From: a virus
Lineage: Duplodnaviria > Caudoviricetes
Strand: one strand, 5' to 3'
Length of the DNA stretch: 64,000 nt
Virus record (IMG/VR): IMGVR_UViG_3300036770_005357
In this document: one piece after another, positions 1 through 64,000 of the stretch
Layout of the letters: each line of letters opens with the position of its first letter
Position numbering within the stretch: the first letter of the stretch is position 1
Position numbers and translations under genes: made by a program
The notes under the pieces: generated by a model
Told to the model about the DNA's origin: nothing
Database searches by the model: none
What the model saw: only the letters and a program-made list of their open reading frames with translations

Positions 1-331
1 AAAATCTCCAATTATTTGCAAAACTATTGAATACATCTTTATACTGATTCTTAGATAAATTAACTTCAGTAAGAATATCTTTGGGTGGTGGATATACACT
101 ACTACCAATACCAATCATACCCAATAATTCTTTATCAGGTGGTGGAAATAAATCTTCGGAACCGTCTTCAACTAAATAAACCAACCAATCAATTCTTCTA
201 CCAACACTAGAATTGGATGGTACATAACTATGATGATTTTCAATAACCTTTTTAACTAGTTTCTTTTGATCTTCTGTAACTACTAGTTCAAGTTTAATTA
301 TTGATTTGTTTTTTGATAAATCCACGCTCAT
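1..331 (-). CDS. Partial ORF (runs off left edge): DUF4338/DruA- or Mom-like GNAT-fold protein, putative DNA-modifying enzyme
   Basis: Not in ORF track. Read by hand from ATG 331 (or ATA 301): ...KLELVVTEDQKKLVKKVIENHHSYVPSNSSVGRRIDWLVY...LGMIGIGSSVYPPPKDIL...FANNWRF. The HxY..GR..YLV / G.IG.GS / NNxRF pattern resembles DUF4338. Confidence 0.5.
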   Translation of the reverse strand, partial: MSVDLSKNKSIIKLELVVTEDQKKLVKKVIENHHSYVPSNSSVGRRIDWLVYLVEDGSEDLFPPPDKELLGMIGIGSSVYPPPKDILTEVNLSKNQYKDVFNSFANNWRF

Positions 332-899
332 CAAATATGAATCGGTTTTGATATACACTGTTACAATGATAACATTGAGGAATAGTATTGTCAATAGTAA
401 GTGGTTTATTAGGATCCATATGTCCTTTTTCTAAACGAGTAATATCCGATGGAAATTTAAAATGTGGTTCACCTTCTTTACTACCACAACAAATACATCT
501 GTAATTATAAGTTTTCTTCAAACCATCCCAATCAATATTACAGTCTCTACGACCTAACGACCAATTTAAATGTGGTACCGTAAAATCACTTGCTTGATAA
601 TTACAATTCTTTTTATTACCAGACTTACTTATATTCCATCCTTTTTGTGTACTTAAATGTCTAGCTTGTTGTACATCATTAACTTCAGGATAAAAATTAC
701 GAATAAAAATAGTCAACTCACGCTTACTAACAAGTCGATCACGATGTCTATACAAATAAACAAGTGTAAGAGCATCAATAACAAACTTATTATTCTTCTT
801 AGAAATAAGTTTAGGCATAACAATACCCAACTTCTCAAGATGTTCCTTGTGAAGATTTACGAGTTCTTGATATACACTATTAATTTCTTCGATAGTCAT
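294..899 (-). CDS. HNH endonuclease with N-terminal DNA-binding region (type II restriction endonuclease-like)
   Basis: C-terminal CxxC..LEKGHMDP..NTIPQCYHCN His-Me finger. The N-terminal DVQQARHL motif resembles bacterial REase-like proteins (recalled, not searched). Confidence 0.6.
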   Translation of the reverse strand: MTIEEINSVYQELVNLHKEHLEKLGIVMPKLISKKNNKFVIDALTLVYLYRHRDRLVSKRELTIFIRNFYPEVNDVQQARHLSTQKGWNISKSGNKKNCNYQASDFTVPHLNWSLGRRDCNIDWDGLKKTYNYRCICCGSKEGEPHFKFPSDITRLEKGHMDPNKPLTIDNTIPQCYHCNSVYQNRFIFDERGFIKKQINN

Positions 900-904
900 T
901 TGTA

Positions 905-946
905 TGGTGGGTATGGAGGGAGTCGAACCCCCATGCCTTTCGGCGG
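905..946 (-). pseudogene. 3' half of a class II tRNA-Leu (variable arm, T arm, acceptor 3' strand, ACCA), 5' half missing
   Basis: Minus strand: CC GCC-GAAA-GGC AT GGGGG-TTCGACT-CCCTC CATACCC A CCA. No matching GGGTATG 5' strand upstream. Confidence 0.75.
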
Positions 947-954
947 TTTTATAA

Positions 955-1031
955 TGGTAGCTAGGGTCAGATTCGAACTGACACTGGACCGATTTTGAGT
1001 CGGGTGCCTCCTGCCGTTGGGCTACCTAGCC
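955..1031 (-). tRNA. tRNA-Leu(CAA), short variable region, CCA encoded
   Basis: GGCTAGG/CCTAGCT acceptor, CCCGA-CTCAAAA-TCGGT anticodon arm, GTCAG-TTCGAAT-CTGAC T arm, ACCA. Confidence 0.9.
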
Positions 1032-1045
1032 ATTAAAATTAAAAA

Positions 1046-1138
1046 TGGTGGTCCTGTCAGGTAACGCTCCTGATTCTTACGCTAGTCCGGCGATTAACTG
1101 TGTTATAAGCACAGCGGCTTTCTTTAAGCTACAGGACC
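1046..1138 (-). tRNA. tRNA-Ile(UAU), atypical: 5-nt D loop, 24-nt extra arm, T loop AGCGTTA
   Basis: GGTCCTG/CAGGACC acceptor, GCTT/AAGC D stem, CTGTG-CTTATAA-CACAG, TCAGG-AGCGTTA-CCTGA, ACCA. Confidence 0.8.
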
Positions 1139-1148
1139 ATTTTAAAAT

Positions 1149-1160
1149 TTTTAAAGAACT
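1149..1160 (-). promoter_or_regulatory. boxA-like element upstream of tRNA-Ile
   Basis: AGTTCTTTAAAA on minus strand, similar to rrn boxA TGCTCTTTAACA. Confidence 0.55.
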
Positions 1161-1178
1161 ATCAACTTCTATGTAATA

Positions 1179-1206
1179 ACTATACCATGTTCTTTTTAAG
1201 AGTCAA
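1179..1206 (-). promoter_or_regulatory. sigma70-type promoter driving tRNA-Ile/Leu/HNH
   Basis: TTGACT-16 nt-TATAGT with extended -10 TGG. Confidence 0.75.
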
Positions 1207-1276
1207 CCGAAATTTTTGGTTTCGGGTTAAATATTTAAAATTCGATTTTTGAGTTTTATTTATATATTTATATTAT

Positions 1277-1951
1277 ATGACTTTTTTATTTACTGACAAA
1301 GATTTCGAAAATGCTAAATCACATGACAAGTTGAATCTTAAATGTAAAAATTGTAACGGAACATTTTCTTCTACCAAGAAAGCGATTAATTTTGAATTAA
1401 AACATAAAAGAGGTAGATTACAATTTTGTACAAAAAAATGTTTTGATGATAAACAAACTAATAAAAATCCTGTTAATTGTAAACAATGTAATAAAATAGT
1501 TTTAAAAATACCTAGTCAACTTAAAAGGTCTCCGAATACATTTTGTTCTTCTTCTTGTTCCGCAACTTATAATAATACACATAAAAAATTTGGTACTAGA
1601 AGATCTAAATTAGAAAAATGGTTGGAAGAAAAATTGATTCAGTTACATCCGAATTTAGTTTTTCACTTTAATCGTAAAGACACTATCAACGCCGAATTAG
1701 ACATTTATATACCATCTTTAAAGTTAGCATTCGAGTTAAATGGAATATTTCATTACGAACCAATATATGGAGAAGAAAAACTACATTCAACTCAAAATAA
1801 TGATAAAAGAAAATTCCAAGCGTGTTTAGAACAAAAAATTGAACTTTGTATTATAGATGTTTCCAAAGAAACATATTTTAAAGAACATATATCAAAAAAA
1901 TATTTAGATATTATAAATAATATAATAAATTCTAAATTGTTGAATTCTTAG
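1277..1951 (+). CDS. Free-standing homing endonuclease-like protein (Zn-ribbon repeats + PD-(D/E)xK Vsr/DUF559-like domain), antisense within the tRNA array
   Basis: CxxC..FCxxxC repeats, then ELDIYIPSLKLAFELNGIFHY..NDKRKFQAC. TATTTATA at 1265-1272 just upstream. Confidence 0.75.
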   Translation: MTFLFTDKDFENAKSHDKLNLKCKNCNGTFSSTKKAINFELKHKRGRLQFCTKKCFDDKQTNKNPVNCKQCNKIVLKIPSQLKRSPNTFCSSSCSATYNNTHKKFGTRRSKLEKWLEEKLIQLHPNLVFHFNRKDTINAELDIYIPSLKLAFELNGIFHYEPIYGEEKLHSTQNNDKRKFQACLEQKIELCIIDVSKETYFKEHISKKYLDIINNIINSKLLNS

Positions 1952-2009
1952 TTACAGATATTAACTGTATGCAATAGTCACTGCGTGCAAGTGATTCAAC
2001 TTGACTATC
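1939..2009 (-). ncRNA. HDV-like self-cleaving ribozyme (tRNA-associated, theta-type, with P4)
   Basis: P1 GATAGTC/GACTATT (G1.U), P2 GTTGAATC/GA(A)TTCAAC, P3 ACT/AGT, L3 TGCACGC (U20, G25), P1.1 GC/GC, P4 TACAG/CTGTA, J4/2 ACTAA with catalytic C at 1951. Confidence 0.88.
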
Positions 2010-2084
2010 TTGCAGCTACAGGAGTCGAACCTGCTATCGCCTGGTTATGAGCCAGGAATGATATTTCCGTTTCACTCAGCTGCG
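2010..2084 (-). tRNA. tRNA-Met(CAU), initiator-like (C1:A72), no encoded CCA
   Basis: CGCAGCT/AGCTGCA with C1:A72 mismatch, CCTGG-CTCATAA-CCAGG, GCAGG-TTCGACT-CCTGT, discriminator A at 2010 followed directly by ribozyme G1. Confidence 0.85.
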
Positions 2085-2092
2085 ATTGAAAA

Positions 2093-2104
2093 TTTAAAAG
2101 AACT
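2093..2104 (-). promoter_or_regulatory. boxA-like element upstream of tRNA-Met
   Basis: AGTTCTTTTAAA. Confidence 0.5.
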
Positions 2105-2116
2105 AAAATTGTAAAT

Positions 2117-2281
2117 TGGTGTTGGGTATTTTTATTGAATACTTAATTACCCAACGAATCAAGTATACCATGAACTAACCCCGCAACCAAGAAATTTTTA
2201 AGAGAATTTCCAACTCTGGGAGTTTTTGGTTATATACTCCTCCACCAGTCAGTTTTGAATTTGGATGTCTGACAACCAAAA
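2117..2281 (-). ncRNA. Candidate pseudoknotted ncRNA ending in ACCA (tRNA-Glu/tRNA-Met spacer)
   Basis: 5' domain: TTTTGGTT/AACCAAAA, GTCAG/CTGAC, GGAGT/ACTCC. 3' H-type pseudoknot: ATACTTGAT/ATTAAGTAT + GTTGGGTA/TACCCAAC, then ACCA. Confidence 0.5.
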
Positions 2282-2282
2282 G

Positions 2283-2357
2283 TGGCAGTCCTGCGGAGAT
2301 TCGCACTCCGGTCTCTTGGATGAAAGCCAAGAATCCTAACTACTAGACGACAGGACC
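2283..2357 (-). tRNA. tRNA-Glu(UUC), CCA encoded, T loop TGCGAAT
   Basis: GGTCCTG/CAGGACT, CTTGG-CTTTCAT-CCAAG, CGGAG-TGCGAAT-CTCCG, GCCA. Confidence 0.9.
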
Positions 2358-2367
2358 ATTTAAAGCG

Positions 2368-2510
2368 AACTGGTAACCCGATTCGGTTTTTTACGAACCG
2401 GTTTCCTACTGTCTTTAGGCGGATGATTTATGTTTTCTCTTCTCACGTCAAGCGGTTATACAATAGACAGTGTATAACTTTTTGTCATCCTCTCTAGATA
2501 ATTACCAGTT
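2368..2510 (-). ncRNA. Candidate multi-stem ncRNA with kissing loop (tRNA-Lys/tRNA-Glu spacer)
   Basis: 10-bp closing helix AACTGGTAAT/GTTACCAGTT, GGATGA/TCATCC, GTTATACA/TGTATAAC, CCTA/TAGG, CCGGTTCG/CGAATCGG, loop-loop CTGTCT/AGACAG. Confidence 0.6.
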
Positions 2511-2515
2511 TAAAT

Positions 2516-2590
2516 TGGTAGGGCGCCACGGTAACGATCCGTGTTCTACTGGTTAAAAGCCAGTTGCTTCACCGTTAAAGCTTGCACCCC
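2516..2590 (-). tRNA. tRNA-Lys(UUU), CCA encoded, T loop ATCGTTA
   Basis: GGGGTGC/GCGCCCT, GCTT/AAGC, ACTGG-CTTTTAA-CCAGT, CACGG-ATCGTTA-CCGTG, ACCA. Confidence 0.9.
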
Positions 2591-2598
2591 ATTAAAAA

Positions 2599-2610
2599 TG
2601 TTAAAGAACT
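2599..2610 (-). promoter_or_regulatory. boxA-like element upstream of tRNA-Lys
   Basis: AGTTCTTTAACA, 10/12 identical to E. coli rrn boxA TGCTCTTTAACA. Confidence 0.65.
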
Positions 2611-2626
2611 AAACTTACAGAAACCG

Positions 2627-2754
2627 TGTAACTTTTGTATCCCTAAAGTTACAGAAAAGGGTCAGACTCACACTGAGGTGATAAGTTGTTTTTTCGTTAA
2701 ACTTATAACAATCGGTTGAGTTTTTAGTTTTCGGTATCGGACTCAACTAACCTT
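2627..2754 (-). ncRNA. Candidate structured 5' leader RNA
   Basis: GGTTAG/CTGACC enclosing TTGAGT/ACTCAA, ATAAGTT/AACTTAT and CTCA/TGAG hairpins, followed by the 9-bp hairpin TGTAACTTT/AAAGTTACA. Confidence 0.4.
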
Positions 2755-2762
2755 ATGTAATC

Positions 2763-2790
2763 ATCTTACCAGAACTTTTCGTTTTGTCAA
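2763..2790 (-). promoter_or_regulatory. sigma70-type promoter for Lys-Glu-Met tRNA transcript
   Basis: TTGACA-16 nt-TAAGAT with extended TGG. Confidence 0.75.
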
Positions 2791-2812
2791 CCGTCTTTTT
2801 TCTTTTTCTTTT

Positions 2813-2887
2813 TGGCGATCCCCTTTGATAGAAGGTCAAGGCGATTCCTGCACACTTAGATGCTCTGGAGGAGTGCTACTCCCGCCA
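2813..2887 (-). ncRNA. Candidate 75-nt GC-rich perfect four-way-junction RNA
   Basis: TGGCG|GGAG-TAGCA-CTCC|TCC..GGA|ATC..GAT|CGCCA with no unpaired junction nucleotides. Has its own promoter and a boxA-like element upstream. Confidence 0.5.
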
Positions 2888-2891
2888 TGCT

Positions 2892-2903
2892 AGAAAAAGA
2901 ACT
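2892..2903 (-). promoter_or_regulatory. boxA-like element upstream of four-way-junction RNA
   Basis: AGTTCTTTTTCT. Confidence 0.4.
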
Positions 2904-2916
2904 TACTATACTTATT

Positions 2917-2944
2917 ATCCTACCACAAACTTTTCAAAGATCAA
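2917..2944 (-). promoter_or_regulatory. sigma70-type promoter
   Basis: TTGATC-16 nt-TAGGAT with extended TGG. Confidence 0.6.
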
Positions 2945-2990
2945 GTATTTTTTGTAGTTATAAATATATAAATGTTCAAAAAAATACTTG
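2942..2990. repeat. 12-bp inverted repeat enclosing a TATTTATA motif, downstream of tRNA-Arg
   Basis: CAAGTATTTTTT (2942-2953) / AAAAAATACTTG (2979-2990). TATAAATA at 2959-2966 on plus strand. Confidence 0.6.
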
Positions 2991-2996
2991 TAAAAA

Positions 2997-3077
2997 TGGC
3001 GCTTCGGGAGGGATTTGAACCCACATTTACATCCAATTATGCACTTAGAGCTTAGAAGACTCCGCCATTACCGAAGC
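2997..3077 (-). tRNA. tRNA-Arg(UCU)-like, D stem absent, long variable arm, CCA encoded
   Basis: GCTTCGG/CCGAAGC acceptor, 7-nt connector TAATGGC, GGAGT-CTTCTAA-GCTCT, extra arm TGCAT-AATTGG-ATGTA, GTGGG-TTCAAAT-CCCTC, GCCA. Confidence 0.7.
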
Positions 3078-3094
3078 ACGATCACTTATTGAAA

Positions 3095-3424
3095 TTACTG
3101 CTTATCCTTCTTTAGTTCATCTTGTACTGACTTACCCAGTTCTGTCAAGCCAAAAAGTGGCTCTCCATTCTTATCATAACCAACAATCTGTACAAGTCCT
3201 TGCTTGACAAGATCATCCACAGTTTCCTTAACCTCCATAAGAGAAGCCTCTTCATAGATTTCATTGGCTTCAGCTTCGTCACAACCAGTTTCCTTCATAA
3301 TGTACTCAATGGCAGATTGTCGTTCACACTGCTTATCCAGCTCATCTACATTAAGATTTGCGCAATGGTTAAGCACTTGATCAATTGTACCGGTAAACAT
3401 ACCACCGTGTTCAGAAAATTCCAT
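3095..3424 (-). CDS. Hypothetical protein, possible C-terminal winged helix
   Basis: ORF track. C-terminus LVKQGLVQIVGYDKNGEPLFGLTELGK. Confidence 0.6.
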   Translation of the reverse strand: MEFSEHGGMFTGTIDQVLNHCANLNVDELDKQCERQSAIEYIMKETGCDEAEANEIYEEASLMEVKETVDDLVKQGLVQIVGYDKNGEPLFGLTELGKSVQDELKKDKQ

Positions 3425-3443
3425 AGTATTATTTAATTAATAA

Positions 3444-3752
3444 TTAGACACTAAGATTGAAATCGTAGCTAGTTTCATCAGTATGCTGCTTGTAGTACCT
3501 ACGGGCACGATTTGACATGTGATGAAGAACCTTGTTGACATTGTGAGGAACCCTAACATTAGGCCCCCAACCAAACTCAGCACGACCGAAAGCAATGTCA
3601 TAAGCACGATGCTTATCAAACTTATCGCCAGCGGTGGTGTTGGTATAACTCCAACCTAGGCGAATTTGGTTATTGATAACGGTTGCGACGACGAGACCAC
3701 GAGCATTACCCTTACGATCACGAACGAACTGAGACAGACTAGTATCCTTCAT
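3444..3752 (-). CDS. Hypothetical phage early protein
   Basis: ORF directly downstream of a strong sigma70 promoter. Confidence 0.7.
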   Translation of the reverse strand: MKDTSLSQFVRDRKGNARGLVVATVINNQIRLGWSYTNTTAGDKFDKHRAYDIAFGRAEFGWGPNVRVPHNVNKVLHHMSNRARRYYKQHTDETSYDFNLSV

Positions 3753-3800
3753 ATTTAGTTTTTTGTTTTTTGGTTTAGATTGTGTACCGACGATAAAACC

Positions 3801-3828
3801 ACTATACCATACCTTTATAGAAAGTCAA
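3801..3828 (-). promoter_or_regulatory. sigma70-type early promoter
   Basis: TTGACT-16 nt-TATAGT, extended TGG. Confidence 0.75.
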
Positions 3829-3854
3829 GCGGGTATTTTGAAGGAATATAGTTT

Positions 3855-4877
3855 TTATATATTGAATATAGATTTTAGCTTAGATTCTACTGTATAGAAC
3901 CAATCTGTATTATTTGAAGGTGTGGTTGGAATTTTACTTAAAAGTATTTTCGTACTATATGTTGCCAAACCATGTTGTTCGGCATCATTACAATTGGCAT
4001 ATTGTTCGTAGTGATTTGGCAATGGTACCATTAAGACTGGTTTATTATTCAATATAGCTTCAGCGGTTGTTTCAAATCCACCGCTACAAATAACAGCTTT
4101 GCACACTTTCATTTTTTCTTGAAAAAGTTTACCGTCTAATTTATGTAATTTTAAGTTATGTGGACATTCAAAATTTCTTGTTAATCTTGTAAAGCATTCT
4201 AATTTTATATCTGGATATTTTATAGCTTCTTCAATTAAACCGGGTACCAAATCTTGATTCATTAAATATATTAACACAAAATCTTCAGTTTTGTCACTTT
4301 TGTCATAACTGTTTTGTCTAAGCACTGGTGGACAGCAGATAACATTATCATCATTAAATTCATAATAACTCAACGCAACTTTTTTGGCTCGTATAGTTGT
4401 GATACAATTAATTAACTTTACAAAGAATTTTTGTATTGCATAACCATTTATTTTTGGATATACATCAAGTATCATTGCATTTTGGTGGGATATGCTTATA
4501 TAATTGATTTTAGGAAATAATAAAGCAGAAAGCCCGACCAATGGTTCATAAAAGTTAACAATTGTATCTGGATTTTCTTGTTTGATTGTTTTACAAATCT
4601 TAATAAATGCATAAATTAATCGGGGTAATTCTATTACATTTTTTAACATGGTTTTCCATAAAACTACTTTGCCGTGATTATCAAATACAAAATCAAAACC
4701 TTCAAAGGTTACCACATTAAATTCATCGGTAAAAAACTTTGGTAGACCTACTTTCTTTTCTGCTGCTAATATACAGCTTACATCGTGATTGTTTTTATTT
4801 AGAAATTGTTTAGTGGCAATAGCTTGTATTGTATGTCCACTACCTTCTGTACAAACAGCAAATAATATTTTTTTCAT
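3855..4877 (-). CDS. GT-B glycosyltransferase, MJ1255/VC2487-like (GT28/GT1 related)
   Basis: N-terminal CTEGSGHTIQA. C-terminal GGFETTAEAILNNKPVLMVP..HYEQYAN. Confidence 0.8.
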   Translation of the reverse strand: MKKILFAVCTEGSGHTIQAIATKQFLNKNNHDVSCILAAEKKVGLPKFFTDEFNVVTFEGFDFVFDNHGKVVLWKTMLKNVIELPRLIYAFIKICKTIKQENPDTIVNFYEPLVGLSALLFPKINYISISHQNAMILDVYPKINGYAIQKFFVKLINCITTIRAKKVALSYYEFNDDNVICCPPVLRQNSYDKSDKTEDFVLIYLMNQDLVPGLIEEAIKYPDIKLECFTRLTRNFECPHNLKLHKLDGKLFQEKMKVCKAVICSGGFETTAEAILNNKPVLMVPLPNHYEQYANCNDAEQHGLATYSTKILLSKIPTTPSNNTDWFYTVESKLKSIFNI

Positions 4878-5578
4878 AATTTTATTAATTGTATATCACC
4901 GTCAACAGTTTCAACTACAGCTGTAAGGCTTTCAACGAAATCTCCTGTATTAACATAATGAATATTGTTCATTTGTTTGATTATAGGCGCGTGTATATGT
5001 CCACAAATTACGCCGTCATAATTATTTAATTTACAATATTCCGATAGAGTATCTTCATAATTACCGATGTATTTTACAGCTTCTTTAGCTTTTTGTTTTA
5101 AAAAATTACTGAAGCTAAATTTAAACATTCTGAATAATTTATTTATACCCAAACTAAAATCGTAAATTACAGCTCCAATTCTTTGAATCCACTTATTTTT
5201 GGTTACTATGCCATCAAATTGATCGCCGTGTATAATCAAATATCTTTTATTATTCAGTGTTGTATGTATTGTTTCTCTTGTAATAAGAATATTATCTCCA
5301 AAATGAATATCATTAAATGGTTCCATAAAGTCATCGTGATTACCCCACAAATAGGTAACAACCGTACCTTTACGACTCATTCTTAATATCTTTTGCAATA
5401 TTACATTGTAGTTGTTGTGCCATTTAAATCTTCGTTTGAGTGCCCAACCATCTACAAAATCACCTATTATGTATAAATATTCACATTCAGTTTCACTTAT
5501 TAATTTCAATAACTTTTCATGATTACAAAACTCACTTCCAATGTGTGTATCGCTAATAAAAAGAGTTCTTACTTTCAT
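4874..5578 (-). CDS. LpxH/YbbF-like metallophosphoesterase (UDP-2,3-diacylglucosamine hydrolase family)
   Basis: FISDTHIG, IIGDFVDGW, GNHD, IHGDQFD, ICGHIH, NTGDFVE. Start placed at MKVRT (5578), the track gives 5620. Confidence 0.85.
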   Translation of the reverse strand: MKVRTLFISDTHIGSEFCNHEKLLKLISETECEYLYIIGDFVDGWALKRRFKWHNNYNVILQKILRMSRKGTVVTYLWGNHDDFMEPFNDIHFGDNILITRETIHTTLNNKRYLIIHGDQFDGIVTKNKWIQRIGAVIYDFSLGINKLFRMFKFSFSNFLKQKAKEAVKYIGNYEDTLSEYCKLNNYDGVICGHIHAPIIKQMNNIHYVNTGDFVESLTAVVETVDGDIQLIKL

Positions 5579-5725
5579 TGACAATAAATATAAAAAGGTA
5601 TGGTTACAAAGTCGTGACAAATGTTTTTTGTAAAGGAATTGTAAAAGTTAAAATTTATCTATTATAAAAAATTATGTATATTATGTAATCAATTAAGGTT
5701 ACGATTTAAAACGAAAGGATTATAT

Positions 5726-6073
5726 ATGTTAAAGTATCTATTGATATTGTTGACCGCAACAAGTTTGTACGCTCAAGAAGGACCAAAAGGACCACCTCCC
5801 GGTAATCGTCCACCACGTCCAGCTTTGACTGAAGAACAAAAAAAGCAACGAGATGCAATTGTTGCCAAGTACGACACCAACAAAGATGGTAAGTTGGATA
5901 GAGAAGAAAGATCCGGTGTAAGCGAAGAAGATCGCAAGACATTGAGAAGTTTTGGTCCTCCGCCAGGCGGTCCTCGTAGAGGTCCCGGCGGTCCTTACGG
6001 ACCACGTAAAGATGTTCCTCCAGCTAAGAAAGAAGTATCAGCTTGTTGCAGTGTAAAATGTGAATGTTGTTAA
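5726..6073 (+). CDS. Secreted Pro/Gly-rich EF-hand protein (Verrucomicrobia-type)
   Basis: Signal peptide MLKYLLILLTATSLYA, EF-hand loop DTNKDGKLDREE, GPPPG repeats. Confidence 0.75.
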   Translation: MLKYLLILLTATSLYAQEGPKGPPPGNRPPRPALTEEQKKQRDAIVAKYDTNKDGKLDREERSGVSEEDRKTLRSFGPPPGGPRRGPGGPYGPRKDVPPAKKEVSACCSVKCECC

Positions 6074-6091
6074 TTATAATATAAAACAGTG

Positions 6092-6116
6092 AACCCCGCT
6101 TTTGGCGGGGTTTTTT
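6092..6116. terminator. Bidirectional intrinsic terminator
   Basis: AACCCCGC-TTTTG-GCGGGGTT-TTTT between convergent genes. Confidence 0.85.
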
Positions 6117-6117
6117 G

Positions 6118-6264
6118 TTAACTTGCTAATGAACCACTTGTACTACTAATACTTACATCGTAAGCTGGTTGACCTAATTGGTTATTTACATAATTAAGAT
6201 CCCAACTAGGTACATTTACCAACTTCTTTTTGCCTTTTTTGTCTTTAGTTATAATTCTTCTCAT
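6118..6264 (-). CDS. Small hypothetical protein (48 aa), not in ORF track
   Basis: MRRIITKDKKGKKKLVNVPSWDLNYVNNQLGQPAYDVSISSTSGSLAS. TATTTATA 5 nt upstream. Confidence 0.6.
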   Translation of the reverse strand: MRRIITKDKKGKKKLVNVPSWDLNYVNNQLGQPAYDVSISSTSGSLAS

Positions 6265-6280
6265 ATCATATAAATAGAAA

Positions 6281-6304
6281 ACCCCACCAAATAAGTGATG
6301 GGGT
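6281..6304 (-). terminator. ACCC(C)AC..GTG(AT)GGGT hairpin terminator, copy 1
   Basis: ACCCCA/TGGGGT stem followed by a T run on minus strand. Confidence 0.65.
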
Positions 6305-6324
6305 CACATAACAATTTATTTCAT

Positions 6325-6540
6325 TTACTTTTTACAAATAAACGATGTATATACATTTTCTGCGCGTTGCAACGCATCATGTAATGGAATATCACCGATA
6401 TATTCAAGTGATTTACCGCTCTTCTCAGCATTACGTTCAGCAATTTCTTTTTTGGTAAACCACTCGTTTTGAGTGATGTTGATCATTTCTTTTAGAATTT
6501 CCCAACGCAATTCGTAGGGAGTCTTATTATTATCTGCCAT
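6325..6540 (-). CDS. Hypothetical phage protein
   Basis: MADNNKTPYELRWEILKEM. Start moved from 6588 to 6540. Confidence 0.7.
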   Translation of the reverse strand: MADNNKTPYELRWEILKEMINITQNEWFTKKEIAERNAEKSGKSLEYIGDIPLHDALQRAENVYTSFICKK

Positions 6541-6608
6541 ATTTTTCCTTTGTGTTTGTGTGTTATGATAGCCACTATTGACTATCACTTATATATAACA
6601 AAGAAAAA

Positions 6609-6636
6609 ACCCACCGAATTATTATATTCAGTGGGT
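6609..6636 (-). terminator. ACCCAC..GTGGGT hairpin terminator, copy 2
   Basis: ACCCAC-C-GAAT..ATTC-A-GTGGGT, T run on minus strand. Confidence 0.7.
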
Positions 6637-6653
6637 TATATATCTAATTTTTA

Positions 6654-7334
6654 TTAAGCTTGTTTAGATTCAAAAAATCCTCTTTTAGCGAGAGTTTCTG
6701 CATCTTCCAACATATCTTTCAACATTTCCTTAGCAATTTCGTCTTTTTCGATACTACCGAAAAGTTTCTCGAATTCTTGTCTTTCGTCTGATTTTTTAAT
6801 ATTATCTATATCCGTGCGAATTTCCAAACTTAAAAAATCAATTTTTTCTTCAAAACTCATTTTTTTGTATTTTCGCCAATCAAGCATTCCCATGTTTTTG
6901 ATTGCATATATAACATTATTTTTATATTTATCTACTAATTTTCTCAATCTGACTTTTTTGTTGATTAGTTGTTTTTCTTTTTCCTTTTCCAAGTAATTTC
7001 TCAAGTACGCATTAAAATGATACAAAATGGATGTACCAGGAAATTCACTATATTCATCAAAATCAAATCCACCATAACCACCGTTATGTTGTGAAGTGTT
7101 TAAATAAGTAAGAAAATCGTTTAACTTTTCATTACTCCAACCGGCTTTAGCTGCATATTGTTTTATTGTAAATTTTGGTCGTTTCTCAACTCTTTGTCGT
7201 GTACCGGTTAAACCATCTGGATCCCAATCAGGTCGTTCAGTCTCTGGTTCTTCATAATATTCATTAATATTTAAATGTTCTTTAAGCAGTTTAAGATGCT
7301 TCTTAAATGTGTCGTTTAAAGTGTTTTCGTTCAT
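6654..7334 (-). CDS. Hypothetical protein (possible virion/late protein)
   Basis: ORF track. Tandem TATTTATA at 7355-7368 upstream. Confidence 0.7.
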   Translation of the reverse strand: MNENTLNDTFKKHLKLLKEHLNINEYYEEPETERPDWDPDGLTGTRQRVEKRPKFTIKQYAAKAGWSNEKLNDFLTYLNTSQHNGGYGGFDFDEYSEFPGTSILYHFNAYLRNYLEKEKEKQLINKKVRLRKLVDKYKNNVIYAIKNMGMLDWRKYKKMSFEEKIDFLSLEIRTDIDNIKKSDERQEFEKLFGSIEKDEIAKEMLKDMLEDAETLAKRGFFESKQA

Positions 7335-7378
7335 GTCAGATGATTCCTTGTAGATATAAATATAAATATAAGATAAAA

Positions 7379-7404
7379 ACCCACTAAGTATTATTTTAGT
7401 GGGT
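7379..7404 (-). terminator. ACCCAC..GTGGGT hairpin terminator, copy 3
   Basis: ACCCACTAA/TTAGTGGGT 9-bp stem, T run on minus strand. Confidence 0.75.
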
Positions 7405-7430
7405 AGGAATATTAATACTGTTATAACACT

Positions 7431-8219
7431 TTAATTGGGATTTGTAGTTGGATCTTCTGTCCAAATTACTCTCTCTTGAGGAAATATAGCTTTGCCAGGT
7501 TTACCTACACCTTCTCTAGTTTCTACTACTTGATTACCTTTAAAATTCTCAGCGTGTCCATCTGCAAATATTAAATTACCGGTATTGTTATGACGAGCAG
7601 AAAATCTGCTAGCAAAAGCATTTGGTTGACCATTATATTTACTTTGTTTAGCATGAAACATTGCTTCTCCCGGTAATCCACATTCAGTAAATACCACAGT
7701 GGATACCGGTATTTGAATTGCACCAATTCTAGTCAAATTAGTGTCACGATTCAATTTACTGTTCATAGCAAGTGAAAATAATGGATTAGCTTTTCTTACT
7801 TCTACAGCAGGCAACTTTGCTGCGGGACATGTAAACATAGAACCCTTTTCATAAAATGCTAATGGTGTATTAGCAAAATTAGATACGGGTATAGTTCCTA
7901 TAGCTCTAGGAATTGAATTACACCACAATTCTCTATTTTCATCTTGTATAGCTAAACTATAATCTAATATGTCTTGTCCAGATGGTAAATTAAATGGTTT
8001 GTCTAACGGCAAATAATCTTGATTTTCATCAACATAATACATCAAACCAAGACCCCATTGTTTTTCTTGATTTAAACAAGATATTCGTAAAGCGTTGCCT
8101 TTAGCCTTACTAAGTGCCGGTAACAACATACCAGCTAATATAGCAATTATTGCGATTACAACCAACAATTCTATTAAGGTAAACCCTTTCTTCAATCTAT
8201 TTGTAATATTCAACTTCAT
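7431..8219 (-). CDS. Prepilin-type N-terminal cleavage/methylation protein with C-terminal H-X9-DG motif (DUF1559-like, PVC-type pseudopilin)
   Basis: [31 protein letters not shown]...[12 protein letters not shown]-terminal [16 protein letters not shown]-like AAAGGA upstream. Confidence 0.9.
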
Positions 8220-8316
8220 AGTTATGTCCTTTTGTTAAGAGACAATAACTATTTTTATAATAAATCCGTTTCTCTTCTGTAACTGTGATGTAACAATCGT
8301 TGACAGTTTGTTACAA

Positions 8317-9099
8317 TTATTTATAAAACGGTTCATTTATATCAATTTTACCATCATTTAAATCATTTATTAATTGTGGTATATTTTCTTTTTCAATAAT
8401 TGGCATTTCTTCTTTAAGTAATTCTGTTGCAGATACTTTTACAATTTTATTGTGTTTTGAATTGTTTATCAATATTTGTTTACCGGTTAAACTATTACTA
8501 TTTGCACCCGGTACTTTAGACATCAATAATTTCACTTTTTCAGCACTATAACTCGTTTTACCATAATTTATACCGTTATCATAAGCATTGTTAATTTTTG
8601 ATTCTAAATTAATAAATGATTGTTCTATTGATTCACCTGTAGATGGTTTGCCTTTAGTAATATTCAACTTACCAACAGTATAAGTGTTTAATACTGTTAT
8701 AAGTTTATTTTTTGTTAAATTAATCTTTATATATTTTACTTTCATATTCGGATTAATTGTTATAGCGGCTGCCCACTTATGATGACCATCCATAATTGCA
8801 GGTGGATCATCATTTGAAACTACAGCATCCATATCCTCCAAATTCAACCATGTTTCATTAGCAAGATGTGCCAAAATAAAAGAAAGCACTTTGTCCGAAA
8901 CAAGTGTTTTTTGTGTAGGCGTTAAAAGAATAACATCACCCACGACAATTTCGCTGGTAACAATATCATCTTTTATATCACCATCTTTATGACCCGATTC
9001 AATTTTTACTTTAGCAACATTTGTATCTATATTTGAAAGTGCAATTGGATCTTTGGAAAAAGCAACCGTTATAAATAAAAAAAATAGTAGTATTCTCAT
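8317..9099 (-). CDS. ParB/Srx-like domain protein with predicted signal peptide
   Basis: LTPTQK..IMDGHHKWAA motif. Hydrophobic N-terminus MRILLFFLFITVAFS. Confidence 0.65.
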   Translation of the reverse strand: MRILLFFLFITVAFSKDPIALSNIDTNVAKVKIESGHKDGDIKDDIVTSEIVVGDVILLTPTQKTLVSDKVLSFILAHLANETWLNLEDMDAVVSNDDPPAIMDGHHKWAAAITINPNMKVKYIKINLTKNKLITVLNTYTVGKLNITKGKPSTGESIEQSFINLESKINNAYDNGINYGKTSYSAEKVKLLMSKVPGANSNSLTGKQILINNSKHNKIVKVSATELLKEEMPIIEKENIPQLINDLNDGKIDINEPFYK

Positions 9100-9134
9100 G
9101 TAAGAATAACTACTATTCCGATTTTTAAAACTAG

Positions 9135-9150
9135 GTTACAGATCTGTAAC
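9135..9150. repeat. Perfect 16-bp palindrome
   Basis: GTTACAGATCTGTAAC. Confidence 0.9.
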
Positions 9151-9154
9151 AAAG

Positions 9155-9337
9155 TTACTCAGCACTCAGACCAATACCTCGTATATCAAGATACTCTGGC
9201 TCCTTACCATATAGTTCATCAATGGTCTGCTTAATAGCCATCTTGTAGGTGTACTGAGTATAAAGATCACTGTATTGAAGTTTCTTCTCAGCAATCTTCT
9301 GCTTCAGATTATTAATAACTGTCTCCGTACTCTTCAT
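9155..9337 (-). CDS. Small hypothetical coiled-coil protein
   Basis: MKSTETVINNLKQKIAEKK... Start revised from 9433 because the upstream part overlaps another ORF. Confidence 0.55.
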   Translation of the reverse strand: MKSTETVINNLKQKIAEKKLQYSDLYTQYTYKMAIKQTIDELYGKEPEYLDIRGIGLSAE

Positions 9338-9464
9338 AATCCCACTTAGTTCGTTTAGTGTTGTCTTGGTTGTCCCACTTCTTCTTAGACTTTTTATTAG
9401 CCTTATTTCCGTCAAAACGATCCCACTTGTCACGACGGCCCTTATCTTTCCAACTCTTGCCCAT
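9312..9464 (-). CDS. Small charged protein (50 aa) with three KWD repeats, not in ORF track
   Basis: MGKSWKDKGRRDKWDRFDGNKANKKSKKKWDNQDNTKRTKWDYEEYGDSY. TATTTATA at 9484-9491. Confidence 0.65.
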   Translation of the reverse strand: MGKSWKDKGRRDKWDRFDGNKANKKSKKKWDNQDNTKRTKWDYEEYGDSY

Positions 9465-9521
9465 TTTAGTATTTAGTTTTAAATATAAATATTAAATAAA
9501 AAGTGGTTCAACCACATTTAT

Positions 9522-9764
9522 TTAAGCAGTAGCAGCCTTGGCCTGTGCAACAGTGTACACGATTGACGGCTTGCCACGCTTACCACTCTTAAGAGTGCCA
9601 GTAGCGACATATCGGCCAGCGGCGACATTACGCTTGACATGCATCCTAACAGTAGGAGCCTTGACATTAGTGTTGAGGTTGAGAAGATCCACAACCGTAA
9701 AATTACGGTCAGTGATCTCGTTGAGCTGAGTAGCCTTACGGCTAACCTTAGTATTAGTATTCAT
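9522..9764 (-). CDS. Small basic winged-helix-like DNA-binding protein (early)
   Basis: FTVVDL..PTVRMHVKR..GRY..TG..GKRGKPSIVY. Strong promoter upstream. Confidence 0.6.
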   Translation of the reverse strand: MNTNTKVSRKATQLNEITDRNFTVVDLLNLNTNVKAPTVRMHVKRNVAAGRYVATGTLKSGKRGKPSIVYTVAQAKAATA

Positions 9765-9816
9765 AACTTATTTTATTTTTTATTGTTTGTTGTTAGTTGT
9801 TTACCTTACAAGATCC

Positions 9817-9844
9817 ATACTACCATGATTTTTTTATTTGTCAA
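9817..9844 (-). promoter_or_regulatory. sigma70-type early promoter
   Basis: TTGACA-16 nt-TAGTAT, extended TGG. Confidence 0.75.
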
Positions 9845-10053
9845 CGACTATTTTGAGCAGCATCCATAATCAAAGCAGTGGTAAGATTGCCAACTCCATA
9901 GCGTTTGCCATTTTTATCGTATGTAGTGTTAGCATTTTTATTGTAGTAACCTACATTTTGTCCGTTCTTGCCATGAGCGTAAACAGTAGATCCCATATCA
10001 TTATAGTAACCCACCCTACGGCCCTGTCCATCAAATACATATTCCATTCCCAT
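9841..10053 (-). CDS. Small beta-repeat hypothetical protein
   Basis: Repeated D/G-x-x-G-x-x-VGYYN units. Confidence 0.65.
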   Translation of the reverse strand: MGMEYVFDGQGRRVGYYNDMGSTVYAHGKNGQNVGYYNKNANTTYDKNGKRYGVGNLTTALIMDAAQNSR

Positions 10054-10067
10054 ATTATTATATATTG

Positions 10068-10607
10068 TTAAAGTTTATCGTAATAGTTGCGGTAATTAGA
10101 CATAATAATTCCGCTAGTAGTACCTACATTAAGAGATCTTACACTACCATATGCCTGAATTGTAATAATCAAATCACTATTGTCAAGCATAAAACCACTT
10201 AATCCATCTTTTTCCTCGCCAAAAATAAACATTGGCTTGTCAATACCATAAAATAGATCTTCCTCATACAAATCATAAGTCTTATGTTCATATTCAGGTA
10301 TATTGTTTTCTACCGCAATCAAATTGTAATTTTCATTCTTGACATAATCTACAAATGATTCTTCATCAGTAAAATGACTTATATCCGTATAGTGATATGT
10401 ACCTACACTTCCTCGTCTATCCCACTTCTTCTTGCCAACATAACAAGCTTGCTTGTAACCAAAAAAGTTGGCATTACGAATCAAAGTGCTGAGATTAAAA
10501 TCTCCAGACACATGCATCATTGCAACACCAGCATCAATCGCTGAATCTTTACAATAATTCTTAATTTCAAGAACCGTATGGGTCTTGAGATGATCCAAAA
10601 CATTCAT
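10068..10607 (-). CDS. SpoU/TrmH-family RNA 2'-O-methyltransferase (SPOUT)
   Basis: NLSTLIRNANFFG, FIFGEEKDGLS, IQAYGSVRSLNVGTTSGI. Confidence 0.88.
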   Translation of the reverse strand: MNVLDHLKTHTVLEIKNYCKDSAIDAGVAMMHVSGDFNLSTLIRNANFFGYKQACYVGKKKWDRRGSVGTYHYTDISHFTDEESFVDYVKNENYNLIAVENNIPEYEHKTYDLYEEDLFYGIDKPMFIFGEEKDGLSGFMLDNSDLIITIQAYGSVRSLNVGTTSGIIMSNYRNYYDKL

Positions 10608-10615
10608 ATAACAAT

Positions 10616-10867
10616 TTACTTCTTCTTGTTCTTAACCTTCTTTGTAACGGTGGGTTCCTCTACAACATATGTAGGAGAATCATCAGTCATTACACCTATA
10701 TTAGCATCAAACTCTTTTTCTGCTGTATAAATAACATTTGCAACAAATTCTGTCAATATACCACTCCACTTATTGGCTACACTATCTTCCTTGACAGCGA
10801 TTTGTTTCCACTTAGGAAGTTCATTGAACAATCGGTTATATGTGTCTTTATATTGTTTTGATGTCAT
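10616..10867 (-). CDS. Hypothetical protein
   Basis: ORF track, tightly packed in operon. Confidence 0.6.
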   Translation of the reverse strand: MTSKQYKDTYNRLFNELPKWKQIAVKEDSVANKWSGILTEFVANVIYTAEKEFDANIGVMTDDSPTYVVEEPTVTKKVKNKKK

Positions 10868-10878
10868 GTTTATAAATA

Positions 10879-11130
10879 TTAAAATGAAGTAGTCAAACGA
10901 CTCGCATACCCCATATTACTGTTCTTACCCATACGATACGAAACTTTTTGATAATTGTCAAATGCTTTTCTGGAAGTAACAACAATAGCACCAGCAGTTT
11001 TGTGACCATAAGATATGTAACCAAACTTCTTATGTTTCTGTGCTACCTTGTCACCGCAAGTCAAACAAATCTTGTAGCCAAGTTCGTATCGTTCAGGATG
11101 AATATCATTTCCACAACCACATTTAATCAT
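10879..11130 (-). CDS. Zn-finger protein (TraR/DksA C4-like N-terminus)
   Basis: CGCG..IHPERYELGYKICLTC. Confidence 0.6.
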   Translation of the reverse strand: MIKCGCGNDIHPERYELGYKICLTCGDKVAQKHKKFGYISYGHKTAGAIVVTSRKAFDNYQKVSYRMGKNSNMGYASRLTTSF

Positions 11131-11136
11131 ATAAAA

Positions 11137-11165
11137 AGTATACGATAGAGGGTTGATTTAGTCAA
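11137..11165 (-). promoter_or_regulatory. sigma70-type promoter
   Basis: TTGACT-17 nt-TATACT. Confidence 0.7.
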
Positions 11166-11171
11166 TAAAAA

Positions 11172-11193
11172 AAGCGTACCACTAGGTACGCTT
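11172..11193 (-). terminator. Intrinsic terminator
   Basis: AAGCGTACC-ACTA-GGTACGCTT flanked by A/T runs. Confidence 0.8.
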
Positions 11194-11199
11194 GATTTT

Positions 11200-11538
11200 T
11201 TAGTTAGAAGGTTCGTGATGATAGTGATCGGTATTTAACCGTTTCTCAATATAATCTTGAAGTTCCTTGACCTTGATTCGCAGTCTAGTAAGTTCATCCA
11301 TTTCATCCGTTTGTGCATCTACAATTTGTCCAATTCGTTCAATCGTCTTAATTGCACCTGCGTTGTCCTGTTCGTTAACAATATCAAGTGCCCAATCAAT
11401 TGCAACATTTTCGTCAGTAATTGACGGGTAGAGTTTAGTTAGTTCATCGGCAATCAACTCAAGATGCTGATTTTGAACATTACTTACCGCACGATAAACT
11501 TCGGCGTACATTAGAATTTTTTGTTTGCTTTTATTCAT
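11200..11538 (-). CDS. Hypothetical protein
   Basis: ORF track. Confidence 0.6.
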   Translation of the reverse strand: MNKSKQKILMYAEVYRAVSNVQNQHLELIADELTKLYPSITDENVAIDWALDIVNEQDNAGAIKTIERIGQIVDAQTDEMDELTRLRIKVKELQDYIEKRLNTDHYHHEPSN

Positions 11539-11542
11539 ATTT

Positions 11543-12517
11543 TTATCTTCCCGGTGGTAAACTATTTTCCTTCACTTCAAATATACCATTACCAACGAAA
11601 TCTGTCAAGGATTTATATCCACTATAACTTACAGCTGATGATAGTCCACCCCACAAATCATCAACCAATTCTTGTAGAGACTTAACACTATTACGATCTA
11701 CTTCATACACTTTACCTTCACTATGTCGTCTCACACCACCATACAGTTGTTGTTGTTTGGTACTTGCTCCACCCCAATATGTACCATCGCCGGTTTCCCA
11801 TGTATAGGCTTCTTTAGCTCTAGCAAAGTAACCACCCATCATAACATAATCAGCACCAGCACCAAATGCTTTAGCAGCATAGTTACCGTTCTTTATACCA
11901 CCATCCGCAATTACTTTTAAGTTGTCAATATCAGCTTGATCACTACATTCTATAATTTCTGTAATTTGTCCTCTGTTATAACCAGTAGCATCACTTGTAG
12001 CACAAGCACTACCACCAGCAATACCAACTCTAATCAATACTTCGGGTATATATTTACTAAAATAACTGTATAAATTTATACCATCTGCGGTCATTACATT
12101 GCCGACCATTAAACGATTAACTTTATGTTTATTACATAGCTTATTAATTACATCACGAATTTGTGGTAAATAACCATTGGCACAATCAATCAACCAATTA
12201 TCAACACCTTCACTTGCCAACTCTTTAGCTCTGTCCCAATCATTAAGTCCAATGCTTACAAATAAGTTTTCTTTATTTGGTACAATGGAATAATTAATTA
12301 CAGCATTATCAATATCACAAAACTTATGTTGACATACAGTTAACCCTAGTTTTGTAGCTTCTTTAGCAAATGTTTGTCCTACAACTGCTGCCATAGGACT
12401 AACAATTATGCGATTCAGTTCAAGCGGCACATCCTTACGACTACCGATTTCAGCTGGTTGTGCTATAAGATTTACATCGTTATAGTAAATTGACTTGGTT
12501 TTCTTAAAAACTGCCAT
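11543..12517 (-). CDS. guaC: GMP reductase / IMP dehydrogenase family (no CBS domain)
   Basis: YYNDVNL, IDCANGY, VGNVMT, GIAGGSACAT (catalytic Cys), IADGGIK, VMMGGYFA, SAVSYSG. Confidence 0.8.
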   Translation of the reverse strand: MAVFKKTKSIYYNDVNLIAQPAEIGSRKDVPLELNRIIVSPMAAVVGQTFAKEATKLGLTVCQHKFCDIDNAVINYSIVPNKENLFVSIGLNDWDRAKELASEGVDNWLIDCANGYLPQIRDVINKLCNKHKVNRLMVGNVMTADGINLYSYFSKYIPEVLIRVGIAGGSACATSDATGYNRGQITEIIECSDQADIDNLKVIADGGIKNGNYAAKAFGAGADYVMMGGYFARAKEAYTWETGDGTYWGGASTKQQQLYGGVRRHSEGKVYEVDRNSVKSLQELVDDLWGGLSSAVSYSGYKSLTDFVGNGIFEVKENSLPPGR

Positions 12518-12520
12518 AAC

Positions 12521-12706
12521 TTATTCACCTTTCTTGAAACTATTCTTCATATCTTTAAGTAATTCGCCGATAGCTTTCAAACTTCGTACTCTATCTTTAT
12601 ATAGAATTTCAGTCTTTACTTCTTCTTGTTCAATAAGAAGAATTAAATCATTAATCTTCTTCATTGTAATAGTTGGTTTTAGCCGTTCAAATTCACTTGC
12701 ATTCAT
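12521..12706 (-). CDS. Hypothetical protein
   Basis: ORF track. Confidence 0.5.
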   Translation of the reverse strand: MNASEFERLKPTITMKKINDLILLIEQEEVKTEILYKDRVRSLKAIGELLKDMKNSFKKGE

Positions 12707-12950
12707 TGTTTAAAAAGTCCTTTAATTGTTTTTGGTTTTCCTCATTTAAAATAATATAGTCTGACCAAGGCATGCCATGTCTAAGAATTTGCCAACACCA
12801 TCTCAATCTATCTCGCCATGACAATATCCTACCATCCAGTCCTCTTTCAAATAAACTCAAAGAAACTTTTTTCTCATCGTTATATTTTTCTACTAAAAGT
12901 CCGTGGCCATAACAATCACAAATCAAAAAGATTGAATCTTGGTCTTTCAT
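12693..12950 (-). CDS. Hypothetical protein
   Basis: ORF track, CDCYGH motif. Confidence 0.6.
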   Translation of the reverse strand: MKDQDSIFLICDCYGHGLLVEKYNDEKKVSLSLFERGLDGRILSWRDRLRWCWQILRHGMPWSDYIILNEENQKQLKDFLNNECK

Positions 12951-12956
12951 ATTTAC

Positions 12957-13499
12957 TTATCTATATTCTTCTTTTAGAAGTCTCCATCTATTACTATCTA
13001 TGGTAAGTTCTCCGTTGTCAATCATTTTTAATGTCAAAAGTATTTCATCCAAGTTATTATAAATGTAACGATGTGGAATCATACCTAGTATCCAAAGTGG
13101 ACAATTTTTCTTTCCACCTTCTACACTCAAGAAAATTGGCTTCTTTGCTCTGTTTGCAGTAACAAGCTCTTCTGCGCTACCCCAACTTGCTATATCGGGT
13201 ATAATATGTGCAACTATAAAATCGCTACGATCAACCAAATTAAGATCATAGATACGAATCTCTTTCATTGCCTTTTGAACTTCATCATATTCTTCATTTT
13301 GCAGATGATGTTTCAATTTGGATCTTATATGATTACCTTCGTCTACATCTTTAACAAATGGCTTATCGTATGGATCAAACACAGTTATACCCATCTTTTC
13401 TAGATAGGTACGAACATTTTGACGCCAACCAGAACCGTCTGCATATTGCATATGACCTACTAGATAAGTTTTGGTTTTATTTAGTACATTCTTTTGCAT
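12957..13499 (-). CDS. Nucleoside 2-deoxyribosyltransferase-like / nucleotide hydrolase
   Basis: YLVGHM..GWR..FDP..DLNLVDRSDFIVA..GSAEEL. Confidence 0.75.
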   Translation of the reverse strand: MQKNVLNKTKTYLVGHMQYADGSGWRQNVRTYLEKMGITVFDPYDKPFVKDVDEGNHIRSKLKHHLQNEEYDEVQKAMKEIRIYDLNLVDRSDFIVAHIIPDIASWGSAEELVTANRAKKPIFLSVEGGKKNCPLWILGMIPHRYIYNNLDEILLTLKMIDNGELTIDSNRWRLLKEEYR

Positions 13500-13595
13500 A
13501 AGATATTTTATTTATATGAAAATAACCACATCTAGGACAAGTTGAATATTTTTTATATACATTTTTTCCACAAATTTTACACTTATAACAAATGT

Positions 13596-14183
13596 TTAAA
13601 ATGTTATTTTTCTTTCTATTGTCCATATTGAAGAACTAATTTTATCACAAATACTTTTAATAAAACGAGTTGTATATATTACTAATTGATTATAATATTT
13701 CAAAATATACTTATAATACCACTTATTTTCAAATTCATTTCTGACTTTGTGTTCCTGTTTAAAGCATTCATCTCGTTCTTTTCTTTGTTTATTAGGAATC
13801 GTTTGAAACTCAGAAAGTTTTACATCGGTTACGATACCATCAATTATAGTGACTGTATAAATTATATCATAATCATACTCCGTGTTATCGCTTGTAATAT
13901 AATCATACATTTCAATAGTATTGGTAATTTTGGCAGCTTCCCACCAAGATTTAATGGTTTTTATAGTACCAATTTGTTCAATAAAAGATTTTCCATTTGG
14001 ATTGCCCGGAATATATTCATTTTCTTCCTTTTGAATCCAAAGTGAACCATCTTCTTTAATTTCATAATGTGACAAAAACTGTCCCAAATCTTTGGTTTGA
14101 AAAGAAAGACTATTTTTATATCCTTTAGGATCTTCCGGTTGGGGAAGTGGATACTTACAGTTTATCGTGTCGTACATTCCCAT
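13596..14183 (-). CDS. Conserved hypothetical phage protein
   Basis: MGMYDTINC..FQTKD motif. Confidence 0.65.
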   Translation of the reverse strand: MGMYDTINCKYPLPQPEDPKGYKNSLSFQTKDLGQFLSHYEIKEDGSLWIQKEENEYIPGNPNGKSFIEQIGTIKTIKSWWEAAKITNTIEMYDYITSDNTEYDYDIIYTVTIIDGIVTDVKLSEFQTIPNKQRKERDECFKQEHKVRNEFENKWYYKYILKYYNQLVIYTTRFIKSICDKISSSIWTIERKITF

Positions 14184-14186
14184 AAC

Positions 14187-14420
14187 TTAATTTCCTCGAT
14201 TTTTGTATTCTTCTATATCAAGTAAGAAGTTACGAAATAATTGATAATCTTCAATATCTACTTGTGGTACTCCATCTAGCTTATAATCTTTAACATATTC
14301 CAAAAGCACACCAACATAATAGCCTGGAATGGTAATTGTTTTACCATCAAACTTAAGGTCATCGTGTTGAATGATGATAGGATTGTTTACTTTGTCTTTA
14401 ATGAATAGTTCGTGTTCCAT
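14187..14420 (-). CDS. Hypothetical protein
   Basis: ORF track. Confidence 0.55.
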   Translation of the reverse strand: MEHELFIKDKVNNPIIIQHDDLKFDGKTITIPGYYVGVLLEYVKDYKLDGVPQVDIEDYQLFRNFLLDIEEYKNRGN

Positions 14421-14455
14421 TACACGAATTTAAAACACAATTATAGATTTGTCAA

Positions 14456-14824
14456 CTATAAACTTTTTCCATATATAGCTAAATTTGGATTAGCATATCC
14501 AAACTTCTTAACTAATTGACCCGCTACAGCATTAGCTTCGTCTTCAATTTTACCACCAACATCAGGCACGGGTTGATTTAATTCACCTCTTTGATTTTGT
14601 AAATGATGAATCAGTTCATGTGCTACACTTCTCAATACATCTGCCAATCCTCTATCTTTACAATATACTTTTATTAATCCACTACTAGGATCATAATAAG
14701 CATATGTCCTTAAATCTTCGCTACGATTAGTTACCAACTGCACTTTAAATGGAGTTTCTAAGTTCAACTCGTCTCTTAAGAACTTAATAAACTTAAATAA
14801 AGCATATTTACTTAATTTATCCAT
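14456..14824 (-). CDS. Zincin-like metalloprotease domain
   Basis: RSVAHELIHHLQ (HExxH) ... EDEANAVAG. Confidence 0.75.
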   Translation of the reverse strand: MDKLSKYALFKFIKFLRDELNLETPFKVQLVTNRSEDLRTYAYYDPSSGLIKVYCKDRGLADVLRSVAHELIHHLQNQRGELNQPVPDVGGKIEDEANAVAGQLVKKFGYANPNLAIYGKSL

Positions 14825-14825
14825 A

Positions 14826-15188
14826 TTAGTCTAATGTTAATAAATATTTAAGTTTATTCAACTGAGCTAACATTTCATCACGAAGATTTAATAAATCGGT
14901 ATCTTTTTCAGTATCTAAACCCTTAGGCACTTCATTTATTAAATAATCAATATATTTGTCAACAAAATCTACAGTTCCTAAATCCTCATAGTTGGATAAT
15001 TCAATTTTGAATCCACTTTCACTTTTTACTCTACCATATTTACCCATTAAAACTTCAATAAACTCATCAATTAAACCGGTAAATTCGTCGTATGTAGAAC
15101 CAAGTGCTTGATGTTCGGCATAACTCTTGGTTTGCCAGTGATGTACTTTGAGTTGATTGTGTAAAGTAAGTAAATTGGTGACTATCAT
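14826..15188 (-). CDS. Ferritin/Dps-like protein (DUF5856-like)
   Basis: HWQTKSYAEHQAL..YD..IDEFIE..LNLRDEML..KLKYLLTL. Tandem TATTTATA at 15193-15206. Confidence 0.75.
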   Translation of the reverse strand: MIVTNLLTLHNQLKVHHWQTKSYAEHQALGSTYDEFTGLIDEFIEVLMGKYGRVKSESGFKIELSNYEDLGTVDFVDKYIDYLINEVPKGLDTEKDTDLLNLRDEMLAQLNKLKYLLTLD

Positions 15189-15246
15189 ATCTTATAAATA
15201 TAAATATAATTAAAAAAGAGTATGTATATATCTATATATTGATCCG

Positions 15247-15582
15247 ATGAAATGTGTCCTACATACAGTATTTAATGACGATTTAAACACTTTATTTAAA
15301 AATAAAAGTTTTTTTGAATTTGAAATAAAGCATTTTTTGACAACAAATTATAAAAATATCAATGAAAACGTATTTAAACAGTTTGAACAAATTTTTTATT
15401 TTAAAAATAAAGACGATTTTAAAAATCAAATTAAAAATATAATACTTTATTTCAATACATTTGGATATGATGAAATATATGTTTCCAAAACTAGTATAAT
15501 TAATCCTGACCAAATTGTTTTTGTTAGAACGGATGATTTACTTAAACATTTTACCGTTATAAACAATATCGTTAACATTTAA
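15247..15582 (+). CDS. Hypothetical protein
   Basis: ORF track, fills gap between two minus-strand genes. Confidence 0.45.
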   Translation: MKCVLHTVFNDDLNTLFKNKSFFEFEIKHFLTTNYKNINENVFKQFEQIFYFKNKDDFKNQIKNIILYFNTFGYDEIYVSKTSIINPDQIVFVRTDDLLKHFTVINNIVNI

Positions 15583-16560
15583 ATTTTTAAACGATTTAAT
15601 TATTTTATTATTTAGTACAACAAATGTTTTATTGATTAAACTCGGATCAACTTCAATTACTGTCCAACAACTCGGATAAATTAAGTTTTGTGTGTATAAA
15701 TTATCATCTACATAAACTTTTATATCGACAGATTCTTTTAATCCTATTGTATGGTAATAAAATATAAATTTTTGATTTATTTCGCTATGAATAAAATTAC
15801 ATCGAAATTCATCGTCAACATTATTATATGAATATACAATATTTAAAGTAGATTTATTAAATATATCCGATGGATTTTTTATTTCACTTATTTTGATTTT
15901 TTCAGACTTATATTTCGTTACTAAATTCAAAAAGGTTCTTTCTAGGAAATGTAAATTGGTATCAGGATCTTTTGTAAATTCATTTACAGTGTATGGAAAG
16001 TTTTTAAAAATTTTCCAGCATTCTTCATTTAAATTACCGAAATGAAAGTATGTACAATAAACATTACTACTTTCTTGATTTGGAATACTATTAAATGTAA
16101 ATAAAATTAAATCATTGTGATTTAATTCATCAAAAAAAGAATTTAATTTTAATAAATCATCATCATCAAATAAATGATCGTCTTCACAATAAAAATATTT
16201 ATCATACGATAAAGATTTAGCGGTACCAATCAAAGTTTTTATATTTCTGATTAACGATGGAAAATGTGTATCTTGGAAAAAAACTACATTGTGATAACTA
16301 TTATTGTCATAAAAAAAATAACCTAATCCGTTTGTGTTTTTATAATAAGTGGCGTATTCTTTTTTAGAACAACGATTTTCATTGTAATCATGTATAACAA
16401 GTTTTGATTTTTCATAAATGTATTCCGGTAAACAATCAGTCGTTGTTAATGTAATTATATCACAACCTAATTTTTCCAACTGCTTAAAATTATCCAAACA
16501 CATTTTTATTCTAGAAAACGAATTTGGACTTGTAAGAAATAAAACAACTTTTTTTTCCAT
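15538..16560 (-). CDS. Hypothetical protein, possibly GT-A glycosyltransferase
   Basis: YFYCEDD acidic motif. Composition resembles the glycosylation islands. Confidence 0.5.
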   Translation of the reverse strand: MEKKVVLFLTSPNSFSRIKMCLDNFKQLEKLGCDIITLTTTDCLPEYIYEKSKLVIHDYNENRCSKKEYATYYKNTNGLGYFFYDNNSYHNVVFFQDTHFPSLIRNIKTLIGTAKSLSYDKYFYCEDDHLFDDDDLLKLNSFFDELNHNDLILFTFNSIPNQESSNVYCTYFHFGNLNEECWKIFKNFPYTVNEFTKDPDTNLHFLERTFLNLVTKYKSEKIKISEIKNPSDIFNKSTLNIVYSYNNVDDEFRCNFIHSEINQKFIFYYHTIGLKESVDIKVYVDDNLYTQNLIYPSCWTVIEVDPSLINKTFVVLNNKIIKSFKNLNVNDIVYNGKMFK

Positions 16561-16562
16561 AA

Positions 16563-16793
16563 TTAAGTTACAACCTCAACTTTACATTTATGTTTTGTAA
16601 AGAAACCTTCATCTATTAAATACTTAATAACTAAATCACAGTTTTCCTTAAATTCGGAAAACTCAATATCAACAGGTTTCCAAATTCTAATCGTGTTATT
16701 ATCTTTGATTAGAAATTTTATTCCACGAACCATACCTGTCTTGTTAATGTGATTCATATCTATAAATATTATTTGGATTTTAATAAAAGTCAA
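16563..16793 (-). CDS. Hypothetical protein
   Basis: ORF track, VIKYLIDEGF motif. Confidence 0.55.
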   Translation of the reverse strand: MTFIKIQIIFIDMNHINKTGMVRGIKFLIKDNNTIRIWKPVDIEFSEFKENCDLVIKYLIDEGFFTKHKCKVEVVT

Positions 16794-16843
16794 ATGTGTT
16801 AATTTAACTTGATTATTTTTTCTTAACCGGTTAATTTTATTAT

Positions 16844-17350
16844 ATGATTACTAATATTGGATGGAACGAATGGTTTATGCAAGGTGTATATTGGGTCGCT
16901 AGCAAAAGCAAAGATCCAAAAACTCGTATCGGTGCTATACTAGTAAAAGATAACAGAATCATTTCTACAGGTTACAATGGACTACCACAAGGTGTTTTAG
17001 ATAAGCCAGATCGTCTAGAAAGACCACTCAAATATCTTTTTATATCCCACGCTGAACGAAACGCTCTTTATTCCGCAGCTAAATATGGAATTGTTACAGA
17101 AGATAGCGTTTTATATACAAATGCGCTTCCTTGTACAGACTGTATGAAAGGTGTAATTCAATCTGGTATAAAATGTATTTATATTCACAAGCAGTTTGAA
17201 GATGCTTGTGGTAAAATCACAAGACCTGAGTGGGAAAAACATAAAAATGTTTCGCTACAAATGTGTAAAGAAGCGGACATTCAATTACACGAAATCAATA
17301 TTAAACTAAATATAGAAACATTATTGGACGGAGAGGTTATAACAGTATGA
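16844..17350 (+). CDS. dCMP deaminase (ComEB-like)
   Basis: SKDP.T.IGA..TGYNG, HAERNAL, PCTDC. Confidence 0.92.
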   Translation: MITNIGWNEWFMQGVYWVASKSKDPKTRIGAILVKDNRIISTGYNGLPQGVLDKPDRLERPLKYLFISHAERNALYSAAKYGIVTEDSVLYTNALPCTDCMKGVIQSGIKCIYIHKQFEDACGKITRPEWEKHKNVSLQMCKEADIQLHEINIKLNIETLLDGEVITV

Positions 17351-17853
17351 ATCCTAAATTAGAAAATTATCTTAAAACTAAATTCCCGAAACTTTATACC
17401 GAATGTGGTGAACAAACGACATTTACTTTAGTTGGATTTGAATGTGATGATGGATGGTTTAGACTTATACTTTGGTTGAGTCGTTATTTACAAAGTTATA
17501 TAGATCAACAAAATGAATGGGCAGCTAAATATCCAGATCAATATCTACCTGTAAAACAAATCAAAGTATTACAAGTTAAGGAGAAATTTGCTACACTTAG
17601 ATTTTATGTTGCTGGTGGCAATGAACGAACCGAAGCAATTATTTCTTTTGCTCAATATATGTCCGGATTTATATGTGAATCCACAGGTAAAACAAATAAT
17701 GTAGCCGTCAATAAAAAAGGATGGTATAAGACACAACATATTGATAATACCAAAAATCCTAAGAATTATAACTTCGTCGATGACGAGGAACTTAGAAAAC
17801 TTTTGTGGGAAATGAAAGAAGAAAATTCAAATCAAACCTACTTTGATTTATAA
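17347..17853 (+). CDS. Conserved hypothetical phage protein
   Basis: GFECDDGW..QVKEKFATLRFY..S..ICE..G. Confidence 0.7.
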   Translation: MNPKLENYLKTKFPKLYTECGEQTTFTLVGFECDDGWFRLILWLSRYLQSYIDQQNEWAAKYPDQYLPVKQIKVLQVKEKFATLRFYVAGGNERTEAIISFAQYMSGFICESTGKTNNVAVNKKGWYKTQHIDNTKNPKNYNFVDDEELRKLLWEMKEENSNQTYFDL

Positions 17854-17861
17854 TTATAGGC

Positions 17862-18464
17862 ATGGCGAAAAAAATACTATTAACCGCTGATGTTGATGAT
17901 GTTGAATCAAGTAGTGATAAACCAAAACAGATATCTACAATTAATAGTAATGAGATTTATTTTTATAACGATGTAAATACCGAATCATGCGTACTATTAA
18001 ATAAATCTATAACCGATCTTGGTAAACAATTACAAATAATTAAAATAACATTTGATTTAGATGAACCGCCGCCTATTAAATTATACATAAACAGTGATGG
18101 TGGAGAAGTATTTGGAGCACTATCAGTAGTAGATAGAATCAAACAGTCCGATGTACCTGTTCATTCATATGTAGAAGGTTTAGTTGCTTCAGCCGCTACA
18201 TTAATAAGTGTAAGTTGTCATAAACGATATATTAGAAAAAATAGTATTATATTGATACATCAAATAAGAAGTTGGTTTGGCGGTACCCACGAAAACTTCA
18301 AAGATGAAGCGCATAACTTAGATGTATTATCAAATATAATAAAACAAATTTACCTTAAAAATACTAAGTTTACGGAACAAGAATTAACTAAGCTACTTAA
18401 ACGAGATATATATTTGAGTGCAGAAGAAGCAGTCAAGTACGGCCTCGCCGACAAAATCGTCTAG
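17862..18464 (+). CDS. clpP: ClpP-family serine protease
   Basis: LYINSDGG, ASAAT (Ser), IHQ (His), RDIYLSAEEAVKYGLADKI. Confidence 0.9.
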   Translation: MAKKILLTADVDDVESSSDKPKQISTINSNEIYFYNDVNTESCVLLNKSITDLGKQLQIIKITFDLDEPPPIKLYINSDGGEVFGALSVVDRIKQSDVPVHSYVEGLVASAATLISVSCHKRYIRKNSIILIHQIRSWFGGTHENFKDEAHNLDVLSNIIKQIYLKNTKFTEQELTKLLKRDIYLSAEEAVKYGLADKIV

Positions 18465-18786
18465 AGTTAAAGAAGGTTATATATACATAATCAGTAATAG
18501 TAACTTTAACGGTTACTACAAGATAGGCGTTACTCAAGATATAAATGCAAGATTAAGAACCTATCAGACATCATCTCCATTCAGAGACTATAAAGTAGAA
18601 TATTATATACATCATCCAGACTGTTATAAAGCAGAGAAACAAATTCAAGAAAAAATGCATTATTTTGCAACTGATCGTAAAAAAGAGTGGTTTAGGTGTT
18701 CATTGGAACTTATAAAAAATAGACTTGATGAGAGTTTGGAACCGGAAGAAAAAATACCCTTGACTTTTATAAAAAGCACGGTATAG
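18418..18786 (+). CDS. GIY-YIG nuclease (T5orf172/Mug113-like)
   Basis: GYIYII..YKIGVT..RL..YQT..E..H..EWF. Confidence 0.8.
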   Translation: MQKKQSSTASPTKSSRVKEGYIYIISNSNFNGYYKIGVTQDINARLRTYQTSSPFRDYKVEYYIHHPDCYKAEKQIQEKMHYFATDRKKEWFRCSLELIKNRLDESLEPEEKIPLTFIKSTV

Positions 18787-18787
18787 T
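18760..18787 (+). promoter_or_regulatory. sigma70-type promoter
   Basis: TTGACT-16 nt-TATAGT, closely similar to the promoter at 3801-3828. Confidence 0.75.
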
Positions 18788-18800
18788 TATTGTATAAGTT

Positions 18801-19442
18801 ATGAATACAGTTGCAAATAAACTTATTTGTTTAAATTTGAACGCTCAATGGCAACCAGTTGGTTTTAAGACCGTAAAGGATGCGATTATTGCACTTTGTG
18901 CGTCTGATGCTGACGGTAAAGACAATTCATTGGCACTAGATATAGACTATAATATTCTAGACAATGGTGAACCAGATTTGTCTGAACCAAAGGCTATGAC
19001 TCCGGTGTCTTGGAATGATTGGTTAAGTCTACCTATTCGTAGTTGGGACTTGACTATTAGTTCACCCTCTATGACTATTAGGGTACCTACAGTTATTATT
19101 TCAGCTAACTTCTCTAAGATGCCCGTCAAACATTTCAAGGGTAAGCCTAGTAAAGACGCTATCTATAACCGTGATAAAGGTACTTGTCAATATACAGGTA
19201 AGAAGATTGACCGAAACCATGCTACAGTTGACCATGTAATACCTCGTAGCAGAGGTGGTGAAGATAGTTGGACTAATCTTGTGTTGTGTTCCAAAGACAT
19301 CAATACAAAGAAGGGTAACAAGCTAAATTCCGAGATTGGTTTACAACTATTGAAGAATCCGTTAGCTCCACAACCAGTACCAGTATATTCACTGATTCGG
19401 GAAGCGAAACATGTTGATTGGAAACATTTTTTGATTAGTTAA
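18801..19442 (+). CDS. HNH endonuclease (McrA-like)
   Basis: RD..TCQYTG..TVDHVIPRSRGG..WTNLVLC..N..KGNK. Confidence 0.88.
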   Translation: MNTVANKLICLNLNAQWQPVGFKTVKDAIIALCASDADGKDNSLALDIDYNILDNGEPDLSEPKAMTPVSWNDWLSLPIRSWDLTISSPSMTIRVPTVIISANFSKMPVKHFKGKPSKDAIYNRDKGTCQYTGKKIDRNHATVDHVIPRSRGGEDSWTNLVLCSKDINTKKGNKLNSEIGLQLLKNPLAPQPVPVYSLIREAKHVDWKHFLIS

Positions 19443-19469
19443 ACTTTTTTAGAAAAATTTTTCAAGCGC

Positions 19470-19504
19470 AAGATATATAATCTATTAGATTGTATATCTT
19501 TTTT
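19470..19504 (+). terminator. Intrinsic terminator
   Basis: AAGATATATAATCT-ATT-AGATTGTATATCTT then TTTT. Confidence 0.7.
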
Positions 19505-19514
19505 GTTTTTATTT

Positions 19515-19679
19515 ATGAAAAAACCACGCAATATCACCATCAATGTCAATGACGAAGAGTTAGTCTTAAATGAGGCACAAATCAAATTCTATCAACAAGA
19601 AACTAAAAAAACAAAAGTTGAAAAGAACGGATTACAAAAGTTCTTCGCTAATTTAATTAAGATGTTTAAAAATGAATGA
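19515..19679 (+). CDS. Small hypothetical protein (54 aa), not in ORF track
   Basis: MKKPRNITINVNDEELVLNEAQIKFYQQETKK...FKNE. Confidence 0.55.
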   Translation: MKKPRNITINVNDEELVLNEAQIKFYQQETKKTKVEKNGLQKFFANLIKMFKNE

Positions 19680-19694
19680 TCATATTTATTATAA

Positions 19695-20282
19695 ATGGAT
19701 CATTTTGAAAAATATATAACCGAAGCATATCAAGGCGGATTAAGAGCTTGGTTTGGTAAAGGTGGTTTAGGCAGTTCAAGCGGTGGTGGTTGGGATAGAT
19801 ATGATAGTAGTGGTAAAAAGGCTGGTAAATGTGGAGATGCTAAAAAAGGTGCAAGTTATAGTGCTTGTTTGGGTAAGAAGTTTGCTGCTAGATTGAGAGC
19901 TAAAGGTGGTAAGAAAGCTATTGCTAATTGGGTAAGAAGAAAAAAAGCTGCTCAAAGATCGGCAGGTAGAGGTGAAAAAGGAAGTGGTGGTAAAGGTAAA
20001 GCTCCTGTAAGAGTAAGTTATAAAGAAGCTTTAAGCGAAGTTTTTGTAATCAATCATAAACAACAATTAAAGGATGATTTAATACAGTTTTTAAAACAAG
20101 AGTTTAATAAAGGCGAATTAAAACCAATACATTTAGGTTTAAGTACAACTGAATTTAAACCAGACGATTGGATTCCAGATATCGCTGATAATATAGTAAA
20201 TAGATTAATACAATATTTTGATACAATCCGGGGTCAAACAGAAAGAAATCTAAAATCAAGTATTCCTTTAGCTAAGGATTAA
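19695..20282 (+). CDS. Basic Gly/Lys-rich modular phage protein (probable virion-internal)
   Basis: GLRAWF..GWDRY..KCG..WVRRK motif, acidic second module. TATTTAT upstream. Confidence 0.6.
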   Translation: MDHFEKYITEAYQGGLRAWFGKGGLGSSSGGGWDRYDSSGKKAGKCGDAKKGASYSACLGKKFAARLRAKGGKKAIANWVRRKKAAQRSAGRGEKGSGGKGKAPVRVSYKEALSEVFVINHKQQLKDDLIQFLKQEFNKGELKPIHLGLSTTEFKPDDWIPDIADNIVNRLIQYFDTIRGQTERNLKSSIPLAKD

Positions 20283-20341
20283 CGATAATATAATATTAAA
20301 ACTGGTTGATAATAGAATAGTTATATAGTAGAATAATTTTT

Positions 20342-20641
20342 ATGAAATACTATATAGATGATACCACAATAAAACAAGTTGTTTATTTTAGCGATATTAA
20401 TGATGTTTTAATATATCTTGAACAACTTTGTAAAAAGAAGTTTAAACAAAATCGTAAAGATTGGATGTTTGAAATGCAAACTCTCGGTCATGGTTTTGAT
20501 GATGCACAAGGAGTTTACTTTACCGAACTGATGAGCGGTTATTTTAATATTGGTGTATTAAGAGATGATGGTCGTCATGTAAAAACCAACATACATGAAT
20601 TACAAAGGAATTTAAAGTATAGAAACGAAATGGGTGACTAG
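20342..20641 (+). CDS. Hypothetical protein
   Basis: ORF track. Confidence 0.6.
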   Translation: MKYYIDDTTIKQVVYFSDINDVLIYLEQLCKKKFKQNRKDWMFEMQTLGHGFDDAQGVYFTELMSGYFNIGVLRDDGRHVKTNIHELQRNLKYRNEMGD

Positions 20642-20644
20642 TCT

Positions 20645-23269
20645 ATGCTTAATTTGAACATACAGTGGTCTGATCCAGTTCAAATTGAAAAAAACGGAGA
20701 AGTTCTCTTTCAGAGAAGTTGGGTTATACCGCCAGAATATCTTAATCAGTTCTTTACTTATTGGAAAGTCAATAAGTTTGCTTTAAAAGAAAGAGGTTAT
20801 GGTGTAACTAAACTGGTTGATAAATGGATTCTTACAGAAGTTAAAGATAACCCTACTTTCTTTAAAGATCCTAAGAAGACGAAAGAAACCGTTGACGAAA
20901 AATTACCGTTATATGAAGTGAAGAATCCAAATGGCCTACGTCCATGGCAAGTTGATGCTGTAAGCAAAATAGTAGCATCAATAAATAAATGGGGCGCTGC
21001 TGTGGACGGTAGTGATGTAGGCATTGGCAAATGTCATTCAAAAGGAACGAAAATTAGAATGTATGATGGATCGTTAAAAAATGTTGAAGATATAATAGTT
21101 GGTGATCTATTAATGGGAGATGATTCTTCACCCAGAACAGTTTTATCATTAGCTAACGGAATTGATCAAATGTACGAAATTGTCCCAACAAATGGTGGAA
21201 TTTCGTGGGGATGTAATAGCGAACACATATTAGTTTTAAACTATACATCTAGAAAACAAACAATTGAAATTTCTGTAAAAGATTTTCTTACAAAATATAA
21301 AACTAATCGCCATAATTGGACTTTAAAACGGGTTGTTGTAAACTATCCATATAAAAAAGTTAATATTGATCCATATCTAATGGGATTATGGATTGGAGAT
21401 GGAACTTGGAATTCATTATCAATTACTACACATAAAAAAGATACTTCCATAATTAACTATTTATACAATTTTGAAAACCAAGTAGATTTAAATGTACGGA
21501 TTTATAAATCTAAAAACCGTGAGTTATCAAACTGTAATACATATTACTTAAGAAGTAATATTATTGGTAAAAATATTTTATGGAATGAATTTAAAAAATA
21601 TGGCTTCGGTAAAAATAAAGAAAAATTTATACCCAAAGAATTTTTGATAAATGATATTAATACTCGCAAATCAATTTTAGCCGGTCTTATAGATTCGGAT
21701 GGTTGGAAAGATTCAAATGGTTGTTATGGTATTATAACCAAATGGGAAAAGTTGAGAAATGACATAGTTGAACTGTCTCGTTCACTTGGATATAAAGTTT
21801 CAATACATGATAAAGTATCAAAAAACAATAATTTTGGTATAAACGGAAATGTTTATTATAAAATTCAAATATCAGGCGCACATGATTTACCAATATTACT
21901 TGATCGGAAAAAATCATCGTCTAGAAAACAAAAAAAATCAGTGTTATCAAGTGGTTTTAAGATTATTCCAAAAGGCATCGGAGAGTATTTTGGTTTTACA
22001 TTAGACAACAATCATAGATATCTTTTAGAAGATTTCACCGTTACACATAATACATACACAGCGACTGCTGTTGCCAGAGAACTAGATATGGACATTATGG
22101 TTGTATGTCCAAAAGCAGTCATGGAAAGTTGGAAAAGAGTTATAAAAAACCATTTCAAATATTGGGGTAAATGTATTGGTATTGTTAACTATGAATCTCT
22201 TCGTATAGGTAGAACAGATAGTATGTTTGCATCTATTGTTAAAAGAAGAGATACCCGTCGTAAAGAATTTGTGTGGAAAGTACCCAAGAATACATTAATT
22301 GTATGGGATGAAGCACAAAAGTTGAAGAATGCTAAAACCAAGAATAGTGAAATGTGTATGGCTGCTTTAAAAGCTGGATATAAGATGTTATTCTGTTCGG
22401 CTACTATGGCAACCAATCCACTAGAACTAAAGACGGTAGGTCAATGTATTCAATTGTTTAAAACCAATAAACAATACTATGATTGGGCATATGCACACGG
22501 TGTTGTGAGAGGTAGATTTGGTATGGAATTTACAGGTGATCGTAAAGCACTTGCTAAATTAAATAATGATATATTCAACAATAGAGGTGTAAGACTTAAA
22601 CGAGATAAAATTCCTAACTTTCCAGAAAGTCAAATTATAGCGGAATGTTATGAAATGGAAAAAGAAGATCAAGATAAGATTAACTCTGCTTATGATGAGA
22701 TGAGACTTGAACTTCTTAAGATTGAGAAATTAGCTAAAAAAGATCAAAAGACATCCGAATTAACCGCTATATTGCGCGCACGCCAGAAAGTTGAGATTGT
22801 TAAGGTGCCATTGTTTGTGGAAATGGTAGAAGAAGGTTTAGAGAATGGAATGAGCGTTGTTGTATTCTGTAATTTTACCGAAACAATTAAAGCGTTGTCT
22901 CAAAGATTAAACACACAATGTATTGTTAACGGTGAAATAAAAGATAAAGTAAGACAACAAAACATAGATGATTTTCAGATGGATAGACAACGAGTTATCC
23001 TAATAAATCTAGCAGCGGGTGGTGCTGGATTGAACTTACACGATATAACTGGTAAACATCCAAGGTTGGCATTGATTAGTCCTTCATATTCAGCAGTAAA
23101 TATGCGTCAGGCTACTGGTAGAGTATGGCGTGATAGTGCTAAGAGTAAGAGTCTTCAAAAAATAGTATTTGTTGCAAATACAGTTGAAGAAAAAGTATGT
23201 GATAGCGTCAATCAAAAACTAGCTAATTTGGATTTGCTTAACGATGGAGATATGAATTATGCCAAATAA
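20645..23269 (+). CDS. SNF2/SF2 helicase interrupted by an intein
   Basis: LRPWQ, SDVGIGK|T (Walker A), WDEAQ, SATM, NL..GGAGLNL, QATGRVWR. Confidence 0.9.
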   Translation: MLNLNIQWSDPVQIEKNGEVLFQRSWVIPPEYLNQFFTYWKVNKFALKERGYGVTKLVDKWILTEVKDNPTFFKDPKKTKETVDEKLPLYEVKNPNGLRPWQVDAVSKIVASINKWGAAVDGSDVGIGKCHSKGTKIRMYDGSLKNVEDIIVGDLLMGDDSSPRTVLSLANGIDQMYEIVPTNGGISWGCNSEHILVLNYTSRKQTIEISVKDFLTKYKTNRHNWTLKRVVVNYPYKKVNIDPYLMGLWIGDGTWNSLSITTHKKDTSIINYLYNFENQVDLNVRIYKSKNRELSNCNTYYLRSNIIGKNILWNEFKKYGFGKNKEKFIPKEFLINDINTRKSILAGLIDSDGWKDSNGCYGIITKWEKLRNDIVELSRSLGYKVSIHDKVSKNNNFGINGNVYYKIQISGAHDLPILLDRKKSSSRKQKKSVLSSGFKIIPKGIGEYFGFTLDNNHRYLLEDFTVTHNTYTATAVARELDMDIMVVCPKAVMESWKRVIKNHFKYWGKCIGIVNYESLRIGRTDSMFASIVKRRDTRRKEFVWKVPKNTLIVWDEAQKLKNAKTKNSEMCMAALKAGYKMLFCSATMATNPLELKTVGQCIQLFKTNKQYYDWAYAHGVVRGRFGMEFTGDRKALAKLNNDIFNNRGVRLKRDKIPNFPESQIIAECYEMEKEDQDKINSAYDEMRLELLKIEKLAKKDQKTSELTAILRARQKVEIVKVPLFVEMVEEGLENGMSVVVFCNFTETIKALSQRLNTQCIVNGEIKDKVRQQNIDDFQMDRQRVILINLAAGGAGLNLHDITGKHPRLALISPSYSAVNMRQATGRVWRDSAKSKSLQKIVFVANTVEEKVCDSVNQKLANLDLLNDGDMNYAK
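21032..22051 (+). mobile_element. Intein (340 aa) with LAGLIDADG homing endonuclease, inserted in Walker A GK/T
   Basis: Starts CHSKGTKIRMYDG, contains YLMGLWIGDG and LAGLIDSDG, ends LLEDFTVTHN followed by Thr. Confidence 0.95.
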
Positions 23270-23594
23270 AACTAATTATAATGTAAAAACGGCCGGTTGG
23301 ACTATGGATGTGTATGTGGATGAAGATATATTTGACGATCCGCATGTAGAAGCTTGTACAGTCAGTATTGAAAGTAAAATACTGGGACTTGAAGAAGGTA
23401 ATGACTTCTTGGTAAATCCAGTTATGTTGGTAAGATCACTGAAAAGAAAGAATGCTAAAACTAAGATTATAAATACATATAAGGTATTATTAAATGCTGG
23501 TTTACCCAAACGAGCTGAAATGTTACGACGAGTATTTTACATGAGTACACAAGTAGATTTAGCACACGAACCACTATCAGCATCTAAGATATAA
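23259..23594 (+). CDS. Hypothetical protein
   Basis: ORF track, overlapping stop/start. Confidence 0.65.
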   Translation: MPNKTNYNVKTAGWTMDVYVDEDIFDDPHVEACTVSIESKILGLEEGNDFLVNPVMLVRSLKRKNAKTKIINTYKVLLNAGLPKRAEMLRRVFYMSTQVDLAHEPLSASKI

Positions 23595-24325
23595 TGGATC
23601 CATCTGATATAGAAAAGAGACTACAAGAACTTGAACAACTTAAAACACAAGTTCAAGAACTTCTTAGCTTGAGTCAAATGGGTCAAGATGTTCGTCAAGA
23701 ATTAGAACAATTCAAGATACTACAATCTAAAGGTGTTACTATTCCACATTTAGAAAAACAGTTTGCAGATACACTGTATCCCAAACGAAAGACTCATAGT
23801 AGCAAACAAAAACCATTCTTACAATCGGAAATCCAAGAAGCAATAGATAGAGCACCGAGTGCTAAAAAAGCTGCTAGACTATTGGGTATAAGTTATATTA
23901 CATTTAAGAAATATGCTAAAACATATGGTATACATGTAACTAAGGGATGGCCTGTAAAGAAAGGTGTATGTTGTAGAGGACCAATAGATCCTAAAAAAGG
24001 TAAATTCCCAATACAAGATATATTAGACGGTAAACATCCAGATTTCCCAATACATAGACTCAAAGATAAATTGATAAGAAGTGGTATTAAACAGGCTGAA
24101 TGTGAACAATGTGGATATAAGGAAAGAAGATTGACAGATGGAAAGATACCATTATTGCTTAATTTTGAGGACGGTAACAATAAAAATCATAAAATAGAAA
24201 ATATAAGATTACTTTGTTATAATTGTACATTTACATGTGGTAAAGGTTATATAAGCAAAGGACCAAAAATATTTGATCCAGATACATTACAAGATAGTAA
24301 AAAGATACTTAAACAAAGATTCTAA
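23594..24325 (+). CDS. HTH + degenerate HNH-like Zn-finger protein
   Basis: SAKKAARLLGISYITFKKYA (HTH). CEQC..LLLNFEDGNNKN..NIRLLCYNC has Asn in place of the catalytic His. Confidence 0.65.
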   Translation: MDPSDIEKRLQELEQLKTQVQELLSLSQMGQDVRQELEQFKILQSKGVTIPHLEKQFADTLYPKRKTHSSKQKPFLQSEIQEAIDRAPSAKKAARLLGISYITFKKYAKTYGIHVTKGWPVKKGVCCRGPIDPKKGKFPIQDILDGKHPDFPIHRLKDKLIRSGIKQAECEQCGYKERRLTDGKIPLLLNFEDGNNKNHKIENIRLLCYNCTFTCGKGYISKGPKIFDPDTLQDSKKILKQRF

Positions 24326-24339
24326 ACTATTTAATATTA

Positions 24340-24798
24340 ATGATTAACGAATTTCAACATCTTTTAACTAAGCACGGTATTCTTACTTCATTTAATATCG
24401 CTAAAAGGATTAAAAAATCTCAAATCAATACAATAAGAAAACGATTAGAAAAGAAGGGTTTAAATGCTGAAACTATAGAAGAAGAAATTGATAAACAAAT
24501 TATTAATAATACCAAAAAATTTTTAGAAGAACATGAAATACCGGGTTTAGAGCCAGGCAATTCGGAAATTAAAATAAATCCGAAAAAACAAAAAAAGTTG
24601 GTTAAATTATCAAACGACATTACACTGTACTGTGAGTCAAATGATTTTACGAAAGAAGATGTTATAATATTAGTACAAGCAATATTTCACATTCTTAAAA
24701 TAACAAACAGTGATGTACAAAGATTTAAGGAAAAATATAATTTAGATTCGGATAGTGATGATGACTATTTAGATGAAGATGATAATGACGAATTTTAA
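24340..24798 (+). CDS. Hypothetical protein with acidic tail
   Basis: ORF track. Confidence 0.6.
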   Translation: MINEFQHLLTKHGILTSFNIAKRIKKSQINTIRKRLEKKGLNAETIEEEIDKQIINNTKKFLEEHEIPGLEPGNSEIKINPKKQKKLVKLSNDITLYCESNDFTKEDVIILVQAIFHILKITNSDVQRFKEKYNLDSDSDDDYLDEDDNDEF

Positions 24799-24803
24799 TT
24801 TTA

Positions 24804-25922
24804 ATGAAAAATGTTATGGATATTTTAAACATAAATGATAGTTTATCTTTCTTAGATAAAAATAAGAAAGTTGTTTTTGTAACAGGTGTTACTGGACAAG
24901 ATGGCAGTCATATAGTTGATTATCTTCTTAAAAATACGGATCATATCATCATCGGTGGTGTTAGAAGGTTAAGTATTAAAAATCATGAAAATATAAAACA
25001 TCTTGAAAACAATCCAAGGTTTAAAATAGTTAACTTTGATTTAAGTGATGCACATAGTATTAGTAAAATAGTAGAAACGATTAAACCAGACTATTTTATT
25101 AATTTGGCAGCCCAAACATTCGTTGGATCGTCGTGGGATTTTCCAGCCCAAACTTGGGAATGTAATACAACGGGTGTAATTCATATACTAGAAGCAATTA
25201 AACAACATAAACCGAATTGTAGATTTTACAACGCAGGTAGTAGCGAAGAATATGGCAATGTAGAATATACTCCACAAGATGAAAAACATCCATCTAAACC
25301 TCGTAGTCCGTACGGAGCGAGTAAATCAGCTGCTAGACAATTAGTTAAAGTATATCGTGAAAGTTATAATTTATATGCAGTTCAAGGTTTGTTGTTTAAT
25401 CATGAAGGTACTAGAAGAGGTGAAGAATTTGTAACTCGTAAGATCACAAAAGGTGTAGCTAGAATTAAACAAGCTTTGTTGGAAAACAAATCATTTGAAT
25501 CTATAGAATTAGGCAATGTAGATGCAAAACGAGATTGGAGTGATGCTGAAGATTTTGTCGATGGTATATGGTTGATGATGAATCAAAATAAACCAAATGA
25601 ATATGTGCTCAGTAGCAATGAAACACATACAATCCGTGAATTCGTTTCACTCGCATTTAAATATGCTGATATAGGAGGTAATTGGCATGGTAACGGATTA
25701 AGTGAACAATTCAGTATAAGTCATAATGATTATACAACTTACAATCCTAAATCAAGTGTTATGGTTAAAATTAATCCTAAGTTCTTTAGACCAGCTGAAG
25801 TAGATTTATTATTAGGTGATAGTACCAAGGCTAGAACTGAACTGAATTGGAAACCTAAAACAACATTTGAACAATTGGTTCAGAAAATGGTAAAAAATGA
25901 TTTAAATTTAATTGGATTATAA
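24804..25922 (+). CDS. gmd: GDP-mannose 4,6-dehydratase
   Basis: TGVTGQDG, NLAAQTFV, AGSSEEYG, PRSPYGASK, LFNHE..RRGEEFVTRKIT, RDWSDA, FRPAEVDLLLGD. Confidence 0.95.
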   Translation: MKNVMDILNINDSLSFLDKNKKVVFVTGVTGQDGSHIVDYLLKNTDHIIIGGVRRLSIKNHENIKHLENNPRFKIVNFDLSDAHSISKIVETIKPDYFINLAAQTFVGSSWDFPAQTWECNTTGVIHILEAIKQHKPNCRFYNAGSSEEYGNVEYTPQDEKHPSKPRSPYGASKSAARQLVKVYRESYNLYAVQGLLFNHEGTRRGEEFVTRKITKGVARIKQALLENKSFESIELGNVDAKRDWSDAEDFVDGIWLMMNQNKPNEYVLSSNETHTIREFVSLAFKYADIGGNWHGNGLSEQFSISHNDYTTYNPKSSVMVKINPKFFRPAEVDLLLGDSTKARTELNWKPKTTFEQLVQKMVKNDLNLIGL

Positions 25923-25938
25923 TATAGTTATAGGTAAT

Positions 25939-26340
25939 ATGAGTGACACTTATACATTATACAATAATACCGTAATGGATCATTTTATTAACCCACGAAA
26001 TATGGGCGATTTAAAAGATGCTGATGCTATAGGTGAAGTGGGTGCAGCTGCGTGTGGCGATATTATGAAAATAAGTCTTAAGATAGATGAAAAGACTAAT
26101 AAAGTAATTGATGCACGTTTCAAGACCTTTGGTTGCGGTAGTGCTATAGCAGCATCATCTATGGCTACAGAACTTATAAAAGGTAGATCCATAGAAGATT
26201 TAGAAAAGAATTTTGATAATCAACAAATTGTAGATGCTTTAGGCGGTCTTCCACCAGTGAAGATACATTGTAGCGTTTTAGCCAGTGAAGCATTAAATGC
26301 AGCTTTAGAAGATTATAAAAAAAGAAAGGGAATTAATTAG
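25939..26340 (+). CDS. iscU: Fe-S cluster scaffold IscU/NifU-N
   Basis: VMDHF.NPRN.G, ACGDIM, FKTFGCGSAIA, LPPVKIHCS. Start revised from 25912. Confidence 0.93.
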   Translation: MSDTYTLYNNTVMDHFINPRNMGDLKDADAIGEVGAAACGDIMKISLKIDEKTNKVIDARFKTFGCGSAIAASSMATELIKGRSIEDLEKNFDNQQIVDALGGLPPVKIHCSVLASEALNAALEDYKKRKGIN

Positions 26341-26342
26341 TT

Positions 26343-26612
26343 ATGTTTAATAATAAAATTGAAGGAATGAATATACCACAACCAAATGTAAATTTTGGTC
26401 TTAAAGACACACAACCAGTTGTTTGTGCTGAATGTAAAGGTGATGTTTTTCAAAACGGTGTCATCTTTAGAAAAGTAAGCAAGATTCTAGCAGGTACTGA
26501 TAAAGATGCTTTGGTACCAATTAATGTACCATATTGTGTAAACTGTATGGCAGCTTTAGATGAACTGTTACCTACAGAACTCAAGAAACCTAAGTTTACA
26601 TTAGAACAATAA
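26343..26612 (+). CDS. Small Zn-ribbon hypothetical phage protein
   Basis: CAEC..CVNC. Confidence 0.65.
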   Translation: MFNNKIEGMNIPQPNVNFGLKDTQPVVCAECKGDVFQNGVIFRKVSKILAGTDKDALVPINVPYCVNCMAALDELLPTELKKPKFTLEQ

Positions 26613-26616
26613 AATG

Positions 26617-26640
26617 AAACCCGCTGAAAAGCGGGTTTTT
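26617..26640. terminator. Bidirectional intrinsic terminator
   Basis: AAACCCGCT-GAAA-AGCGGGTTTTT between convergent genes. Confidence 0.85.
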
Positions 26641-26642
26641 TA

Positions 26643-28019
26643 TTAAATTTTTTTAGGTATATATTCTAGTGCTTTTAGAACATCGGTGTTTTTATAAGAC
26701 GCCCACATTTGATCATTATCATCGTAATAAGAATGAAAATGATACATATTAAATGTGGGAATTAATTCATAATCTATCAATATATCCGATCCATCTAAAA
26801 ATTCTTTTTCCGCACCAAATTTACCACATATTACTTTATTACCAAATTTTTTAGCAGTGTAACTGCACAGTCCAAATCCTTCTCCTCGATTTAATGTAAA
26901 ATAAACATCAAAATTATTATGTAAACTTTGAATTTCAATCTCACTTAAATCTTGAAAGCAAAAAATTAAATCGGGTGGATTTTTAAAATGTTTAACAATT
27001 TCATTTATTTTATATTTTAACCATTCGGTTTGAGAGGGAATAACATCTTTTAAAGATGTTTTAACAAATAAACAAACATTGTCGTTTTTAGTAAATCTTG
27101 TACAAAAAGTTTTTATCATTTGATCAAGATTTTTCCGTTCAGTATATTGACTTATATTATAATAAACAGTTTTTGTATTTAAAATATTTTCAATTTGAAT
27201 GTCGTGTCTAATAAATTTAGATTCTTTGTACAATCGCATTTTCTCTGTCAAACTTTTAATTGATACTAAATTGTTAATTTCTGGCGGTAAAATATCATAT
27301 TTCCAAATGTGTAAAGGTTTTTCTACTCCTGAATTTTTAAATATTTCATAATTAAATTGTGATGGTATAATCACCTCTTCGACAGCACTTTCATTAATTA
27401 AATTTACCCAATTTTTATTCAGTTTTGTAGTTTCCCACACAGTGCTCGCTAATAATTTTTTGCAAATTATATTTTCATTTTGTATGATTTTTTGCCACTC
27501 GTTCGGCGTTGTTTTAATTATACATGTATCATATTCATTGTTATCAGTCTGTTTATCCAATTTTTCAAAAATATTTTTTTCTGAAATGCATGTGGGTTCA
27601 TAGTTTGATTCAAAATAGTTTTTAACATTCCAGTAAACATCATATTTTTGATTTTGTAATTGATAAATGTAATTTCTACTAGCATAACCGTAACCAGTTT
27701 TATTGTTAGCTGAAATAAAATTAATTATATTACCTTCAATAAAAGATAAATTTGTAAATTTGTGTTCAAACAAAACTTTATAATTCTTCAATCTAACTAT
27801 TTTAAATGTTACATCGTTTTTAAAAAAAGAAAATGGTTTATTTAAACCAGAAAAATATGTAACTTTATTACGAACTTGCGTTAAATCACAATGTAATAAC
27901 GATTTATAAAAATCATCTTCCCAAATAAACATCACAGATTCATTTTCATCAATGCCGTTTACAGTAAATTCAATAAATAATGGATCGGTTTTTTTGCTTA
28001 CTAAAATAATCATGCTCAA
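26643..28019 (-). CDS. GT4-like glycosyltransferase with N-terminal extension
   Basis: TGYGYASRNY, STVWET, ERKNL, RGEGFGL. Confidence 0.8.
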   Translation of the reverse strand: MSMIILVSKKTDPLFIEFTVNGIDENESVMFIWEDDFYKSLLHCDLTQVRNKVTYFSGLNKPFSFFKNDVTFKIVRLKNYKVLFEHKFTNLSFIEGNIINFISANNKTGYGYASRNYIYQLQNQKYDVYWNVKNYFESNYEPTCISEKNIFEKLDKQTDNNEYDTCIIKTTPNEWQKIIQNENIICKKLLASTVWETTKLNKNWVNLINESAVEEVIIPSQFNYEIFKNSGVEKPLHIWKYDILPPEINNLVSIKSLTEKMRLYKESKFIRHDIQIENILNTKTVYYNISQYTERKNLDQMIKTFCTRFTKNDNVCLFVKTSLKDVIPSQTEWLKYKINEIVKHFKNPPDLIFCFQDLSEIEIQSLHNNFDVYFTLNRGEGFGLCSYTAKKFGNKVICGKFGAEKEFLDGSDILIDYELIPTFNMYHFHSYYDDNDQMWASYKNTDVLKALEYIPKKI

Positions 28020-28032
28020 TAATTAGTGAAAA

Positions 28033-28284
28033 TTAACCGAGTAATATTTTTTTATTCTCAGTCTTCTCAGTTAATATACCTAACTTATTCCTAAGCATAT
28101 TTAAAGCTGCTTTAGGTGTCATTCTACCACAGTTAAACCCCAATATATTATATTGTTTACAAAATTCTTCTAATTCACGAATGTCATTTTGATCATATTC
28201 AATCGTAGGAAAACTCTGTGGATCTTCTTCTCGTTGTTTTCTACGCAACAACATTTGATACGGATCAAACGCTGGATAATTCAT
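28033..28284 (-). CDS. Hypothetical protein
   Basis: ORF track. Confidence 0.6.
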   Translation of the reverse strand: MNYPAFDPYQMLLRRKQREEDPQSFPTIEYDQNDIRELEEFCKQYNILGFNCGRMTPKAALNMLRNKLGILTEKTENKKILLG

Positions 28285-28287
28285 AAC

Positions 28288-30447
28288 TCAAAAATAATAA
28301 TTAAAACCAAAATATTCGGTCAAGAATCTTTGTAAGAACGCTGAATTTCTTCCTTTAAGTTCTTTACCACCAGCAAATCTCTTGTACTGATCTTTCATGC
28401 CTTTCAAATCATTTTTAAGAGCAGCTTGAGTAAACTTTGGAAATTTCTTAAGCGTTCCCATGTTAAACACAAAATCAACAAACATTTCCATTTGTTTCTT
28501 ACTTAATGGTCTACCACCCACTTCTTTATTGACTTGACTTAAAGCTTTTTGTAAATCTTTCTTTAACAATGTTTCAGCTTGTACATCAGTTATACCCTTA
28601 CTAAAATCTTCTCCTGGTTGAATTTTATGACCGTATCCAATTGTATCACTACCACCTTCAAAACTTTTGTGTGGAAACCATAAATTTCTCTTTTTATCAA
28701 ATCCTTTCTTACCAGCGTTTTCTACACTCTTTATATAATCTACAAACGATTGATCTAATGTAGCTGTTGATTTTGTAGGTGTAGTTTTTTGAACAGTTTG
28801 TGTTATGCCAGGTCTACTTACCAATTGACGAGATACTTTAATTGGTTTAGCGGCATGTAAACCGCCACCAGTTAAAGCACCCAATCCAATTGCACCGGCA
28901 GCAACCCAGTCTCGCCATCCCTCTTTAAGTTCTTGCGCAAGTTTCACTTCATCCAGCTTTCTACCTTCTGGACCGAAGTGATCTAGGTGGTGATACACAT
29001 CGTCCAAGTATTCACCGGCTAAGTTTAACTTAGCTTTTACCCAATCCTCTAACTCAGTGGTTGGTTGCAACATTGATTCCAACTCTTTAGCATCATTGTT
29101 GATTTGTTTCAACGCACCCATAGCCATGCTACTATTGAACTCTTTCAACAATTGATTCGTTACTTCTTTATAAATTTCTCTTACTGGTTTACTTTTTGTG
29201 TGTTTACCAGCTTGTCTTAACTTTCTAGCTCTACAATGTGCTTTTTGACTAAATCCCTTTGGATTGCTACAATTAATAGTCTTCTTATATTTGTTACTCC
29301 ATTTTTCATCTATTTGATCTATCGGAGTACCAGCTTCCTTTTCATCACGATAAAACTTCAAATAATCTCTTACTGTAGCCACATAATCACAAGCATGATT
29401 CAACTTAGCTTTTACCCAGTCTTCTAAATTATCATCTACACTAAACATTGACTGTAGTTTTTCACTATAATCAATAAGTTTAGTAACATCACTTTGTGCC
29501 ATCTCAGCATTTTCATCCAACGAAGGATCCGACCAACTTGTAGCATCAATCTTACTCTTTTGATGTAACTTACCTAAATCAGAATAATGAAATGCGTATT
29601 TATGTAAATCGTTTAATTTAGCAGTCAATTCCGGAAAGTTCTTACCCAAACCACTCAATACTGCATCTACAACGCTTTGTGTAACAATATCACTTGTAGG
29701 AGTTTTTGCTTTACCAAGCAACTTAATCTTTTCCAATTTACCGATTAATTTCAAAGCAATATTTTTATATGCTTCATATTGTGTATTTTCAGTCATAGCT
29801 TGTAATTTCTTTAATGCTTTGGCATAACTAGCAGGTAATTCCGGAGTACGCATATGTGCCGTTTTGACAAACTCCTTTTCTTTATCGGACAATTTAGAAA
29901 CCCCACTGGTAATCTTTGGCGTAAAACTGTTTACTAGTTTGAATTCACTTGATGGTCCGGTACCCACCATACCCATCTGTATATATGTTTGTTGTTTTGG
30001 AAACTTAGATAAATACTCTAGTAAAGCATTATACTGTTCTTGAGTAATAGAAGTATTCCAAATACCAATAAAATAATAATCTTTGTTCTGTAATTTTACT
30101 ATCCAAGCTCTTCCACTTAAACAAGTTTTTCGTAAAAATTCCATGTTATCTTGTTTACTATACTTTTCTTTACGAATGTCTTGTAATTCTTTACTACCAG
30201 CATAAATCGTTTCGTTGTGATCGGATCCTTTACCACCTTTTAATATTAACTTTTTATCACCGTCATTATATATCAAAAATCCATAACCATTTTCTTCATT
30301 ACCTTTAAATACAGTAGTATACTTGTTGAGGCCCTTTTCAAACACTTTTAATGTAAAACCTCTAGCAGATGGTGGAGTGCCCATCATATCGCCTGGGCCT
30401 CCTACCATATACTCAAAGCTACCAATCTGTATAGGATATGTCTTCAA
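28288..30447 (-). CDS. Modular virion-type protein with duplicated LEDWVKAKL domain and C-terminal GH24-like lysozyme
   Basis: Two MA..L..LEDWVKAKLN repeats, KWSNKYKKTINCSNPKGFSQKAHC module, EG..DTIGYGH..LLKKDL..DFVFNMG..RN lysozyme motifs. Confidence 0.8.
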   Translation of the reverse strand: MKTYPIQIGSFEYMVGGPGDMMGTPPSARGFTLKVFEKGLNKYTTVFKGNEENGYGFLIYNDGDKKLILKGGKGSDHNETIYAGSKELQDIRKEKYSKQDNMEFLRKTCLSGRAWIVKLQNKDYYFIGIWNTSITQEQYNALLEYLSKFPKQQTYIQMGMVGTGPSSEFKLVNSFTPKITSGVSKLSDKEKEFVKTAHMRTPELPASYAKALKKLQAMTENTQYEAYKNIALKLIGKLEKIKLLGKAKTPTSDIVTQSVVDAVLSGLGKNFPELTAKLNDLHKYAFHYSDLGKLHQKSKIDATSWSDPSLDENAEMAQSDVTKLIDYSEKLQSMFSVDDNLEDWVKAKLNHACDYVATVRDYLKFYRDEKEAGTPIDQIDEKWSNKYKKTINCSNPKGFSQKAHCRARKLRQAGKHTKSKPVREIYKEVTNQLLKEFNSSMAMGALKQINNDAKELESMLQPTTELEDWVKAKLNLAGEYLDDVYHHLDHFGPEGRKLDEVKLAQELKEGWRDWVAAGAIGLGALTGGGLHAAKPIKVSRQLVSRPGITQTVQKTTPTKSTATLDQSFVDYIKSVENAGKKGFDKKRNLWFPHKSFEGGSDTIGYGHKIQPGEDFSKGITDVQAETLLKKDLQKALSQVNKEVGGRPLSKKQMEMFVDFVFNMGTLKKFPKFTQAALKNDLKGMKDQYKRFAGGKELKGRNSAFLQRFLTEYFGFNYYF

Positions 30448-30453
30448 GGAATG

Positions 30454-31665
30454 TTACTTCTTCTTTGCAATCTTACTTAATGTTTGTGCTAATCTGGCTC
30501 TCTTACCAAGTTTACCACCCTTCTTAGCAGCTGCAGCTAACTTACCAGCTGGAATTTTTTCACCAGTAGCTACACCAAGTTGTTTATGAAGAGCACCTGG
30601 CTTGCTGATTGCTTTTTGAATCCACTTCTTTTTAGCTTCATCCATTGATTCAGATTCTTCAAAAGTGATTTCATCTACACTTTCACCTTCATCATCCGTT
30701 TGTACTGGCAATTGATCACTACTCATATCAGCTGCTGTATCTTGAGGGGCGTCTTCGGGACTACCTACAGCTTCAGAGTCTTCCGGACCAGCTGGAGTTT
30801 CAGCTTCCGGTTCCGGTTGAAGTTGTGTCATCAACAAGTCATGAAGTTTTTGAGCAAGTTCTTTGTCCAATGTGATGGTAACTGTTTCTTTTTCAGCTTC
30901 TACATCAACCGGATCTTGTTCTTGTTCAACGATTGTTTGTTTAATTAACTTTTTGATAGCTTCTTTTAATTGTTCTTTTTTCATGTTATTTTCCTTGTTT
31001 TCTGCATATCCTACAAAATCATATCCGCTGCCATATGTACCTTGTCCTTCAGGTGATACTTCTGCTGGAAATGGACTTTCAACTGAACCGATAGGGCTTG
31101 ATTCCATATCTTCACTCATTCTCCATCCACCGCCCTTACTCTTATACCATCTAGCAGCCCAAGCATTAGCATAAGCACTTGGATAAACATCAAACTTTGA
31201 TCTAGCAGCCGATTTAGCTCTAGCCCACAAAGCAGGATTGGTTGGTTTAGGTTTCTTTTTACCCTTCTTTTCGTCCAATTCTATATCAATGGTTTTGTTA
31301 ACAATAGGTTCGCTATTTCTACCATCTACTTGACCATTGGATGTTCCGCCTATTTTACCATGCATATTTCCTTTTTTAAATCCACCATTACCGGTTCTAG
31401 CAGCATCATTAAAAGATTGATCCGGATCGCCGAAACCACTATTATGTGAAGGTTTAAATTCGGAAGCTAATCCAGCTTTTACTAATTTTGTATAATACTG
31501 CGGATCTTCCATCAAATGATCTAATGAAATTTCTTTGGCGATTTCGGGATCATTAGTGTGTTCCATTTCAATTTGTATTCCTAAAGAAAGTTGTACAGGA
31601 TCTACTTTAGATGTGTCAGCATTATCACCTACACCTCCGAGCAATTTATTTAAATTGTCAATCAT
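30454..31665 (-). CDS. Modular virion-type protein (DUF5661-like + DUF5872-like + basic C-terminal module)
   Basis: GIQIEMEHT..IA..HL.EDP.YYTKL, KPTNPALW..AK..F.VYPSAYA, KKWIQKAI.KPGAL. Confidence 0.7.
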   Translation of the reverse strand: MIDNLNKLLGGVGDNADTSKVDPVQLSLGIQIEMEHTNDPEIAKEISLDHLMEDPQYYTKLVKAGLASEFKPSHNSGFGDPDQSFNDAARTGNGGFKKGNMHGKIGGTSNGQVDGRNSEPIVNKTIDIELDEKKGKKKPKPTNPALWARAKSAARSKFDVYPSAYANAWAARWYKSKGGGWRMSEDMESSPIGSVESPFPAEVSPEGQGTYGSGYDFVGYAENKENNMKKEQLKEAIKKLIKQTIVEQEQDPVDVEAEKETVTITLDKELAQKLHDLLMTQLQPEPEAETPAGPEDSEAVGSPEDAPQDTAADMSSDQLPVQTDDEGESVDEITFEESESMDEAKKKWIQKAISKPGALHKQLGVATGEKIPAGKLAAAAKKGGKLGKRARLAQTLSKIAKKK

Positions 31666-31861
31666 TTTTTAATCCTTGTTGGAACTTTTCAAAACTCTTA
31701 CCACTATGATAACTAGGATCAATCATCCAAGTTCTACCACGCATTTCGGGATGTCCTTTTGTAGGATCGTGCGGTTTACCATCACCAATATAGTGCCACC
31801 CCTTTTTAAGTGGATCCGGCTTACAATATTCAGGAGGACCATCTTTAGCAAAGTTTCTCAT
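31658..31861 (-). CDS. Hypothetical protein
   Basis: ORF track. Start revised to MRNFAK (31861). Confidence 0.55.
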   Translation of the reverse strand: MRNFAKDGPPEYCKPDPLKKGWHYIGDGKPHDPTKGHPEMRGRTWMIDPSYHSGKSFEKFQQGLKND

Positions 31862-31878
31862 AGTATATATAATAAATA

Positions 31879-32412
31879 TTAACTCCAATTACGACGATTT
31901 AGCTTATCTTTATACATTTGTTGCATAATTTCCGCTATAGCTTTTTCTTGTGGTGTACGAAAATCTTGTGGTTTATCAGATTCATTTTCTTCGTCTACAC
32001 CCAACATTCTTAATTTACTATAATATTGAGGATCTTTCTTTAGATTATTAACGACATTTTGTTTAGCCACTTGTTTATCCTTTAATACGAGTTTTTTCAT
32101 TTCATAGTCTATACCCGCTAAAACTTCATCCGGAGTAACCTTATATTTGACTTGATCCACTCCTTTTTCATAATCTTCCGGATTTTGACCGGTGTACGGA
32201 CCAAATGGAGCAATTACTTGCATAGATTCTTTATCTGTTGCGGTAATCTTGCTTTTATCGGTTAATGTACCGAATTTATCTGGATTTTGAGATATATCGG
32301 GACTACTAAATGTATCCCAATTAGATGCTCCGGTAACAGCACCTCCTTGATTATAAGGCAATCCTTGCATCATTCTATCACCGGTATCACCTAGTTCTTG
32401 TAAGTTAGACAT
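31879..32412 (-). CDS. Hypothetical virion-type protein with DUF5661-like C-terminus
   Basis: GIDYEM..AK..V..NL.KDPQYYSKL. TATTTATA at 32416-32423. Start revised to 32412. Confidence 0.65.
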   Translation of the reverse strand: MSNLQELGDTGDRMMQGLPYNQGGAVTGASNWDTFSSPDISQNPDKFGTLTDKSKITATDKESMQVIAPFGPYTGQNPEDYEKGVDQVKYKVTPDEVLAGIDYEMKKLVLKDKQVAKQNVVNNLKKDPQYYSKLRMLGVDEENESDKPQDFRTPQEKAIAEIMQQMYKDKLNRRNWS

Positions 32413-32441
32413 ATATATAAATATTATATATTTTATTAATA

Positions 32442-32984
32442 ATGACAACAAATGTCTTTAATGAGAAACAAATAGTGTGGCAAGAAGCACTAAATAATTT
32501 TAGTAAAAAAGAAAATTTAATATTTTTAGAAACGGGTCGAATTAGAAACCCAGACTGGAAAACTAGTGATGGAAATTCAACGGATTTTTTCTCAAATCAA
32601 CCGTGTATTAAAAAATGTTATTCAATAGATAACGATTCAGAGAATTTTTCCGGGTTTTCTACAACAGAAGAGTATTGTAGACACATACTAACAAATCATC
32701 AGTTATCTAAAATAATTTTTTTAAACGGCAACTCAGTGGATATTATTAAAAAAATAAACGAAAAAATAGATGTTGTTCTGTTAGATTCTCTGAATGATTC
32801 AGATTTAATCTTTAACGAATTTATTAATATAATAGAAAAAATATCTTCCGAATCTCTAATTATAGTTGATGATGTAAATGATAAAGGTATAAAAGGTAAA
32901 AAAATAATAAAATTACTTGAAAAAAATAATATACCGTTTTTTATAAAAAAGCTAATCCAAATGACTGTTTGTTTTTTTATTTAA
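32442..32984 (+). CDS. Class I SAM-dependent methyltransferase-like
   Basis: FLETG..YSIDND..GNSV..IDVVLLDS..LIIVDD..KG. Confidence 0.75.
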   Translation: MTTNVFNEKQIVWQEALNNFSKKENLIFLETGRIRNPDWKTSDGNSTDFFSNQPCIKKCYSIDNDSENFSGFSTTEEYCRHILTNHQLSKIIFLNGNSVDIIKKINEKIDVVLLDSLNDSDLIFNEFINIIEKISSESLIIVDDVNDKGIKGKKIIKLLEKNNIPFFIKKLIQMTVCFFI

Positions 32985-32999
32985 ATGAAAAATTAGTTT

Positions 33000-33830
33000 A
33001 TGAAATGTTGCATAACAATATTAGTACATAAAAATTATATTGGAAAAATTCAAAATATATTAAATAATTTAAATGAATTTTTTTCACCTAATAACCCAAA
33101 TGTTGACATAATATTCTTTATTGAAAAAAATTGTATCGAATATGTTCCGACAAACTTAAATTATAACGGTGGTAAAATAATTTTTTATCATTTAGATAAC
33201 TTTGAACATAAAAATTTAAAAAATTATAATCAAATTCCCGAAAAAGTTTTTTGGTTTGATATTGGTTATAGAATGATGTGTAAATTTTTTGCGGGAGATA
33301 TATTTACGATACTTAATAACTTAGGATATGATTATAGTATTAGATTGGATACGGATTCTAGATTTTATGCACCAATAAGAAATTTATTTGACGAATTTAT
33401 AAGTTTAGATATGGAGTATGGATATATTTCAATTTATAATGAATGCAATGAACTGTGTGCAAATCTTTCTTGTGAAATAAAAAAATATATATTAAATAAC
33501 AATTTAAAATTCAATAAAAATGTTATAATAGACAATTTACTAGATACAAATTTAGCATATTATAATAATTTTGAAATGTTAAAAACAAAAACATTTTTTT
33601 CAGAAAACCACTTAAATTTATTTAAATATTTAAATGAAATTTCCGATGGATTTTTAAAGTATAGATGGGGAGACTCGTTATTTAGATTTAAATATGTACA
33701 ACTGTTTATACCTAATCATAAAATATATTATTTTGGAAATTTATCGTATTTTCATAAAAGTGATTTAAAAAATAAACCGTTTATTTTACATGATTGGAAT
33801 TTTAATGAATTATTTAAAAAATTATTATGA
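33000..33830 (+). CDS. GT15 (Kre2/Mnt1-like) alpha-1,2-mannosyltransferase family
   Basis: GYRMMCKFF, YSIRLDTDS, YYNNFE, RWGD. Confidence 0.75.
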   Translation: MKCCITILVHKNYIGKIQNILNNLNEFFSPNNPNVDIIFFIEKNCIEYVPTNLNYNGGKIIFYHLDNFEHKNLKNYNQIPEKVFWFDIGYRMMCKFFAGDIFTILNNLGYDYSIRLDTDSRFYAPIRNLFDEFISLDMEYGYISIYNECNELCANLSCEIKKYILNNNLKFNKNVIIDNLLDTNLAYYNNFEMLKTKTFFSENHLNLFKYLNEISDGFLKYRWGDSLFRFKYVQLFIPNHKIYYFGNLSYFHKSDLKNKPFILHDWNFNELFKKLL

Positions 33831-34492
33831 GTTATGCACCTGAAGAAAAATTTCTTTTAGAAACTATTTTTAAAAATAAAGACAATGTTCGTTTTTTAAA
33901 AATAGGTGCTCATGATGGAACAACATGTGCATTGTATGAAATAATAAAATCAAATAAAACATGGACCGGAATTTTTTTTGAACCTCACAAAAAATTATTT
34001 GAAGAATTAAAAATTAATTACAATAACGATTTTAGATTTTCTTTTGAGAATTATGCTGTATCTGATAAGGATGAAGAAAAAATATTTTATACATTAAATG
34101 AAAATATTGGAAAAATAGAAGGTAATGATAAAAAACTATGTAAATTCACAGAATTAAATTCTTTTTATGAACCTGTTTTAATGAAATTAAAAGATTATTT
34201 TAAATATACTGAAAAAGATGTAGAATGTAACTTAATAAAATCGGTATCTATAAATTCAGTTTTATATAAATATAATATACCCGTCGATTTAGATTTATTG
34301 TATATAGATACGGAAGGACATGATTTAGTAATTTTAAATAAAATAGATTTCTCTAAATATAGAATAAAAGTTTTAGTCTATGAATTTGATAATTCTAACA
34401 CCGATATGGTTTTAAATTTTAGAAATCAACTTAAAAATTTAGGTTATGATATTTATTCATTTTGGTCCGATGATGTTTGTGTTTTAAAATGA
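33827..34492 (+). CDS. FkbM-family methyltransferase
   Basis: IGAHDG, GIFFEP, FENYAVS, LYIDTEGHD. Confidence 0.88.
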   Translation: MSYAPEEKFLLETIFKNKDNVRFLKIGAHDGTTCALYEIIKSNKTWTGIFFEPHKKLFEELKINYNNDFRFSFENYAVSDKDEEKIFYTLNENIGKIEGNDKKLCKFTELNSFYEPVLMKLKDYFKYTEKDVECNLIKSVSINSVLYKYNIPVDLDLLYIDTEGHDLVILNKIDFSKYRIKVLVYEFDNSNTDMVLNFRNQLKNLGYDIYSFWSDDVCVLK

Positions 34493-35106
34493 AAATTTGT
34501 TTAACAACATTGTACGATAAAAATTTCGAAAAATTTATACCGTATGTTTTAAAATCATTCGAAAATTTTTGTGAAATAAATTCATTTGATATTCAAGTAT
34601 ATGATAAATTATTCGATTCAAATTTACATCCATCGTGGAATAAACTATTAGCAATAAAAGAAAGCTTTAAAAAATATGATGTGGTATTTTGGAGCGATGC
34701 GGATTCTTTATTTACCGGTATAAATGAAAATTTTTTAAAAATAAACGATTTCAATGATCAATCTAATTTTATGGTTACATCCGATGAAAACGGAATTTGT
34801 TTAAGTCATATTCTGATTAAGAATGCGGACTACAATTTAAAATTAATCGATACATTATTGTTTTTAAAAGATGTAAAAAACGATGATCTGTTTGGAATTG
34901 GTCCGAAATGGGAACAGAATTCTCTAAAAGCTTTAATGCAACATTTTAATATAGAATTACAAATCATGCATAAAAGATCCATGAAATGGACTACACCTGA
35001 AATGTTTCATAATGATATTTTCTTCTTTCACTATGCCGTACAAACTAATGATAGTAGATATACAGCAATTAAAAACCATTTTGAAAAGTTATATTTAAGT
35101 AAATAA
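34477..35106 (+). CDS. GT34 (Mnn10/Gma12-like) glycosyltransferase
   Basis: HPSWNKL, FWSDADS, WEQNSL, FFHY. Confidence 0.75.
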   Translation: MCFKMKICLTTLYDKNFEKFIPYVLKSFENFCEINSFDIQVYDKLFDSNLHPSWNKLLAIKESFKKYDVVFWSDADSLFTGINENFLKINDFNDQSNFMVTSDENGICLSHILIKNADYNLKLIDTLLFLKDVKNDDLFGIGPKWEQNSLKALMQHFNIELQIMHKRSMKWTTPEMFHNDIFFFHYAVQTNDSRYTAIKNHFEKLYLSK

Positions 35107-35874
35107 AACTTTTTGTTCACATCCACCAAACCACCAACTCATCTCAGAAAAGGTGCTAAGTTTTGTTCCGTAAAAATATTTACACTTTGATAGTAACAAC
35201 ATATCTACGAAATCATTTTGAATATCTGATAATTTTTCATCTCGTTCATATGTAATAATGTTAGAATATTTGTTTTTTAAATAAAATTTAAATTTAAAAT
35301 CATCACAGGATAGAAATACATTTTCATTTGTAGAAGATAATTTTTTTTCAAAATTGATGAGATAATGTTCATTTGATTTAGATTTTAAAAAAGTTGACCA
35401 ATCATCATATTCTTTATGGTAAGTAGACCACCAAGTTCTAATATGAAAACCTGTTAAATTATTAATTTGAAAATTATTAACTATATCATGTATTTCTTTT
35501 CTTACTATAAAAGAATTTATTATTGATAATATTTTTTCACGAAATATAGGAGGTATACGATCATATTCCGAATCTACATCTCTACATCTTAAATCTCTTT
35601 CCGGCAAATCAAGAGTAACATTATTAAAATAATCGGGAATTTCAATGTCATCATCTTTTATTATTATTCTCCAAGTACACAATGGTATATAATTAATCGT
35701 CGTATCTAATGTAACAAAATCGTTTTCAAAAATGTCACTAAATTGAGTAAAGTTACTTTTACTTTGATTTGATAATCTTAAAACAGAAATTAAGTTTTTC
35801 AATCTGTTACTCAAACCATTTACAGTTGTTGCCAAATATGCTTCCATAAAATTTATTTCCAACTTTTTTCCCAA
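35095..35874 (-). CDS. Fucosyltransferase-like (GT11/GT23/O-FucT fold)
   Basis: GLSNRL, GFHIRT, FLSCDD, DMLLLSKC..GT..STFS. Confidence 0.75.
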   Translation of the reverse strand: MGKKLEINFMEAYLATTVNGLSNRLKNLISVLRLSNQSKSNFTQFSDIFENDFVTLDTTINYIPLCTWRIIIKDDDIEIPDYFNNVTLDLPERDLRCRDVDSEYDRIPPIFREKILSIINSFIVRKEIHDIVNNFQINNLTGFHIRTWWSTYHKEYDDWSTFLKSKSNEHYLINFEKKLSSTNENVFLSCDDFKFKFYLKNKYSNIITYERDEKLSDIQNDFVDMLLLSKCKYFYGTKLSTFSEMSWWFGGCEQKVLFT

Positions 35875-36503
35875 TGATGTACTGCATATGCCAGTGGAGA
35901 AGTTTCTTTAAAATTTTCGTTTCGTCTATCTATTTCCGTAAACCAATATGGGTAAAAATATTCTTTTGTAAAGAAAAAATATGTAGATTCATTTTTATAT
36001 TGACAAGCAATTTTATTAAAAAATTCAGGGCCTGTTATCTTATGAATTTCACTCGGTAGATAAAAATGATTATCGATTGCAAATCGTATACTAATAGGTA
36101 TAGCATTTATGGCATTTTTTATTAATTCATTATTTTCGGCAGATCCAATAAATCCTATAGCAACTTCATTATTAGTTTGAATACCACCTAGAAAATCAAA
36201 TGATAAAAAACTGTCATTGAGTTTTTTTAAAGGTTCAAAATCAGTATCAAAATATAATCCGCCAAATTTATATAAAATTATATATCTTAATATATCGGCT
36301 TTAAAAGCATGTGCAAACTCGTTATTAAAATAATATTCATGTAAAAAATCAGGTATTAAATTATTTTTAATTACATCACCATCTGTCCACAATATTACTC
36401 GGTAATCATCATAAATAGACTTAAACGCATTAATGTTTTTCAAAGAATATTCCGGCAGCGGATTATTTCCAACCCATATAAAATGCAAAACTTTTGGTAT
36501 CAT
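35853..36503 (-). CDS. GT32 (Och1-like) glycosyltransferase
   Basis: MIPKVLHFIWVG, ADILRY..LYKFGGLYFDTD, TGP, HHWEKSW. Confidence 0.9.
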   Translation of the reverse strand: MIPKVLHFIWVGNNPLPEYSLKNINAFKSIYDDYRVILWTDGDVIKNNLIPDFLHEYYFNNEFAHAFKADILRYIILYKFGGLYFDTDFEPLKKLNDSFLSFDFLGGIQTNNEVAIGFIGSAENNELIKNAINAIPISIRFAIDNHFYLPSEIHKITGPEFFNKIACQYKNESTYFFFTKEYFYPYWFTEIDRRNENFKETSPLAYAVHHWEKSWK

Positions 36504-37189
36504 TATTCGATCAAACTTTTAAATACTAAATTTTCGGGTTTGTTTTCTTTTTCTCTAAATGAAAGTTGTTTACATATTATTTCATTCGGAATATAACATT
36601 TCATGACCTCTTTTTTCTTTTCACATTTACAAATATGCGTGAAATAGTTGATTATAAAATCTATAGGAATCGTCGATGATATGATTTTTTCCGCAATTGT
36701 ACTTAATATATTTAAACCATTAAACGCAATCATATGCGTGGTCCAACTTACTTCGGCGTCGGATACATATTTATTAATTTCTGTAAACTTCCAAAATCCA
36801 TCATATTTTTTATGATGATAACCAAAATTTAATATATTCCAACAATTATCAACATTTTCCATAAAATTTAAAAATTTAATTTCATAATCTTTTTCAAAAA
36901 CAATATCATCTTCCAGTATTAAAATTTTATCTTTTTGCATATAAATACATTCTTTTAATATTGATAAATAACAAAGACACAAACTAATTTCATTTGAATT
37001 AGTTATTCTAGGCGAATTCCACAAATCTTTAACCGGATAATTATTTAAAAAATGAGACGGCACGGCAGTTCTAATTTCAAAAGATAAATCATTTTTTTTT
37101 AAATAATCGATTATATATTTTTGCCGTTCAGTATCTACCGATGTAGTTATTACATAGACATCTTTGAAAAAATTATTAATAATATTCAC
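36503..37189 (-). CDS. GT25 (Lex2B-like) glycosyltransferase
   Basis: YVI..ERQ, EISLCLC, ILILEDD, PIDF. Confidence 0.75.
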   Translation of the reverse strand: MNIINNFFKDVYVITTSVDTERQKYIIDYLKKNDLSFEIRTAVPSHFLNNYPVKDLWNSPRITNSNEISLCLCYLSILKECIYMQKDKILILEDDIVFEKDYEIKFLNFMENVDNCWNILNFGYHHKKYDGFWKFTEINKYVSDAEVSWTTHMIAFNGLNILSTIAEKIISSTIPIDFIINYFTHICKCEKKKEVMKCYIPNEIICKQLSFREKENKPENLVFKSLIE

Positions 37190-37210
37190 ACAAATATGTA
37201 GTTTATATAA

Positions 37211-38128
37211 ATGAAAAAAATAAATATTTTAACATATAATAATGGCGTTGGTATAGTTACAGATGCATTTCTTTTAAAAAAAATTATAGAGAATAACATT
37301 ACTGAGAATGTGACCGTGGAATTCATAAATGAAGATATAAAAAACGCAGATGTTGGGGTTTGGATTCAAAACTTTGATATAAATCATCTTTCTAATTTCA
37401 AAAAAAACATATTTTTTATAAATGAAGAATGGTCTGGGACACAAGAGCTAAACAACTTAAATTTATTCGATCATGTAATTTGTAAATCTAAATATGCTTA
37501 CAACTTAATAATCAATTATACTAAATTTAATAAAAATATAATATATATACCGTTTGTTTCACGGAATTTTCATGATAAAAACATTTCTAAAAATAGAAAA
37601 TGCCTACATTTCATGGGTAGATCGATTCAAAAAAATACTGAAGTGGTTTTAAACCAAAATGTAAATATAACTTTAATTGATCCATATAACAGATACAGAC
37701 CGAATACAAACTTTGATCACATCAATACTTATCAAACAGATGAACAAATAAATTATTTATTAAATTCACACAATATACATATATGCTGCAGTTTATATGA
37801 AAGTTGGGGACATTATTTATTTGAAGGGTTATCTACAGGTGCAGAAATAATATGTAGTGATATACCCATATTTAAAGAACAATTAGATCCGGATCTTGTA
37901 CATTTCATACCAACACAAGAAAAAATAGATACATCATATTTGTATTGTTCTGATAATGTAGATAATAAATTTATGATTAGAAAATCTTTTTTTGTAAATG
38001 AAAATTATTTTAAAAATTATATTGAAAATTTTAAACCTATTGGTAAATATGAAGAACGAATAAAATTATTTAACAATATTATAGATAATAATTCAAAAAA
38101 AATAGTAAATTTTTTCAAGAATATATAA
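37211..38128 (+). CDS. GT4-like glycosyltransferase
   Basis: GRSIQKNT, CSLYESWGHYLFEGL..GAEII.SD. Confidence 0.75.
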   Translation: MKKINILTYNNGVGIVTDAFLLKKIIENNITENVTVEFINEDIKNADVGVWIQNFDINHLSNFKKNIFFINEEWSGTQELNNLNLFDHVICKSKYAYNLIINYTKFNKNIIYIPFVSRNFHDKNISKNRKCLHFMGRSIQKNTEVVLNQNVNITLIDPYNRYRPNTNFDHINTYQTDEQINYLLNSHNIHICCSLYESWGHYLFEGLSTGAEIICSDIPIFKEQLDPDLVHFIPTQEKIDTSYLYCSDNVDNKFMIRKSFFVNENYFKNYIENFKPIGKYEERIKLFNNIIDNNSKKIVNFFKNI

Positions 38129-38173
38129 ACTTTGAATCGATTATGATAAATTGATATATCATATTAATTTAAA

Positions 38174-38917
38174 TTAAATACAATTTACGAATTTATAATT
38201 GATGTTATTGTTGTATTTTTTTAAAGAATAATTTTTCCACCCATGTGCTTCGTAATATTTTTCATTATAATTAATACCAAATTCACCGATATGTTTTACT
38301 CTAGATTCTTTTGGAACAATGATTGATGTATCGGTTTTGTATTTCTCAACAATTTCCCAGTCGTAAGATCGTTTTTTGTCCCAATATTTTAAAACTTCGG
38401 TCCAAACTCTTTTTGTAACCAACCAACCACATGAATTGAAAAAATCTATACCGTCATTCATGAAATTTTTTATTTCTACAACTTCATGATCGTTTTCCTT
38501 ATAAATTAGGTTTTTAATAAAATTTTCTTTATTTAATAAGGAGAAAATATTGTTATCGTCATAATATTTAGAATTTATATAAAAATTTACTATATCATAT
38601 ACATCATTAGAAAATTCTACATCATCTTCACTCATGAGTACATGATCCAATTTTAGATTTTCAAAACAATAATTTAAACAAATAAAATGATTTAAATTGG
38701 CACCGAATCTATAAGGATTTATTTTCAAATCAAAGTTTTCGTAAATACTAAGCTTTTTTAAAAAAGATTGAACCTGCGACTCTGGTTCATAAAAAAATAT
38801 AAAATTTATCTTATCAAAATTGTTTTGCCGCAGACAACTTTCTACATATTGAGTATGATAATTAACTCGGTGAGGATTCCCCAACCACGAAGCAGCTACG
38901 ATATTTAATTTATTCAT
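38174..38917 (-). CDS. GT-A glycosyltransferase (GT2/GT13-like)
   Basis: MSEDDV, SCGWL, SYDW, SRVKHIG. Start revised to MNKLNIV. Confidence 0.65.
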   Translation of the reverse strand: MNKLNIVAASWLGNPHRVNYHTQYVESCLRQNNFDKINFIFFYEPESQVQSFLKKLSIYENFDLKINPYRFGANLNHFICLNYCFENLKLDHVLMSEDDVEFSNDVYDIVNFYINSKYYDDNNIFSLLNKENFIKNLIYKENDHEVVEIKNFMNDGIDFFNSCGWLVTKRVWTEVLKYWDKKRSYDWEIVEKYKTDTSIIVPKESRVKHIGEFGINYNEKYYEAHGWKNYSLKKYNNNINYKFVNCI

Positions 38918-38918
38918 A

Positions 38919-39632
38919 TTAAACTTTAATAATTGGTACATTATAATAATTAATAAAATGACCTTCAAATATTCTTAAATCGTCTGTGATACTCATTTTT
39001 ATATTTTTGTAATAAAAATCGTAAAATTTAGATCTACATAAATATATTTTATTATCACTTATCAAAAAAGAGTTCCAATTTTTATTTTCATTTAAAAAGA
39101 TAGAAATAGCAGCCGAGACATTTGGCCAAAATGCATTAAATGCATCATCAACACATATAACAGTTTGATCAATTGAATTTTCTTTACAAAGATTTAAATC
39201 GGACAAACATTCATCAAGTGAATGACCTCCGTCAATATGATAAAAAGAAATATTATTAAATTTATGATTAACTAAATTACGAGAATTGTCTTTAATTAAT
39301 TTAATTTTATCTAAACAACCATATTTTTTAATTAAATTCAACAACTCAGACTGTATGTTTGTATTACATTTTCCAGACTGAGATATATTTTCCTCTTGAT
39401 TTTCAAATAAATCAATTCCAATAACAGATTTAAAATCTAAATTTGAAAGATGTATCGTCACTCTGCCAAAATATACACCGATTTCCAATGCATTTTCTAT
39501 TAGATTGTTCGAAAATTGAATATTTGAAATATAATTAAATAGTAATAAATCTTTTCTTTTAAAATAGCCAGGAATAGTTAAATCATATTCATCCAATGTA
39601 CACTCATATTTTTTAATATTATTAAAATTCAT
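38919..39632 (-). CDS. Class I methyltransferase (Methyltransf_24-like)
   Basis: LEIGVYFG, GIDLF, HIDGGH, VDDAFN..WP.V. Confidence 0.85.
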   Translation of the reverse strand: MNFNNIKKYECTLDEYDLTIPGYFKRKDLLLFNYISNIQFSNNLIENALEIGVYFGRVTIHLSNLDFKSVIGIDLFENQEENISQSGKCNTNIQSELLNLIKKYGCLDKIKLIKDNSRNLVNHKFNNISFYHIDGGHSLDECLSDLNLCKENSIDQTVICVDDAFNAFWPNVSAAISIFLNENKNWNSFLISDNKIYLCRSKFYDFYYKNIKMSITDDLRIFEGHFINYYNVPIIKV

Positions 39633-40513
39633 AAAATCATCGCGGGGACATTATATATTATATTTAAAAAATCTGCTTTTTTGATAATAATTTTTGATGA
39701 TATACAATCGTTTATTCCAGCGTAAATTTCTATTTTATCACTGGTTACATTAACTGTAGATGGAAATATCACATCCACAATGGTAGGAAATGAATTTAAG
39801 TTTCGTCTCCAATTATAATATTCAAGTTGAAGATTACATTCATATTTGTTAAACGATGGAAATAATGTGTCCCAATAGTAAGCTATAGGTTTTAATTGGG
39901 AATCCAATCTCAACAGTCCACAGTAATAATTTAAATTTATAAAATTCACATTTTTATAACTGTGAAAAAGTAAGTATTTTAATCCATCCACTTCAAATAT
40001 GTTTGTACTTAAACCTGGACAACCAAATCTTTCGATCCACGGTTGCCAATTTATTTTCTGTTTAAAAATTACATTTTCATTTTCATCTAAAATTGTATAT
40101 GGATTAACATGATAAATAATCTTATCACTGTAAAACTGCCAGTGTTTTTCAAAATGTGCATTTTGAGTTTTGAAATGTGTAAATTCTTTTGTGGTTAAAT
40201 TGTACTTTTTAAACTCCACATTTATAATTTTAACCAAATCGTTTTTGTCTCGTTTACAACAACAAACACTTATTTCATTTTCATTTATAAATCTAGCATC
40301 CTCATAACTACATAAATAATTGTCATCCACAAAATGATGTAAGATTACATTATCTTGATCATCCACAATATCACTTACAAGTAGTTTATTTTCAAACTTA
40401 CTTTCTCTGCGAAAAATAGTTTTACCATTAAAATGTGATGGATTGAAATAATTGGCAACACCGTCAAATTTTTTAAGTATATCTACTTGTAAATTATTTA
40501 AATTAAACATCAT
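39629..40513 (-). CDS. Five-bladed beta-propeller glycosidase-like protein
   Basis: FNPS, YEDARF, EKHW (EKNW-like), VIFP. Confidence 0.6.
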   Translation of the reverse strand: MMFNLNNLQVDILKKFDGVANYFNPSHFNGKTIFRRESKFENKLLVSDIVDDQDNVILHHFVDDNYLCSYEDARFINENEISVCCCKRDKNDLVKIINVEFKKYNLTTKEFTHFKTQNAHFEKHWQFYSDKIIYHVNPYTILDENENVIFKQKINWQPWIERFGCPGLSTNIFEVDGLKYLLFHSYKNVNFINLNYYCGLLRLDSQLKPIAYYWDTLFPSFNKYECNLQLEYYNWRRNLNSFPTIVDVIFPSTVNVTSDKIEIYAGINDCISSKIIIKKADFLNIIYNVPAMIL

Positions 40514-40563
40514 AACTACACAATATATATTACGAGGATGAATATAATTGGGTTATGATAAGT

Positions 40564-41514
40564 TTATCCAACACGTTCTCCGTTTATAAATTTATTAACG
40601 TCGGATAAACTTTCATTTGAATATTTTTTTATTATATTTTTAAGAGGTAACGGATAATGTTCAACCGTTGGAAAGTTAATGCCGTCAAACGTACCAACCA
40701 TAGGAATCAAAGAAAATCCAACATCGATTGATTTACACCAATCTGCATATGTAGATGTTAACATTAATTGATCTGGATGACCTACAAAATTAACAGAAAC
40801 TGGATAATTAAAACTCTTTAATAATTCAACACGACTCTTATATAATTCCCATCTGAAATTTTTATCAGTCGGATGTAAACTACAATTAATAGCACCAAAA
40901 GATTCAGGAGGCGCCGCCATTACTATTTTTTTGAAAACATCAGCACTTATATTACTCGTTAATGCAATTTTAAAATTCTTTTGAGAAAAAAATGTAAAAA
41001 GTTTTTCAATACCATTATAATATAATGGTTCACCGCCATTTGTATGCCAAATACCACCATCAATTCCATTTATATTAAAAAATCTAGTAAAAGCTTCTAT
41101 CCATTCTTCCGCGGTAAATTGATCACATACATCTGGAATATCGGGATAAGTTTCTTTTGTAGGAAGAGTACAATATTTGCAAGAATAATTACATTTCCAA
41201 GTAGGCGCAAATAATATAGAAACAGCTTTCTTTTTTAACGAATAAGGATCTAAGTTTATAATTTCCTGATAATCTACTTCATTATCATCTTTATAAATTT
41301 TTTTTCTAGCCCAATGACGATCACATACTTGTAAGCATTGTTGGTTTGGACATCTAAATCCAAATTCGTCTTCTCTTAACTTTATTGTATCTTTTATGAT
41401 ATTACCTAAATATGCATCTTTTCGGTAAATTAAAGCATTGCATGTACTAACACGTCCTTCACTTCCAATGCTAAACCAATTATAGCCTGCTGAACAATAT
41501 AATCCATTTTTCAT
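40564..41514 (-). CDS. Radical SAM protein with N-terminal SPASM-like Fe-S domain (permuted order)
   Basis: N-terminal CSAG..I..EGRV..C..C..C..CD, then CNYSCKYC, NGGEP, TSN, SLH. Confidence 0.85.
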   Translation of the reverse strand: MKNGLYCSAGYNWFSIGSEGRVSTCNALIYRKDAYLGNIIKDTIKLREDEFGFRCPNQQCLQVCDRHWARKKIYKDDNEVDYQEIINLDPYSLKKKAVSILFAPTWKCNYSCKYCTLPTKETYPDIPDVCDQFTAEEWIEAFTRFFNINGIDGGIWHTNGGEPLYYNGIEKLFTFFSQKNFKIALTSNISADVFKKIVMAAPPESFGAINCSLHPTDKNFRWELYKSRVELLKSFNYPVSVNFVGHPDQLMLTSTYADWCKSIDVGFSLIPMVGTFDGINFPTVEHYPLPLKNIIKKYSNESLSDVNKFINGERVG

Positions 41515-41515
41515 A

Positions 41516-41884
41516 TCATTTAAAATATATTACTTTATAGTACCCTTCATCTATAGTTTTTTTGTTTTTAAAAAACAATTTATTAAATAAATCGCTTTTA
41601 GTCCCATCTAATGTATAACCAATACAAAAACTTATTTTATCACATCCTATTGATTTTGCCATTTCTATGGCTCTGTTTATTTCTTCTTCATCATCATTCC
41701 AAGTAAAAGCACCTTTATTTTCATCTTTCCAAATACTTTCAAATGAATCAATGTTTAAATCTCCAATTTGGCCGGATCCATCAGCATCGTTGCAATTACA
41801 AGAAACGGTTAAATCGGAATTTATACACGTATTATATGAAGTTTCTCCTGATAGGCTAGTACAATAATAATATTTATTAGACAT
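41516..41884 (-). CDS. Stand-alone SPASM/Twitch-like Fe-S domain protein
   Basis: YC..L..INSD.TVSCNC.D..G.IG.L..S.E.IW. Confidence 0.6.
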   Translation of the reverse strand: MSNKYYYCTSLSGETSYNTCINSDLTVSCNCNDADGSGQIGDLNIDSFESIWKDENKGAFTWNDDEEEINRAIEMAKSIGCDKISFCIGYTLDGTKSDLFNKLFFKNKKTIDEGYYKVIYFK

Positions 41885-41896
41885 ATTAAAAATTAA

Positions 41897-42547
41897 TTAT
41901 TTATATCCTATCCATATGTGATGTAAAGACGAATAATTGTGCCCTATAGATTTTCCGTATTCGGTTGAAGATAACACATATGAATCATTGCACTGAATGT
42001 TTTTGAAACCAACTGTATTCATGATATTAATCCCGGATTTTTTAGATAACCACCATATTGATTCGTTTGCAGATTTAACTTCACTTTCAACATCACCTTT
42101 ACCTCTACCAAGATATGATTCAGTTCTTATATACGGTTCATCCACATCAATTCCACCAGTTGATAAAGTAAACTGACCATTATCTTTTAATGATGTATGT
42201 ATGATTTTTAATAAACTCATCGGATAAAAAACATGCATCAACAGGGATCCACAAAATACAAAATCAAATTTATTAATATAATCTATATCGTATAGATCTT
42301 TTCTAACAATATTCATATTATACCCAGTTTTTTCTTTTACTAGATTGATAACATCAGTGTTTATGTCAACACTTGTAACAGAACTAGCTCCCATCTCACA
42401 AAATAGTTTAGAGAAATAACCAGATGCACATCCAACATCTAATACATCTTTGTTTTTTAAGTCTGGAAATTTAAACAAATGTAAGTATGGTTCGTGGTCG
42501 TATATTCCAGTAATATTTAAATCTTTAAATGTATGGTAATAAAACAT
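41897..42547 (-). CDS. Class I SAM methyltransferase (CmoB/DUF1698-like)
   Basis: VLDVGCASGYFS, FDFVFCGSLLMHV.YP. Confidence 0.85.
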   Translation of the reverse strand: MFYYHTFKDLNITGIYDHEPYLHLFKFPDLKNKDVLDVGCASGYFSKLFCEMGASSVTSVDINTDVINLVKEKTGYNMNIVRKDLYDIDYINKFDFVFCGSLLMHVFYPMSLLKIIHTSLKDNGQFTLSTGGIDVDEPYIRTESYLGRGKGDVESEVKSANESIWWLSKKSGINIMNTVGFKNIQCNDSYVLSSTEYGKSIGHNYSSLHHIWIGYK

Positions 42548-42589
42548 AATAATACATATTAAATAAGTTCAATTTGAATCGTTTAATTT

Positions 42590-42955
42590 TCATGGAAAAA
42601 TTACCTCATCATCGACTAAAATTCCTATTATTCTAATTCCCAACACACGATCATCATTAACAACAGTAAATTCATTTTTCAGTTCAAATAAAAATTCATT
42701 TTTATCAGTCATGTTTAAATTAATAATGTTAAGACAATCCGATTTTATTTCCGACTCTTTATCGTCGTACAATAATACATTATCAATTTCACTAAATGCT
42801 TTGATTGTAATAGATTTAACATTTGAAACAATACCATATACTTTAGTTGAAGTCCAAACCCAAAAAAATTTTTTGTCAGTTTCTAATGGAAAAATTCCTT
42901 CTAAAAATTGAACTAATTTTTTTGAATCGTCTAATTTTTTATAATTTATTTTCAT
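42590..42955 (-). CDS. Hypothetical protein
   Basis: ORF track. GIFPLE..WVWT..DDR.LG resembles accessory domains of glycosylation clusters. Confidence 0.55.
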   Translation of the reverse strand: MKINYKKLDDSKKLVQFLEGIFPLETDKKFFWVWTSTKVYGIVSNVKSITIKAFSEIDNVLLYDDKESEIKSDCLNIINLNMTDKNEFLFELKNEFTVVNDDRVLGIRIIGILVDDEVIFP

Positions 42956-44033
42956 AAAACATTTTCATTAATTCATATGTATGATTCAAATCGGGATATC
43001 CCCATTCTTGGTCTTCGGTATAAGAAGTACTAAACCCATTCATGCCTGTAACTTTATTAATTTTAAAATCTACCAAACCTTTATAATCTTTACCCAAATA
43101 ATCTACTTGTCCACCATATCCAGTAGTTATGATGTTTTTTCCTAGATTATAAGCATCAAATATAGTTAAACCGAAACCTTCTCCTTTGTTTAAACTAACA
43201 TAACAGTCACCAAAACTATGTAATCCTAATATATGATCATTAGATAAATTATCTAACAATAAAAATATACTTTTACCCAATTTATTAGTTAATTTTGATA
43301 TTTTATCAATACAATAATGTTTATTCGTAAAACTATATTCTTTGTAATGAAGTTTTAAAATTAATTGTGTATCCGGAAAATTATTATTAAACTCATCAAA
43401 CACTTTAACTAAATCCTCAATACCCTTTCTACAATTCAATTCTCCTATACTATAAAATGTAAATTTACTGTCTGGCACTTTATTTCCCCAAAAATCATAA
43501 ATCTTAACTTCGTTTTTATTAAATAATTTTTGTTTATGCCATATATGAGGTATAACCTCAATCTTAGATTTTACACCAGAATTTATAAAACACTCTTTAT
43601 TAAAATTACTAGGTACCCAAACTTCAGATGCTAAATTTATATGTTCAACCCATTTATCGGGTAATTTATTGGTCTCCCATGTACAATAACCAATTACATC
43701 AGATATATTTTTATTTTCTTTAATGAATGATTCCCATAAATCGGGTGTACTATGCATTATTAATCGTTCATATTTATTATAATTTTTATTTAAAACACTT
43801 TCACATAAAGCATCTACATAATAATTTCTGTCATTTTTACTATCATCGAAATATAAAGGATGCCATGATATGTTAATATTTCTAAGAACATAATCTGCTA
43901 TATAACCCTTAGCAGCACATGCGTATCCACATGTACCAGATTGTCCAATATATTTTAAAACATTGTCAAAATTTATTTTTACTGAAAAAATAGTTTCTTC
44001 TACAGACTTTTTAAATTTTACACACTTTATCAT
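42939..44033 (-). CDS. GT4-like glycosyltransferase
   Basis: GTCGYACA, YCTWET, VWVPS, RKGI, KGEGFGL. Confidence 0.85.
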   Translation of the reverse strand: MIKCVKFKKSVEETIFSVKINFDNVLKYIGQSGTCGYACAAKGYIADYVLRNINISWHPLYFDDSKNDRNYYVDALCESVLNKNYNKYERLIMHSTPDLWESFIKENKNISDVIGYCTWETNKLPDKWVEHINLASEVWVPSNFNKECFINSGVKSKIEVIPHIWHKQKLFNKNEVKIYDFWGNKVPDSKFTFYSIGELNCRKGIEDLVKVFDEFNNNFPDTQLILKLHYKEYSFTNKHYCIDKISKLTNKLGKSIFLLLDNLSNDHILGLHSFGDCYVSLNKGEGFGLTIFDAYNLGKNIITTGYGGQVDYLGKDYKGLVDFKINKVTGMNGFSTSYTEDQEWGYPDLNHTYELMKMFYENKL

Positions 44034-44986
44034 TTAGAAACAGTTTTAATAATTTTAGCAATACAGGCCATAAATGTAATTTCTTTATCTACAACCATAC
44101 TACTTTGATATATATGTTCCGCTATATCAATAATTACAGAAGTTTCTTTATTTAAAGCATATTCATTCACCCTGCTATAGAGTTCACTGTACAATTCTTC
44201 AAATACCTTAGTACCAGCATCATTTACAAGTTGACGAATCTCATTAAAAGCCTTTGAATTAGTCTTACTACCCTTAATCAATTCAATAATCTTATTCTTA
44301 AGATCAAAACTTGCACTTTGAGTCTTAACAATCTTCAACTTACCACTAGTACTATTCTGTTGAACAAAGTTAATAATCTTACGAACATCTGGATAAAAAT
44401 CATCAAGAACAGTCTTTAAATCTGTCAATTCATAACCAATCTTCTCTTTATCCAGTATACCCTTAATATGTAAGGCTACATCCTTTTGAGTGGGTGGTTC
44501 AATATCAAACACTTGACACCGACTAATAAGCGGTTTGATAATCTTTTCAACATAATTACAGGTCAAAATAAATCGCGTAGTTTGACTATATGTTTCCATC
44601 AAGTTACGAAGAGCCGCTTGAGCTTCTGTAGTGAAGAAATCTGCTTCGTCAAGAATCACAACCTTCAATGATTGAAACCCAGCGGATCCAGCAAATCCTT
44701 TAATCTTGGTTCTTACCATTTCAATACCATTTGTATCACTTGCGTTAATATAAACACAGTCACATAGTATATTCTTTACAATGATCTTAGCTAGAGTGGT
44801 CTTACCCGTACCAGCATTACCGTGTAACAAAATATGGGGAATATCCTTACGATTGATAAAATCGGTAACAATACTTCTCAGATTACCATCGCAAATATAT
44901 CCTTCTAATGTATCAGGACGGTACTTTTCAGCCCAAAGACTGTGATTGCTTACAGAAACAGAATTTTCTTCACTAAAGAAACTCAT
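44030..44986 (-). CDS. Clamp loader AAA+ subunit (RFC small / gp44-like)
   Basis: WAEKYRP, GNAGTGKTT, INASD, ILDEAD, LTCNY, SRC. Confidence 0.95.
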   Translation of the reverse strand: MSFFSEENSVSVSNHSLWAEKYRPDTLEGYICDGNLRSIVTDFINRKDIPHILLHGNAGTGKTTLAKIIVKNILCDCVYINASDTNGIEMVRTKIKGFAGSAGFQSLKVVILDEADFFTTEAQAALRNLMETYSQTTRFILTCNYVEKIIKPLISRCQVFDIEPPTQKDVALHIKGILDKEKIGYELTDLKTVLDDFYPDVRKIINFVQQNSTSGKLKIVKTQSASFDLKNKIIELIKGSKTNSKAFNEIRQLVNDAGTKVFEELYSELYSRVNEYALNKETSVIIDIAEHIYQSSMVVDKEITFMACIAKIIKTVSK

Positions 44987-44992
44987 AAAATA

Positions 44993-45730
44993 TTAGTCAA
45001 CATTCTTAATTTCAACCAAGTAATAATTGCTGTTAAATGTATCGTTATTAAACTCTACATGTGCCAATCCAGCATCACTAACCTTCAATACAGCATTCTC
45101 ACAATCACAGTTACTTGTAAGAATCTCCTTAAGATATTTAGCGCTAAAATGTAATGTCTTACCAAGAGTGTCTTTACCTTCAGTTGGTTTGATATCAATA
45201 TTGATACGGTTGCTATTAACATTGCTATAACCAATAACCAACTTAATCTTATCCTTCTTGTCCTTGATAAAGGTAAGAGTGTCTACATCACTCAAAGCAC
45301 TTTTAGCCTTTACGAATGTACTTACAAATTCCTTACTAAGGGGAATCTCAAGATTAAACGGAGGCAACTTCTTCAATGCCGGAACATTTGGAATAACACT
45401 GAGATCAGCAGTTACATACTGTACATCCGTTTGTTCACCACTAATTGATAGTGAAACAATCTTCTCATCTCTCTTGTTGAATGCAATATTCACTTCTTCA
45501 CCAAGAACATTCAACAACTTCTTGAGCTTAGTTGTATCGTTCACACCTAGTTCGGCATTATCAAGTCCAGCCGTATCCTTGATAACTACAAAACTAAGCA
45601 CATTCTTGTCATCACTAATGGATGATGTCTTAATCTGTTTATCGTTGTTGTCTACTACCCACTTAACACTTTCAATAGTGCCGTTGAGTGAATACTTGTC
45701 GATGAATGAATTTAATGTTTGTTTTTTCAT
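44993..45730 (-). CDS. Sliding clamp (gp45-like)
   Basis: Size and position between clamp loader and polymerase. LGVNDT.KL, KVSDAGL..VEF..YYLV. Start revised from 45826. Confidence 0.75.
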   Translation of the reverse strand: MKKQTLNSFIDKYSLNGTIESVKWVVDNNDKQIKTSSISDDKNVLSFVVIKDTAGLDNAELGVNDTTKLKKLLNVLGEEVNIAFNKRDEKIVSLSISGEQTDVQYVTADLSVIPNVPALKKLPPFNLEIPLSKEFVSTFVKAKSALSDVDTLTFIKDKKDKIKLVIGYSNVNSNRINIDIKPTEGKDTLGKTLHFSAKYLKEILTSNCDCENAVLKVSDAGLAHVEFNNDTFNSNYYLVEIKNVD

Positions 45731-45770
45731 ATAACTTAATATTACTACACTTTCTCTTTTGTTCAATTTT

Positions 45771-46178
45771 TTATACCGCAAAATCGAAAAATTCTTCTGC
45801 TGTTTTTTGATAATCTTCGTTGTCAATTATACACGGAGATTCGTCTTCTTTATATAAATCAAACGGACTAATATAAAAATGATTAATTAAATAATCAGCA
45901 TATGCTACATTTCTCATTTGATAGTAGACCTTAACATTATTTTCAATGGTTCTAAACTCTATATAATATACTTTTGGATCGCTTAATCTATACAATTGAC
46001 TCTTTGGAATATACAATTCCGTATCAAGTATTTGATTTTTAGTAAATTCTACATATGGACCTCGTTGACCAATAACAACTCGTTGATATCCATATGCAAT
46101 TAAATTTGGATAATTTACAAATAACGGGATCTTTGCACCATCAATTGGGATGGTTAACATTTCACTATATTTTTTCAT
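45771..46178 (-). CDS. Hypothetical phage protein
   Basis: RVVIGQRGPYVEF..YIEFR..YQ..V.YADY. Confidence 0.65.
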   Translation of the reverse strand: MKKYSEMLTIPIDGAKIPLFVNYPNLIAYGYQRVVIGQRGPYVEFTKNQILDTELYIPKSQLYRLSDPKVYYIEFRTIENNVKVYYQMRNVAYADYLINHFYISPFDLYKEDESPCIIDNEDYQKTAEEFFDFAV

Positions 46179-46183
46179 AACAA

Positions 46184-48712
46184 TTAAAAACTAAAAAATT
46201 CACTTGCTTTTGCATCGTTTATTGACGGATATTCCCAGTTGAGAACATCATAAAAGTCTTTCAACTTACCCCTAAGCTCTTGTTCATACATAGCATTTCT
46301 ATCCACATACTTTTCAATAAACTCAAGTATTTGATCAGGATCAGTACCGTCTGCCTTCAAAGCAATACCTTCAGCTCCATATTCATTTTGTTTAAGATAT
46401 ACCCACTTAATTTTTTGACCATGAAGAATCTTAGGAATATTCTTAGTCAATCCATAATGTTCAAGTAAATCATTATAGAATATAGCAGCTTTAGCTTGAG
46501 CAGGAGTACCCAAAACATACTTAAATGGAGAACGAGTCTTAGGACTATATTCTTTTCTACCATCTTGACTCTTGAATTTAACACTCGTATTCTTTGCAAT
46601 CTCAATAACATTAAACTTTGGCAAATCTTCAACCAACTGAATAATATTTGCGTCGATCGTTTCTTTATTTACTTTACGAAGAATATCTTGCAAAAACTGT
46701 TCCATAAACTTCCTAAATCTCATAGGAAACGAAGTTCTAACTACATCAATACCCTTCACTTCAAGTTCATCACATTCAATACCACCTTTATTAATAATGA
46801 ACTGAGCATATCGTTTCTTTGCCAACCAAAACGAAGTCTTAGCAATAACCTCTTGTTTTGCATCAAAACGATGTTTGGTAACATTAAACATTCGTTTAGC
46901 CATTATATGAAATGTTTCATTTACATGATTCTGTGCTTCGGTACATACCTTTAGAATTGCCGATGTCATCTGTTTTTCATCATCCAGATTAATATCAGGC
47001 ATTGTATGTTTAATAATCGGTAAAGCACTGGCAAAACAACTGTCAGTATCTACATAAATAACATAATCGGTATTATCATTAACCCCAAGAGTTTTACGAT
47101 AATATTGATTGATCGCCTTATTTGCAGTTTTGATAATATCTTGACCAGTCAAAGTGACAGCGCTCGCATTATCCTTATCATAAAATCTGAAAATCGGTAG
47201 ACCCAATACACCATAAATGGAGTTGAGAAGTACCTTTTGAACCTTTTGTCGTTGATCGTAAAATTCATACTTGTCCCATTCCTTCGCATCACCGTGCTTT
47301 TTAGCTAGTTTACGAAGATCTTTTCGTTCATCGAACCACTTGACAAGAATTTCGGGTATGACACCTTGATAATTCTGTTTGTACATAACACCATTACTAG
47401 CGATACTGTACTGTGACTTCTCAAGTAATTCTTTAAACTCTTCTTTAGAATAAGTAGCAGATCCCACTTGAATAGTATCAAGTTCGTTCTTTACAAACTT
47501 TTCAGGATCCCAATTCTCAACCTTACCAATCTTTGTTTCGGGACTAATATTCAAACTAATAATGATATTCGGATACATTGATGTAAGATCCAAATCAAAT
47601 ACCCAATCATAACGGCCGGGAATCGGATCTTTTACATATGCACCTTCAAATCCCTCTTCACCTTCTTCCAACCTATTTTCATATTCTTCTCGTCCATCAA
47701 TAGGTTTATTTTTAGCAACTTGACCTTTACGACGAAGATACATCAAAATAGCACCCTCAATGAATCGTGAACTCATAGTAAAACAATCATATGGTACATG
47801 ACCTTTATGACAGATTGCTCTAGCCTGTTCAATAAACTGAAGTTTCTTCTCAAGTGCTACAATGATCTTTACATCGTTTAGATTGTATTCAATATACTTG
47901 TTTAGATCACTCTTGTACAAATCATCAAGACTACCCTTATAAGTAATCTTCTCCATCTTTACAACCTTTTTACCAATTGCACCCAAAGCGTAACTTGGTT
48001 CTTGTTTGATATTCCACTTCTTATAAAGAACCATGTAGTCAATAAATGAAATACCAGCAACAACGATTTTTTTATTCCAATCGTTTCTGTAACAGACTTG
48101 GATCGGAGAAAGTCGTTTTGCACTACGATCATCCAACACTCTCTTTATTCGATTGAACAAATAAGGCGTATCAAACTCATCAATATTCCAACCAGTAGCA
48201 ATTGTTGGTTGGATTTCTTCCCATTTGGTAAGAAAGTGTGTCAATAGACTTTCTTCATTATTAAAACTACGAACACTTACATTATCGGCAGTATAATCTT
48301 GCAACCGCATTTCTTTATCCAAAATAAAGGCAGTATACTGTTCAGTAGCAGCATCATACAAAGCAATAGCAGTAACTTCCTTATCAGCTTCATCAACCTT
48401 TGGAAATCCACCTTCAGTACTTACCTCAATATCAAAATAAACAACACGATGTCCTACAGATGGTTCATCACTATCTTCATAGGCATCAATAAGCACCCTA
48501 GTTTCTGCTGGTACATCACTTTCAAACAAACTGGGATCTTTTGGATTGAATTTATAAACCTTTTCGAGTTCGTCACCATAAATACTTTTATAAAGTCCAT
48601 TAGAACGCTTACGATAAGCATAAGGACGATAAGGAAACTTTATATAACCCTTTTGATCGTCCCAAAGATGTACTAAACCGTCCTTCTTTGAAATAAATAT
48701 ATTCTGATACAT
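46184..48712 (-). CDS. polB: Family B DNA polymerase (T4 gp43-like)
   Basis: Exonuclease FDIEV, GWNIDEFD, YNLND. Polymerase DLTSMYP, K..LNSIYG, YVDTDS, KKRYA. Confidence 0.97.
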   Translation of the reverse strand: MYQNIFISKKDGLVHLWDDQKGYIKFPYRPYAYRKRSNGLYKSIYGDELEKVYKFNPKDPSLFESDVPAETRVLIDAYEDSDEPSVGHRVVYFDIEVSTEGGFPKVDEADKEVTAIALYDAATEQYTAFILDKEMRLQDYTADNVSVRSFNNEESLLTHFLTKWEEIQPTIATGWNIDEFDTPYLFNRIKRVLDDRSAKRLSPIQVCYRNDWNKKIVVAGISFIDYMVLYKKWNIKQEPSYALGAIGKKVVKMEKITYKGSLDDLYKSDLNKYIEYNLNDVKIIVALEKKLQFIEQARAICHKGHVPYDCFTMSSRFIEGAILMYLRRKGQVAKNKPIDGREEYENRLEEGEEGFEGAYVKDPIPGRYDWVFDLDLTSMYPNIIISLNISPETKIGKVENWDPEKFVKNELDTIQVGSATYSKEEFKELLEKSQYSIASNGVMYKQNYQGVIPEILVKWFDERKDLRKLAKKHGDAKEWDKYEFYDQRQKVQKVLLNSIYGVLGLPIFRFYDKDNASAVTLTGQDIIKTANKAINQYYRKTLGVNDNTDYVIYVDTDSCFASALPIIKHTMPDINLDDEKQMTSAILKVCTEAQNHVNETFHIMAKRMFNVTKHRFDAKQEVIAKTSFWLAKKRYAQFIINKGGIECDELEVKGIDVVRTSFPMRFRKFMEQFLQDILRKVNKETIDANIIQLVEDLPKFNVIEIAKNTSVKFKSQDGRKEYSPKTRSPFKYVLGTPAQAKAAIFYNDLLEHYGLTKNIPKILHGQKIKWVYLKQNEYGAEGIALKADGTDPDQILEFIEKYVDRNAMYEQELRGKLKDFYDVLNWEYPSINDAKASEFFSF

Positions 48713-48716
48713 TCGT

Positions 48717-48947
48717 CTATGATACCTTCAATTTGTTGACAAGTCCATCAAAAATAACATAATGTTCTTCTTTTAAGAATCTTTTACATTGCATTACTCT
48801 ATCCATCAACATTTTATGATTTATTGACGGAAACAATGACGGATCTATTTGATAACCTGCCATAACAGGTGGATTCACAATATTAACAATTCCCCATAAC
48901 ATTGCCATTTCGTCATCTGATAGGCTTTTTAATTGATCTCTTGTCAT
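48717..48947 (-). CDS. Hypothetical protein
   Basis: ORF track. Confidence 0.55.
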   Translation of the reverse strand: MTRDQLKSLSDDEMAMLWGIVNIVNPPVMAGYQIDPSLFPSINHKMLMDRVMQCKRFLKEEHYVIFDGLVNKLKVS

Positions 48948-48972
48948 ACTCTATATATACTATATCATAGTT

Positions 48973-49584
48973 ATGCAAATAGATGAAGTAAAAAATGTTA
49001 TTAACCATTGTTTAAACCCGTTGATTATCAACAAATGTTATATTCAACAAGTAAAAGAAGAATTTACAGTATTAGCTTATTTTTTAAATTCTTTTAAACC
49101 ACACAACATTTTAGAAATAGGATGTAAAGGTGGTACTTTTTATCTGTTTAATAAATTTTCTACTGGTAAAAAAATTGGCTTAGATATCGACAACCAATAT
49201 GAAATGAATATGCACTTTTATTCATATGGACAAGACTTCACATTTATACATGCAAACTCTCAACTAGAAGAGACATTTAATAAGGTAAAAAATATTTGTA
49301 CATCATTCGACTTTGTTTTTATAGATGGAGATCATTCGTATGACGGTGTAAAAAAAGATTTTGAACTTTATAAAAATTTATTAAGCCCAAGAGGATATAT
49401 TGGATTTCACGATATAGATCCGAATCATGTCTTTAAAGATAATGCAGGTGGACAAGTTTATAAATTTTGGCAAGAATTAAATTTTGGAAGTAAAACTGAA
49501 ATTATTTGTCAAAAATCCAACGCCAATTATAATTTATGGGGACAACAAGAACATTACGGTGGAATCGGATTATGGCAACCCTAA
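48973..49584 (+). CDS. Class I methyltransferase (Methyltransf_24-like)
   Basis: LEIGCKGG, GLDID, FIDGDHSYDGVKKDF, GFHDI. Confidence 0.88.
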   Translation: MQIDEVKNVINHCLNPLIINKCYIQQVKEEFTVLAYFLNSFKPHNILEIGCKGGTFYLFNKFSTGKKIGLDIDNQYEMNMHFYSYGQDFTFIHANSQLEETFNKVKNICTSFDFVFIDGDHSYDGVKKDFELYKNLLSPRGYIGFHDIDPNHVFKDNAGGQVYKFWQELNFGSKTEIICQKSNANYNLWGQQEHYGGIGLWQP

Positions 49585-49585
49585 A

Positions 49586-50320
49586 TTATCTTATCTTAAC
49601 GCCAAATATATCATTATTATAATTTACAAACAAAACATTGTCAAGTTTACTTTGAAGCGTATCTAACTCTTTTTTATGATAACTTTTTTCTTCATCTTCA
49701 ATATCTTTGGTACTAAATGAATTACCTGTAGCTACCCTTGCATCCTTTGCACTCATAACAATTTGTGGAGTCACTACTAAATAGTCACCTTCTTTTAATT
49801 CCTTTTTCTTTTTAGATGATTTACTGTCTTGTACAATACACTTACCTTCACTTACATATATGTGTGTATATTTATCAGTTGATTTAACAAATAACTTGGC
49901 TTTATTAAACAATATATTCGCCATAGATGTACCCACTACATTTTGTTTATCACAATCACTAATTACATAAACCTCACCATTTACAGAAGGCGCAAATAAT
50001 GATTCATTAACCTTAATTACTTCAGGCAACTTAAAATCGTTTACATACTTTATATCGTCATAAGTAAAATAAACTCCCGTAGATTCTTTTTGTGTAAAAG
50101 CAATTCTGTGTGGAAAGGTATAGGTCGTTGTTGAATTGGTGTCCGTAGTTAAACTTAGATTATTTTTAAGATTATAAGATTTACCTACAAGAATTTCCAA
50201 GTTGTTTACCTTGTTGTTTATAACTTCACTCAGTTCCGGTTGACCCGTGAAATCATAAATAAACACATCGTTAGCACACAGTGCAAAAGCCATTGAAAAT
50301 ATTGAGATTAATCGTTTCAT
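49586..50320 (-). CDS. Secreted beta-rich protein, FecR-like
   Basis: Signal peptide. C-terminal THIYVSEGKCIV resembles FecR T.V.V.EG.V.V. Confidence 0.5.
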   Translation of the reverse strand: MKRLISIFSMAFALCANDVFIYDFTGQPELSEVINNKVNNLEILVGKSYNLKNNLSLTTDTNSTTTYTFPHRIAFTQKESTGVYFTYDDIKYVNDFKLPEVIKVNESLFAPSVNGEVYVISDCDKQNVVGTSMANILFNKAKLFVKSTDKYTHIYVSEGKCIVQDSKSSKKKKELKEGDYLVVTPQIVMSAKDARVATGNSFSTKDIEDEEKSYHKKELDTLQSKLDNVLFVNYNNDIFGVKIR

Positions 50321-50378
50321 ATGTTAATAAATAGTTGTTATAGATTGACTTAAATTAATTATAAGATACCATGATTAA

Positions 50379-51260
50379 ATGGAATCTAATGAAACGAAGA
50401 AAAATAGAGTAAGTTTTAGCCAATATTCTACATACCTAAAGTGTCCACATAAATGGTATCTTGATTATGTAAAGAACTTACGGGAAAAGGAAGACAATAT
50501 CAATACCACATTTGGTACTGCTATACATCATGCATTTCAGACCTACCTAGATGCTTTGTACAAACAAAGTGTTAGTGTTGCGGATTCATTAGATGTTAAA
50601 AAATTGTTTCAAGATAAATTTGCCGAAGAAGTAAAGAAGATCAAACAACTAGATGAATCTGAATACACCGACTTTATTTTTGATGGACACGATATTATTG
50701 ATACATTTCTAAAGAGTGCTAATAGAATCAAACATTTTCCACACGGTGATTATGAATTGGTTGGTATTGAAATTCCACTAGAAATTCCTATTAAGAACAA
50801 TGTAGACTTTGTAGGTTTCGTTGATATTGTACTTAAAGAAACTAATAAAGAACGATATAGGATCATCGACTTTAAGACATCTAGTAATGGTTGGAATCAA
50901 TATCAGAGAGAAGATGAAAGTAAATATTCACAACTACACCTTTATAAAAGTGTTTACAGCAAAAAATTCAATGTACCACTTAATGCTATTGATGTAGAGT
51001 TCTTTATTGTTAAGAGAAAACTTTTTGAAAAGGCTACATTTCCTCAAAGCCGAATTCAAGTATTTAAGCCAGCAAGCGGTCCACAAATAATTAAAGAATC
51101 TATAAATAACTTTATTCAATTCTTGGATTATGGATTTAACAGTGACGGTACATACAATGATAAGAATCACTACCCCAAGATACCAGGTGATAGAAAGAAA
51201 AATTGCAAGTATTGTTTACATTATAAAAAGACATGTGATGGCAAAGCCGACAAATTATAA
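50379..51260 (+). CDS. PD-(D/E)xK exonuclease (RecB/Cas4-like)
   Basis: SFSQ..CPHKW, FGTAIH, GFVDIV, IIDFKT, QL.LY, CKYC. Confidence 0.88.
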   Translation: MESNETKKNRVSFSQYSTYLKCPHKWYLDYVKNLREKEDNINTTFGTAIHHAFQTYLDALYKQSVSVADSLDVKKLFQDKFAEEVKKIKQLDESEYTDFIFDGHDIIDTFLKSANRIKHFPHGDYELVGIEIPLEIPIKNNVDFVGFVDIVLKETNKERYRIIDFKTSSNGWNQYQREDESKYSQLHLYKSVYSKKFNVPLNAIDVEFFIVKRKLFEKATFPQSRIQVFKPASGPQIIKESINNFIQFLDYGFNSDGTYNDKNHYPKIPGDRKKNCKYCLHYKKTCDGKADKL

Positions 51261-51266
51261 TTAAGC

Positions 51267-51304
51267 ATATGTACATATGTAAATATATGTATATGTGAAT
51301 ATGT
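51267..51304 (+). promoter_or_regulatory. Five ATATGT direct repeats, candidate operator
   Basis: ATATGT at 51267, 51275, 51285, 51291 and 51299, ending 1 nt before the ATG of the RHH-like gene. Confidence 0.6.
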
Positions 51305-51305
51305 T

Positions 51306-51521
51306 ATGGACCAATTTGTTACGACAGTAAAACTCAATCAAGAATTATATAATCGGTTTAAAGAACTAAACATTCGTGGAAAGATATCTTTCCAAGATTT
51401 TGTAAATAAGTGTCTTGAGAAGTATTTGGATGATATCGACTTTCAAAGTGAAATTAGTGAGAGTATCTGTCAAAAGTTGAGCCATAACACCCCATTTTCA
51501 TTATCAAAAGGAATTAAATGA
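51306..51521 (+). CDS. Ribbon-helix-helix-like transcriptional regulator
   Basis: TTVKL.QELY..FK..ISFQDFVNKCLEKYL. Confidence 0.65.
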   Translation: MDQFVTTVKLNQELYNRFKELNIRGKISFQDFVNKCLEKYLDDIDFQSEISESICQKLSHNTPFSLSKGIK

Positions 51522-52063
51522 GTAAAAAGAAAATACTTTTATTAAGTGATGATTTACGAATGCATAGTGGTATAGCTACTATGAGTCGTGAATTGGTACT
51601 AGGCACACTTCACCATTATAATTGGGTACAAGTAGCAGGCGCAATTGAACATCCTGAACAAGGTAAAATCATTGATATGAAAGAAGCTTGTGATAAGTTA
51701 AATGGTAGAACTGACAATTATCTTAAATTATATCCCGTTAATGGATACGGTGATGAAGAAACTCTTTTTCAAATTATAGCTATGGAAAAACCAGATGCTA
51801 TAATGCATTTTACTGATCCTAGATTTTGGGGGTGGCTCTATGCTATAGAACACCAAATTCGTAGTAAAATTCCACTTACATATCTTGATATTTGGGATGA
51901 CTTACCGTATCCTATGTGGAATAAACCATTCTACAAGAGTTGTGATGCTTTATTTGCAATTAGTAAACAAACTGATAATATCAACAAATGGGTTTTAGGA
52001 CCAGAAAACTGTACTAGTATTTATGGTGATTTTGATAGTAACGGAAACATTATTAAAGGATAA
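51518..52063 (+). CDS. GT4 glycosyltransferase, N-terminal half
   Basis: KILLLSDD..SGIA, FTDPRFW, IWDD.PYP, ISKQT. Confidence 0.8.
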   Translation: MSKKKILLLSDDLRMHSGIATMSRELVLGTLHHYNWVQVAGAIEHPEQGKIIDMKEACDKLNGRTDNYLKLYPVNGYGDEETLFQIIAMEKPDAIMHFTDPRFWGWLYAIEHQIRSKIPLTYLDIWDDLPYPMWNKPFYKSCDALFAISKQTDNINKWVLGPENCTSIYGDFDSNGNIIKG

Positions 52064-52066
52064 TTT

Positions 52067-53032
52067 ATGCCAGTAAAAGGAAAACATTTATTACATTTAG
52101 TACCACATGGTATCAACAGCGACGAATTTAAACCACTTCCAAAAAATGATAAAGAAGTGTTAAAACTTAAAAAAGAATATTTAGGCGACGGCGAATATAA
52201 CTTTATAGTGGCATTTAACAGTCGTAATGCACATCGTAAACATCCTGCAAATTTGATTATGGCGTTCAAGTCATTCTGTGCTTCAATCGATCAAGAATCG
52301 GCAAAGAAATGTGCATTGATAATGCATACTGATAAAGTATGTGAAGCGGGTACAGATTTGGTTGCTACAATACAAGCAATTTGTCCAGAATATAAAGTCG
52401 TATTAGATGAAAGTAGAAAATCACCGGAAGAGATGGTTGCTTTCTATAACTTAGCGGATGTGACTGCAAATATAAGTTCAAACGAAGGATTCGGTCTTAG
52501 TATCGCTGAAAGTATAATGTGTGGTACGCCTGTTATTGCAACTGTTACTGGTGGATTACAAGACCAATTAGGCATTGTAGATGATAATAACAACCCAGTC
52601 AAATTTAATCTTGAATTCGGTACCAATGTTACCGGTAAATACAAGAAACATGGTATATGGGCTAAACCGATTTGGACTAAGGTACAAAACCTTCAAGGCA
52701 GTCCACCAACACCATATATCATGGATGATTTGACAAACTATGATGATATAGCTGATGCAATTGCTTATTGGTACTTTTTGGGAAATGAAAAACGAGAAAA
52801 ATGTGGATTGGAGGGTAGAAGATGGGCAATGAATGAAGGTGGTATAAATTCTAAAAATATGTGTGATCAATTTATTAAAGCGATGGATTTTACACTTGAA
52901 AATTTCACATCTGTTAATAAATTTGACATTTTTACAACGGATGGTTATGATACTAAAAATCTACCTCAAGGAAAATTGGGATTTGAATTACATAAAGTGA
53001 ATGTAGATAAAATCAAAAGTGAAATACAATGA
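52067..53032 (+). CDS. GT4 glycosyltransferase, C-terminal half (same frame as preceding ORF)
   Basis: VPHGI, RN..RK, YN.AD..NEGFGLS.AES..GTP.IA..TGGL. Confidence 0.85.
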   Translation: MPVKGKHLLHLVPHGINSDEFKPLPKNDKEVLKLKKEYLGDGEYNFIVAFNSRNAHRKHPANLIMAFKSFCASIDQESAKKCALIMHTDKVCEAGTDLVATIQAICPEYKVVLDESRKSPEEMVAFYNLADVTANISSNEGFGLSIAESIMCGTPVIATVTGGLQDQLGIVDDNNNPVKFNLEFGTNVTGKYKKHGIWAKPIWTKVQNLQGSPPTPYIMDDLTNYDDIADAIAYWYFLGNEKREKCGLEGRRWAMNEGGINSKNMCDQFIKAMDFTLENFTSVNKFDIFTTDGYDTKNLPQGKLGFELHKVNVDKIKSEIQ

Positions 53033-53763
53033 AGATACAAGTACTTAAAAACGAAGACTATCAAGAAGTTTCAAACTTACCATCAAAAGGTACGGAACGT
53101 GCCACAGGATATGATATAGTTGCTACAAGTGAACCAGAAATCGTTGGTGAAAAGAATGAAAATGGATCTTATAAAAGAATTGATTACATTCAATATAAAA
53201 CTAATCTTAAAGTTGCTGTACAGAAAGAAGAAAAGTCATTGACAGGTTTTAGTCTCGAACTTACCGACTATGATATTTTAGCATTTCCTCGTAGCAGTGT
53301 TAGTAAGTACAATCTTCAATTGGCCAATAGTATTGGATTGATTGATGCCGATTACAGAGGAGAATTACTACTTCGTTTTAATTATCTATGGCAACCGGAA
53401 GATTATAATTTATATACACATGAAGCCGGAGATGCAGTCAAAGGTGAATTATACACTTATATAGGCGGAAAAGTTAATTCAAGTAAAATCTATAAAAAAG
53501 GAGATAAGATCTGTCAACTTAAAGTAACAAGAGTAGAGAATGTTAACTTCGAACTTGTAAATGAATTAGACTCCACAAATAGAGGTGAAGGTGGATTTGG
53601 AAGCACCGATAACAAAAAATCAGAAAACGCTAGTGTGGCTGCTAAACAAATGTCTACAATGGAACACTTGTACAATAATATGACAAACAATGTGTCCACG
53701 CCAACAAAAAAATACAGTCAAACAATTAAGGAAAGAGATCAACAATTTTTTAATCAAAAATAA
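53029..53763 (+). CDS. dut: dUTPase (trimeric) with insertions and C-terminal extension
   Basis: ATGYD, FPRSS, GLIDADYRGE, ICQL, RGEGGFGST. Confidence 0.92.
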   Translation: MKIQVLKNEDYQEVSNLPSKGTERATGYDIVATSEPEIVGEKNENGSYKRIDYIQYKTNLKVAVQKEEKSLTGFSLELTDYDILAFPRSSVSKYNLQLANSIGLIDADYRGELLLRFNYLWQPEDYNLYTHEAGDAVKGELYTYIGGKVNSSKIYKKGDKICQLKVTRVENVNFELVNELDSTNRGEGGFGSTDNKKSENASVAAKQMSTMEHLYNNMTNNVSTPTKKYSQTIKERDQQFFNQK

Positions 53764-53765
53764 AT

Positions 53766-55100
53766 ATGAACAAACCATTATGTTTAATTTCAGGACCAGT
53801 TTTTAATCGTAGCGGATATGGCGATTGGGCAACTGCTGTTGCTAAAAGTATTATTCGTTATGACAAATATGATGTTAAAATCGCACCAACTAGATGGGGA
53901 AACTGTCAAACAAAACGATTTTTTGAAGAAATTACAGATCCCGAAGATAAGATGTTATCGAGTAAATTTTTACAAGGACAATTAAACAAACAACCCGAAT
54001 TATTTATTCAACTCACAATACCGGAAGAATTTCAACCAATTGGCAAATATAATATTGGTATGACTGCTGGTATTGAAACTACAATTTCACCGGGCCCTTG
54101 GTTAGAGGGAATTAACAAAATGAATTTAACTATAGGTTTGTCTAACCATGTTAAAAAAATATTTATGGACACTAAAATGTCTAAAAAACTTGAAAATGGA
54201 CAAACGGTAAGTGTTCAGGTTGATAAACCCATTGAAGTGTGTTTTTGGGGTGTAGATACAAACATTTATAAGAAAACGGAAGAAAAATCAGAAACAGTTG
54301 ATCAAGCTTTATCTAAAATTGAAGAAAAGTCCGCTTTCCTTTTTATTGGTCAATGGACACACGGCGGTTTATTTAATGACAGAAAAGATATTGGTAATTT
54401 AATTAAAACATTTTGTAATGCATTTAAAAATAATGACAAAAATGATAAACCGTGCTTAATTATAAAAACGAGTGGTGCAAACTATTCAACTGTAGATCGG
54501 TTTGATATCTTAGACAAAATAAAAAGAATTAAAAGTGGATTAGGTGATAATTTGCCAAATGTTTATCTCTTACACGGAGAATTAAGTGATGTGGAAATGA
54601 ACGCACTTTTAAATCATGAAAAAATAATAGCACATGTTTCATTTACTCATGGAGAAGGATTTGGTCATCCATTGTTGTTAGCAACAATGAGTGGAAAACC
54701 TTTATTAGCACCTGACTGGAGTGGACATTTAGATTATTTAAACCCACAATATGCAAATTTGTTACCAGGCAATTTAGTAGATGTGAATAGATCGTCGGTA
54801 AATAATTGGATTTTAAAAGAAAGTAAATGGTTCAAAGTTTCATATTCATTAGCTGAGACTAAAATGAAAGATGTTTATTCATTCCGTAAACAAGATAAGT
54901 TTAATAAACCAGCGGAATTTCTAAGAGCCGAGAATTTCGAAAAATTCAGTTTACAAGCAATGGATCAAAAATTGTGGGGTATTCTTGATAAGTATGTTCC
55001 TAAATTTGCAGTCGAAAATAGTTTTGTCTTACCAAAACTAAAACCCATAGCTAATAAAACAGATCAGAACAAAATTGTTTTACCTAAATTAAAAATTTGA
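53766..55100 (+). CDS. GT4-like glycosyltransferase
   Basis: RSGYG, TAGIET, RKDIG, HGEGFG.P, WSGHLD. Confidence 0.85.
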   Translation: MNKPLCLISGPVFNRSGYGDWATAVAKSIIRYDKYDVKIAPTRWGNCQTKRFFEEITDPEDKMLSSKFLQGQLNKQPELFIQLTIPEEFQPIGKYNIGMTAGIETTISPGPWLEGINKMNLTIGLSNHVKKIFMDTKMSKKLENGQTVSVQVDKPIEVCFWGVDTNIYKKTEEKSETVDQALSKIEEKSAFLFIGQWTHGGLFNDRKDIGNLIKTFCNAFKNNDKNDKPCLIIKTSGANYSTVDRFDILDKIKRIKSGLGDNLPNVYLLHGELSDVEMNALLNHEKIIAHVSFTHGEGFGHPLLLATMSGKPLLAPDWSGHLDYLNPQYANLLPGNLVDVNRSSVNNWILKESKWFKVSYSLAETKMKDVYSFRKQDKFNKPAEFLRAENFEKFSLQAMDQKLWGILDKYVPKFAVENSFVLPKLKPIANKTDQNKIVLPKLKI

Positions 55101-55753
55101 TTAAAATGTTTTTATCTTATTTAATAACATCTCATAATGAAGAGGTTTGTTTGAGTAAACTTCTACAGAAATTGCTTTCATTTAAAAAAGAAAACCATGA
55201 AATAGTTTTATTAGATGATTATTCGGATAATCCGGAAACTATTTCTATAATAAACAGTTGTAAATCAAATATTAATTTTTATCAAAAAAAATTAGACAAA
55301 GATTATGGAGCACATAAAAACTATGGTATAAGTCTTTGCAAAGGTAAGTGGATATTTCAAATAGATGCAGATGAATGTCCGACAGACTTGCTTTTAGAAA
55401 ATATAGACGACATTTTAAAAGCAAACGATTCAAATGAAGCGATTTGGTTACCGAGGTTAAATTATTTTTACGGAGTAACTCAACAAGACATATTAACATG
55501 GGGATGGCAATATAACGACGGTATGATTAACTTTCCAGACTATCAATCTAGATTATATAAAAATTTACCTCATATTAAATATGAACGCAGATTACATGAG
55601 AAAGTTGAAGGATATAAAAGTTATGTATTTATTCCTGCGCAAAAAGATATTGCATTGATACATGAAAAAACTATAGAAAAACAACGACAAACAAATATAA
55701 AATACAATCAGTTGTTTACGGAAGATGAAAATAGGGGATATAGTGTAAAATAA
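55097..55753 (+). CDS. GT2 glycosyltransferase
   Basis: HNEE, LDDYSD, KN..KG.WIFQIDADE, PDYQ.RL, LHE. Confidence 0.88.
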   Translation: MIKMFLSYLITSHNEEVCLSKLLQKLLSFKKENHEIVLLDDYSDNPETISIINSCKSNINFYQKKLDKDYGAHKNYGISLCKGKWIFQIDADECPTDLLLENIDDILKANDSNEAIWLPRLNYFYGVTQQDILTWGWQYNDGMINFPDYQSRLYKNLPHIKYERRLHEKVEGYKSYVFIPAQKDIALIHEKTIEKQRQTNIKYNQLFTEDENRGYSVK

Positions 55754-55757
55754 ATTT

Positions 55758-56183
55758 ATGAAATATATTACAAATATAGATACTTTATCAGCATTATTTG
55801 ATCGATTAATAACGGAAAATATTAAATTATATTTTTTTGAAAAAGATAATTTAACAGAAAAAAGTAATCATCAAAAATTAATAATTGAAGAAATAAAAAA
55901 CAAAATCCGTACTCTATTGAGAGATACTTATGAAAATAAACAATATGATTATTTTTCCGAAAAAAGAACTTTTAATGAAAATACAATTGTAGAATCGTTG
56001 GAAGAGTTGATAATTAATGACATTAATATCGGAGAATCTGATAGAGAGCGTTTAAAACAAGTACAAAGCGATACACCCTCCATAGATAAGTTCATAGTAA
56101 ATGAAAAGAGACTTAGAAAATCGAATGAAGGTAGATCACGAAATAAAAATGAAATAGATCAACAATATAAAGATTTACTATGA
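55758..56183 (+). CDS. Helical hypothetical protein (DUF6165-like)
   Basis: TL..L.DRL.TENIKL..N..R...NEID, similar to the 60406-60759 ORF. Confidence 0.55.
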   Translation: MKYITNIDTLSALFDRLITENIKLYFFEKDNLTEKSNHQKLIIEEIKNKIRTLLRDTYENKQYDYFSEKRTFNENTIVESLEELIINDINIGESDRERLKQVQSDTPSIDKFIVNEKRLRKSNEGRSRNKNEIDQQYKDLL

Positions 56184-57166
56184 ATGTATTAATAACAGGT
56201 GTTGCGGGTTTACTCGGATCTAATTTAGCTGATTATTTAATCAATAAAAATATTAATGTAATCGGTATAGACGATTTAAGTGGCGGATATATTGAAAATG
56301 TTAATGATAAGGTAAATTTTCACAAACTAAATTTAATAAACGATGTCACTCGTTTAAACGAATTATTTAATACATTCAAGATCGATTTTGTTTATCACAT
56401 GGCAGCATATGCCGCTGAAGGATTAAGTCCTTTTATACGAAATTATAATTATAATAATAATTTAATTGCTACAACAAATATTGTAAACTGTTGTGTGAAT
56501 CACAATGTAAAACGACTCATATTCACATCTACTATGGCAGTTTATGGTGAAAACACTTTGCCGTTTGATGAAAAATACTTACCAAATCCCATTGATCCAT
56601 ATGGTATTGCAAAATATGCTTGTGAACTGGATATAAAAGTTGCTGGAGAACAACATGGATTAGACTGGTGTATAATCAGACCACATAATGTTTATGGTAA
56701 AAAACAAAATATCTGGGACAAATATAGAAATGTTTTAGGTATTTGGATGAATTTACATTTAAATAATAAACCATTAACAATCTATGGGGATGGAAAACAA
56801 ACCCGAGCGTTTTCTTATATCGACGACAGCGTTGAACCTTTATGGAATGCTGCAATTTTCCCAGAGGCTTCTAAACAAATAATTAATTTAGGAGGAATTT
56901 ATGAAACAAGTATCAATGAAGCATGTGATATTTTAATTAAAGTTATGGGAGGTGGAACTAAGGTGCATCTCGAAAAAAGACATGAAGTAAAACATGCATA
57001 TTCTACTTATCAAAAATCCATAGATATTTTGAAATTTAATCATCAAACTAATTTAGAAAATGGGTTAACCGATATGTGGACTTGGGCAAAAAATCAACCA
57101 CGAAAAAATCAATTTATATGGCAAAAGTACGAAATTGAAAAAGGAATTTATAATTACTGGAAATAA
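56180..57166 (+). CDS. NAD-dependent sugar epimerase/dehydratase
   Basis: TGVAGLLG, TSTMAVYG, YGIAK, RPHNVYG, GDGKQTRAF. Confidence 0.93.
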   Translation: MNVLITGVAGLLGSNLADYLINKNINVIGIDDLSGGYIENVNDKVNFHKLNLINDVTRLNELFNTFKIDFVYHMAAYAAEGLSPFIRNYNYNNNLIATTNIVNCCVNHNVKRLIFTSTMAVYGENTLPFDEKYLPNPIDPYGIAKYACELDIKVAGEQHGLDWCIIRPHNVYGKKQNIWDKYRNVLGIWMNLHLNNKPLTIYGDGKQTRAFSYIDDSVEPLWNAAIFPEASKQIINLGGIYETSINEACDILIKVMGGGTKVHLEKRHEVKHAYSTYQKSIDILKFNHQTNLENGLTDMWTWAKNQPRKNQFIWQKYEIEKGIYNYWK

Positions 57167-57176
57167 ATTTTTAGTT

Positions 57177-57806
57177 ATGAAAAAAATAAAATTTGACATT
57201 CTTACAGAATCCGAACTAATCGAATACGGCGTGTTTTCATCGGTAGATGAAACCTATGACTTTATAAAATCCAATCCTGAAAACCAACGTGGAAAAAATT
57301 CCATACAATGGATATACTTGTATATGGATGAGTTATATCAACTTGCTAAAGAATGTAATCATATTACCGAGATGGGTGTGAATGAAGTAAATAGTTCATG
57401 GGCATTCTTAAAAGCGAGGCCCAAAAAATTAGTATGTATTGATATTACATTTTCTTATGCTTATAAAAGAGTTAATTTTGAAGATCACATTTGGTTAGAA
57501 TCATTAAAAGCTTTATCTAAAAAAGAAAATGTAGATTTAACATTAATAGAAGATGATACCACTAAAATAGAAATTGAAGAAACAGATTTATTATTTATCG
57601 ATACGAAACACACTTACCAACATCTTAAAAAAGAATTAAATTTACACGCTAATAAAGTTAAAAAATATATAGCATTTCACGATACAGTTTTGTTTCCGGA
57701 GTTAAATAACGCCATCATTGAATTTTTAGAAACGAATAGAAATTGGACAATATATAAAAATATAAAAACCAATCCCGGTCTTCTAATCATAAAAAATAAT
57801 ACATGA
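57177..57806 (+). CDS. Class I methyltransferase-like
   Basis: EMGV, IDI, FIDTKHTY..L..EL, FHDT. Start revised to MKKIKF. Confidence 0.75.
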   Translation: MKKIKFDILTESELIEYGVFSSVDETYDFIKSNPENQRGKNSIQWIYLYMDELYQLAKECNHITEMGVNEVNSSWAFLKARPKKLVCIDITFSYAYKRVNFEDHIWLESLKALSKKENVDLTLIEDDTTKIEIEETDLLFIDTKHTYQHLKKELNLHANKVKKYIAFHDTVLFPELNNAIIEFLETNRNWTIYKNIKTNPGLLIIKNNT

Positions 57807-58465
57807 ACAACATAATCAACGAAATTTTAAATAAAAAATTGACTCTAATTGATAGAGAAAGATTTGATTGTATTATTGATTTAAAACAGCAGGTTGAATC
57901 TCATGATGGCGATATAGTAGAATGTGGAGTTTATAAAGGAGGTATGGCTATATTTTTAGCTCATCTATTTCCTTTAAAAAAAATATGGGTGGTAGATTCA
58001 TTTAGAGGATGTCAACCTTTAAAAAACGCTTTATTTAAATATGAAAAAGAAGAAAGATGGAAAGATGGAGAATTTTCAGCTTCCATAGAAGAAGTAAAAA
58101 ATAACTTCAAAAAATTTAACATTTTAGATAAGAATCGAATAATTTATTTAGAGGGTTGGGTAAAAGATACATTACCTACATGTGATATAAATAAAATATT
58201 ACTGCTTAGAGTAGATGTTGATAGTTATAGTGCAACCCGTGAAGTATTAAGATATTTATATGACAAAGTTGTTTTAAATGGCGTAGTAGTGTTCGATGAT
58301 ACATGTTGTTATGAAGCTATGGATGCTATCAAAGATTTTTTCATAATCGAAAAACAACAGCCAAATATAAATTTTTATACAGCAAAACACGAAAAAATAG
58401 ATTTATTGAACATCGACTCAAAAAATGTTCCGTGTGGTTGTTACATGATTAAAAAATATGAGTAA
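57803..58465 (+). CDS. TylF/MycF-family sugar O-methyltransferase
   Basis: GDIVECGVYKGG, VDSF.G, GWVKDTLP, LLRVDVD.YS, VFDD. Confidence 0.9.
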   Translation: MNNIINEILNKKLTLIDRERFDCIIDLKQQVESHDGDIVECGVYKGGMAIFLAHLFPLKKIWVVDSFRGCQPLKNALFKYEKEERWKDGEFSASIEEVKNNFKKFNILDKNRIIYLEGWVKDTLPTCDINKILLLRVDVDSYSATREVLRYLYDKVVLNGVVVFDDTCCYEAMDAIKDFFIIEKQQPNINFYTAKHEKIDLLNIDSKNVPCGCYMIKKYE

Positions 58466-59402
58466 AAAAATTGTAATAGTTCCAGTATTTTGTGAAACTC
58501 ACTTAATTAAACTTCAAATAGATAATATATTTAATACGATTGATCCAGATATATTAATTTACAACGAAGGAATGTTTCCTCATGGTCCCGAAAGTTGTAC
58601 TAATATGGCCGGATTTAAAGAAAAATATACTCTAAATAGTGAAGGAAAACGAGGGTTTGACTATCCGGAATTACAAGAAATAATATTTGAAGCTCAAAAA
58701 AAATATAGTAATAAGAAAATTATATTAAATGAGATGGAATACGATCCAAATGAAAAATCTGCTACCAAACATTATACAAAAGCGTGTAGTAATTTTAAAG
58801 AATTAAATATTGATGTTAATGTTGGTGATTTTATATTTCCATTTGAAGGAGATGTATTTCATCTAGAGAGTGATAAAGATTCGATTGAATCGTACATGTC
58901 CCAATTAAATCCAGACACCGGTTTTAGAAGTATATGGGTAGATTTCGTACAAAATCAATATTACGCGGAACTTAAAAGTCTCAAACCATTCTTTAAAAAT
59001 CAAGAGGGTAGTACCAGAAAAATTTGCATAAAATATGGCACTCAAAAATTTTACGAATCTGTTATAGGAAATTTTGAATCTAGAAATTATGAAGCGTTGT
59101 ATTCTACAGAACTAGTAACATACCACTATCCGTGGTTTAGATTTGGAAAATATTTAGACTTAAGATACGATCAACTTAATAGACCCGATTATTATTGGAA
59201 ATACTTTTCTCAGGCTTTAAATTACATAGATGAATTAAAATACGCACGTGTATGTGCTAAGCCTGATAAACAAGGTACATACAGATATTTAAGTGCAGTA
59301 AAAATAAATCACCCAGAAGCTATAAAATCACATCCAAACTATATATCCGATATTGATATTGAAACTATTATTAACAATAACCACATCATCGATTATAAAT
59401 GA
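58458..59402 (+). CDS. GT-A glycosyltransferase-like
   Basis: VPVFCE, EG.F, FEGDVF, YHY.W. Confidence 0.55.
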   Translation: MSKKIVIVPVFCETHLIKLQIDNIFNTIDPDILIYNEGMFPHGPESCTNMAGFKEKYTLNSEGKRGFDYPELQEIIFEAQKKYSNKKIILNEMEYDPNEKSATKHYTKACSNFKELNIDVNVGDFIFPFEGDVFHLESDKDSIESYMSQLNPDTGFRSIWVDFVQNQYYAELKSLKPFFKNQEGSTRKICIKYGTQKFYESVIGNFESRNYEALYSTELVTYHYPWFRFGKYLDLRYDQLNRPDYYWKYFSQALNYIDELKYARVCAKPDKQGTYRYLSAVKINHPEAIKSHPNYISDIDIETIINNNHIIDYK

Positions 59403-60409
59403 AATTACAAAATAAATATGCAATAGGCACACATGTTATGTTCTATGAAATAGAAATGTATCCGGATTTTATAAACGGATTAATAAATCTATTAGAAGCT
59501 GTAGAGAACAAAGAAAATGTCTACTTAGATTTTTGTTTTAATACATCTGAATATTTTGAAAAGATTGATAAAAACAAAATAAGTTTAGATAACTTGTTCA
59601 TTAAGTTTAATAGTGGTATAGAAAAATTAAAAGCATTGGGTTATAATAACATAAAAACTGATATTAAAAACATCAACGATGAAATTTACAATATAGCAGA
59701 TTATAGAAGAGACTTTAACAACAACTATTGCAAAAAAGTTGATTTTTTAATGTGGGGAGAAACTGACAGTTTCTTTCCAAAAGAATCATTTAAAGTACTC
59801 GAATCTTTAAAAAATTATACAGATAAAAATAATTTTCATCGTTATATCTTATCGTGGTCGGAACGGAAAATGTGGGATGAATCTTGGAAAGTTACTGAAC
59901 ATGTTGACTATGAAAATATAATTTTTGTAGATACACCGGATCAAGTTGATAATGAAAATTATGCTAAATCTCCGTTGTCCATCGAAAAAATGAATTTAAT
60001 AAATTCAAAAACTGTAGATATAGATATCAGAGTAACAAATGAACCTAAAATTGATGGCAGTTGTTTAGTAATCAGTTCAGATTTGATTAAATGTGGAGTC
60101 AACATTCCTCACAGTCTTTTGTGTAGTGGTGATGATAGTAGTTTAGGCGTAATTGCAAAACAACTTCTGGGAGATAAATTCATACAAATCGTCGTTAAAA
60201 ATATATTAAAAGTACATGCTAGAAGACATCCCAAAAAAAGAATGTATATTTTAAATGAAAACAATCCCCGTGGTTTTTGTGGTAAAGAAAAGGGTGATTG
60301 GTGGAAAATTTTACAAGATTACTCTAAATCCAATTTAAACATTTTATTAAATAATCAAAATAAATTCTATACATTTGACGATGTATTTGATAAAATAAAA
60401 AACATATGA
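59399..60409 (+). CDS. GT-A glycosyltransferase-like
   Basis: IADYRRDFN, WGETDS, KIDG, GDD, H.R.H. Confidence 0.55.
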   Translation: MKLQNKYAIGTHVMFYEIEMYPDFINGLINLLEAVENKENVYLDFCFNTSEYFEKIDKNKISLDNLFIKFNSGIEKLKALGYNNIKTDIKNINDEIYNIADYRRDFNNNYCKKVDFLMWGETDSFFPKESFKVLESLKNYTDKNNFHRYILSWSERKMWDESWKVTEHVDYENIIFVDTPDQVDNENYAKSPLSIEKMNLINSKTVDIDIRVTNEPKIDGSCLVISSDLIKCGVNIPHSLLCSGDDSSLGVIAKQLLGDKFIQIVVKNILKVHARRHPKKRMYILNENNPRGFCGKEKGDWWKILQDYSKSNLNILLNNQNKFYTFDDVFDKIKNI

Positions 60410-60759
60410 AAATGCCAATATCAGAAATAGCAGATAGATATAGTATAACTCTTTTAAAAAGTGAACGAATTGAAGGAGTAAATCTAACAGATGAATTAAA
60501 TGCCTATTTACAAGAATTAAATAAGTACGAAGGTATACAAAGTTATTTAGAAAGACTGTATCAGATAAACGGAGAAATTTGGGATTTGGAATCCGACATT
60601 AGAAAAGGTAAGGAGAATATACTCGGACTTGAAGAAGTTGGTAGACGAGCAATTATGATTCGAGGTAAGAATAAGATTCGAGTTGGAATTAAAAATGAAA
60701 TGGTAGAGAAATACGAAGAAGGATTCAAAGATATAAAAATGAATCATGCTAGTGTATGA
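60406..60759 (+). CDS. DUF6165-like helical protein
   Basis: ISEIADRYSI..LK..L..IN..IWD.E..IR..N..R..IKN. Confidence 0.65.
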   Translation: MKMPISEIADRYSITLLKSERIEGVNLTDELNAYLQELNKYEGIQSYLERLYQINGEIWDLESDIRKGKENILGLEEVGRRAIMIRGKNKIRVGIKNEMVEKYEEGFKDIKMNHASV

Positions 60760-61697
60760 ATGTATGTTTTGTAAGCCAAAACGGTCATATAGGAAAACTA
60801 CCACGAAATTTTGAAAATTGTAGAGTAGAGTTTGCTTGGCAAATTGCATTAAACTCGGATCATCTATCTTTTGATTATATTTGTAAAAACAAAGTACAAT
60901 CGTACGACTTAGTTATAATAATTCTACCGAAGAAACTTGAATTGATTAATATCAATCAAATATTAGATATTTGTAAATCTATTGGTAAAAAAGTAACAGT
61001 AATGCAAGAAGGTCCGTGTTGGTATTACCAAGATTACAAATACGAAGATCAAGTTAATTATATAAACTTTTTGAATGAGATGGACTTTTTATTAGTCCAT
61101 AATAAAAGTGATGTAGCTTATTTTAAAGGTATATTTAAGAAACCTACATTTAATCTACAATCTTTAATGATTGAAGATACAGTTAAAAATATAATTAATA
61201 AAAATAGTGGATATCCAATCATCGGTGGTAACTTTTGTAGCTGGTACGGTGGAGTAGATAGTTATTTTGTTGCCCGTAATTTTAATAAAGATATATACAT
61301 ACCTAGTATGGGTAGGAAAATAACCAATGAGGAAAACTTCCCAAACTTAAAACATTTACCTTATATGCAATGGACGCAATGGATCCATACACTATCTCAA
61401 TTCAACATAGGTATTCATTTGATGAGAACACATGCGGCTGGTACATTTGCCCTTAATTGTGCTTATTTAGGTATACCGTGTATCGGTTATAAAGGATTGG
61501 ATACTCAACAAATATTACATCCATTATTAACGGTTGATGTAGGTAATATAGAAAAAGCAAACGAATTAGCTATACAATTAAGAGATGATGTAGATTTTTA
61601 TAATAATTGTTCTTTTCATTCTAAAGAATTATATCAAATATATTATACAGAAGAAAAGTGGTTACAAAATTGGAATAAAATTTATGAACAAATTTAA
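60756..61697 (+). CDS. GT-B glycosyltransferase-like
   Basis: GIHLMRTHAAGTFALNCAYLGIPCIGY. Confidence 0.7.
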   Translation: MNVCFVSQNGHIGKLPRNFENCRVEFAWQIALNSDHLSFDYICKNKVQSYDLVIIILPKKLELININQILDICKSIGKKVTVMQEGPCWYYQDYKYEDQVNYINFLNEMDFLLVHNKSDVAYFKGIFKKPTFNLQSLMIEDTVKNIINKNSGYPIIGGNFCSWYGGVDSYFVARNFNKDIYIPSMGRKITNEENFPNLKHLPYMQWTQWIHTLSQFNIGIHLMRTHAAGTFALNCAYLGIPCIGYKGLDTQQILHPLLTVDVGNIEKANELAIQLRDDVDFYNNCSFHSKELYQIYYTEEKWLQNWNKIYEQI

Positions 61698-62487
61698 AAT
61701 TGGCATTGTTGGTTACGGATATGTTGGAAAAGCGTTTCATAATTTTTTTAAAAATCATTACGAATGTTTAATTTATGATCCAAACTTAAATACAAGCGTA
61801 ACCAAAGACGAAATCAATAAATGTAATTTAGCAGTTGTATGCGTTCCTACTCCCGAAAAACAAGATGGTAGTTGTGATACGAGTATTGTGGAAGAAACAA
61901 TTAGTTGGTTAAAAACGGAATTAATTCTTTTAAAAAGTACAGTTGAAATTGGCACAACCGATAAACTAATCAACACTTTTAATAAAGAAATTGTATTTAG
62001 TCCCGAATTTGCAGGTGAGTCAAAATATTGGACACCGGATGGATTTACAACTGATGTTAAACAAACACCATTCTTTATATTTGGTGGTAAAAAAGAACTA
62101 TGTTACAAATTAATTGAAATTTACACACCTATAACCGGTCCAAGCAAAACATACCGGGTAACAGATACAATCAGCGCGGAGATTACAAAATATGTAACAA
62201 ATACACATCTAGCTATGAAAGTTGCATATTGCAATGAAATATACGATTTGTGTGAAAAACTCGGAATAAATTATTATGAAATGAGAGATTTATGGTTATT
62301 AGATCCCCGTACTACTAAATCCCATACAGCTGTATTTGCAAATGACCGTGGATTCGGAGGAAAATGTTTTCCAAAAGACACAAAAGCTTTAGTCAAATTG
62401 GGAGATAAAGTTGATATAAATCTTTCAATTTTAAAAAGTGTGTTAAAAAGTAATGAAGAAATGATCAAAAAAAATAATGTTATTTGA
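61684..62487 (+). CDS. UDP-glucose/GDP-mannose dehydrogenase family, lacking C-terminal domain
   Basis: GYGYVG, CVPTP, KSTV, SPEF, AE..KY..N..A.K, GFGGKCFPKD. Only 267 aa. Confidence 0.88.
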   Translation: MNKFKIGIVGYGYVGKAFHNFFKNHYECLIYDPNLNTSVTKDEINKCNLAVVCVPTPEKQDGSCDTSIVEETISWLKTELILLKSTVEIGTTDKLINTFNKEIVFSPEFAGESKYWTPDGFTTDVKQTPFFIFGGKKELCYKLIEIYTPITGPSKTYRVTDTISAEITKYVTNTHLAMKVAYCNEIYDLCEKLGINYYEMRDLWLLDPRTTKSHTAVFANDRGFGGKCFPKDTKALVKLGDKVDINLSILKSVLKSNEEMIKKNNVI

Positions 62488-62490
62488 ATT

Positions 62491-63294
62491 ATGATTGAAG
62501 ATAAATTTACCATATGTACTAGTTTTAATCATAGACTTTTTAAAGATCCACATCAAATTGCATATAAAAGTCTACCAAAAATTTTCAAAAATAGTAAATT
62601 TTATGTCTATCACGAAAATTCTTTTGATTCAAAAGTAGATAACATATCAATCGATTTTTCTGACAAATCGGACAATGTTATATTATACGATTTATATGAA
62701 AAATTTCCGTGGTTAGAAAATTACTTAAAAACAAGTCATTTTTCAAAACTATCTAATCATTCTAATTATTGGATAAGAAATTCGGAATATTGGTTTAGAA
62801 AAGTAGTAAGTCTTGTAGATTTTATTATGACTGCAAATGAAACCGAATATGGTATTTGGTTTGATTGTGATTCTACTGTTATCAAACCATTTGACCAAAG
62901 ATTTTTAAACCAGTTATCAAATAATGATTGGTGTTGTATTTTCAGAGAAGAGTGGGGAGTAACTATTGAAACCGGATTTCAAGTTTTTAAACTAAATGAC
63001 GACCGTGTTAAAAATTTTTGTTTAAAGTATTTAGAATATTATACAAGCGGCGATGTTTTTAAAAATGAAAAACAATATGCCGATAATTTTGTATTGGAAT
63101 CATGTTTTAAAAAATTTGACCACGATTTAAAATTAGGCCGGTTATTAACAAATAACTTTGATATTTACGAATATATCAAACACTTTAAACGCCCTTTAGG
63201 ATTAGTCCGTGAACGGAAACGATTGATTGAAAAAAAGAACGAATTTTATTTAAAAAATAACAAACTTTTTAATAAATCAATTATCAATATTTAA
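62491..63294 (+). CDS. Nucleotide-diphospho-sugar transferase-like
   Basis: FRKV, IWFDCD, ETGF, DNFV, HFK. Confidence 0.65.
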   Translation: MIEDKFTICTSFNHRLFKDPHQIAYKSLPKIFKNSKFYVYHENSFDSKVDNISIDFSDKSDNVILYDLYEKFPWLENYLKTSHFSKLSNHSNYWIRNSEYWFRKVVSLVDFIMTANETEYGIWFDCDSTVIKPFDQRFLNQLSNNDWCCIFREEWGVTIETGFQVFKLNDDRVKNFCLKYLEYYTSGDVFKNEKQYADNFVLESCFKKFDHDLKLGRLLTNNFDIYEYIKHFKRPLGLVRERKRLIEKKNEFYLKNNKLFNKSIINI

Positions 63295-63299
63295 TTTTT

Positions 63300-64000
63300 A
63301 TGAATGCTAATTGTATAGTAATGATCGCAATTGAAGATAATTTTTCAAAATACAACCATAAAGACTATTTTGAAATTTCAATTGAAGCTTGGAAGAAATA
63401 TTGTACTAAAAACAGTATAGATTTTATCTTAATTGATAAAAAATTAAATTCAATTCCACATTCAAAATGGACAAAACATTTTTTATTTGATTATATTGAA
63501 GATAAATATGAAAAGATAGGAATGGTAGATTTCGATACTATACCTAAGTGGGATATGCCTAATCCGTTTGAATTGTATAATGATGAATTTTGTGGAGTTA
63601 TTGATAATTGTAATTTAAATTGGTTAAACAATAGTCTAAATGCATATAAATCTACATTTCAAGAATTGGATGTCGATATAAAAATAAGCGAATACATAAA
63701 TAGCGGAGTCTTATTTTTTACAAAAAATCACAAATTTGTTTTTGAGGAAATGAAGCACTTTTATTTCAATAACAAAACGGTTTTAGATAATTGGAGTGTT
63801 TCAAACACCGGTCGAGATCAAACTATTCTAAACTTAGTTTTAAAAAAACTTAATATTAAAAAGAAATATTTTCCATATAGTTGGAACACAGTTTCTATGA
63901 TAAAAAAAGGAATGTTTTTTTATAATGATAAGTTACAAGATTTTACTCCTTTTTTTATAAAATATGGAAATATATGGCACTTTACCGGATTTTCAATTGA
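63300..64000 (+). CDS. Partial GT8-like glycosyltransferase (runs off right edge), not in ORF track
   Basis: MNANCIVMIA..GMVDFDT..INSGV..RDQTILN..WN..IWHFTGF. Confidence 0.7.
   Translation, partial: MNANCIVMIAIEDNFSKYNHKDYFEISIEAWKKYCTKNSIDFILIDKKLNSIPHSKWTKHFLFDYIEDKYEKIGMVDFDTIPKWDMPNPFELYNDEFCGVIDNCNLNWLNNSLNAYKSTFQELDVDIKISEYINSGVLFFTKNHKFVFEEMKHFYFNNKTVLDNWSVSNTGRDQTILNLVLKKLNIKKKYFPYSWNTVSMIKKGMFFYNDKLQDFTPFFIKYGNIWHFTGFSI

Follow-up and report, generated by a model that had tools for sequence, protein, structure and literature searches.

A predicted P4-bearing HDV-like ribozyme, related to the theta ribozymes, behind a CCA-less tRNA-Met gene of an environmental phage

How is the 3' end of a phage tRNA made when its gene encodes no CCA, and does the RNA that directly follows it take part? 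The question is raised by a tRNA-Met gene in a 64,000-nt stretch (hereafter the window) of the Caudoviricetes record IMGVR_UViG_3300036770_005357, where an initial annotation, made from the sequence alone, had drawn a complete HDV-like ribozyme immediately downstream of the tRNA. Ribozymes of this kind have been described as theta ribozymes, minimal HDV-like ribozymes adjoining tRNAs in gut Caudoviricetes (Kienbeck et al. 2024, Nat Commun 15:1559, PMC10879173), and a full-text literature search retrieved no further papers on tRNA-linked HDV-like ribozymes in phages. From the analyses below, the 71 nt behind the tRNA-Met very probably form a true self-cleaving ribozyme of the HDV-like class, related to theta and bearing a P4, that would constitute the 3' trailer of the tRNA.

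A CCA-less tRNA-Met and the RNA behind it

The source record is a 173,066-bp linear IMG/VR contig (approximately 73% complete, 32% G+C) encoding a family B DNA polymerase (T4-like polymerase) that places it nearest, among cultured phages, to Microcystis phage Mel-JY01 (44% identity). Nothing that we found points to the PVC host that had been considered likely. The description of a phage using the standard code, on the other hand, stands: the record is densely coding and reads well under code 11, and a search of the whole record found no suppressor tRNA. The metagenomes listed as carrying the locus are all subsurface, freshwater or marine samples, with no gut sample among them. Marine, freshwater, lake and aquatic contigs from four studies span the locus, with flanks that differ at many places; within the ribozyme itself the listed metagenome variants differ only at position 1964, where the P4 loop begins and A>T is accompanied by an inserted T. 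No RNA sequencing run carrying the locus is among the matches listed.

The tRNA-Met gene (anticodon CAU) occupies positions 2010..2084 of the minus strand (Rfam tRNA model, 44.1 bits), and ARAGORN places it at 2011-2083, one base shorter at either end. In the Rfam alignment its acceptor reads CGCAGCU...AGCUGCA-A, with a C1xA72 mismatch, the pairs G2:C71 and C3:G70, and the discriminator A73 at position 2010. These features agree with the initiator type proposed for this tRNA. The designation is nevertheless only partly borne out, because the anticodon stem (CCUGG/CCAGG; U29:A41, G30:C40, G31:C39) contains two of the three initiator G:C pairs and the D stem carries U11:A24, as opposed to the A11:U24 of bacterial initiator tRNA (tRNA-fMet). 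We therefore treat the tRNA as plausibly of initiator type, with an incomplete set of the corresponding features. Homologous phage tRNA-Met genes show either U1xU72 or C1xA72.

This tRNA is, as had been noted, the only one of its array without an encoded CCA. The other six of seven tRNA or tRNA-like genes have it, namely those for Leu(CAA), Ile(UAU), Glu and Lys, a D-armless tRNA-like gene at 3000-3077, and a Leu(UAA) gene located 360 bases outside the window. A pattern search with the D-arm of the tRNA returned 21 phage loci, and most of the orthologous tRNA-Met genes end in A-CCA with no ribozyme after them; the combination of a ribozyme and no CCA occurs among these loci only in the window and in a second IMG/VR contig, L001.

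Downstream of the tRNA, the predicted ribozyme comprises 71 nt of the minus strand (1939..2009), a call that draws on a unique descriptor match and on the covariance model R1 described below. It reads GAUAGUC-AA-GUUGAAUC-ACU-UGCACGC-AGU-GACUAUU-GC-A-UACAG-UUAAUAU-CUGUA-A-CUAA-G(A)AUUCAAC, with its 3' end at 1939, and every HDV element listed in the initial annotation can be drawn on it (all on the minus strand). The 5' strand of P1, GAUAGUC (2003..2009), pairs over 7 bp with GACUAUU (1973-1979), setting a G1.U wobble (G2009 with U1973) at the cut site. The 5' strand of P2, GUUGAAU followed by C (1993..2000), pairs with 1939-1947 (G, bulged A, AUUCAAC), so that P2 has 7 uninterrupted bp and, beyond a single bulged A, one further pair (C-G). 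P3 (ACU/AGU, 3 bp; 1980..1992) closes the 7-nt L3 UGCACGC, whose second and third positions (GC) form P1.1 with the GC at 1971-1972 (pairs G1988-C1971 and C1987-G1972). Published theta and minimal drz sequences are laid out alike in this region (U-NN-ACGY). P4 (1952..1970) is a hairpin of 5 bp, UACAG with CUGUA, that has a 7-nt loop, UUAAUAU, and is flanked by one A on either side. It is followed by J4/2 (1948..1951), a CUAA identical to that of theta ribozymes, with the candidate catalytic C at 1951. The helices succeed one another in the order of the nested double pseudoknot (P1-J1/2-P2-P3-L3-P3'-P1'-P1.1'-P4-J4/2-P2'). Scission is predicted 5' of G1, between 2010 and 2009. By the Rfam tRNA alignment G1 (2009) lies directly after A73 (2010), as originally annotated; the ARAGORN end of the tRNA, at 2011, is 1 nt off.

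On the opposite strand, an ORF of 224 aa (1277..1951, plus strand) converges on the ribozyme and resembles homing endonucleases (PHROG 559 and 9084, HNH/homing endonuclease, E=2e-13 and 2e-8); its final 13 bases, TAG stop included, overlap the 3' strand of P2 and J4/2. Directly 3' of the ribozyme, an A/U-only hairpin is followed by a U-run (1894..1937, minus strand; fold -7.5 kcal/mol, z -1.4). As a possible transcription end this hairpin is a weak candidate: its fold is not significant, and the terminator scan does not list it. A scan around the locus revealed no convincing promoter for the tRNA-Met and no G+C-rich terminator.

Chance, conservation and a covarying phage family

Short A/U helices arise easily in a genome of 32% G+C, and chance resemblance in A/T-rich intergenic DNA has accordingly to be weighed. 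The nested minimum-free-energy fold of the RNA alone, with a z of only -0.9, is unremarkable and could be taken to favour such a reading; this kind of folding is uninformative here, however, because the algorithm cannot form the pseudoknot. An initial strict HDV descriptor had no match in the genome because it disallowed the bulged A and the extra P2 pair. A loose descriptor retrieved one locus when both strands of the 173-kb genome were scanned. In 40 equally large random genomes, generated by a first-order Markov model, it had no match. Setting the catalytic position to A or G left it without any match in the record, and setting it to U gave only one alternative parse of the same locus. This descriptor had been relaxed after the sequence had been seen, and an independent model was therefore sought.

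That model, R1, is a covariance model with P1, P3 and P4 as its pairs. It was built without the window and L001, from 29 further phage sequences. It matches 1939-2009 on the minus strand over model positions 1-70 of 70 (70 bits, E=4.9e-11), and this is its sole match both in the window (E<=10) and in the genome; R1 has no match on Microcystis phage Mel-JY01. None of the Rfam HDV-type families (HDV ribozyme, HDV-F-prausnitzii, CPEB3, drz) matched at E<=10 over positions 700-3400, nor did any HDV-type family reach its gathering score over the whole window. We read the Rfam result as a limit of nested models when applied to a divergent double pseudoknot and not as evidence against the fold.

The family was collected by scanning IMG/VR with a pattern in which P3, L3, P1.1' and CUAA were fixed and P1, P2 and P4 were left free; the conservation of L3, P3, P1.1' and CUAA within the resulting set is thus by construction, the C/U control below excepted. 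Viral contigs yielded 62 unique matches. P1 and P2 are both perfect over 7 bp in 47 of them, and several further matches are one pair short of this. When the same pattern was applied to 596 Gb of bacterial and archaeal genomes, two of the 120 matches listed passed the full descriptor. The pattern is therefore noise in bulk DNA and a marker of the full fold in phage contigs, and so few passing cellular matches allow no host to be inferred. A control scan in which the catalytic C was replaced by U produced 93 pattern matches, none of which passed as a U-variant, compared to 29 unique strict full folds with C.

Members of the family share L3 UGCACGY, P1.1 GC/GC and a P4 of the form A-hairpin-A, and they number at least 33 unique sequences in IMG/VR. 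In 18 of these 33 the 3' end of an ARAGORN tRNA falls no more than 1 nt from G1; nine of these partners are tRNA-Met, the others being Glu, Pro, Thr and Lys tRNAs and one CUA suppressor. Most of the remaining members have a T-loop and an acceptor strand just upstream, and in some (L068, L087, L045) an upstream tRNA is absent. The tRNA-Met genes of L046, L054, L080 and L095 look like initiators, with a 1x72 mismatch, A11:U24 and the anticodon arm GGCUCAUAACC.

A close relative of the window element is the copy on L001, the one IMG/VR contig to contain the exact core 22-mer (the other exact-word match, L022, is a chance occurrence in G+C-rich coding DNA). It is near-identical: J1/2 is longer by one A, and the P4 loop differs, in part by the very change at 1964 that was seen in the metagenome variants. 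In the tRNA-Met that precedes it, compensated changes have accumulated in the acceptor, anticodon and T stems alike. A tRNA-Ile begins about 25 nt past the L001 ribozyme, and the homing-endonuclease ORF is absent there. In the GenBank phage collection we obtained matches at the level of the tRNA only and none to the ribozyme.

Covariation was assessed on an alignment of 31 unique P4-bearing sequences, window included, against the five-helix pseudoknotted structure. Standard pairs form in 95.7% of cells, a share that drops to 27-54% if the partners are shifted by 1-3 columns; double-sided changes occur in 19 of the 25 pairs, and no shuffle reached the observed covariation score. In P1, six of seven pairs show such changes and pairing holds in 98% of cells, the G1 pair being G.U in 27 sequences and G-C in four; seven of eight pairs covary in P2. 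The cleanest covariation is that of P4 and of the extra pair between P2 and P3, because the filter that required P1, P2, P3 and P1.1 never required either of them. P4 is 94.8% paired, all five of its pairs covary, its flanking A residues are invariant in the 31 sequences, and the natural variants seen in it are confined to the loop. At the extra pair, 16 sequences have C-G, 13 have U-A and two have G-C. Chance resemblance is effectively refuted by the random-genome test, the covariation and the match of the independent model, to which the near-identical L001 copy behind a much-diverged tRNA can be added, and we consider its probability negligible.

Proposed maturation of the tRNA and its alternatives

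The analysis in silico supports an HDV-like, theta-related ribozyme that is placed to cut between A73 (2010) and G1 (2009) of the CCA-less tRNA-Met. The steps that we propose are based on the known chemistry of HDV ribozymes and on in vitro experiments with four theta ribozymes that share this core (PMC10879173). During transcription the trailer would fold into the nested double pseudoknot P1/P1.1/P2/P3/P4, whereupon C1951 in J4/2 and bound Mg2+ would catalyse the attack of the A73 2'-OH on the A73-G1 phosphate. Cleavage would free a tRNA that ends at its discriminator and carries a 2',3'-cyclic phosphate there, and would leave a 5'-OH on the released ribozyme. The cyclic phosphate would then have to be opened and removed before CCA is added. 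At one initiator-like tRNA, the ribozyme would in effect replace an encoded CCA and the 3' nucleases of the host. That such an end needs healing and CCA addition would follow from the established chemistry, and this part of the initial reading is likewise supported in silico.

Genes for enzymes that might act on this end were sought, as the initial annotation had proposed, in the approximately 73%-complete record. PolyA_pol, RtcB, PNK3P, 2H phosphoesterase and HD had no match in this record, and AAA_33 matched only below its cut-off. A DRB0094-family RNA ligase is encoded at genome positions 17767-18774 (TIGR02306, 179.5 bits, cut-off 151). It adjoins an ATP-dependent DNA ligase, and one of two metallophosphoesterases of the record (window 4874-5620; genome 15604-16434), which could be assigned neither a substrate nor a part in RNA end healing, is its neighbour. 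With no CCA-adding enzyme encoded in this incomplete record, healing and CCA addition would most likely fall to enzymes of the host, perhaps with some help from phage RNA-repair genes.

Covariation proves structure and not catalysis, and the Rfam HDV models are without a match. The trailer could accordingly be a conserved structured RNA that does not cleave itself. It might cap and protect the 3' end, assist folding, or be recognized by host RNases or keep them away as an antideterminant, and host RNase Z-type enzymes would make the tRNA end. We consider this very unlikely, as a purely structural role leaves three things unexplained: the core is shared with theta ribozymes that do cleave (PMC10879173), the C of J4/2 is required family-wide (29 folds with C and none with U), and G1 is registered to the tRNA end in more than half of the family.

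A cleaving ribozyme might also serve mainly to separate or insulate transcript units. Its overlap with the 3' end of the convergent homing-endonuclease gene would suit such a role, since cleavage would stop antisense read-through into that gene, and in L001 it would part the tRNA-Met from the tRNA-Ile that follows. Members without an upstream tRNA, as well as the many theta ribozymes that do not adjoin any tRNA (PMC10879173), are also in its favour. [quoted passage not shown] The two roles are not exclusive, and insulation could accompany tRNA maturation, which remains our preferred reading.

Why a phage should choose a tRNA end that needs healing is a question for which orthologous tRNA-Met genes, some with an encoded CCA and others with a ribozyme, offer a natural comparison. 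These genes seem to flip between the two states over evolution, which would fit a timed switch of translation initiation: the cyclic phosphate would create a locked pool of initiator-type tRNA, chargeable only after healing and CCA addition, and the DRB0094-type ligase and the neighbouring metallophosphoesterase might govern its release. We mention this scenario as a speculation that is unlikely to be correct.

Relation to known HDV-like ribozymes

Canonical HDV-like ribozymes with a P4, such as the genomic and antigenomic HDV ribozymes, CPEB3 and the drz families (Webb and Luptak), adopt a nested double pseudoknot that includes P4, with a G1.U pair at the base of P1 and a catalytic C in J4/2, and they cleave 5' of G1 to leave a 2',3'-cyclic phosphate and a 5'-OH. 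The window element differs from them in being much shorter and A/U-rich, in forming the 3' trailer of a phage tRNA, and in having no sequence-level match to an Rfam HDV-type family at E<=10.

Its likeness to theta ribozymes is far closer. Both have a 7-bp P1 beginning with G1, J1/2 AA, a 7-bp P2, a 3-bp P3 (ACY/RGU), L3 of the form U-NN-ACGY, a P1.1 of 2 bp and J4/2 CUAA, and in both the cleavage site, predicted for the window element, lies at the 3' end of a phage tRNA that generally has no encoded CCA. The theta definition places the cleavage site within +/-5 nt of the tRNA 3' end, and the predicted site of the window element falls inside this interval. Tests in vitro showed four theta ribozymes to cleave in a manner dependent on Mg2+ and on the catalytic C (PMC10879173). 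Only 4.5% of theta-linked tRNAs encode CCA, tRNA-Met is one of the top three partners, and tRNA-Met, suppressor and Leu tRNAs together make up more than 70% of partners (PMC10879173). A DRB0094-type RNA ligase is found in 54.5% of theta-bearing phages, a 140-fold enrichment (PMC10879173); the ligase of the present record fits this pattern, from which no role is implied, and extends the co-occurrence reported in 2024 to a phage from outside the gut.

There are differences as well. The window element possesses a 19-nt A-hairpin-A (5 bp, 7-nt loop) where L4 measures 5-8 nt in those theta examples that were compared, and by the same examples it departs from the minimal form of theta, in which a short L4 replaces P4; L4 was shortened in the final theta motif (PMC10879173). 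P1.1 is GC/GC in the window and CC/GG in theta, a change on both sides, and the extra C-G pair with a bulged A that joins P2 to P3 belongs to the window element and not to theta. The source also differs, theta coming from the gut and the window from subsurface, freshwater and marine metagenomes; the genome of the latter is a standard-code one without a suppressor tRNA. Words from the window ribozyme and from the D-arm of its tRNA were absent from the searched portions of the theta supplements (PMC10879173).

In Supplementary Data File 4 of the same study, the looser first motif of Kienbeck et al. nonetheless includes a gut-virome member of the subfamily (PMC10879173). This member has the same L3 (U-GC-ACGY), P1.1' GC, J1/2 AA and A-stem-loop-stem-A before CUAA, and differs in having a P4 of 3 bp and in coming from gut viromes. 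Our scan recovered it and a one-base variant as L111 and L060; both align with the window element, and no tRNA is evident upstream of either copy. The novelty implied by the initial annotation is reduced accordingly, given that tRNA-Met was already a top-three theta partner and that the same L3/P1.1 core with a short P4 had already been listed (PMC10879173).

What is new is modest, and consists of a full P4 hairpin, an aquatic instead of a gut source and an initiator-type tRNA. In habitat, the known range extends from what were almost exclusively mammalian gut phages to a large phage of subsurface, freshwater and marine metagenomes; in form, it now includes a coherent P4-bearing subfamily of at least 33 unique IMG/VR sequences, the members of which are found repeatedly behind initiator-type tRNA-Met genes. 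Current understanding is not overturned by these results. The element is real and belongs to a known ribozyme type, of which it is an example of some value for its environmental source, its P4 and its link to an initiator tRNA.

A recurrent motif upstream of tRNA genes

The motif AGTTCTTTAA, allowing at most one mismatch, lies 10-13 nt 5' of the starts of tRNA-Ile, tRNA-Met, tRNA-Lys and tRNA-Leu(UAA), and it is likewise found 10-13 nt upstream of tRNA 5' ends in related phages. With one mismatch allowed, its occurrences map to positions 1151-1160, 2095-2104 and 2601-2610 of the window and to about position 59700 of the full record (all on the minus strand), as well as to positions 7196-7206 and 7363-7373 of L001, the phage contig carrying a near-identical ribozyme behind its tRNA-Met. 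No enrichment of the motif was detected across the window. A similar word, AGTTCTTTGAC, is present about 14 nt upstream of the ribozyme in L068 and L087, two loci from the IMG/VR pattern scan that have no tRNA upstream. The motif might serve as a promoter element of the phage or as a signal for processing.

Possible ribozyme variants and surrounding genes

Three members of the ribozyme family from IMG/VR (L030, L074 and L094) possess an A instead of G at position +1 of P1, with their helices otherwise intact, and might represent naturally occurring A1 forms of the ribozyme.

Part of the tRNA array is flanked by two homing-endonuclease-like genes with HNH-type PHROG matches (1277-1951, plus strand, and 294-899, minus strand); the J4/2 segment of the ribozyme, including the candidate catalytic C, is complementary to the TAG stop codon of the former. 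An intein composed of a Hint domain and a LAGLIDADG homing endonuclease resides within a SNF2-type helicase (20645-23269, plus strand). The phage also carries genes for a GDP-mannose 4,6-dehydratase and for several proteins resembling glycosyltransferases (24804-25922, plus strand; 3855-4877, 26643-28019 and 42939-44033, minus strand; 53766-55100, plus strand). Outside the window, a cluster at positions 15604-20150 of the full record (region handles L112 and L145) codes for a metallophosphoesterase, a 192-aa unknown protein, a DRB0094-family RNA ligase and an ATP-dependent DNA ligase, possibly constituting a nucleic-acid repair module.

Atypical tRNA genes, spacers and a minihelix

The Rfam tRNA model retrieved a nearly D-armless tRNA-like gene (3000-3077, minus strand) at 29.9 bits, barely above the threshold; ARAGORN made no call for it. 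This gene has a variable region of about 19 nt, an encoded CCA and the anticodon loop CUUCUAA, corresponding to UCU (Arg). Rfam also identified a tRNA-Ile(UAU) with a 21-nt insertion in its variable region (1049-1138, minus strand).

The inter-tRNA spacers at 2085-2282, 2358-2518 and 2591-2999 (minus strand) are devoid of ORFs and matched no Rfam family; they might correspond to small RNAs or to leaders with a regulatory role. Within the first, the block 2119-2199 holds an 8-bp hairpin (GUUGGGUA...UACCCAAC), and divergent contigs from several metagenomes give this block deep coverage.

A T-arm and acceptor-like minihelix with a CCA end (905-950, minus strand; GGCAUGG-GGGUUCGACUCCC-UCCAUACC-CA-CCA) lies in the interval that separates tRNA-Leu(CAA) from the ORF whose start is at 899. 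An Rfam search gave a weak match between this minihelix and the 3'-terminal part of the tmRNA model (RF00023, positions 347-363; E=0.09). The minihelix may be the remnant of a tRNA, or it may act as a mini-substrate for enzymes that work on tRNAs.

Follow-up and report, generated by a model that had tools for sequence, protein, structure and literature searches.

Annotation of phage tRNA arrays usually stops at the tRNA genes themselves, and the locus described here raises the question of what a compact conserved cassette without any Rfam match is doing in such an array. The stretch of DNA analysed (hereafter the window) is 64,000 nucleotides long and comes from a 173-kb IMG/VR virus record with a GC content of ~30%. 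Its minus strand carries genes for tRNA-Glu (2283-2357) and tRNA-Met (2011-2083), with an H-type pseudoknot between them, and the array further holds genes for Lys, Ile and Leu tRNAs and an odd Arg-like gene. The first-pass annotation, made from the letters of the window, had likened the pseudoknot, with its ACCA tail, to the tRNA-like structures (TLS) of plant viruses, and had proposed a tRNA mimic or decoy or an exonuclease-blocking 3' end. It had also described the members of the array as ending in NCCA, which stands for five of the six surrounding tRNA or tRNA-like genes and does not hold for tRNA-Met. We find that the pseudoknot is real, uncatalogued and conserved in a clade of uncultured freshwater phages, that its unusual feature is an overlap with a promoter-like element, and that a signal for processing or in a leader seems a better description of it than a tRNA mimic.

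Structure and conservation of the pseudoknot

When checked against the letters of the window, the layout proposed in the first-pass annotation is exact, 2166-2117 on the minus strand reading ATACTTGAT-TC-GTTGGGTA-ATTAAGTAT-TCAATAAAAA-TACCCAAC-ACCA, and the helix and loop sizes given there are right as well: S1 has 9 bp with one G.U pair, S2 has 8 bp, loop 1 has 2 nt, loop 2 is missing and loop 3 has 10 nt. The 5' arm of S1 (ATACTTGAT, 2158..2166) pairs with the 3' arm ATTAAGTAT (2139..2147), loop 1, which is UC in the window, occupies 2156..2157, and the 5' arm of S2 (GTTGGGTA, 2148..2155) pairs with TACCCAAC (2121..2128), in the window by Watson-Crick pairs throughout. Loop 3 (UCAAUAAAAA, 2129..2138) consists of UCAAUA and 4-5 A-rich nucleotides, and the tail ACCA lies at 2117..2120. 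In the window S2 alone has a folding energy of -10.1 kcal/mol (z -3.0 against shuffles) and S1 alone one of -6.7 kcal/mol (z -3.4).

A neighbouring gene encodes a 340-aa protein whose relatives mostly have no tRNA array nearby, and the whole records of those relatives yielded the first two homologs of window 2255-2091, with 82% identity over 165 nt and 90% over 58 nt. Motif scans gave 28 viral contigs and ~100 metagenome contigs, mostly from freshwater, and after eight chance matches (L050, L051, L055, L059, L065, L075, L143 and L168) had been taken out, the versions of the module across all contigs came to 75 distinct ones, which are the basis of the conservation counts given below. Because each homolog search started from invariant motifs, the family sampled is a narrow one of close relatives. 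The GenBank phage collection gave matches at the level of tRNAs only and no annotated relative close to the window, the exact tRNA-Glu pattern had no match among the viral contigs, no RNA run with the sequence was listed among 24 public runs, and no Rfam family matched 2084-2282 at E values up to 10.

Both helices, on whose conservation in related phages the first-pass annotation had let its proposal depend, are kept and covary in the 75 homologs. S1 is 98.7% and S2 99.0% paired, and over all cells 98.8% are paired, a share that falls to 23-53% once the 3' partners are shifted by 1-3 columns, these being counts over related homologs and hence not independent events. Six pairs are altered on both sides, none of 500 shuffles reached the observed pairing measures, and a smaller set of 20 sequences gave the same pairing picture. 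S2 occurs as GTTGGGTG/CACCCAAC and in three fully compensated variants (GTTGGATG/CATCCAAC, ATCGTCTG/CAGACGAT and GTCGTCTG/CAGACGAC), and in two lineages its sequence has been wholly replaced with complementarity retained. In S1, pair 6 is found as U-A, C-G, U.G and a few mismatches, pair 7 as U-A, G-C, G.U and U.G, and pair 8 as G.U, G-C and A-U. The cells that are not Watson-Crick comprise 60 G.U and only 5 A.C, from which it follows that the pairing has been selected on RNA of the tRNA strand and not as a palindrome in DNA. The pseudoknot is thus a real folded RNA, which its conservation puts far beyond chance.

The loops are constrained as well. Loop 1 is 2-3 nt long in all 75 variants and is UU in 68 of them; a U stands directly 5' of S2 in 71/75, and G is the first base of S2 in 71/75. 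Loop 3 begins with UCAAUA in 74 of the 75 variants and with UCACUA in the remaining one; together with the preceding U this makes UUCAAUA, which resembles a T-loop by its sequence. Two other pairings were considered and rejected. A helix GCGGGGU/ACUCUGU suggested by RNAalifold contains three G.U pairs, is broken in the window and in L033 and is weaker than S1, and the long-range pairing UGGUG/CACCA from the single-sequence fold is ruled out by a tail that is not conserved.

The tail is indeed where the family departs from the tRNA-like end described in the first-pass annotation, for CCA at 0-1 nt from S2 is present in only ~15 of the 75 variants, spread over several lineages (those of L022, L096, L115 and L150 have it at the tail register), and the majority have ACAAUUUUU in its place. 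ACCA is accordingly a feature of the window and of a minority of its relatives, not of the family. With a TLS of the TYMV type the element has in common that the 3'-most strand pairs into a hairpin loop and is followed by a single-stranded tail, and that a short loop 1 (2 nt in the window) lies 5' of the acceptor-like stem. It differs in being located inside a precursor in the tRNA arrays of DNA phages, whereas a TLS stands at the genome 3' end, in a coaxial S2/S1 stack of 17-18 bp rather than the 12 of a tRNA arm, in its variable CCA, in having no analogues of the anticodon and T arms, and in a 5' arm that overlaps a promoter -10 region. No anticodon, D or T arm and no further arm of any kind is present within 2084-2282, ARAGORN called no tRNA there, and the Rfam tRNA model (RF00005), its clan and the tRNA-like models had no match at E values up to 10. 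The likeness to plant viruses therefore stands for the topology of the acceptor-arm pseudoknot, which is common to both, but membership among the TLS fails because the defining features (a conserved CCA, a 12-bp stack and the other arms) are missing.

A promoter-like element and its cassette

In every homolog the pseudoknot is preceded on its 5' side by AAAAAACTTC-TTGGTT-GCGGGGTTAG-N5-TGGTATACT, elements which we read as an A-tract, a weak -35, a spacer of exactly 17 nt and an extended -10. In the window this promoter-like element extends over 2162..2200 on the minus strand, with the A-tract at 2195-2199, TTGGTT at 2185-2190, TG at 2169-2170 and TATACT at 2162-2167. The 29 columns from TTGGTT to TATACT contain no indel in the 75 variants, though the spacer block varies. 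By their sequence and invariant 17-nt spacing, TTGGTT and TGgTATACT are promoter-like and form a putative sigma-70 extended -10 site, which a simple promoter scan did not call because the -35 matches at only 3/6 positions. All 25 real matches from a search anchored on the 3' half alone carry the promoter-like part, and that search gave no pseudoknot without it. The same -10 region, CATGGTATAnT, is found at promoter-like sites of the phage at 1206, 3828, 9844 and 11608.

Promoter-like sites elsewhere on the minus strand (1179-1206, 2763-2790, 2917-2944, 3801-3828, 9817-9844 and 11580-11608) share this -10 style, the common form being TTGAC(A/T)-N16/17-(A)TGGTAnnnT, an extended -10 whose TG is followed by G, and most of those in the tRNA region are followed by the boxA-like motif AGTTCTTT. 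The 173-kb record contains the sequence TTGGTTGCGGGG a single time, and the idea that it is a repeated promoter box or activator site was dropped, its near matches being equal in number to the control count.

Promoter DNA and pseudoknot RNA use the same bases in this cassette. Bases 2-6 of the hexamer TATACT make up the first five bases of the S1 5' arm, and the overlapping promoter has its predicted +1 at G2155, with which S2 begins. These outer five bases of the 5' arm are invariant and their partners shift to G.U only, a pattern that fits a double constraint, by the -10 in DNA and by pairing in RNA, while pairs 6-9 of the arm covary with 2139-2147. Since the 5' arm of S1 doubles as the -10 region, RNA started at the overlapping promoter cannot form S1, and the helix can form only on RNA that enters from upstream.

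Such RNA is to be expected. Between tRNA-Glu and the cassette lies a folded RNA domain of three hairpins (2201..2282, minus strand): hairpin A (2269-2273/2248-2252), for which the relatives have at least eight stem sequences that are unrelated yet complementary; hairpin B (2236-2240/2219-2223), of the form GGAGG.../...CCUCC with a variable insert; and hairpin C (2214-2217/2201-2204). A simple scan found no terminator-like site ahead of the cassette on the minus strand. As the upstream hairpins covary and no terminator separates them from the cassette, read-through RNA with the 5' arm of S1 is expected, which would explain the selection on S1. Natural deletions (L034, L048, L058 and L032) have lost the upstream hairpins and kept everything from the A-tract onward, so the cassette is an autonomous unit. 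Hairpin C, too, may form a small H-type pseudoknot: at 2191-2217 on the minus strand AGAG/CUCU and GAAAU/AUUUC can pair, with an A-rich loop 3 that is the A-tract of the promoter-like site, and the one compensated change, to GAAGU/ACUUC in relatives, is thin evidence for it. The upstream domain is duplicated in L022, and in L049 and L072 it has its own promoter, or a promoter and a boxA-like motif, directly ahead of hairpin A. A pairing of TTGGTT with the loop AACCAA of hairpin B was rejected, as it is absent in variants with a GAAA loop.

On its other side the pseudoknot is followed by a boxA-like motif (AGTTCTTTTAA, 2094..2104 on the minus strand), which in all homologs seen begins 12-17 nt past S2 and reads GTTCTTT, in a few GCTCTTT or GTTATTT, with the general form GTTCTTT(A/T)A; we take it to be akin to the boxA of rrn operons on the basis of the E. 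coli and B. subtilis consensus. The gene next after the cassette is that for tRNA-Met (CAT) at 2011..2083, which starts 33 nt past the pseudoknot, the latter sitting within a precursor. The cassette as a whole is thus ~100 nt long and of fixed order: A-tract, TTGGTT, 17-nt spacer, TGgTATACT, pseudoknot, boxA-like GTTCTTT and, nearly always, a tRNA(CAT) gene. The boxA-like motif is a constant companion of the pseudoknot and tRNA(CAT) a nearly constant one; the upstream domain is not. An intrinsic terminator was also considered for the structure and rejected, there being no terminator-like site on this strand, a U run that begins only 3-4 nt past S2 and a loop of 19-20 nt.

The tRNA(CAT) genes that follow the cassette are of at least five very different forms (L021:1665-1745, L022, L092, L070 and L166), all with a terminal CCA and a T-rich trailer; several are non-canonical and were not called by ARAGORN, one example being AGCTGGCGGCAGGTTA...TGGCTCATAACCA...CCA. 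In L110 and L156 a tRNA-Met without CCA is followed by GATAGTCAAAGTTGAAACACTTGCACGTAGTGACTATTG, a ribozyme-like sequence that also follows the tRNA-Met of the window (1939-2010).

A proposed acceptor-arm-like processing signal

The reading that we prefer, with a probability of about 35% and a mechanism that is mostly inferred, is that the pseudoknot serves in RNA processing in the manner of an acceptor arm, probably with RNase P making a cut in loop 1 at U|G. The read-through precursor would be polycistronic, comprising tRNA-Glu, the upstream folded domain and the cassette. In it the coaxial stack of S2 on S1, with the single-stranded tail at its 3' end, would direct a cut in loop 1 at U|G, in the window between 2156 and 2155 (the same step that separates the base before the predicted start from the start itself). 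The cut would free the upstream RNA and leave a leader that begins with the S2 hairpin, and transcripts from the internal promoter would begin at the same G. Because cut and internal promoter would share this 5' G, both routes would give one leader, composed of a 5'-terminal S2 hairpin, boxA and pre-tRNA(CAT). A U at -1 and a G at +1 are the usual context of bacterial RNase P and of transcription starts alike. That the enzyme accepts such a shape has been reported: provided that an H-type pseudoknot carries a 3' RCCA, bacterial RNase P cleaves it in loop 1, and whether a natural pseudoknot substrate exists in vivo was left as an open question (PMC12710915). Like those substrates, the phage element has a single-stranded loop 1 immediately 5' of the tail-bearing stem; as to the 3' RCCA that the cleavage required (PMC12710915), the window has ACCA, a minority of its relatives have the motif as well, and most are without it.

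Several points count against the processing reading. The published cleavage required an RCCA, which most homologs do not have; the stack, at 17-18 bp, exceeds the 12 bp found in a tRNA arm; and a transcription start would account for U-1/G+1 just as well. Cutting the leader would moreover bring no obvious benefit, since RNase P cuts again at the tRNA itself. Against the promoter part speak the -35, which matches at 3/6 positions, and the invariant GCGGGGTTAG within the spacer, for which a promoter does not account. A stronger form of the proposal, in which the same nine bases serve as the promoter -10 in DNA and as the pseudoknot arm that directs an RNase P cut at the promoter's own start base in RNA, is put forward as a speculative one. 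If such dual coding were true, two routes of RNA synthesis would converge on one leader, and bacterial RNase P would have in the element a pseudoknot substrate that occurs naturally in vivo; the processing model on its own would provide a natural test case for RNase P on pseudoknots and would have a single tRNA type (CAT; initiator or elongator Met, or Ile2-like) expressed independently of its neighbours.

The tRNA cluster of T4 is a familiar point of comparison, as it holds the small stable RNAs RNAC and RNAD. Like them, the phage cassette encodes a folded RNA that is not a tRNA, lies amid phage tRNA genes, is presumably processed together with them and has a function that is not known; it differs in being a conserved leader unit tied to one tRNA type and not a free-standing RNA gene.

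Alternative readings

Foremost among the alternatives, and doubtful in our estimate, is that the pseudoknot is the boxB-like part of an antitermination leader of the rrn style, with the GTTCTTT motif as its boxA, which would recruit Nus factors or a phage protein, or work directly on RNA polymerase in the manner of put RNA, so that transcription of the stable-RNA genes resists Rho and pausing. With rrn leaders (promoter, boxB, boxA) and nut sites of the lambda type the cassette has in common a promoter-proximal structure, a boxA-like motif of the GYUCUUUAA type within ~15 nt and stable-RNA genes; it differs in having a pseudoknot as its structure, one half of it 5' of the predicted start, in that it serves single tRNA genes in a phage, and in that Nus binding is putative. 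The array repeats the order of promoter-like site, structure, GTTCTTTAA and RNA gene at 2944, 2790 and 1206, and the invariant UCAAUA of loop 3 would suit contact with a protein or the polymerase. The second of these leaders (2713-2790, minus strand) has TTGACA-N16-TGgTAAGAT as its promoter-like site (2790-2763) and after it a similar, S2-like hairpin, GTTGAGT/ACTCAAC with a 19-nt loop, which is conserved in relatives (L091, L094, L100, L132, L163 and L022). A pseudoknot was also sought in this paralogous leader, at 2745-2713, and rejected, as the possible S1 has only 3-6 bp and no compensation; the hairpin alone is supported. Against this reading, boxA-like leaders other than that of the cassette do without a pseudoknot, and S1, which needs bases 5' of the predicted start, would be absent from the RNA of the overlapping promoter. 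The boxA, finally, is a putative one, assigned by sequence likeness. If antitermination were the right model, the pseudoknot would be a new boxB-type structure, and under either this model or processing the motif is a marker for this freshwater phage clade and its very diverse tRNA(CAT) genes.

The exonuclease-blocking 3' end offered in the first-pass annotation stays a live rival, although we hold it to be unlikely. The pseudoknot would here close a small stable RNA of ~165 nt that runs from hairpin A to the pseudoknot (2282-2117); a cut in the AU-rich tail would be followed by trimming back to the pseudoknot, which would shield the 3' end in the way of an acceptor stem. In favour of this, the upstream hairpins are conserved as RNA, the promoters ahead of hairpin A in L049 and L072 would suit a transcription unit of this extent, and the tail AAUUUUU resembles the T-rich trailers after phage tRNAs, the tail of the window itself being ACCA. 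The cassette is nevertheless intact in L034, L048 and L058, where the upstream domain has been lost; the pseudoknot travels with the boxA-like motif and, nearly always, tRNA(CAT), not with that domain, and it would be odd for a stable RNA to have a promoter-like block inside it.

It is quite improbable that the element acts at the level of DNA only, with S1 as an inverted repeat, or operator, around the start site and the S2 hairpin as the sole RNA structure. The arms of S1 do flank the predicted start, at -11..-3 and +10..+18, with roughly two helical turns between them, and the invariance of their outer five positions is what an operator would call for; but a symmetric DNA site would not favour mismatches that are nearly all G.T on this strand (60 as against 5 A.C), and pairs 6-8 pass through A-U, G.U and G-C states.

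Least probable is the main idea of the first-pass annotation, a pseudoknotted minihelix with ACCA that mimics a tRNA or serves as a decoy and is recognised by the CCA-adding enzyme, a synthetase or an anticodon nuclease: the topology of an acceptor-arm pseudoknot, the 7-8 bp stem with N and CCA in the window, the recurrence of CCA at this register in several lineages and the T-loop-like UUCAAUA all favour it, but with ~80% of the variants lacking CCA, a stack too long for a tRNA, the anticodon and D arms missing, no match to a tRNA or TLS model, a position within a precursor 33 nt ahead of a tRNA gene and the overlap of S1 with the promoter, neither a charged mimic nor a nuclease decoy is likely.

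Elsewhere in the window, at 905-945 on the minus strand, a 3' fragment that resembles a T arm and acceptor and ends in CCA (GGGGGTTCGACTCCCTCC ATACCCA CCA) was not called as a tRNA; a tmRNA model matches weakly within it at 916-932, and the fragment may represent either a tRNA that has been truncated or a tRNA-like 3' piece.

Follow-up and report, generated by a model that had tools for sequence, protein, structure and literature searches.

Does the 158-nt spacer that separates the tRNA-Lys and tRNA-Glu genes in a phage tRNA array encode an RNA of its own and, if so, of what kind and with what role? The spacer belongs to the window analysed here, a stretch of 64,000 nucleotides from the IMG/VR record IMGVR_UViG_3300036770_005357 (Duplodnaviria; Caudoviricetes), a record of 173 kb that is ~73% complete and has ~30% G+C. 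A reading made without database searches (hereafter the sequence-only reading) had described in this spacer a multi-helix RNA with a 6-bp kissing loop. Small stable RNAs in phage tRNA clusters have been known since the species 1 and species 2 RNAs of T4 in the 1970s, and we know of none with an established function. The results presented below leave very little doubt that the element at 2368-2510 is a real, conserved and structured RNA gene of a new family. On balance it is probably a small stable RNA released by processing from the tRNA operon, which would act in trans by binding a partner.

Genomic setting and transcription

A tRNA gene array is located on the minus strand at 955-3077 of the window (ARAGORN and Rfam), with the gene of a 109-aa HTH-like protein (3095-3424) just upstream of it. 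The same array carries further conserved hairpins and leaders beside its tRNAs. The 143-nt element occupies 2368-2510 on the minus strand, i.e., the tRNA strand, in the spacer between the tRNA-Lys and tRNA-Glu genes. The features of the region are listed here from 5' to 3' on that strand, with the basis of each in brackets.

2763-2790, minus strand: promoter of the sigma-70 type, TTGACA-16-TAAGAT with TG extension, upstream of tRNA-Lys (promoter scan)
2516-2590, minus strand: tRNA-Lys(UUU), CCA encoded (ARAGORN; Rfam RF00005, 44.3 bits)
2511-2515, minus strand: 5-nt linker AUUUA from the CCA of tRNA-Lys to P1 (alignment)
2501-2510, minus strand: 5' strand of the closing helix P1, AACUGGUAAU (fold and alignment)
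2491-2500, minus strand: J1/2, a variable purine-rich linker, 9-12 nt (alignment A6)
2485-2490, minus strand: 5' strand of P2, GGAUGA (compensatory changes)
2479-2484, minus strand: internal-loop strand CAAAAA, kept in six of seven sequences (alignment A6)
2455-2478, minus strand: P2a hairpin, 8 bp, with loop CUGUCUAU at 2463-2470 (fold and covariation)
2427-2454, minus strand: purine-rich unpaired strand, 28 nt (alignment A6)
2421-2426, minus strand: 3' strand of P2, UCAUCC (compensatory changes)
2405-2420, minus strand: J2/3 (G2420) and the 4-bp P3 hairpin CCUA-AAGACAG-UAGG (2405-2419) (fold)
2402-2404, minus strand: J3/4, AAA, invariant (alignment A6)
2378-2401, minus strand: P4 hairpin CCGGUUCG-loop-CGAAUCGG, 8 bp, flush with P1 (fold and alignment)
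2368-2377, minus strand: 3' strand of P1, GUUACCAGUU (fold and alignment)
2358-2367, minus strand: linker CGC-UUUAAAU, three variable nucleotides followed by the conserved UUUAA(A)U (alignment)
2283-2357, minus strand: tRNA-Glu(UUC), the downstream neighbour in every lineage (ARAGORN; Rfam, 56.5 bits)

The promoter scored 10/12 matches plus the TG, and its block GTTGAC...TAAGAT was kept in five contigs with homologues of the element (L037, L039, L040, L052 and L057), representing every lineage, in all of which tRNA-Lys is the upstream neighbour. The AUUUA linker was identical in the five aligned lineages, and L052 and L057 have it too. Between tRNA-Lys and tRNA-Glu there is neither a promoter nor a terminator that is conserved. 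From the conserved promoter upstream of tRNA-Lys and the fixed linkers of 5 nt and 9-10 nt we infer with good confidence that the element is co-transcribed with both tRNAs; the promoter at 2763-2790 would start the tRNA-Lys/element/tRNA-Glu transcript.

Secondary structure and strand

The helices that had been proposed were all recovered at 2368-2510 on the minus strand, together with the unpaired purine-rich strand (2427-2454) and the complementarity of the two loops (CUGUCU/AGACAG). P1 (AACUGGUAAU/GUUACCAGUU, 10 bp, 2501-2510 with 2368-2377) closes a four-way junction formed by P1, P2 carrying P2a, P3 and P4, in which no nucleotide separates P4 from P1, one separates P2 from P3 and three separate P3 from P4. 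P2 encloses P2a and the 28-nt purine-rich strand; the latter is 22-31 nt long in the homologues and retains the pattern ACG...AAAG...ACAAA in alignment A6. The first five bases of the P2a loop (CUGUC) were invariant, as was their complement in the P3 loop, the core GACAG at 2409-2413.

Minimum free energy folding of the 158-nt spacer gave precisely this P1-P2-P2a-P3-P4 layout (-38.9 kcal/mol, z = -3.37), and none of 200 dinucleotide shuffles of the spacer folded as well as the native sequence. The plus strand folds well too (z = -4.22), and folding energy alone can therefore not decide the strand. The G.U pairs are informative in this respect. Two of them occur in the window (U10.G134 and G113.U130) and four more positions carry them in homologues; all six fit the minus strand only, as the sequence-only reading had argued from its imperfect pairs, and would be A.C on the other strand, which indicates that the RNA is read on the tRNA strand.

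Homologues and distribution

Homologues were found in seven metagenome contigs, giving seven distinct sequences from 4-5 lineages, with covariance-model matches of 86-184 bits (E 1e-19 to 1e-45; L037, L039, L040, L041, L042, L052/L053/L055 and L057). The first was reached through the 109-aa HTH-like protein, which is 57% identical in contig L037, and there the element again lies between tRNA-Lys and tRNA-Glu (85.9 bits, E 7e-21). An 18-mer common to the window and L037 then retrieved L039, L040, L041 and L042 from JGI metagenomes, and other members of the 109-aa protein clusters led to L052/L053/L055 and L057. Homologues of the protein are 52-65% identical, and those in the element-bearing phages are 57-65% identical to that of the window. 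L038 contains the 18-mer yet gave no covariance-model match.

The slot is the same in all homologues, i.e., tRNA-Lys(UUU)-CCA-AUUUA-[element]-NNN-UUUAA(A)U-tRNA-Glu(UUC), and every homologue, folded alone, gave the P1-P2-P2a-P3-P4 layout. The flanking tRNAs themselves differ between lineages. The T loop of tRNA-Lys is aberrant in the window, L052 and L057 and canonical in L037, L039, L040 and L042; in L057 a group I intron (RF00028, 57.7 bits) interrupts the anticodon loop of this tRNA; and tRNA-Glu occurs in forms of 75 nt and 80 nt. The element and its slot thus persist although the flanking tRNA alleles have been exchanged.

At the strain level, the phage region was found in DNA runs of 10 studies, mostly of freshwater, and Logan contigs from four runs of four studies carried the element at ~99% identity. 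Only two substitutions were seen among them (2430 A>G and 2445 A>G), both in the purine-rich unpaired strand. RNA runs containing the element or the wider region did not turn up in the corresponding searches, which speaks neither for nor against expression. Neighbouring spacers are equally conserved among these near-identical strains (~99%), so that strain-level variation is uninformative on structure, and they are also conserved between lineages, so that conservation alone does not single out the element.

Several other searches returned no further member. In GenBank phages, blastn matched the flanking tRNAs only and not the element, and E. coli genomes showed no similarity to it. In IMG/VR, five DNA patterns taken from the element, exact or gapped, had no occurrence beyond the window's own record and one tRNA-Glu DNA pattern had none. 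Neither blastn, nhmmer nor the single-sequence covariance model R1 found a family member over 32 loci, and models R1 and R2 found no true match over 25 related jumbo-phage records, which had been fetched via the neighbouring glycosyltransferase and the antisense 224-aa ORF. Weak matches in L032, L046 and L047 were rejected for their differing fold and for having no tRNAs nearby. Three matches of the closing-helix pattern in genome contigs (Segatella, Prevotella and a Rhodospirillales MAG) were all rejected by the covariance model as chance. In the preferred reading, the element belongs to a hitherto uncatalogued family that occurs in a clade of AT-rich jumbo phages from freshwater.

Covariation and conservation

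Covariation was computed on alignment A6, which comprises the seven sequences. Standard pairs were formed by 95.9% of the 294 cells, and when the 3' partners were slid by 1-3 columns pairing fell to 23-40%; the observed covariation score was reached by none of 500 column shuffles. Covariation in the stems, a check that the sequence-only reading had named, was found among the homologues in P2 and P2a: compensatory double changes occurred in seven base pairs, three of the six in P2 and four of the eight in P2a. P2, for example, is formed by GGAUGA/UCAUCC, AAAUGA/UCAUUU or AGUUGA/UCAACU, and 98% of the P2a cells are paired. Taken with the G.U pairs that fit the minus strand only, the compensatory changes in these two helices indicate that the RNA structure is under selection.

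The remaining helices hardly vary. Nine of the ten P1 pairs were invariant in the seven sequences, the outermost A-U being lost in three; the 4-bp stem and the loop core of P3 were invariant in all seven; and in P4 the lower 6 bp were invariant while the top 2 bp and the loop (7-10 nt) were variable. As P1, P3, the lower part of P4 and the 5-bp complementarity of the loops do not change, covariation neither supports nor refutes them. Between lineages, paired columns were 79-86% identical against 56-67% for unpaired columns, and ~50 nt were identical in all lineages (AACUGGUAAU, GCCUA..GACAGUAGGAAACCGGUU and GAAUCGGGUUACCAGU).

Proposed biogenesis and role

The gene would yield a small structured noncoding RNA of ~143 nt, or of ~145-155 nt if the trimmed linkers are counted in. 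It would form the central segment of a tRNA-Lys(UUU)/RNA/tRNA-Glu(UUC) precursor, from which the host enzymes responsible for maturing the two tRNAs would free it. The 5' end of tRNA-Glu would be produced by RNase P, and the AU-rich linkers AUUUA and UUUAAAU would be opened by an endonuclease, probably RNase E, before the 3' end is trimmed. RNase E prefers RN↓WUU, a preference that the linkers (AA↓UUU and GC↓UUU) presumably fit. On this basis, a P1-sealed RNA of ~145-155 nt could plausibly be set free. Both ends would be sealed by the 9-10-bp P1, stacking on P4 without a linker, and P2 and P3, joined by a single G, would complete the set of linkers typical of a four-way junction of the tRNA type, with the purine-rich strand of 22-31 nt staying exposed. 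The half composed of P1, P4 and P3 is conserved far beyond the needs of pairing and is therefore read as a surface that would serve for the docking of a protein or RNA partner. The conserved core and the fixed slot suggest that the RNA may have a specific partner rather than being a passive spacer. It would act in trans during infection, like RNAC and RNAD of T4.

Of the other explanations considered, a purely cis-acting processing or insulator element, degraded after the precursor stage, fares best, and even this one seems rather unlikely. Such an element would stop tRNA-Lys and tRNA-Glu from misfolding together, or would order the access of RNase E, RNase III and RNase P, with the AU-rich linkers and the P1/P4 stack of ~18 bp being presented to the processing enzymes. 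The element indeed lies at a fixed and very short distance from both tRNAs, across AU-rich linkers that are conserved; the same array has other conserved hairpins and leaders beside its tRNAs; and the coaxial stack of P1 and P4 is roughly as long as a substrate of RNase III. However, other tRNA pairs in the arrays lie 2-15 nt apart and manage without such an element (Leu/Ile at 1031/1046 in the window and several in L039), and a spacer would have no need of 50 invariant nucleotides, of two complementary loops that never change and of a four-way junction that is conserved. Moreover, the element persists while the flanking tRNA alleles are exchanged.

Loop-loop complementarity

The kissing loop of 6 bp that had been claimed was upheld in part. 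The 5-bp core CUGUC:GACAG was invariant, and the sixth pair was not kept in all lineages, being U-A in the window's lineage, A-U in L037, G.A in L039/L042 and A.A in L052/L057 (UA in two sequences, AU in one and unpaired in four, thus held in two of four lineages). Since the 5-bp core never varies, it provides no covariation information on the kissing interaction. The loop positions outside CUGUC and GACAG do vary, and invariant cores among variable loop positions are the pattern expected if exactly these bases matter. By our own arithmetic, a perfect 6-mer complement between loops of 8 and 7 nt (6 placements) would arise by chance with a probability of ~0.0015. The CUGUC loop of P2a and the GACAG loop of P3 probably pair, which would lock the two arms together. 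The 0-nt and 1-nt linkers suggest stacking of P1 on P4 and of P2 on P3, and with such stacking an intramolecular kiss would be possible only if P2a bent back alongside P2/P3 at the asymmetric internal loop, which is a plausible geometry.

The loops could instead pair between molecules, in a reciprocal kissing dimer or a higher oligomer. The P2a loop is separated from the junction by 14 bp plus the internal loop and the P3 loop by only 4 bp, so that intramolecular contact needs a sharp fold-back, and the invariance of both loop cores may also be counted in favour of intermolecular pairing. There is a precedent in the kissing loops of ROOL and GOLLD, which were first read as tertiary contacts and proved to be quaternary bridges (PMC12286853). 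On the other hand, an asymmetric internal loop with 6 nt on one side and 22-31 nt on the other is a hinge of the type that permits fold-back. We regard intermolecular pairing as unlikely, and it would alter the geometry and not the identity of the RNA.

Candidate identities and remaining alternatives

A search of Rfam, through which the novelty of the element could have been lost, gave no Rfam 15 match, whether judged by the gathering score or at E <= 10. At that level the element contained no known ribozyme or riboswitch core, in line with the sequence-only reading: hammerhead, twister, twister-sister, pistol, hatchet, HDV-like and hairpin ribozymes had no match in Rfam 15 at E <= 10, nor was there an Rfam match to the lysine riboswitch or to other kissing-loop riboswitches. 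ARAGORN and cmscan detected the flanking tRNAs and nothing in 2368-2510 even at E <= 10. A Y RNA (YrlA, RF02553) was likewise rejected, with no Rfam match and no TROVE/Ro60 gene (PF05731) in the 173-kb record, which is ~73% complete. Mimicry of 16S rRNA helix 45 was discarded because only short common words were found. An extension of P1 via AUUUA-UAAAU formed only 3-4 of 5 pairs in L037, and UUUAAAU also precedes other tRNAs of the array. A palindrome at the DNA level does not agree with the strand-specific G.U pairs.

The element shares with tRNA and YrlA a four-way junction with tRNA-like linker lengths and a place within a tRNA operon. It differs from tRNA in having no T loop, D loop or 3' CCA, and from both in that its P2 encloses P2a and the strand of 22-31 nt. 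One could nevertheless imagine a tRNA-shaped decoy or sensor directed against a host defence that targets tRNAs. The P1/P4 stack would then copy the acceptor/T-arm helix, and the P2a loop, whose start CUGUC we take to resemble the anticodon loop of tRNA-Asp, would represent the first five bases (C-U-G-U-C) of that loop; a GAC 'codon' within the same molecule, in the P3 loop, would mask the P2a loop. U-G-U is recognised by the queuine-inserting TGT and by anticodon nucleases of the colicin E5 type, and tRNA-Lys(UUU) and tRNA-Glu(UUC) are classic targets of anticodon nucleases. Placed between the phage tRNA-Lys and tRNA-Glu, the element would trap or titrate such a nuclease. We consider this improbable.

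A new class of self-cleaving RNA was ranked as equally possible to the decoy. An invariant multi-helix junction with a loop-loop contact is typical of ribozymes, as in the contact between the stem I and stem II loops of the hammerhead, and the element combines an invariant junction with conserved loop-loop complementarity. In its specific form the proposal is that of a catalytic RNA shaping the neighbouring tRNA ends, like the theta ribozymes, which adjoin phage tRNAs (PMC10879173); like these, the element is a structured RNA that directly follows a phage tRNA. However, theta ribozymes abut CCA-less tRNAs and adopt the HDV double-pseudoknot fold (PMC10879173), whereas the element follows an encoded CCA plus 5 nt, has 5' and 3' ends that pair with each other and matches no HDV-like model. 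With the CCA of tRNA-Lys encoded and 5 nt following it, cleavage at the edge of the element would give no useful tRNA end. In addition, the hammerhead CUGANGA box is missing from J1/2 in every lineage, and no ribozyme family of Rfam matched even at E <= 10. In this form the reading is very unlikely.

That there is no functional RNA gene at all, and that the sequence is a decayed tRNA, a MITE-like insertion, an internal promoter of tRNA-Glu or a short ORF, has a negligible chance of being correct and is already largely refuted by covariation, since compensatory changes including G.U pairs reflect selection at the RNA level and the same slot is occupied in 4-5 lineages. The features that might recall such origins were each traced. 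The GGUUCG...CGAAUC of P4 resembles a T arm, and neither ARAGORN nor the tRNA model detects the element. The 10-bp terminal inverted repeat is MITE-like, but the element is single copy and syntenic: the P1 stem, with one mismatch per strand allowed, occurs once in the 173-kb record without being reused elsewhere, and at other loci only around the same interior. Two weak promoter-like matches lie inside the element (2488-2460 and 2451-2423, 9/12 each), and their spacing is not kept in L037, where 6 nt are deleted in the spacer. The short ORF (AUG at 2488, MTKSYTLSIV) has a UCN codon whose third position varies synonymously; however, it comprises 8, 10 or 12 codons depending on the lineage, starts with UUG in L037 and has no spaced Shine-Dalgarno, and coding as a leader peptide would leave the compensatory changes unexplained.

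Relationship to the small stable RNAs of T4

The kind of RNA is known, and the family and its architecture are new. No description of the family was found in the literature, the IMG/VR candidate-RNA catalogue of PMC10690425 lying outside this comparison. The family offers a secondary structure with covariation behind it, a core of 50 nt that is invariant despite divergence of the phages to ~60% protein identity, and a position between tRNA-Lys and tRNA-Glu that is fixed even when these tRNAs are exchanged or acquire a group I intron. With 143 nt, the element is a compact object for direct tests of processing, loop-loop contact and protein binding.

The closest parallels are rnaC (species 1, RNAC, 139 nt) and rnaD (species 2, RNAD, 119 nt), annotated small stable RNAs that end the tRNA cluster of T4 and whose roles are still unknown (PMC3014915). 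They are similar to the element in size, are likewise encoded on the tRNA strand of a phage tRNA cluster with only a few nucleotides separating them from a tRNA, and are also absent from Rfam. In addition, rnaC folds with the same topology: its closing helix encloses a long arm and a hairpin, and a third arm lies flush against that helix. By analogy, the element is an RNA that would work in the manner of rnaC and rnaD and a member of neither family; model R2, run on the T4 tRNA region with filters off, gave no match on rnaC or rnaD. The flush arm of rnaC is a true T arm (CCGGG-UUCGAAU-CCCGG), whereas P4 of the element ends in a variable loop of 7-10 nt without the T-loop motif. Unlike both T4 RNAs, the element has conserved loop-loop complementarity and is located between two tRNAs instead of at the end of the cluster.

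Structured RNAs in the tRNA array

A second conserved structured RNA that is not a tRNA is located upstream of tRNA-Lys, and two conserved promoter-like blocks flank it. Its position and that of the upstream block in the window are:

2814-2892, minus strand, second conserved non-tRNA structured RNA
2917-2944, minus strand, promoter-like block upstream of this RNA

The fold is cloverleaf-like, with three hairpins inside a 5-bp closing helix that reads GGCG/CGCC in the window versus GGUG/CACC in the homologues. Comparison of the window with L039 and L037, two of the metagenome loci carrying the conserved RNA between tRNA-Lys and tRNA-Glu, revealed compensatory changes at five pairs, and the upstream RNA was also found in three further such loci (L040, L052, and L057). 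It was detected neither by ARAGORN nor by Rfam. A weak tRNA match (about 30-35 bits) was conserved at window 3000-3077 (minus strand), L052:6350-6427, and L057:4013-4090, directly after the HTH-like gene; by eye it reads as tRNA-Arg(UCU), the D arm being reduced.

Variability of tRNA-Lys and tRNA-Glu

The tRNA-Lys(UUU) gene (window 2516-2590, minus strand) was strongly variable, whereas the conserved RNA beside it was nearly constant. In the window allele the T loop is aberrant (GGAUCGUUACC), and a second allele occurred within identical flanks in contigs of near-identical strains, its anticodon-stem changes being paired (2550/2562 and 2552/2560). In L057 (4368-4670), the anticodon loop of tRNA-Lys holds a group I intron (RF00028, 57.7 bits).

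Downstream of the conserved RNA, the 75-nt tRNA-Glu is replaced in L040 (717-796) and L052 (6948-7027) by an 80-nt tRNA-Glu(UUC) with an enlarged D region (GUAGCCGAGCGCAAAGUGGUCCAGCGG...), which ARAGORN called in L040, missing the same sequence type in L052. The aquatic metagenome of run X10 includes one 1561-nt contig that joins position 2281 to 2360, with 1210 other nucleotides where the 78-nt tRNA-Glu would be. Either a near-identical strain may carry an insertion or replacement at tRNA-Glu, or the junction may be an assembly artefact. The spacer between tRNA-Glu and tRNA-Met (window 2084-2282, minus strand) was conserved at about 75% identity in L039 and L042, and contains a hairpin with compensatory changes directly after the CCA of tRNA-Glu, a promoter-like block (TTGGTT-17-TATACT with TG), and a leader hairpin (GUUGGGUA/UACCCAAC) showing covariation in L042.

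An antisense reading frame

One open reading frame lies on the opposite strand:

1277-1951, plus strand, 224-aa ORF, antisense to the tRNAs

The window's own ORF had no Pfam match, and a weak RAP-domain match was present in the record of a homologue. Homologues occur in many unrelated jumbo-phage tRNA arrays, where they stop 0-20 nt from the 3' end of differing tRNAs (Trp, Gln, Thr, Met, Arg, and Glu). The ORF looks like a mobile, homing-endonuclease-like gene targeting tRNA arrays, and as such a candidate it is comparable to segB of T4.

Follow-up and report, generated by a model that had tools for sequence, protein, structure and literature searches.

The window analysed here is a stretch of 64,000 nucleotides with a G+C content of 30%, which belongs to an IMG/VR virus record of 173 kb with an estimated completeness of ~73%. 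Read as the reverse complement, its minus strand carries at 2997-3077 an 81-nt tRNA-like gene with the anticodon UCU and an encoded CCA. The gene starts 17 nt past the stop codon of a conserved ORF of 109 amino acids (3095-3424). A conserved promoter-like element, TTGATC-16-TGnTAGGAT, lies on the same strand at ~2917-2944, ~55 nt downstream of the gene, and heads the next RNA genes, so that the tRNA-like gene stands upstream of, and outside, the promoter-driven tRNA operon. It is probably cotranscribed with the upstream ORF and not with this operon. One freshwater metatranscriptome run shares 5% of words with the region; its contigs span 2780-2813 and 3100-3278, and none lies over the gene. 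The parts of the gene are given below, with the RNA numbered 1-81 (window coordinate = 3078 - RNA position).

2997-3077, minus strand: whole gene, putative tRNA-Arg(UCU) with a permuted core, 81 nt, CCA encoded; 29.9 bits with the Rfam tRNA model RF00005 (D arm deleted), 74 bits and E 2.7e-18 with the family model R1
3071-3077, minus strand: acceptor stem, 5' strand, GCUUCGG (RNA 1-7); 7/7 pairs with 3001-3007, all seven covarying and 98.4% paired in the family
3069-3070, minus strand: U8 A9, invariant (U 96/96 and A 96/96 in alignment A2) and not imposed by the search pattern
3065-3068, minus strand: long-range D helix, 5' strand, A10 U11 G12 G13, replacing canonical 22-25; A10-U39, U11-A38 and G12-C37 paired, G13.G36 unpaired
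3064, minus strand: single junction base C14, equivalent of position 26; alignment column 15, variable (C44 A30 G17 U5)
3047-3063, minus strand: anticodon arm, stem GGAGU/GCUCU and loop CUUCUAA, anticodon UCU at 3054-3056; stem pairs covary and are 95.6% paired in the family
3043-3046, minus strand: linker L1, AAGU, putative equivalent of variable-loop positions 44-47; 2-11 nt long in the family
3039-3042, minus strand: long-range D helix, 3' strand, G36 C37 A38 U39, replacing canonical 10-13 as judged by covariation; terminal U invariant (96/96)
3032-3038, minus strand: D loop AAUUGGA, equivalents of A14 A15 U16 U17 G18 G19 A20; A14 96/96, GG conserved, same as the D loop of the canonical tRNA-Arg of related-phage locus L018
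3025-3031, minus strand: linker L2, UGUAA, then A-U (equivalents of A21 and U48); column 63 A in 95/96, column 64 U in 91/96
3008-3024, minus strand: T arm, GUGGG / UUCAAAU / CCCUC; T stem 99% paired in the family
3001-3007, minus strand: acceptor stem, 3' strand, CCGAAGC, paired with the 5' strand
2997-3000, minus strand: discriminator G and encoded CCA; family discriminators G48 A31 U16 C1
2992-2996, minus strand: U5 tract directly 3' of CCA, a possible transcript end; conserved in syntenic relatives (alignment A3)

The initial annotation had described acceptor, anticodon (CU-UCU-AA) and T arms as intact and the CCA as encoded, and all of these are present on the minus strand: the acceptor stem, discriminator and CCA are canonical, the anticodon arm has U33 and a purine at 37, and the T arm is of the UUCRANY type. 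The anticodon stem comprises five pairs, two of which are G.U, and the T stem holds one U.U mismatch at its second pair, a mismatch that recurs in other members of the family described below. A canonical D-arm hairpin between positions 9 and 26 is absent from the gene. Acceptor and anticodon stems are joined by 7 nt only (UAAUGGC, keeping GG), as had been noted at the outset, and 22 nt, AAGUGCAUAAUUGGAUGUAAAU, separate the anticodon stem from the T stem. With RF00005 the score is marginal against the gathering score of 29, and the cmscan alignment reduces 15 D-arm positions to 4 nt and places a 19-nt insertion before the T arm. ARAGORN does not call the gene, and calls five ordinary tRNAs nearby (Leu-CAA, Ile-UAU, Met, Glu and Lys). 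The nearest-neighbour minimum free energy fold of the sequence contains a local hairpin of 5 bp, UGCAU/AUGUA; the whole molecule is not more stable than its shuffles (z = -0.96).

Relatives of the locus were sought by several routes. A megablast search with 2 kb around the gene gave no match among GenBank phages, an exact 36-mer search of IMG/VR gave none beyond the window's own record, and no related locus was confirmed with the neighbouring 109-aa protein as query. Nineteen loci are related to the window through a glycosyltransferase (3855-4877); none of them carries the permuted gene, blastn and nhmmer searches of them with the 81-mer found nothing, and 2/19 hold an ordinary tRNA-Arg(UCU) elsewhere in the locus. 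A structural pattern consisting of a UCU anticodon loop, 8-20 nt, the motif WNUGGA, 4-16 nt and a T loop returned at least 120 matches in IMG/VR. After segmentation, at least 114 IMG/VR loci, with 95 distinct sequences, share the layout together with an acceptor stem of 6-7/7 pairs at the right distance. The defining connector is U8-A9 followed by 4-6 nt that lead directly into the anticodon stem, and the gene in the window has UA, AUGG and C running straight into that stem; it likewise carries the family motif U-A-A-(N)-U-G-G-A with A-U before the T stem, in the form UAAUUGGA ... AU. A covariance model, R1, was built from a seed of 96 sequences that includes the window gene, whose 74 bits are therefore the score of a seed member; members from cultured phages outside the seed reach 61-77 bits.

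Ordinary tRNA genes accompany the permuted one in 99/121 loci among the matches listed, with 791 ARAGORN calls in total, and permuted genes therefore belong to phage tRNA clusters. In 596 Gb of bacterial and archaeal genomes, the same pattern produced 74 matches; ~30 of these genuinely belong to the family, and most of them lie on MAG contigs. In the two bacterial isolate loci examined, the permuted gene is flanked by phage-family proteins. Cultured carriers include the Alishewanella phage Slicko01 and phages of Agrobacterium, Stenotrophomonas and Limnohabitans. Those infecting E. coli K-12 and Salmonella are Felix O1-like, rV5-like and jumbo phages, with the BASEL Felixounaviruses 'garuso' and 'tootiki' as examples, and Klebsiella phages such as KB57 carry members as well. 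A single subfamily accounts for 266 GenBank records, from phages of the Felix O1-like, rV5-like, jumbo and Klebsiella groups. The same architecture, for which a search of jumbo-phage tRNA sets had been suggested, is thus present in jumbo-phage GenBank records, and it also occurs in the 735-kb megaphage LR756501. ARAGORN calls overlap only 6 of the 114 listed members, and in GenBank they bear no label or are entered as tRNA-OTHER, tRNA-TERM, tRNA-Ser or hypothetical protein. The tRNA repertoires of phages are under-counted.

Covariation within the family was evaluated on a MAFFT alignment of 96 sequences (A2). The connector changes together with the bases that precede UAAnUGGA, in combinations such as AUGG/GCAU, UCGG/CCGU, UCUC/GAGU, UCCC/GGGU and CAAG/CUUG, and three connector bases covary with the three bases directly 5' of the motif. 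Columns 12-45 are paired in 96/96 sequences (CG74 UA14 GC7 AU1), columns 13-44 also in 96/96 (GC54 UA18 CG15 AU9), and columns 14-43 in 72/96, with five standard pair types. A shift of the partner by a single column lowers the pairing from 93% in register to 45%. In a structure-free analysis of APC-corrected mutual information, the helix pairs rank 5th, 12th and 17th of all column pairs, and those ranking above them are, all but one, known helix pairs; RNAalifold predicts the same long-range helix de novo. An independent set of 42 distinct members with a UAU anticodon, used neither for the model nor for the hypothesis, has 125/126 helix cells paired, against 25-46% in shifted registers, which argues against an artefact of the search pattern in the alignment. 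In the window gene the helix amounts to just three Watson-Crick pairs and the G13.G36 apposition. Compensatory substitutions are found in all four helices of the family.

The covariation of the connector with this distal strand indicates that a D stem closes around the anticodon arm, with the D loop placed after it. The initial view that the RNA has no D stem is contradicted by this pairing, with A10-U11-G12 facing C37-A38-U39 and four pair types at each of the two fully paired column pairs. The loop AAUUGGA, which had been likened to an Arg D loop, does represent a D loop, and the 8-mer AAUUGGAU is identical to the D loop of the ordinary tRNA-Arg(UCU) of L018. What follows the 3' strand of the helix is also constrained: an invariant U, an invariant A, an A (G in four members), one or two pyrimidines and GGA, and then a linker, a near-invariant A, a U and the T stem. 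Read from the sequence, a normal tRNA has the same order in 13, A14, R15, Y16, Y17, G18, G19, A20 ... A21, Y48. U8, A9, the equivalent of U13 and A14, each found in 96/96 members, were not imposed by the search pattern, nor was the A before the T stem (95/96), and columns 48-64 covary as the 15-48 Levitt pair does (AU 91, GC 2, UG 1). On the other side of the molecule, the invariant U8 A9 run into a strand continuous with the anticodon stem, as 22-25 and then 26 do in a normal tRNA, and the 4-nt linker after that stem has the length of canonical 44-47. On this mapping, the chain order is 1-9, 22-47, 10-21, 48-76, the block 10-21 having moved behind 22-47; the shortest family members have zero extra nucleotides. 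Instead of a four-way cloverleaf, the RNA has the secondary structure of a three-way junction containing a nested stack.

We propose that the gene in the window is, in all likelihood, a working elongator tRNA-Arg(UCU) with a circularly permuted core. Judging by the crystal structures of tRNA, it would make no difference to a helix that stacks on the anticodon stem which of its strands continues into that stem, and the new joints 9->22, 47->10 and 21->48 would bridge residues lying next to each other in the canonical L. The customary contacts U8.A14, 15.48 and G18G19/T-loop, together with the L itself, should therefore be within reach of the predicted fold. An in silico un-permutation, in which block 10-21 was moved to the front, led ARAGORN to call tRNA-Arg(tct) of normal length in 72/95 sequences, compared with 3/95 in the natural order and 38-45/95 with a shuffled block; this check is supportive of the mapping but discriminates weakly, shuffled filler being called in ~44%. 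As to origin, the simplest route would be one tandem duplication of 10-47 followed by the loss of one copy of each half, and the permuted order may have been kept since folding would be equally good.

The comparison with known tRNA types helps to delimit what is unusual here. The nearest is the canonical class I tRNA-Arg(UCU) described by RF00005, exemplified by the related-phage genes L015:6838-6915 and L018:2654-2730, and further by E. coli argU and the tRNA-Arg of phage T4. The permuted gene shares with it the 7-bp acceptor stem, the CUUCUAA loop, the UUCRANU T loop, U8, A14, G18 G19, A20, a purine discriminator, the CCA and a similar total length, and the synthetase and codon are predicted to be probably the same. 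It differs from this type in the order of its segments, without a D hairpin between 9 and 26; a long-range D helix of 3 bp closes around the anticodon arm, behind which the D loop follows and connects directly to the T arm. Like the permuted gene, class II tRNAs (Leu, Ser and bacterial Tyr) have ~20 nt between the anticodon and T stems, and the Slicko01 member was annotated as tRNA-Ser because of this spacing. However, the extra segment of the permuted gene does not form a hairpin on its own, a normal D arm is lacking, and the identity bases are those of Arg. In the red alga Cyanidioschyzon merolae, permuted tRNA genes are reported (Soma et al. 2007) to be processed via a circular intermediate to a normal tRNA. 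The parts stand in permuted order there as in the phage gene, but in the alga the whole gene is permuted, whereas the 5' and 3' ends of the phage gene are normal and the permutation is internal. Since there is no known processing that would undo an internal permutation, the mature phage RNA must keep it.

Several lines of evidence point to a functional tRNA-Arg. The gene series Arg, Lys, Glu, Met and Ile-UAU (93 nt), with the permuted gene at its head, recurs in two syntenic relatives, L036 and L064. Across the three phages this gene is identical at 69/78 positions and its differences include compensatory changes (U4-A69 to C-G, and A29-U41 to G-C), while its short intergenic flanks are unalignable. 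Close relatives with a normal D arm, which would have pointed to a simple deletion, were therefore not what was found: both keep the permuted layout. The identity elements of the E. coli-type ArgRS are A20, C35 and G/U36, with a modest contribution of position 73 (PMC4615739), and the window gene has C35, U36 and an A after GG (GGA). Among UCU members, GG is followed by A in at least 120 loci and by another base in 1; A (GGA) is likewise found in 14/14 members with CCU, UCG or ACG anticodons found with the family model. The two members with GAU and CAU anticodons have GGU, as do 41/42 UAU members, in which the discriminator is A in 42/42. The base after GG and the discriminator thus appear to follow the anticodon exactly as the ArgRS/IleRS identity rules predict, with A accompanying Arg and U accompanying Ile.

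The demand for such a tRNA can be read from the window itself, where AGA makes up 56% of the Arg codons, or 15.7 per 1000, over 47 long ORFs. The Rfam and family models find no other Arg tRNA in the 173-kb record, the missing part of which, at ~73% completeness, could hold a canonical one. In the Felixounavirus REP8, 22 named tRNAs include none for Arg, and the permuted gene is present under the label 'tRNA-OTHER, Nd_NNN'; locus L101 has four permuted Arg tRNAs, with the anticodons UCU, CCU, UCG and ACG. An ordinary tRNA-Arg(UCU) lies nearby in 6 of the 114 listed loci, so that the permuted gene is sometimes redundant for decoding, and a need for decoding cannot explain it fully in every phage. 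We hypothesise that the host ArgRS would charge the RNA through A20, C35, U36 and G73, and that the charged RNA would read AGA, the main Arg codon of this phage. The idea of a functional new kind of tRNA decoding AGA for an AT-rich phage is retained in part, as a conserved AGA-type tRNA with a non-standard layout; what is given up is that the tRNA is D-armless.

That last point deserves to be weighed, since the sequence of the window gene invites the opposite reading. If the tRNA were truly D-armless, its connector would be single-stranded and the extra 22 nt would form a hairpin of their own, UGCAU/AUGUA, displaying a D-loop-like loop. The variable-arm hairpin postulated by the initial annotation can indeed be drawn and is the minimum free energy fold of the window sequence, and the AUGG-connector subfamily often has CAU...AUG around the GG motif. 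Across the 96 members, however, this hairpin is paired in 47.6% of cells, with almost no double changes, and C37-A38-U39 covary perfectly with the connector instead. Its appearance in the window gene has a simple cause: the downstream AUG consists of the near-invariant A-U and the initial G of the T stem, and by coincidence it is complementary to the CAU whose partner is the connector. The comparison with D-armless mitochondrial tRNAs, such as mammalian mt-tRNA-Ser(AGY) and those of nematodes, leads to the same point: they resemble the permuted gene in their short connector and in having no hairpin between acceptor and anticodon stems, but they have lost the D stem and the D-loop/T-loop contacts and work in mitochondrial translation only (PMC7609411). 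The permuted gene, by contrast, belongs to bacterial phages and keeps an equivalent of the D stem, G18 G19, A14 and a standard T loop; in the window gene the connector is not single-stranded, nor are G18 G19 and the T-loop bases lost. A D-armless tRNA is in our view very improbable. Still harder to credit is a decaying pseudogene, with a deleted D arm and an insertion, or an assembly artefact, although the barely sufficient Rfam score, the failure of ARAGORN to call the gene and the T-stem mismatch would all fit decay. The layout recurs across hundreds of phage contigs that are unrelated to one another, and completed genomes of cultured phages have it too, with compensatory substitutions in every helix and invariant tertiary bases, and the gene is conserved in syntenic relatives while its flanks diverge. 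Readings as a pseudogene, as an intron or as a precursor processed to a canonical tRNA were rejected, the gene ends being normal and the permutation internal.

Of greater weight, though improbable as well, is a tRNA-shaped RNA that does not decode, whether a nuclease decoy or sponge, an RNA that binds ArgRS or a modification enzyme, or an element of operon processing or regulation. The position of the gene upstream of the promoter-driven operon is compatible with such a role, as is the co-occurrence of a normal tRNA-Arg(UCU) in a few loci. Against such a role stand the perfect CUUCUAA anticodon loop, the perfect acceptor stem with its encoded CCA, and the complete set of Arg isoacceptors built on the permuted scaffold in L101; in phages with near-complete tRNA sets, moreover, this gene is the sole Arg tRNA. 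A nuclease decoy would not need the switch of identity bases with the anticodon between Arg and Ile; for the same reason, the tRNA mimic that had been offered as an alternative to a functional tRNA has become less likely.

Why the permuted order persists is a separate matter. The layout may have arisen once and been passed on neutrally, with its anticodon switching to Ile in some lines, or it may bring a benefit, for instance evasion of tRNA-directed nucleases. It is conceivable, though we consider it rather unlikely, that the permuted core was selected in order to provide a functional tRNA-Arg or tRNA-Ile that bacterial ribosomes and synthetases accept and that goes unrecognised by a host tRNA-directed nuclease or by the phage's own host-tRNA-destroying activity. 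Such an escape is proposed because the chain path differs around positions 8-10, 26 and 44-48. The targets of retron Eco2 include host tRNA-Arg, and most of the Felixounavirus species tested were not restricted by Eco2 (PMC12916289); with regard to the permuted tRNA, this pattern is no more than a lead. If selection of this kind were at work, the family would represent the first class of non-cloverleaf elongator tRNA to serve bacterial translation and, in addition, a structurally new form of counter-defence.

Outside mitochondria, tRNAs are held to be cloverleaves (PMC7609411), and a literature search that included this review of non-canonical tRNAs found no description of the permuted layout. 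The genes described here would make up a large phage tRNA class, conserved and distinct in the order of its strands, and would amount to a natural circular permutation of the tRNA core. The permuted scaffold could possibly be of use in tRNA engineering. If the proposed reading is true, it is the L-shape, and not the cloverleaf, that translation requires.

Besides the permuted tRNA-Arg(UCU), in which one D-stem strand and the D loop are placed after the anticodon arm, four further elements of the window deserve description:

Window about 2917-2944, minus strand: promoter-like TTGATC-16 nt-TGnTAGGAT, conserved in the syntenic relatives L036 and L064
Window 2516-2590, minus strand: tRNA-Lys
Window 1046-1138, minus strand: tRNA-Ile(UAU), 93 nt, with an Rfam tRNA match of only 32.8 bits
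Window 905-945, minus strand: orphan T arm AUGGGGGUUCGACUCCCUC, then CAUACCCACCA

The promoter-like element separates the permuted tRNA-Arg from the RNA genes that follow it, and is not among the sites listed by the consensus promoter scan. The tRNA-Ile(UAU) has an extra arm of 21 nt, with a CGC/GCG stem and a loop containing GG, and a short D loop that lacks GG; its counterparts in both syntenic relatives likewise take the long form (93-94 nt). The T loops of tRNA-Lys (AUCGUUA) and tRNA-Ile(UAU) (AGCGUUA) share the replacement of the usual U54...A58 by A54...U58. The orphan T arm directly follows tRNA-Leu(CAA), with an HNH-like ORF starting shortly downstream. No 5' half can be recognised for it, and it may represent a fragment from the 3' part of a tRNA or an element resembling a minihelix.

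Three other loci carry permuted-core genes of particular note:

L074:5533-5614, plus strand: member with an 8-nt anticodon loop, UGUUCUAA, instead of 7 nt
L101:1601-8694, minus strand: four permuted-core Arg tRNAs (CCU, UCU, ACG, UCG) in a single phage locus
L215:539-4983: permuted tRNA-Arg locus in the isolate genome of Acidobacteriaceae bacterium KBS 96

The L074 locus holds UCU and UCG permuted-core members in addition to the 8-nt-loop gene. Ten ordinary tRNAs accompany the four Arg genes of L101, where ARAGORN called no Arg tRNA at all, neither the four permuted genes nor an ordinary one. Many of the permuted-core tRNA-Ile genes with a UAU anticodon (L223, L230, L258 and others) bear, 3' of the anticodon stem, an 8-12 nt insert that contains UUAUAAU and thereby repeats the sequence of the anticodon loop.

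Among the 40 listed GenBank records of cultured phages that carry one permuted-core subfamily, none gives the permuted gene the label tRNA-Arg. In most of them nothing is annotated at this position; the gene is labelled tRNA, tRNA-OTHER or tRNA-TERM in four, and overlain by a hypothetical or HNH protein CDS in six.

At L215, the permuted tRNA-Arg adjoins an RtcB-like RNA ligase (phrog_1075), an HNH endonuclease and a 593-aa RNA-binding protein (phrog_850). In Felixounavirus REP8, too, a gene annotated 'RNA-binding protein' stands at the head of the tRNA array. The permuted tRNA-Arg may be linked to RNA repair.
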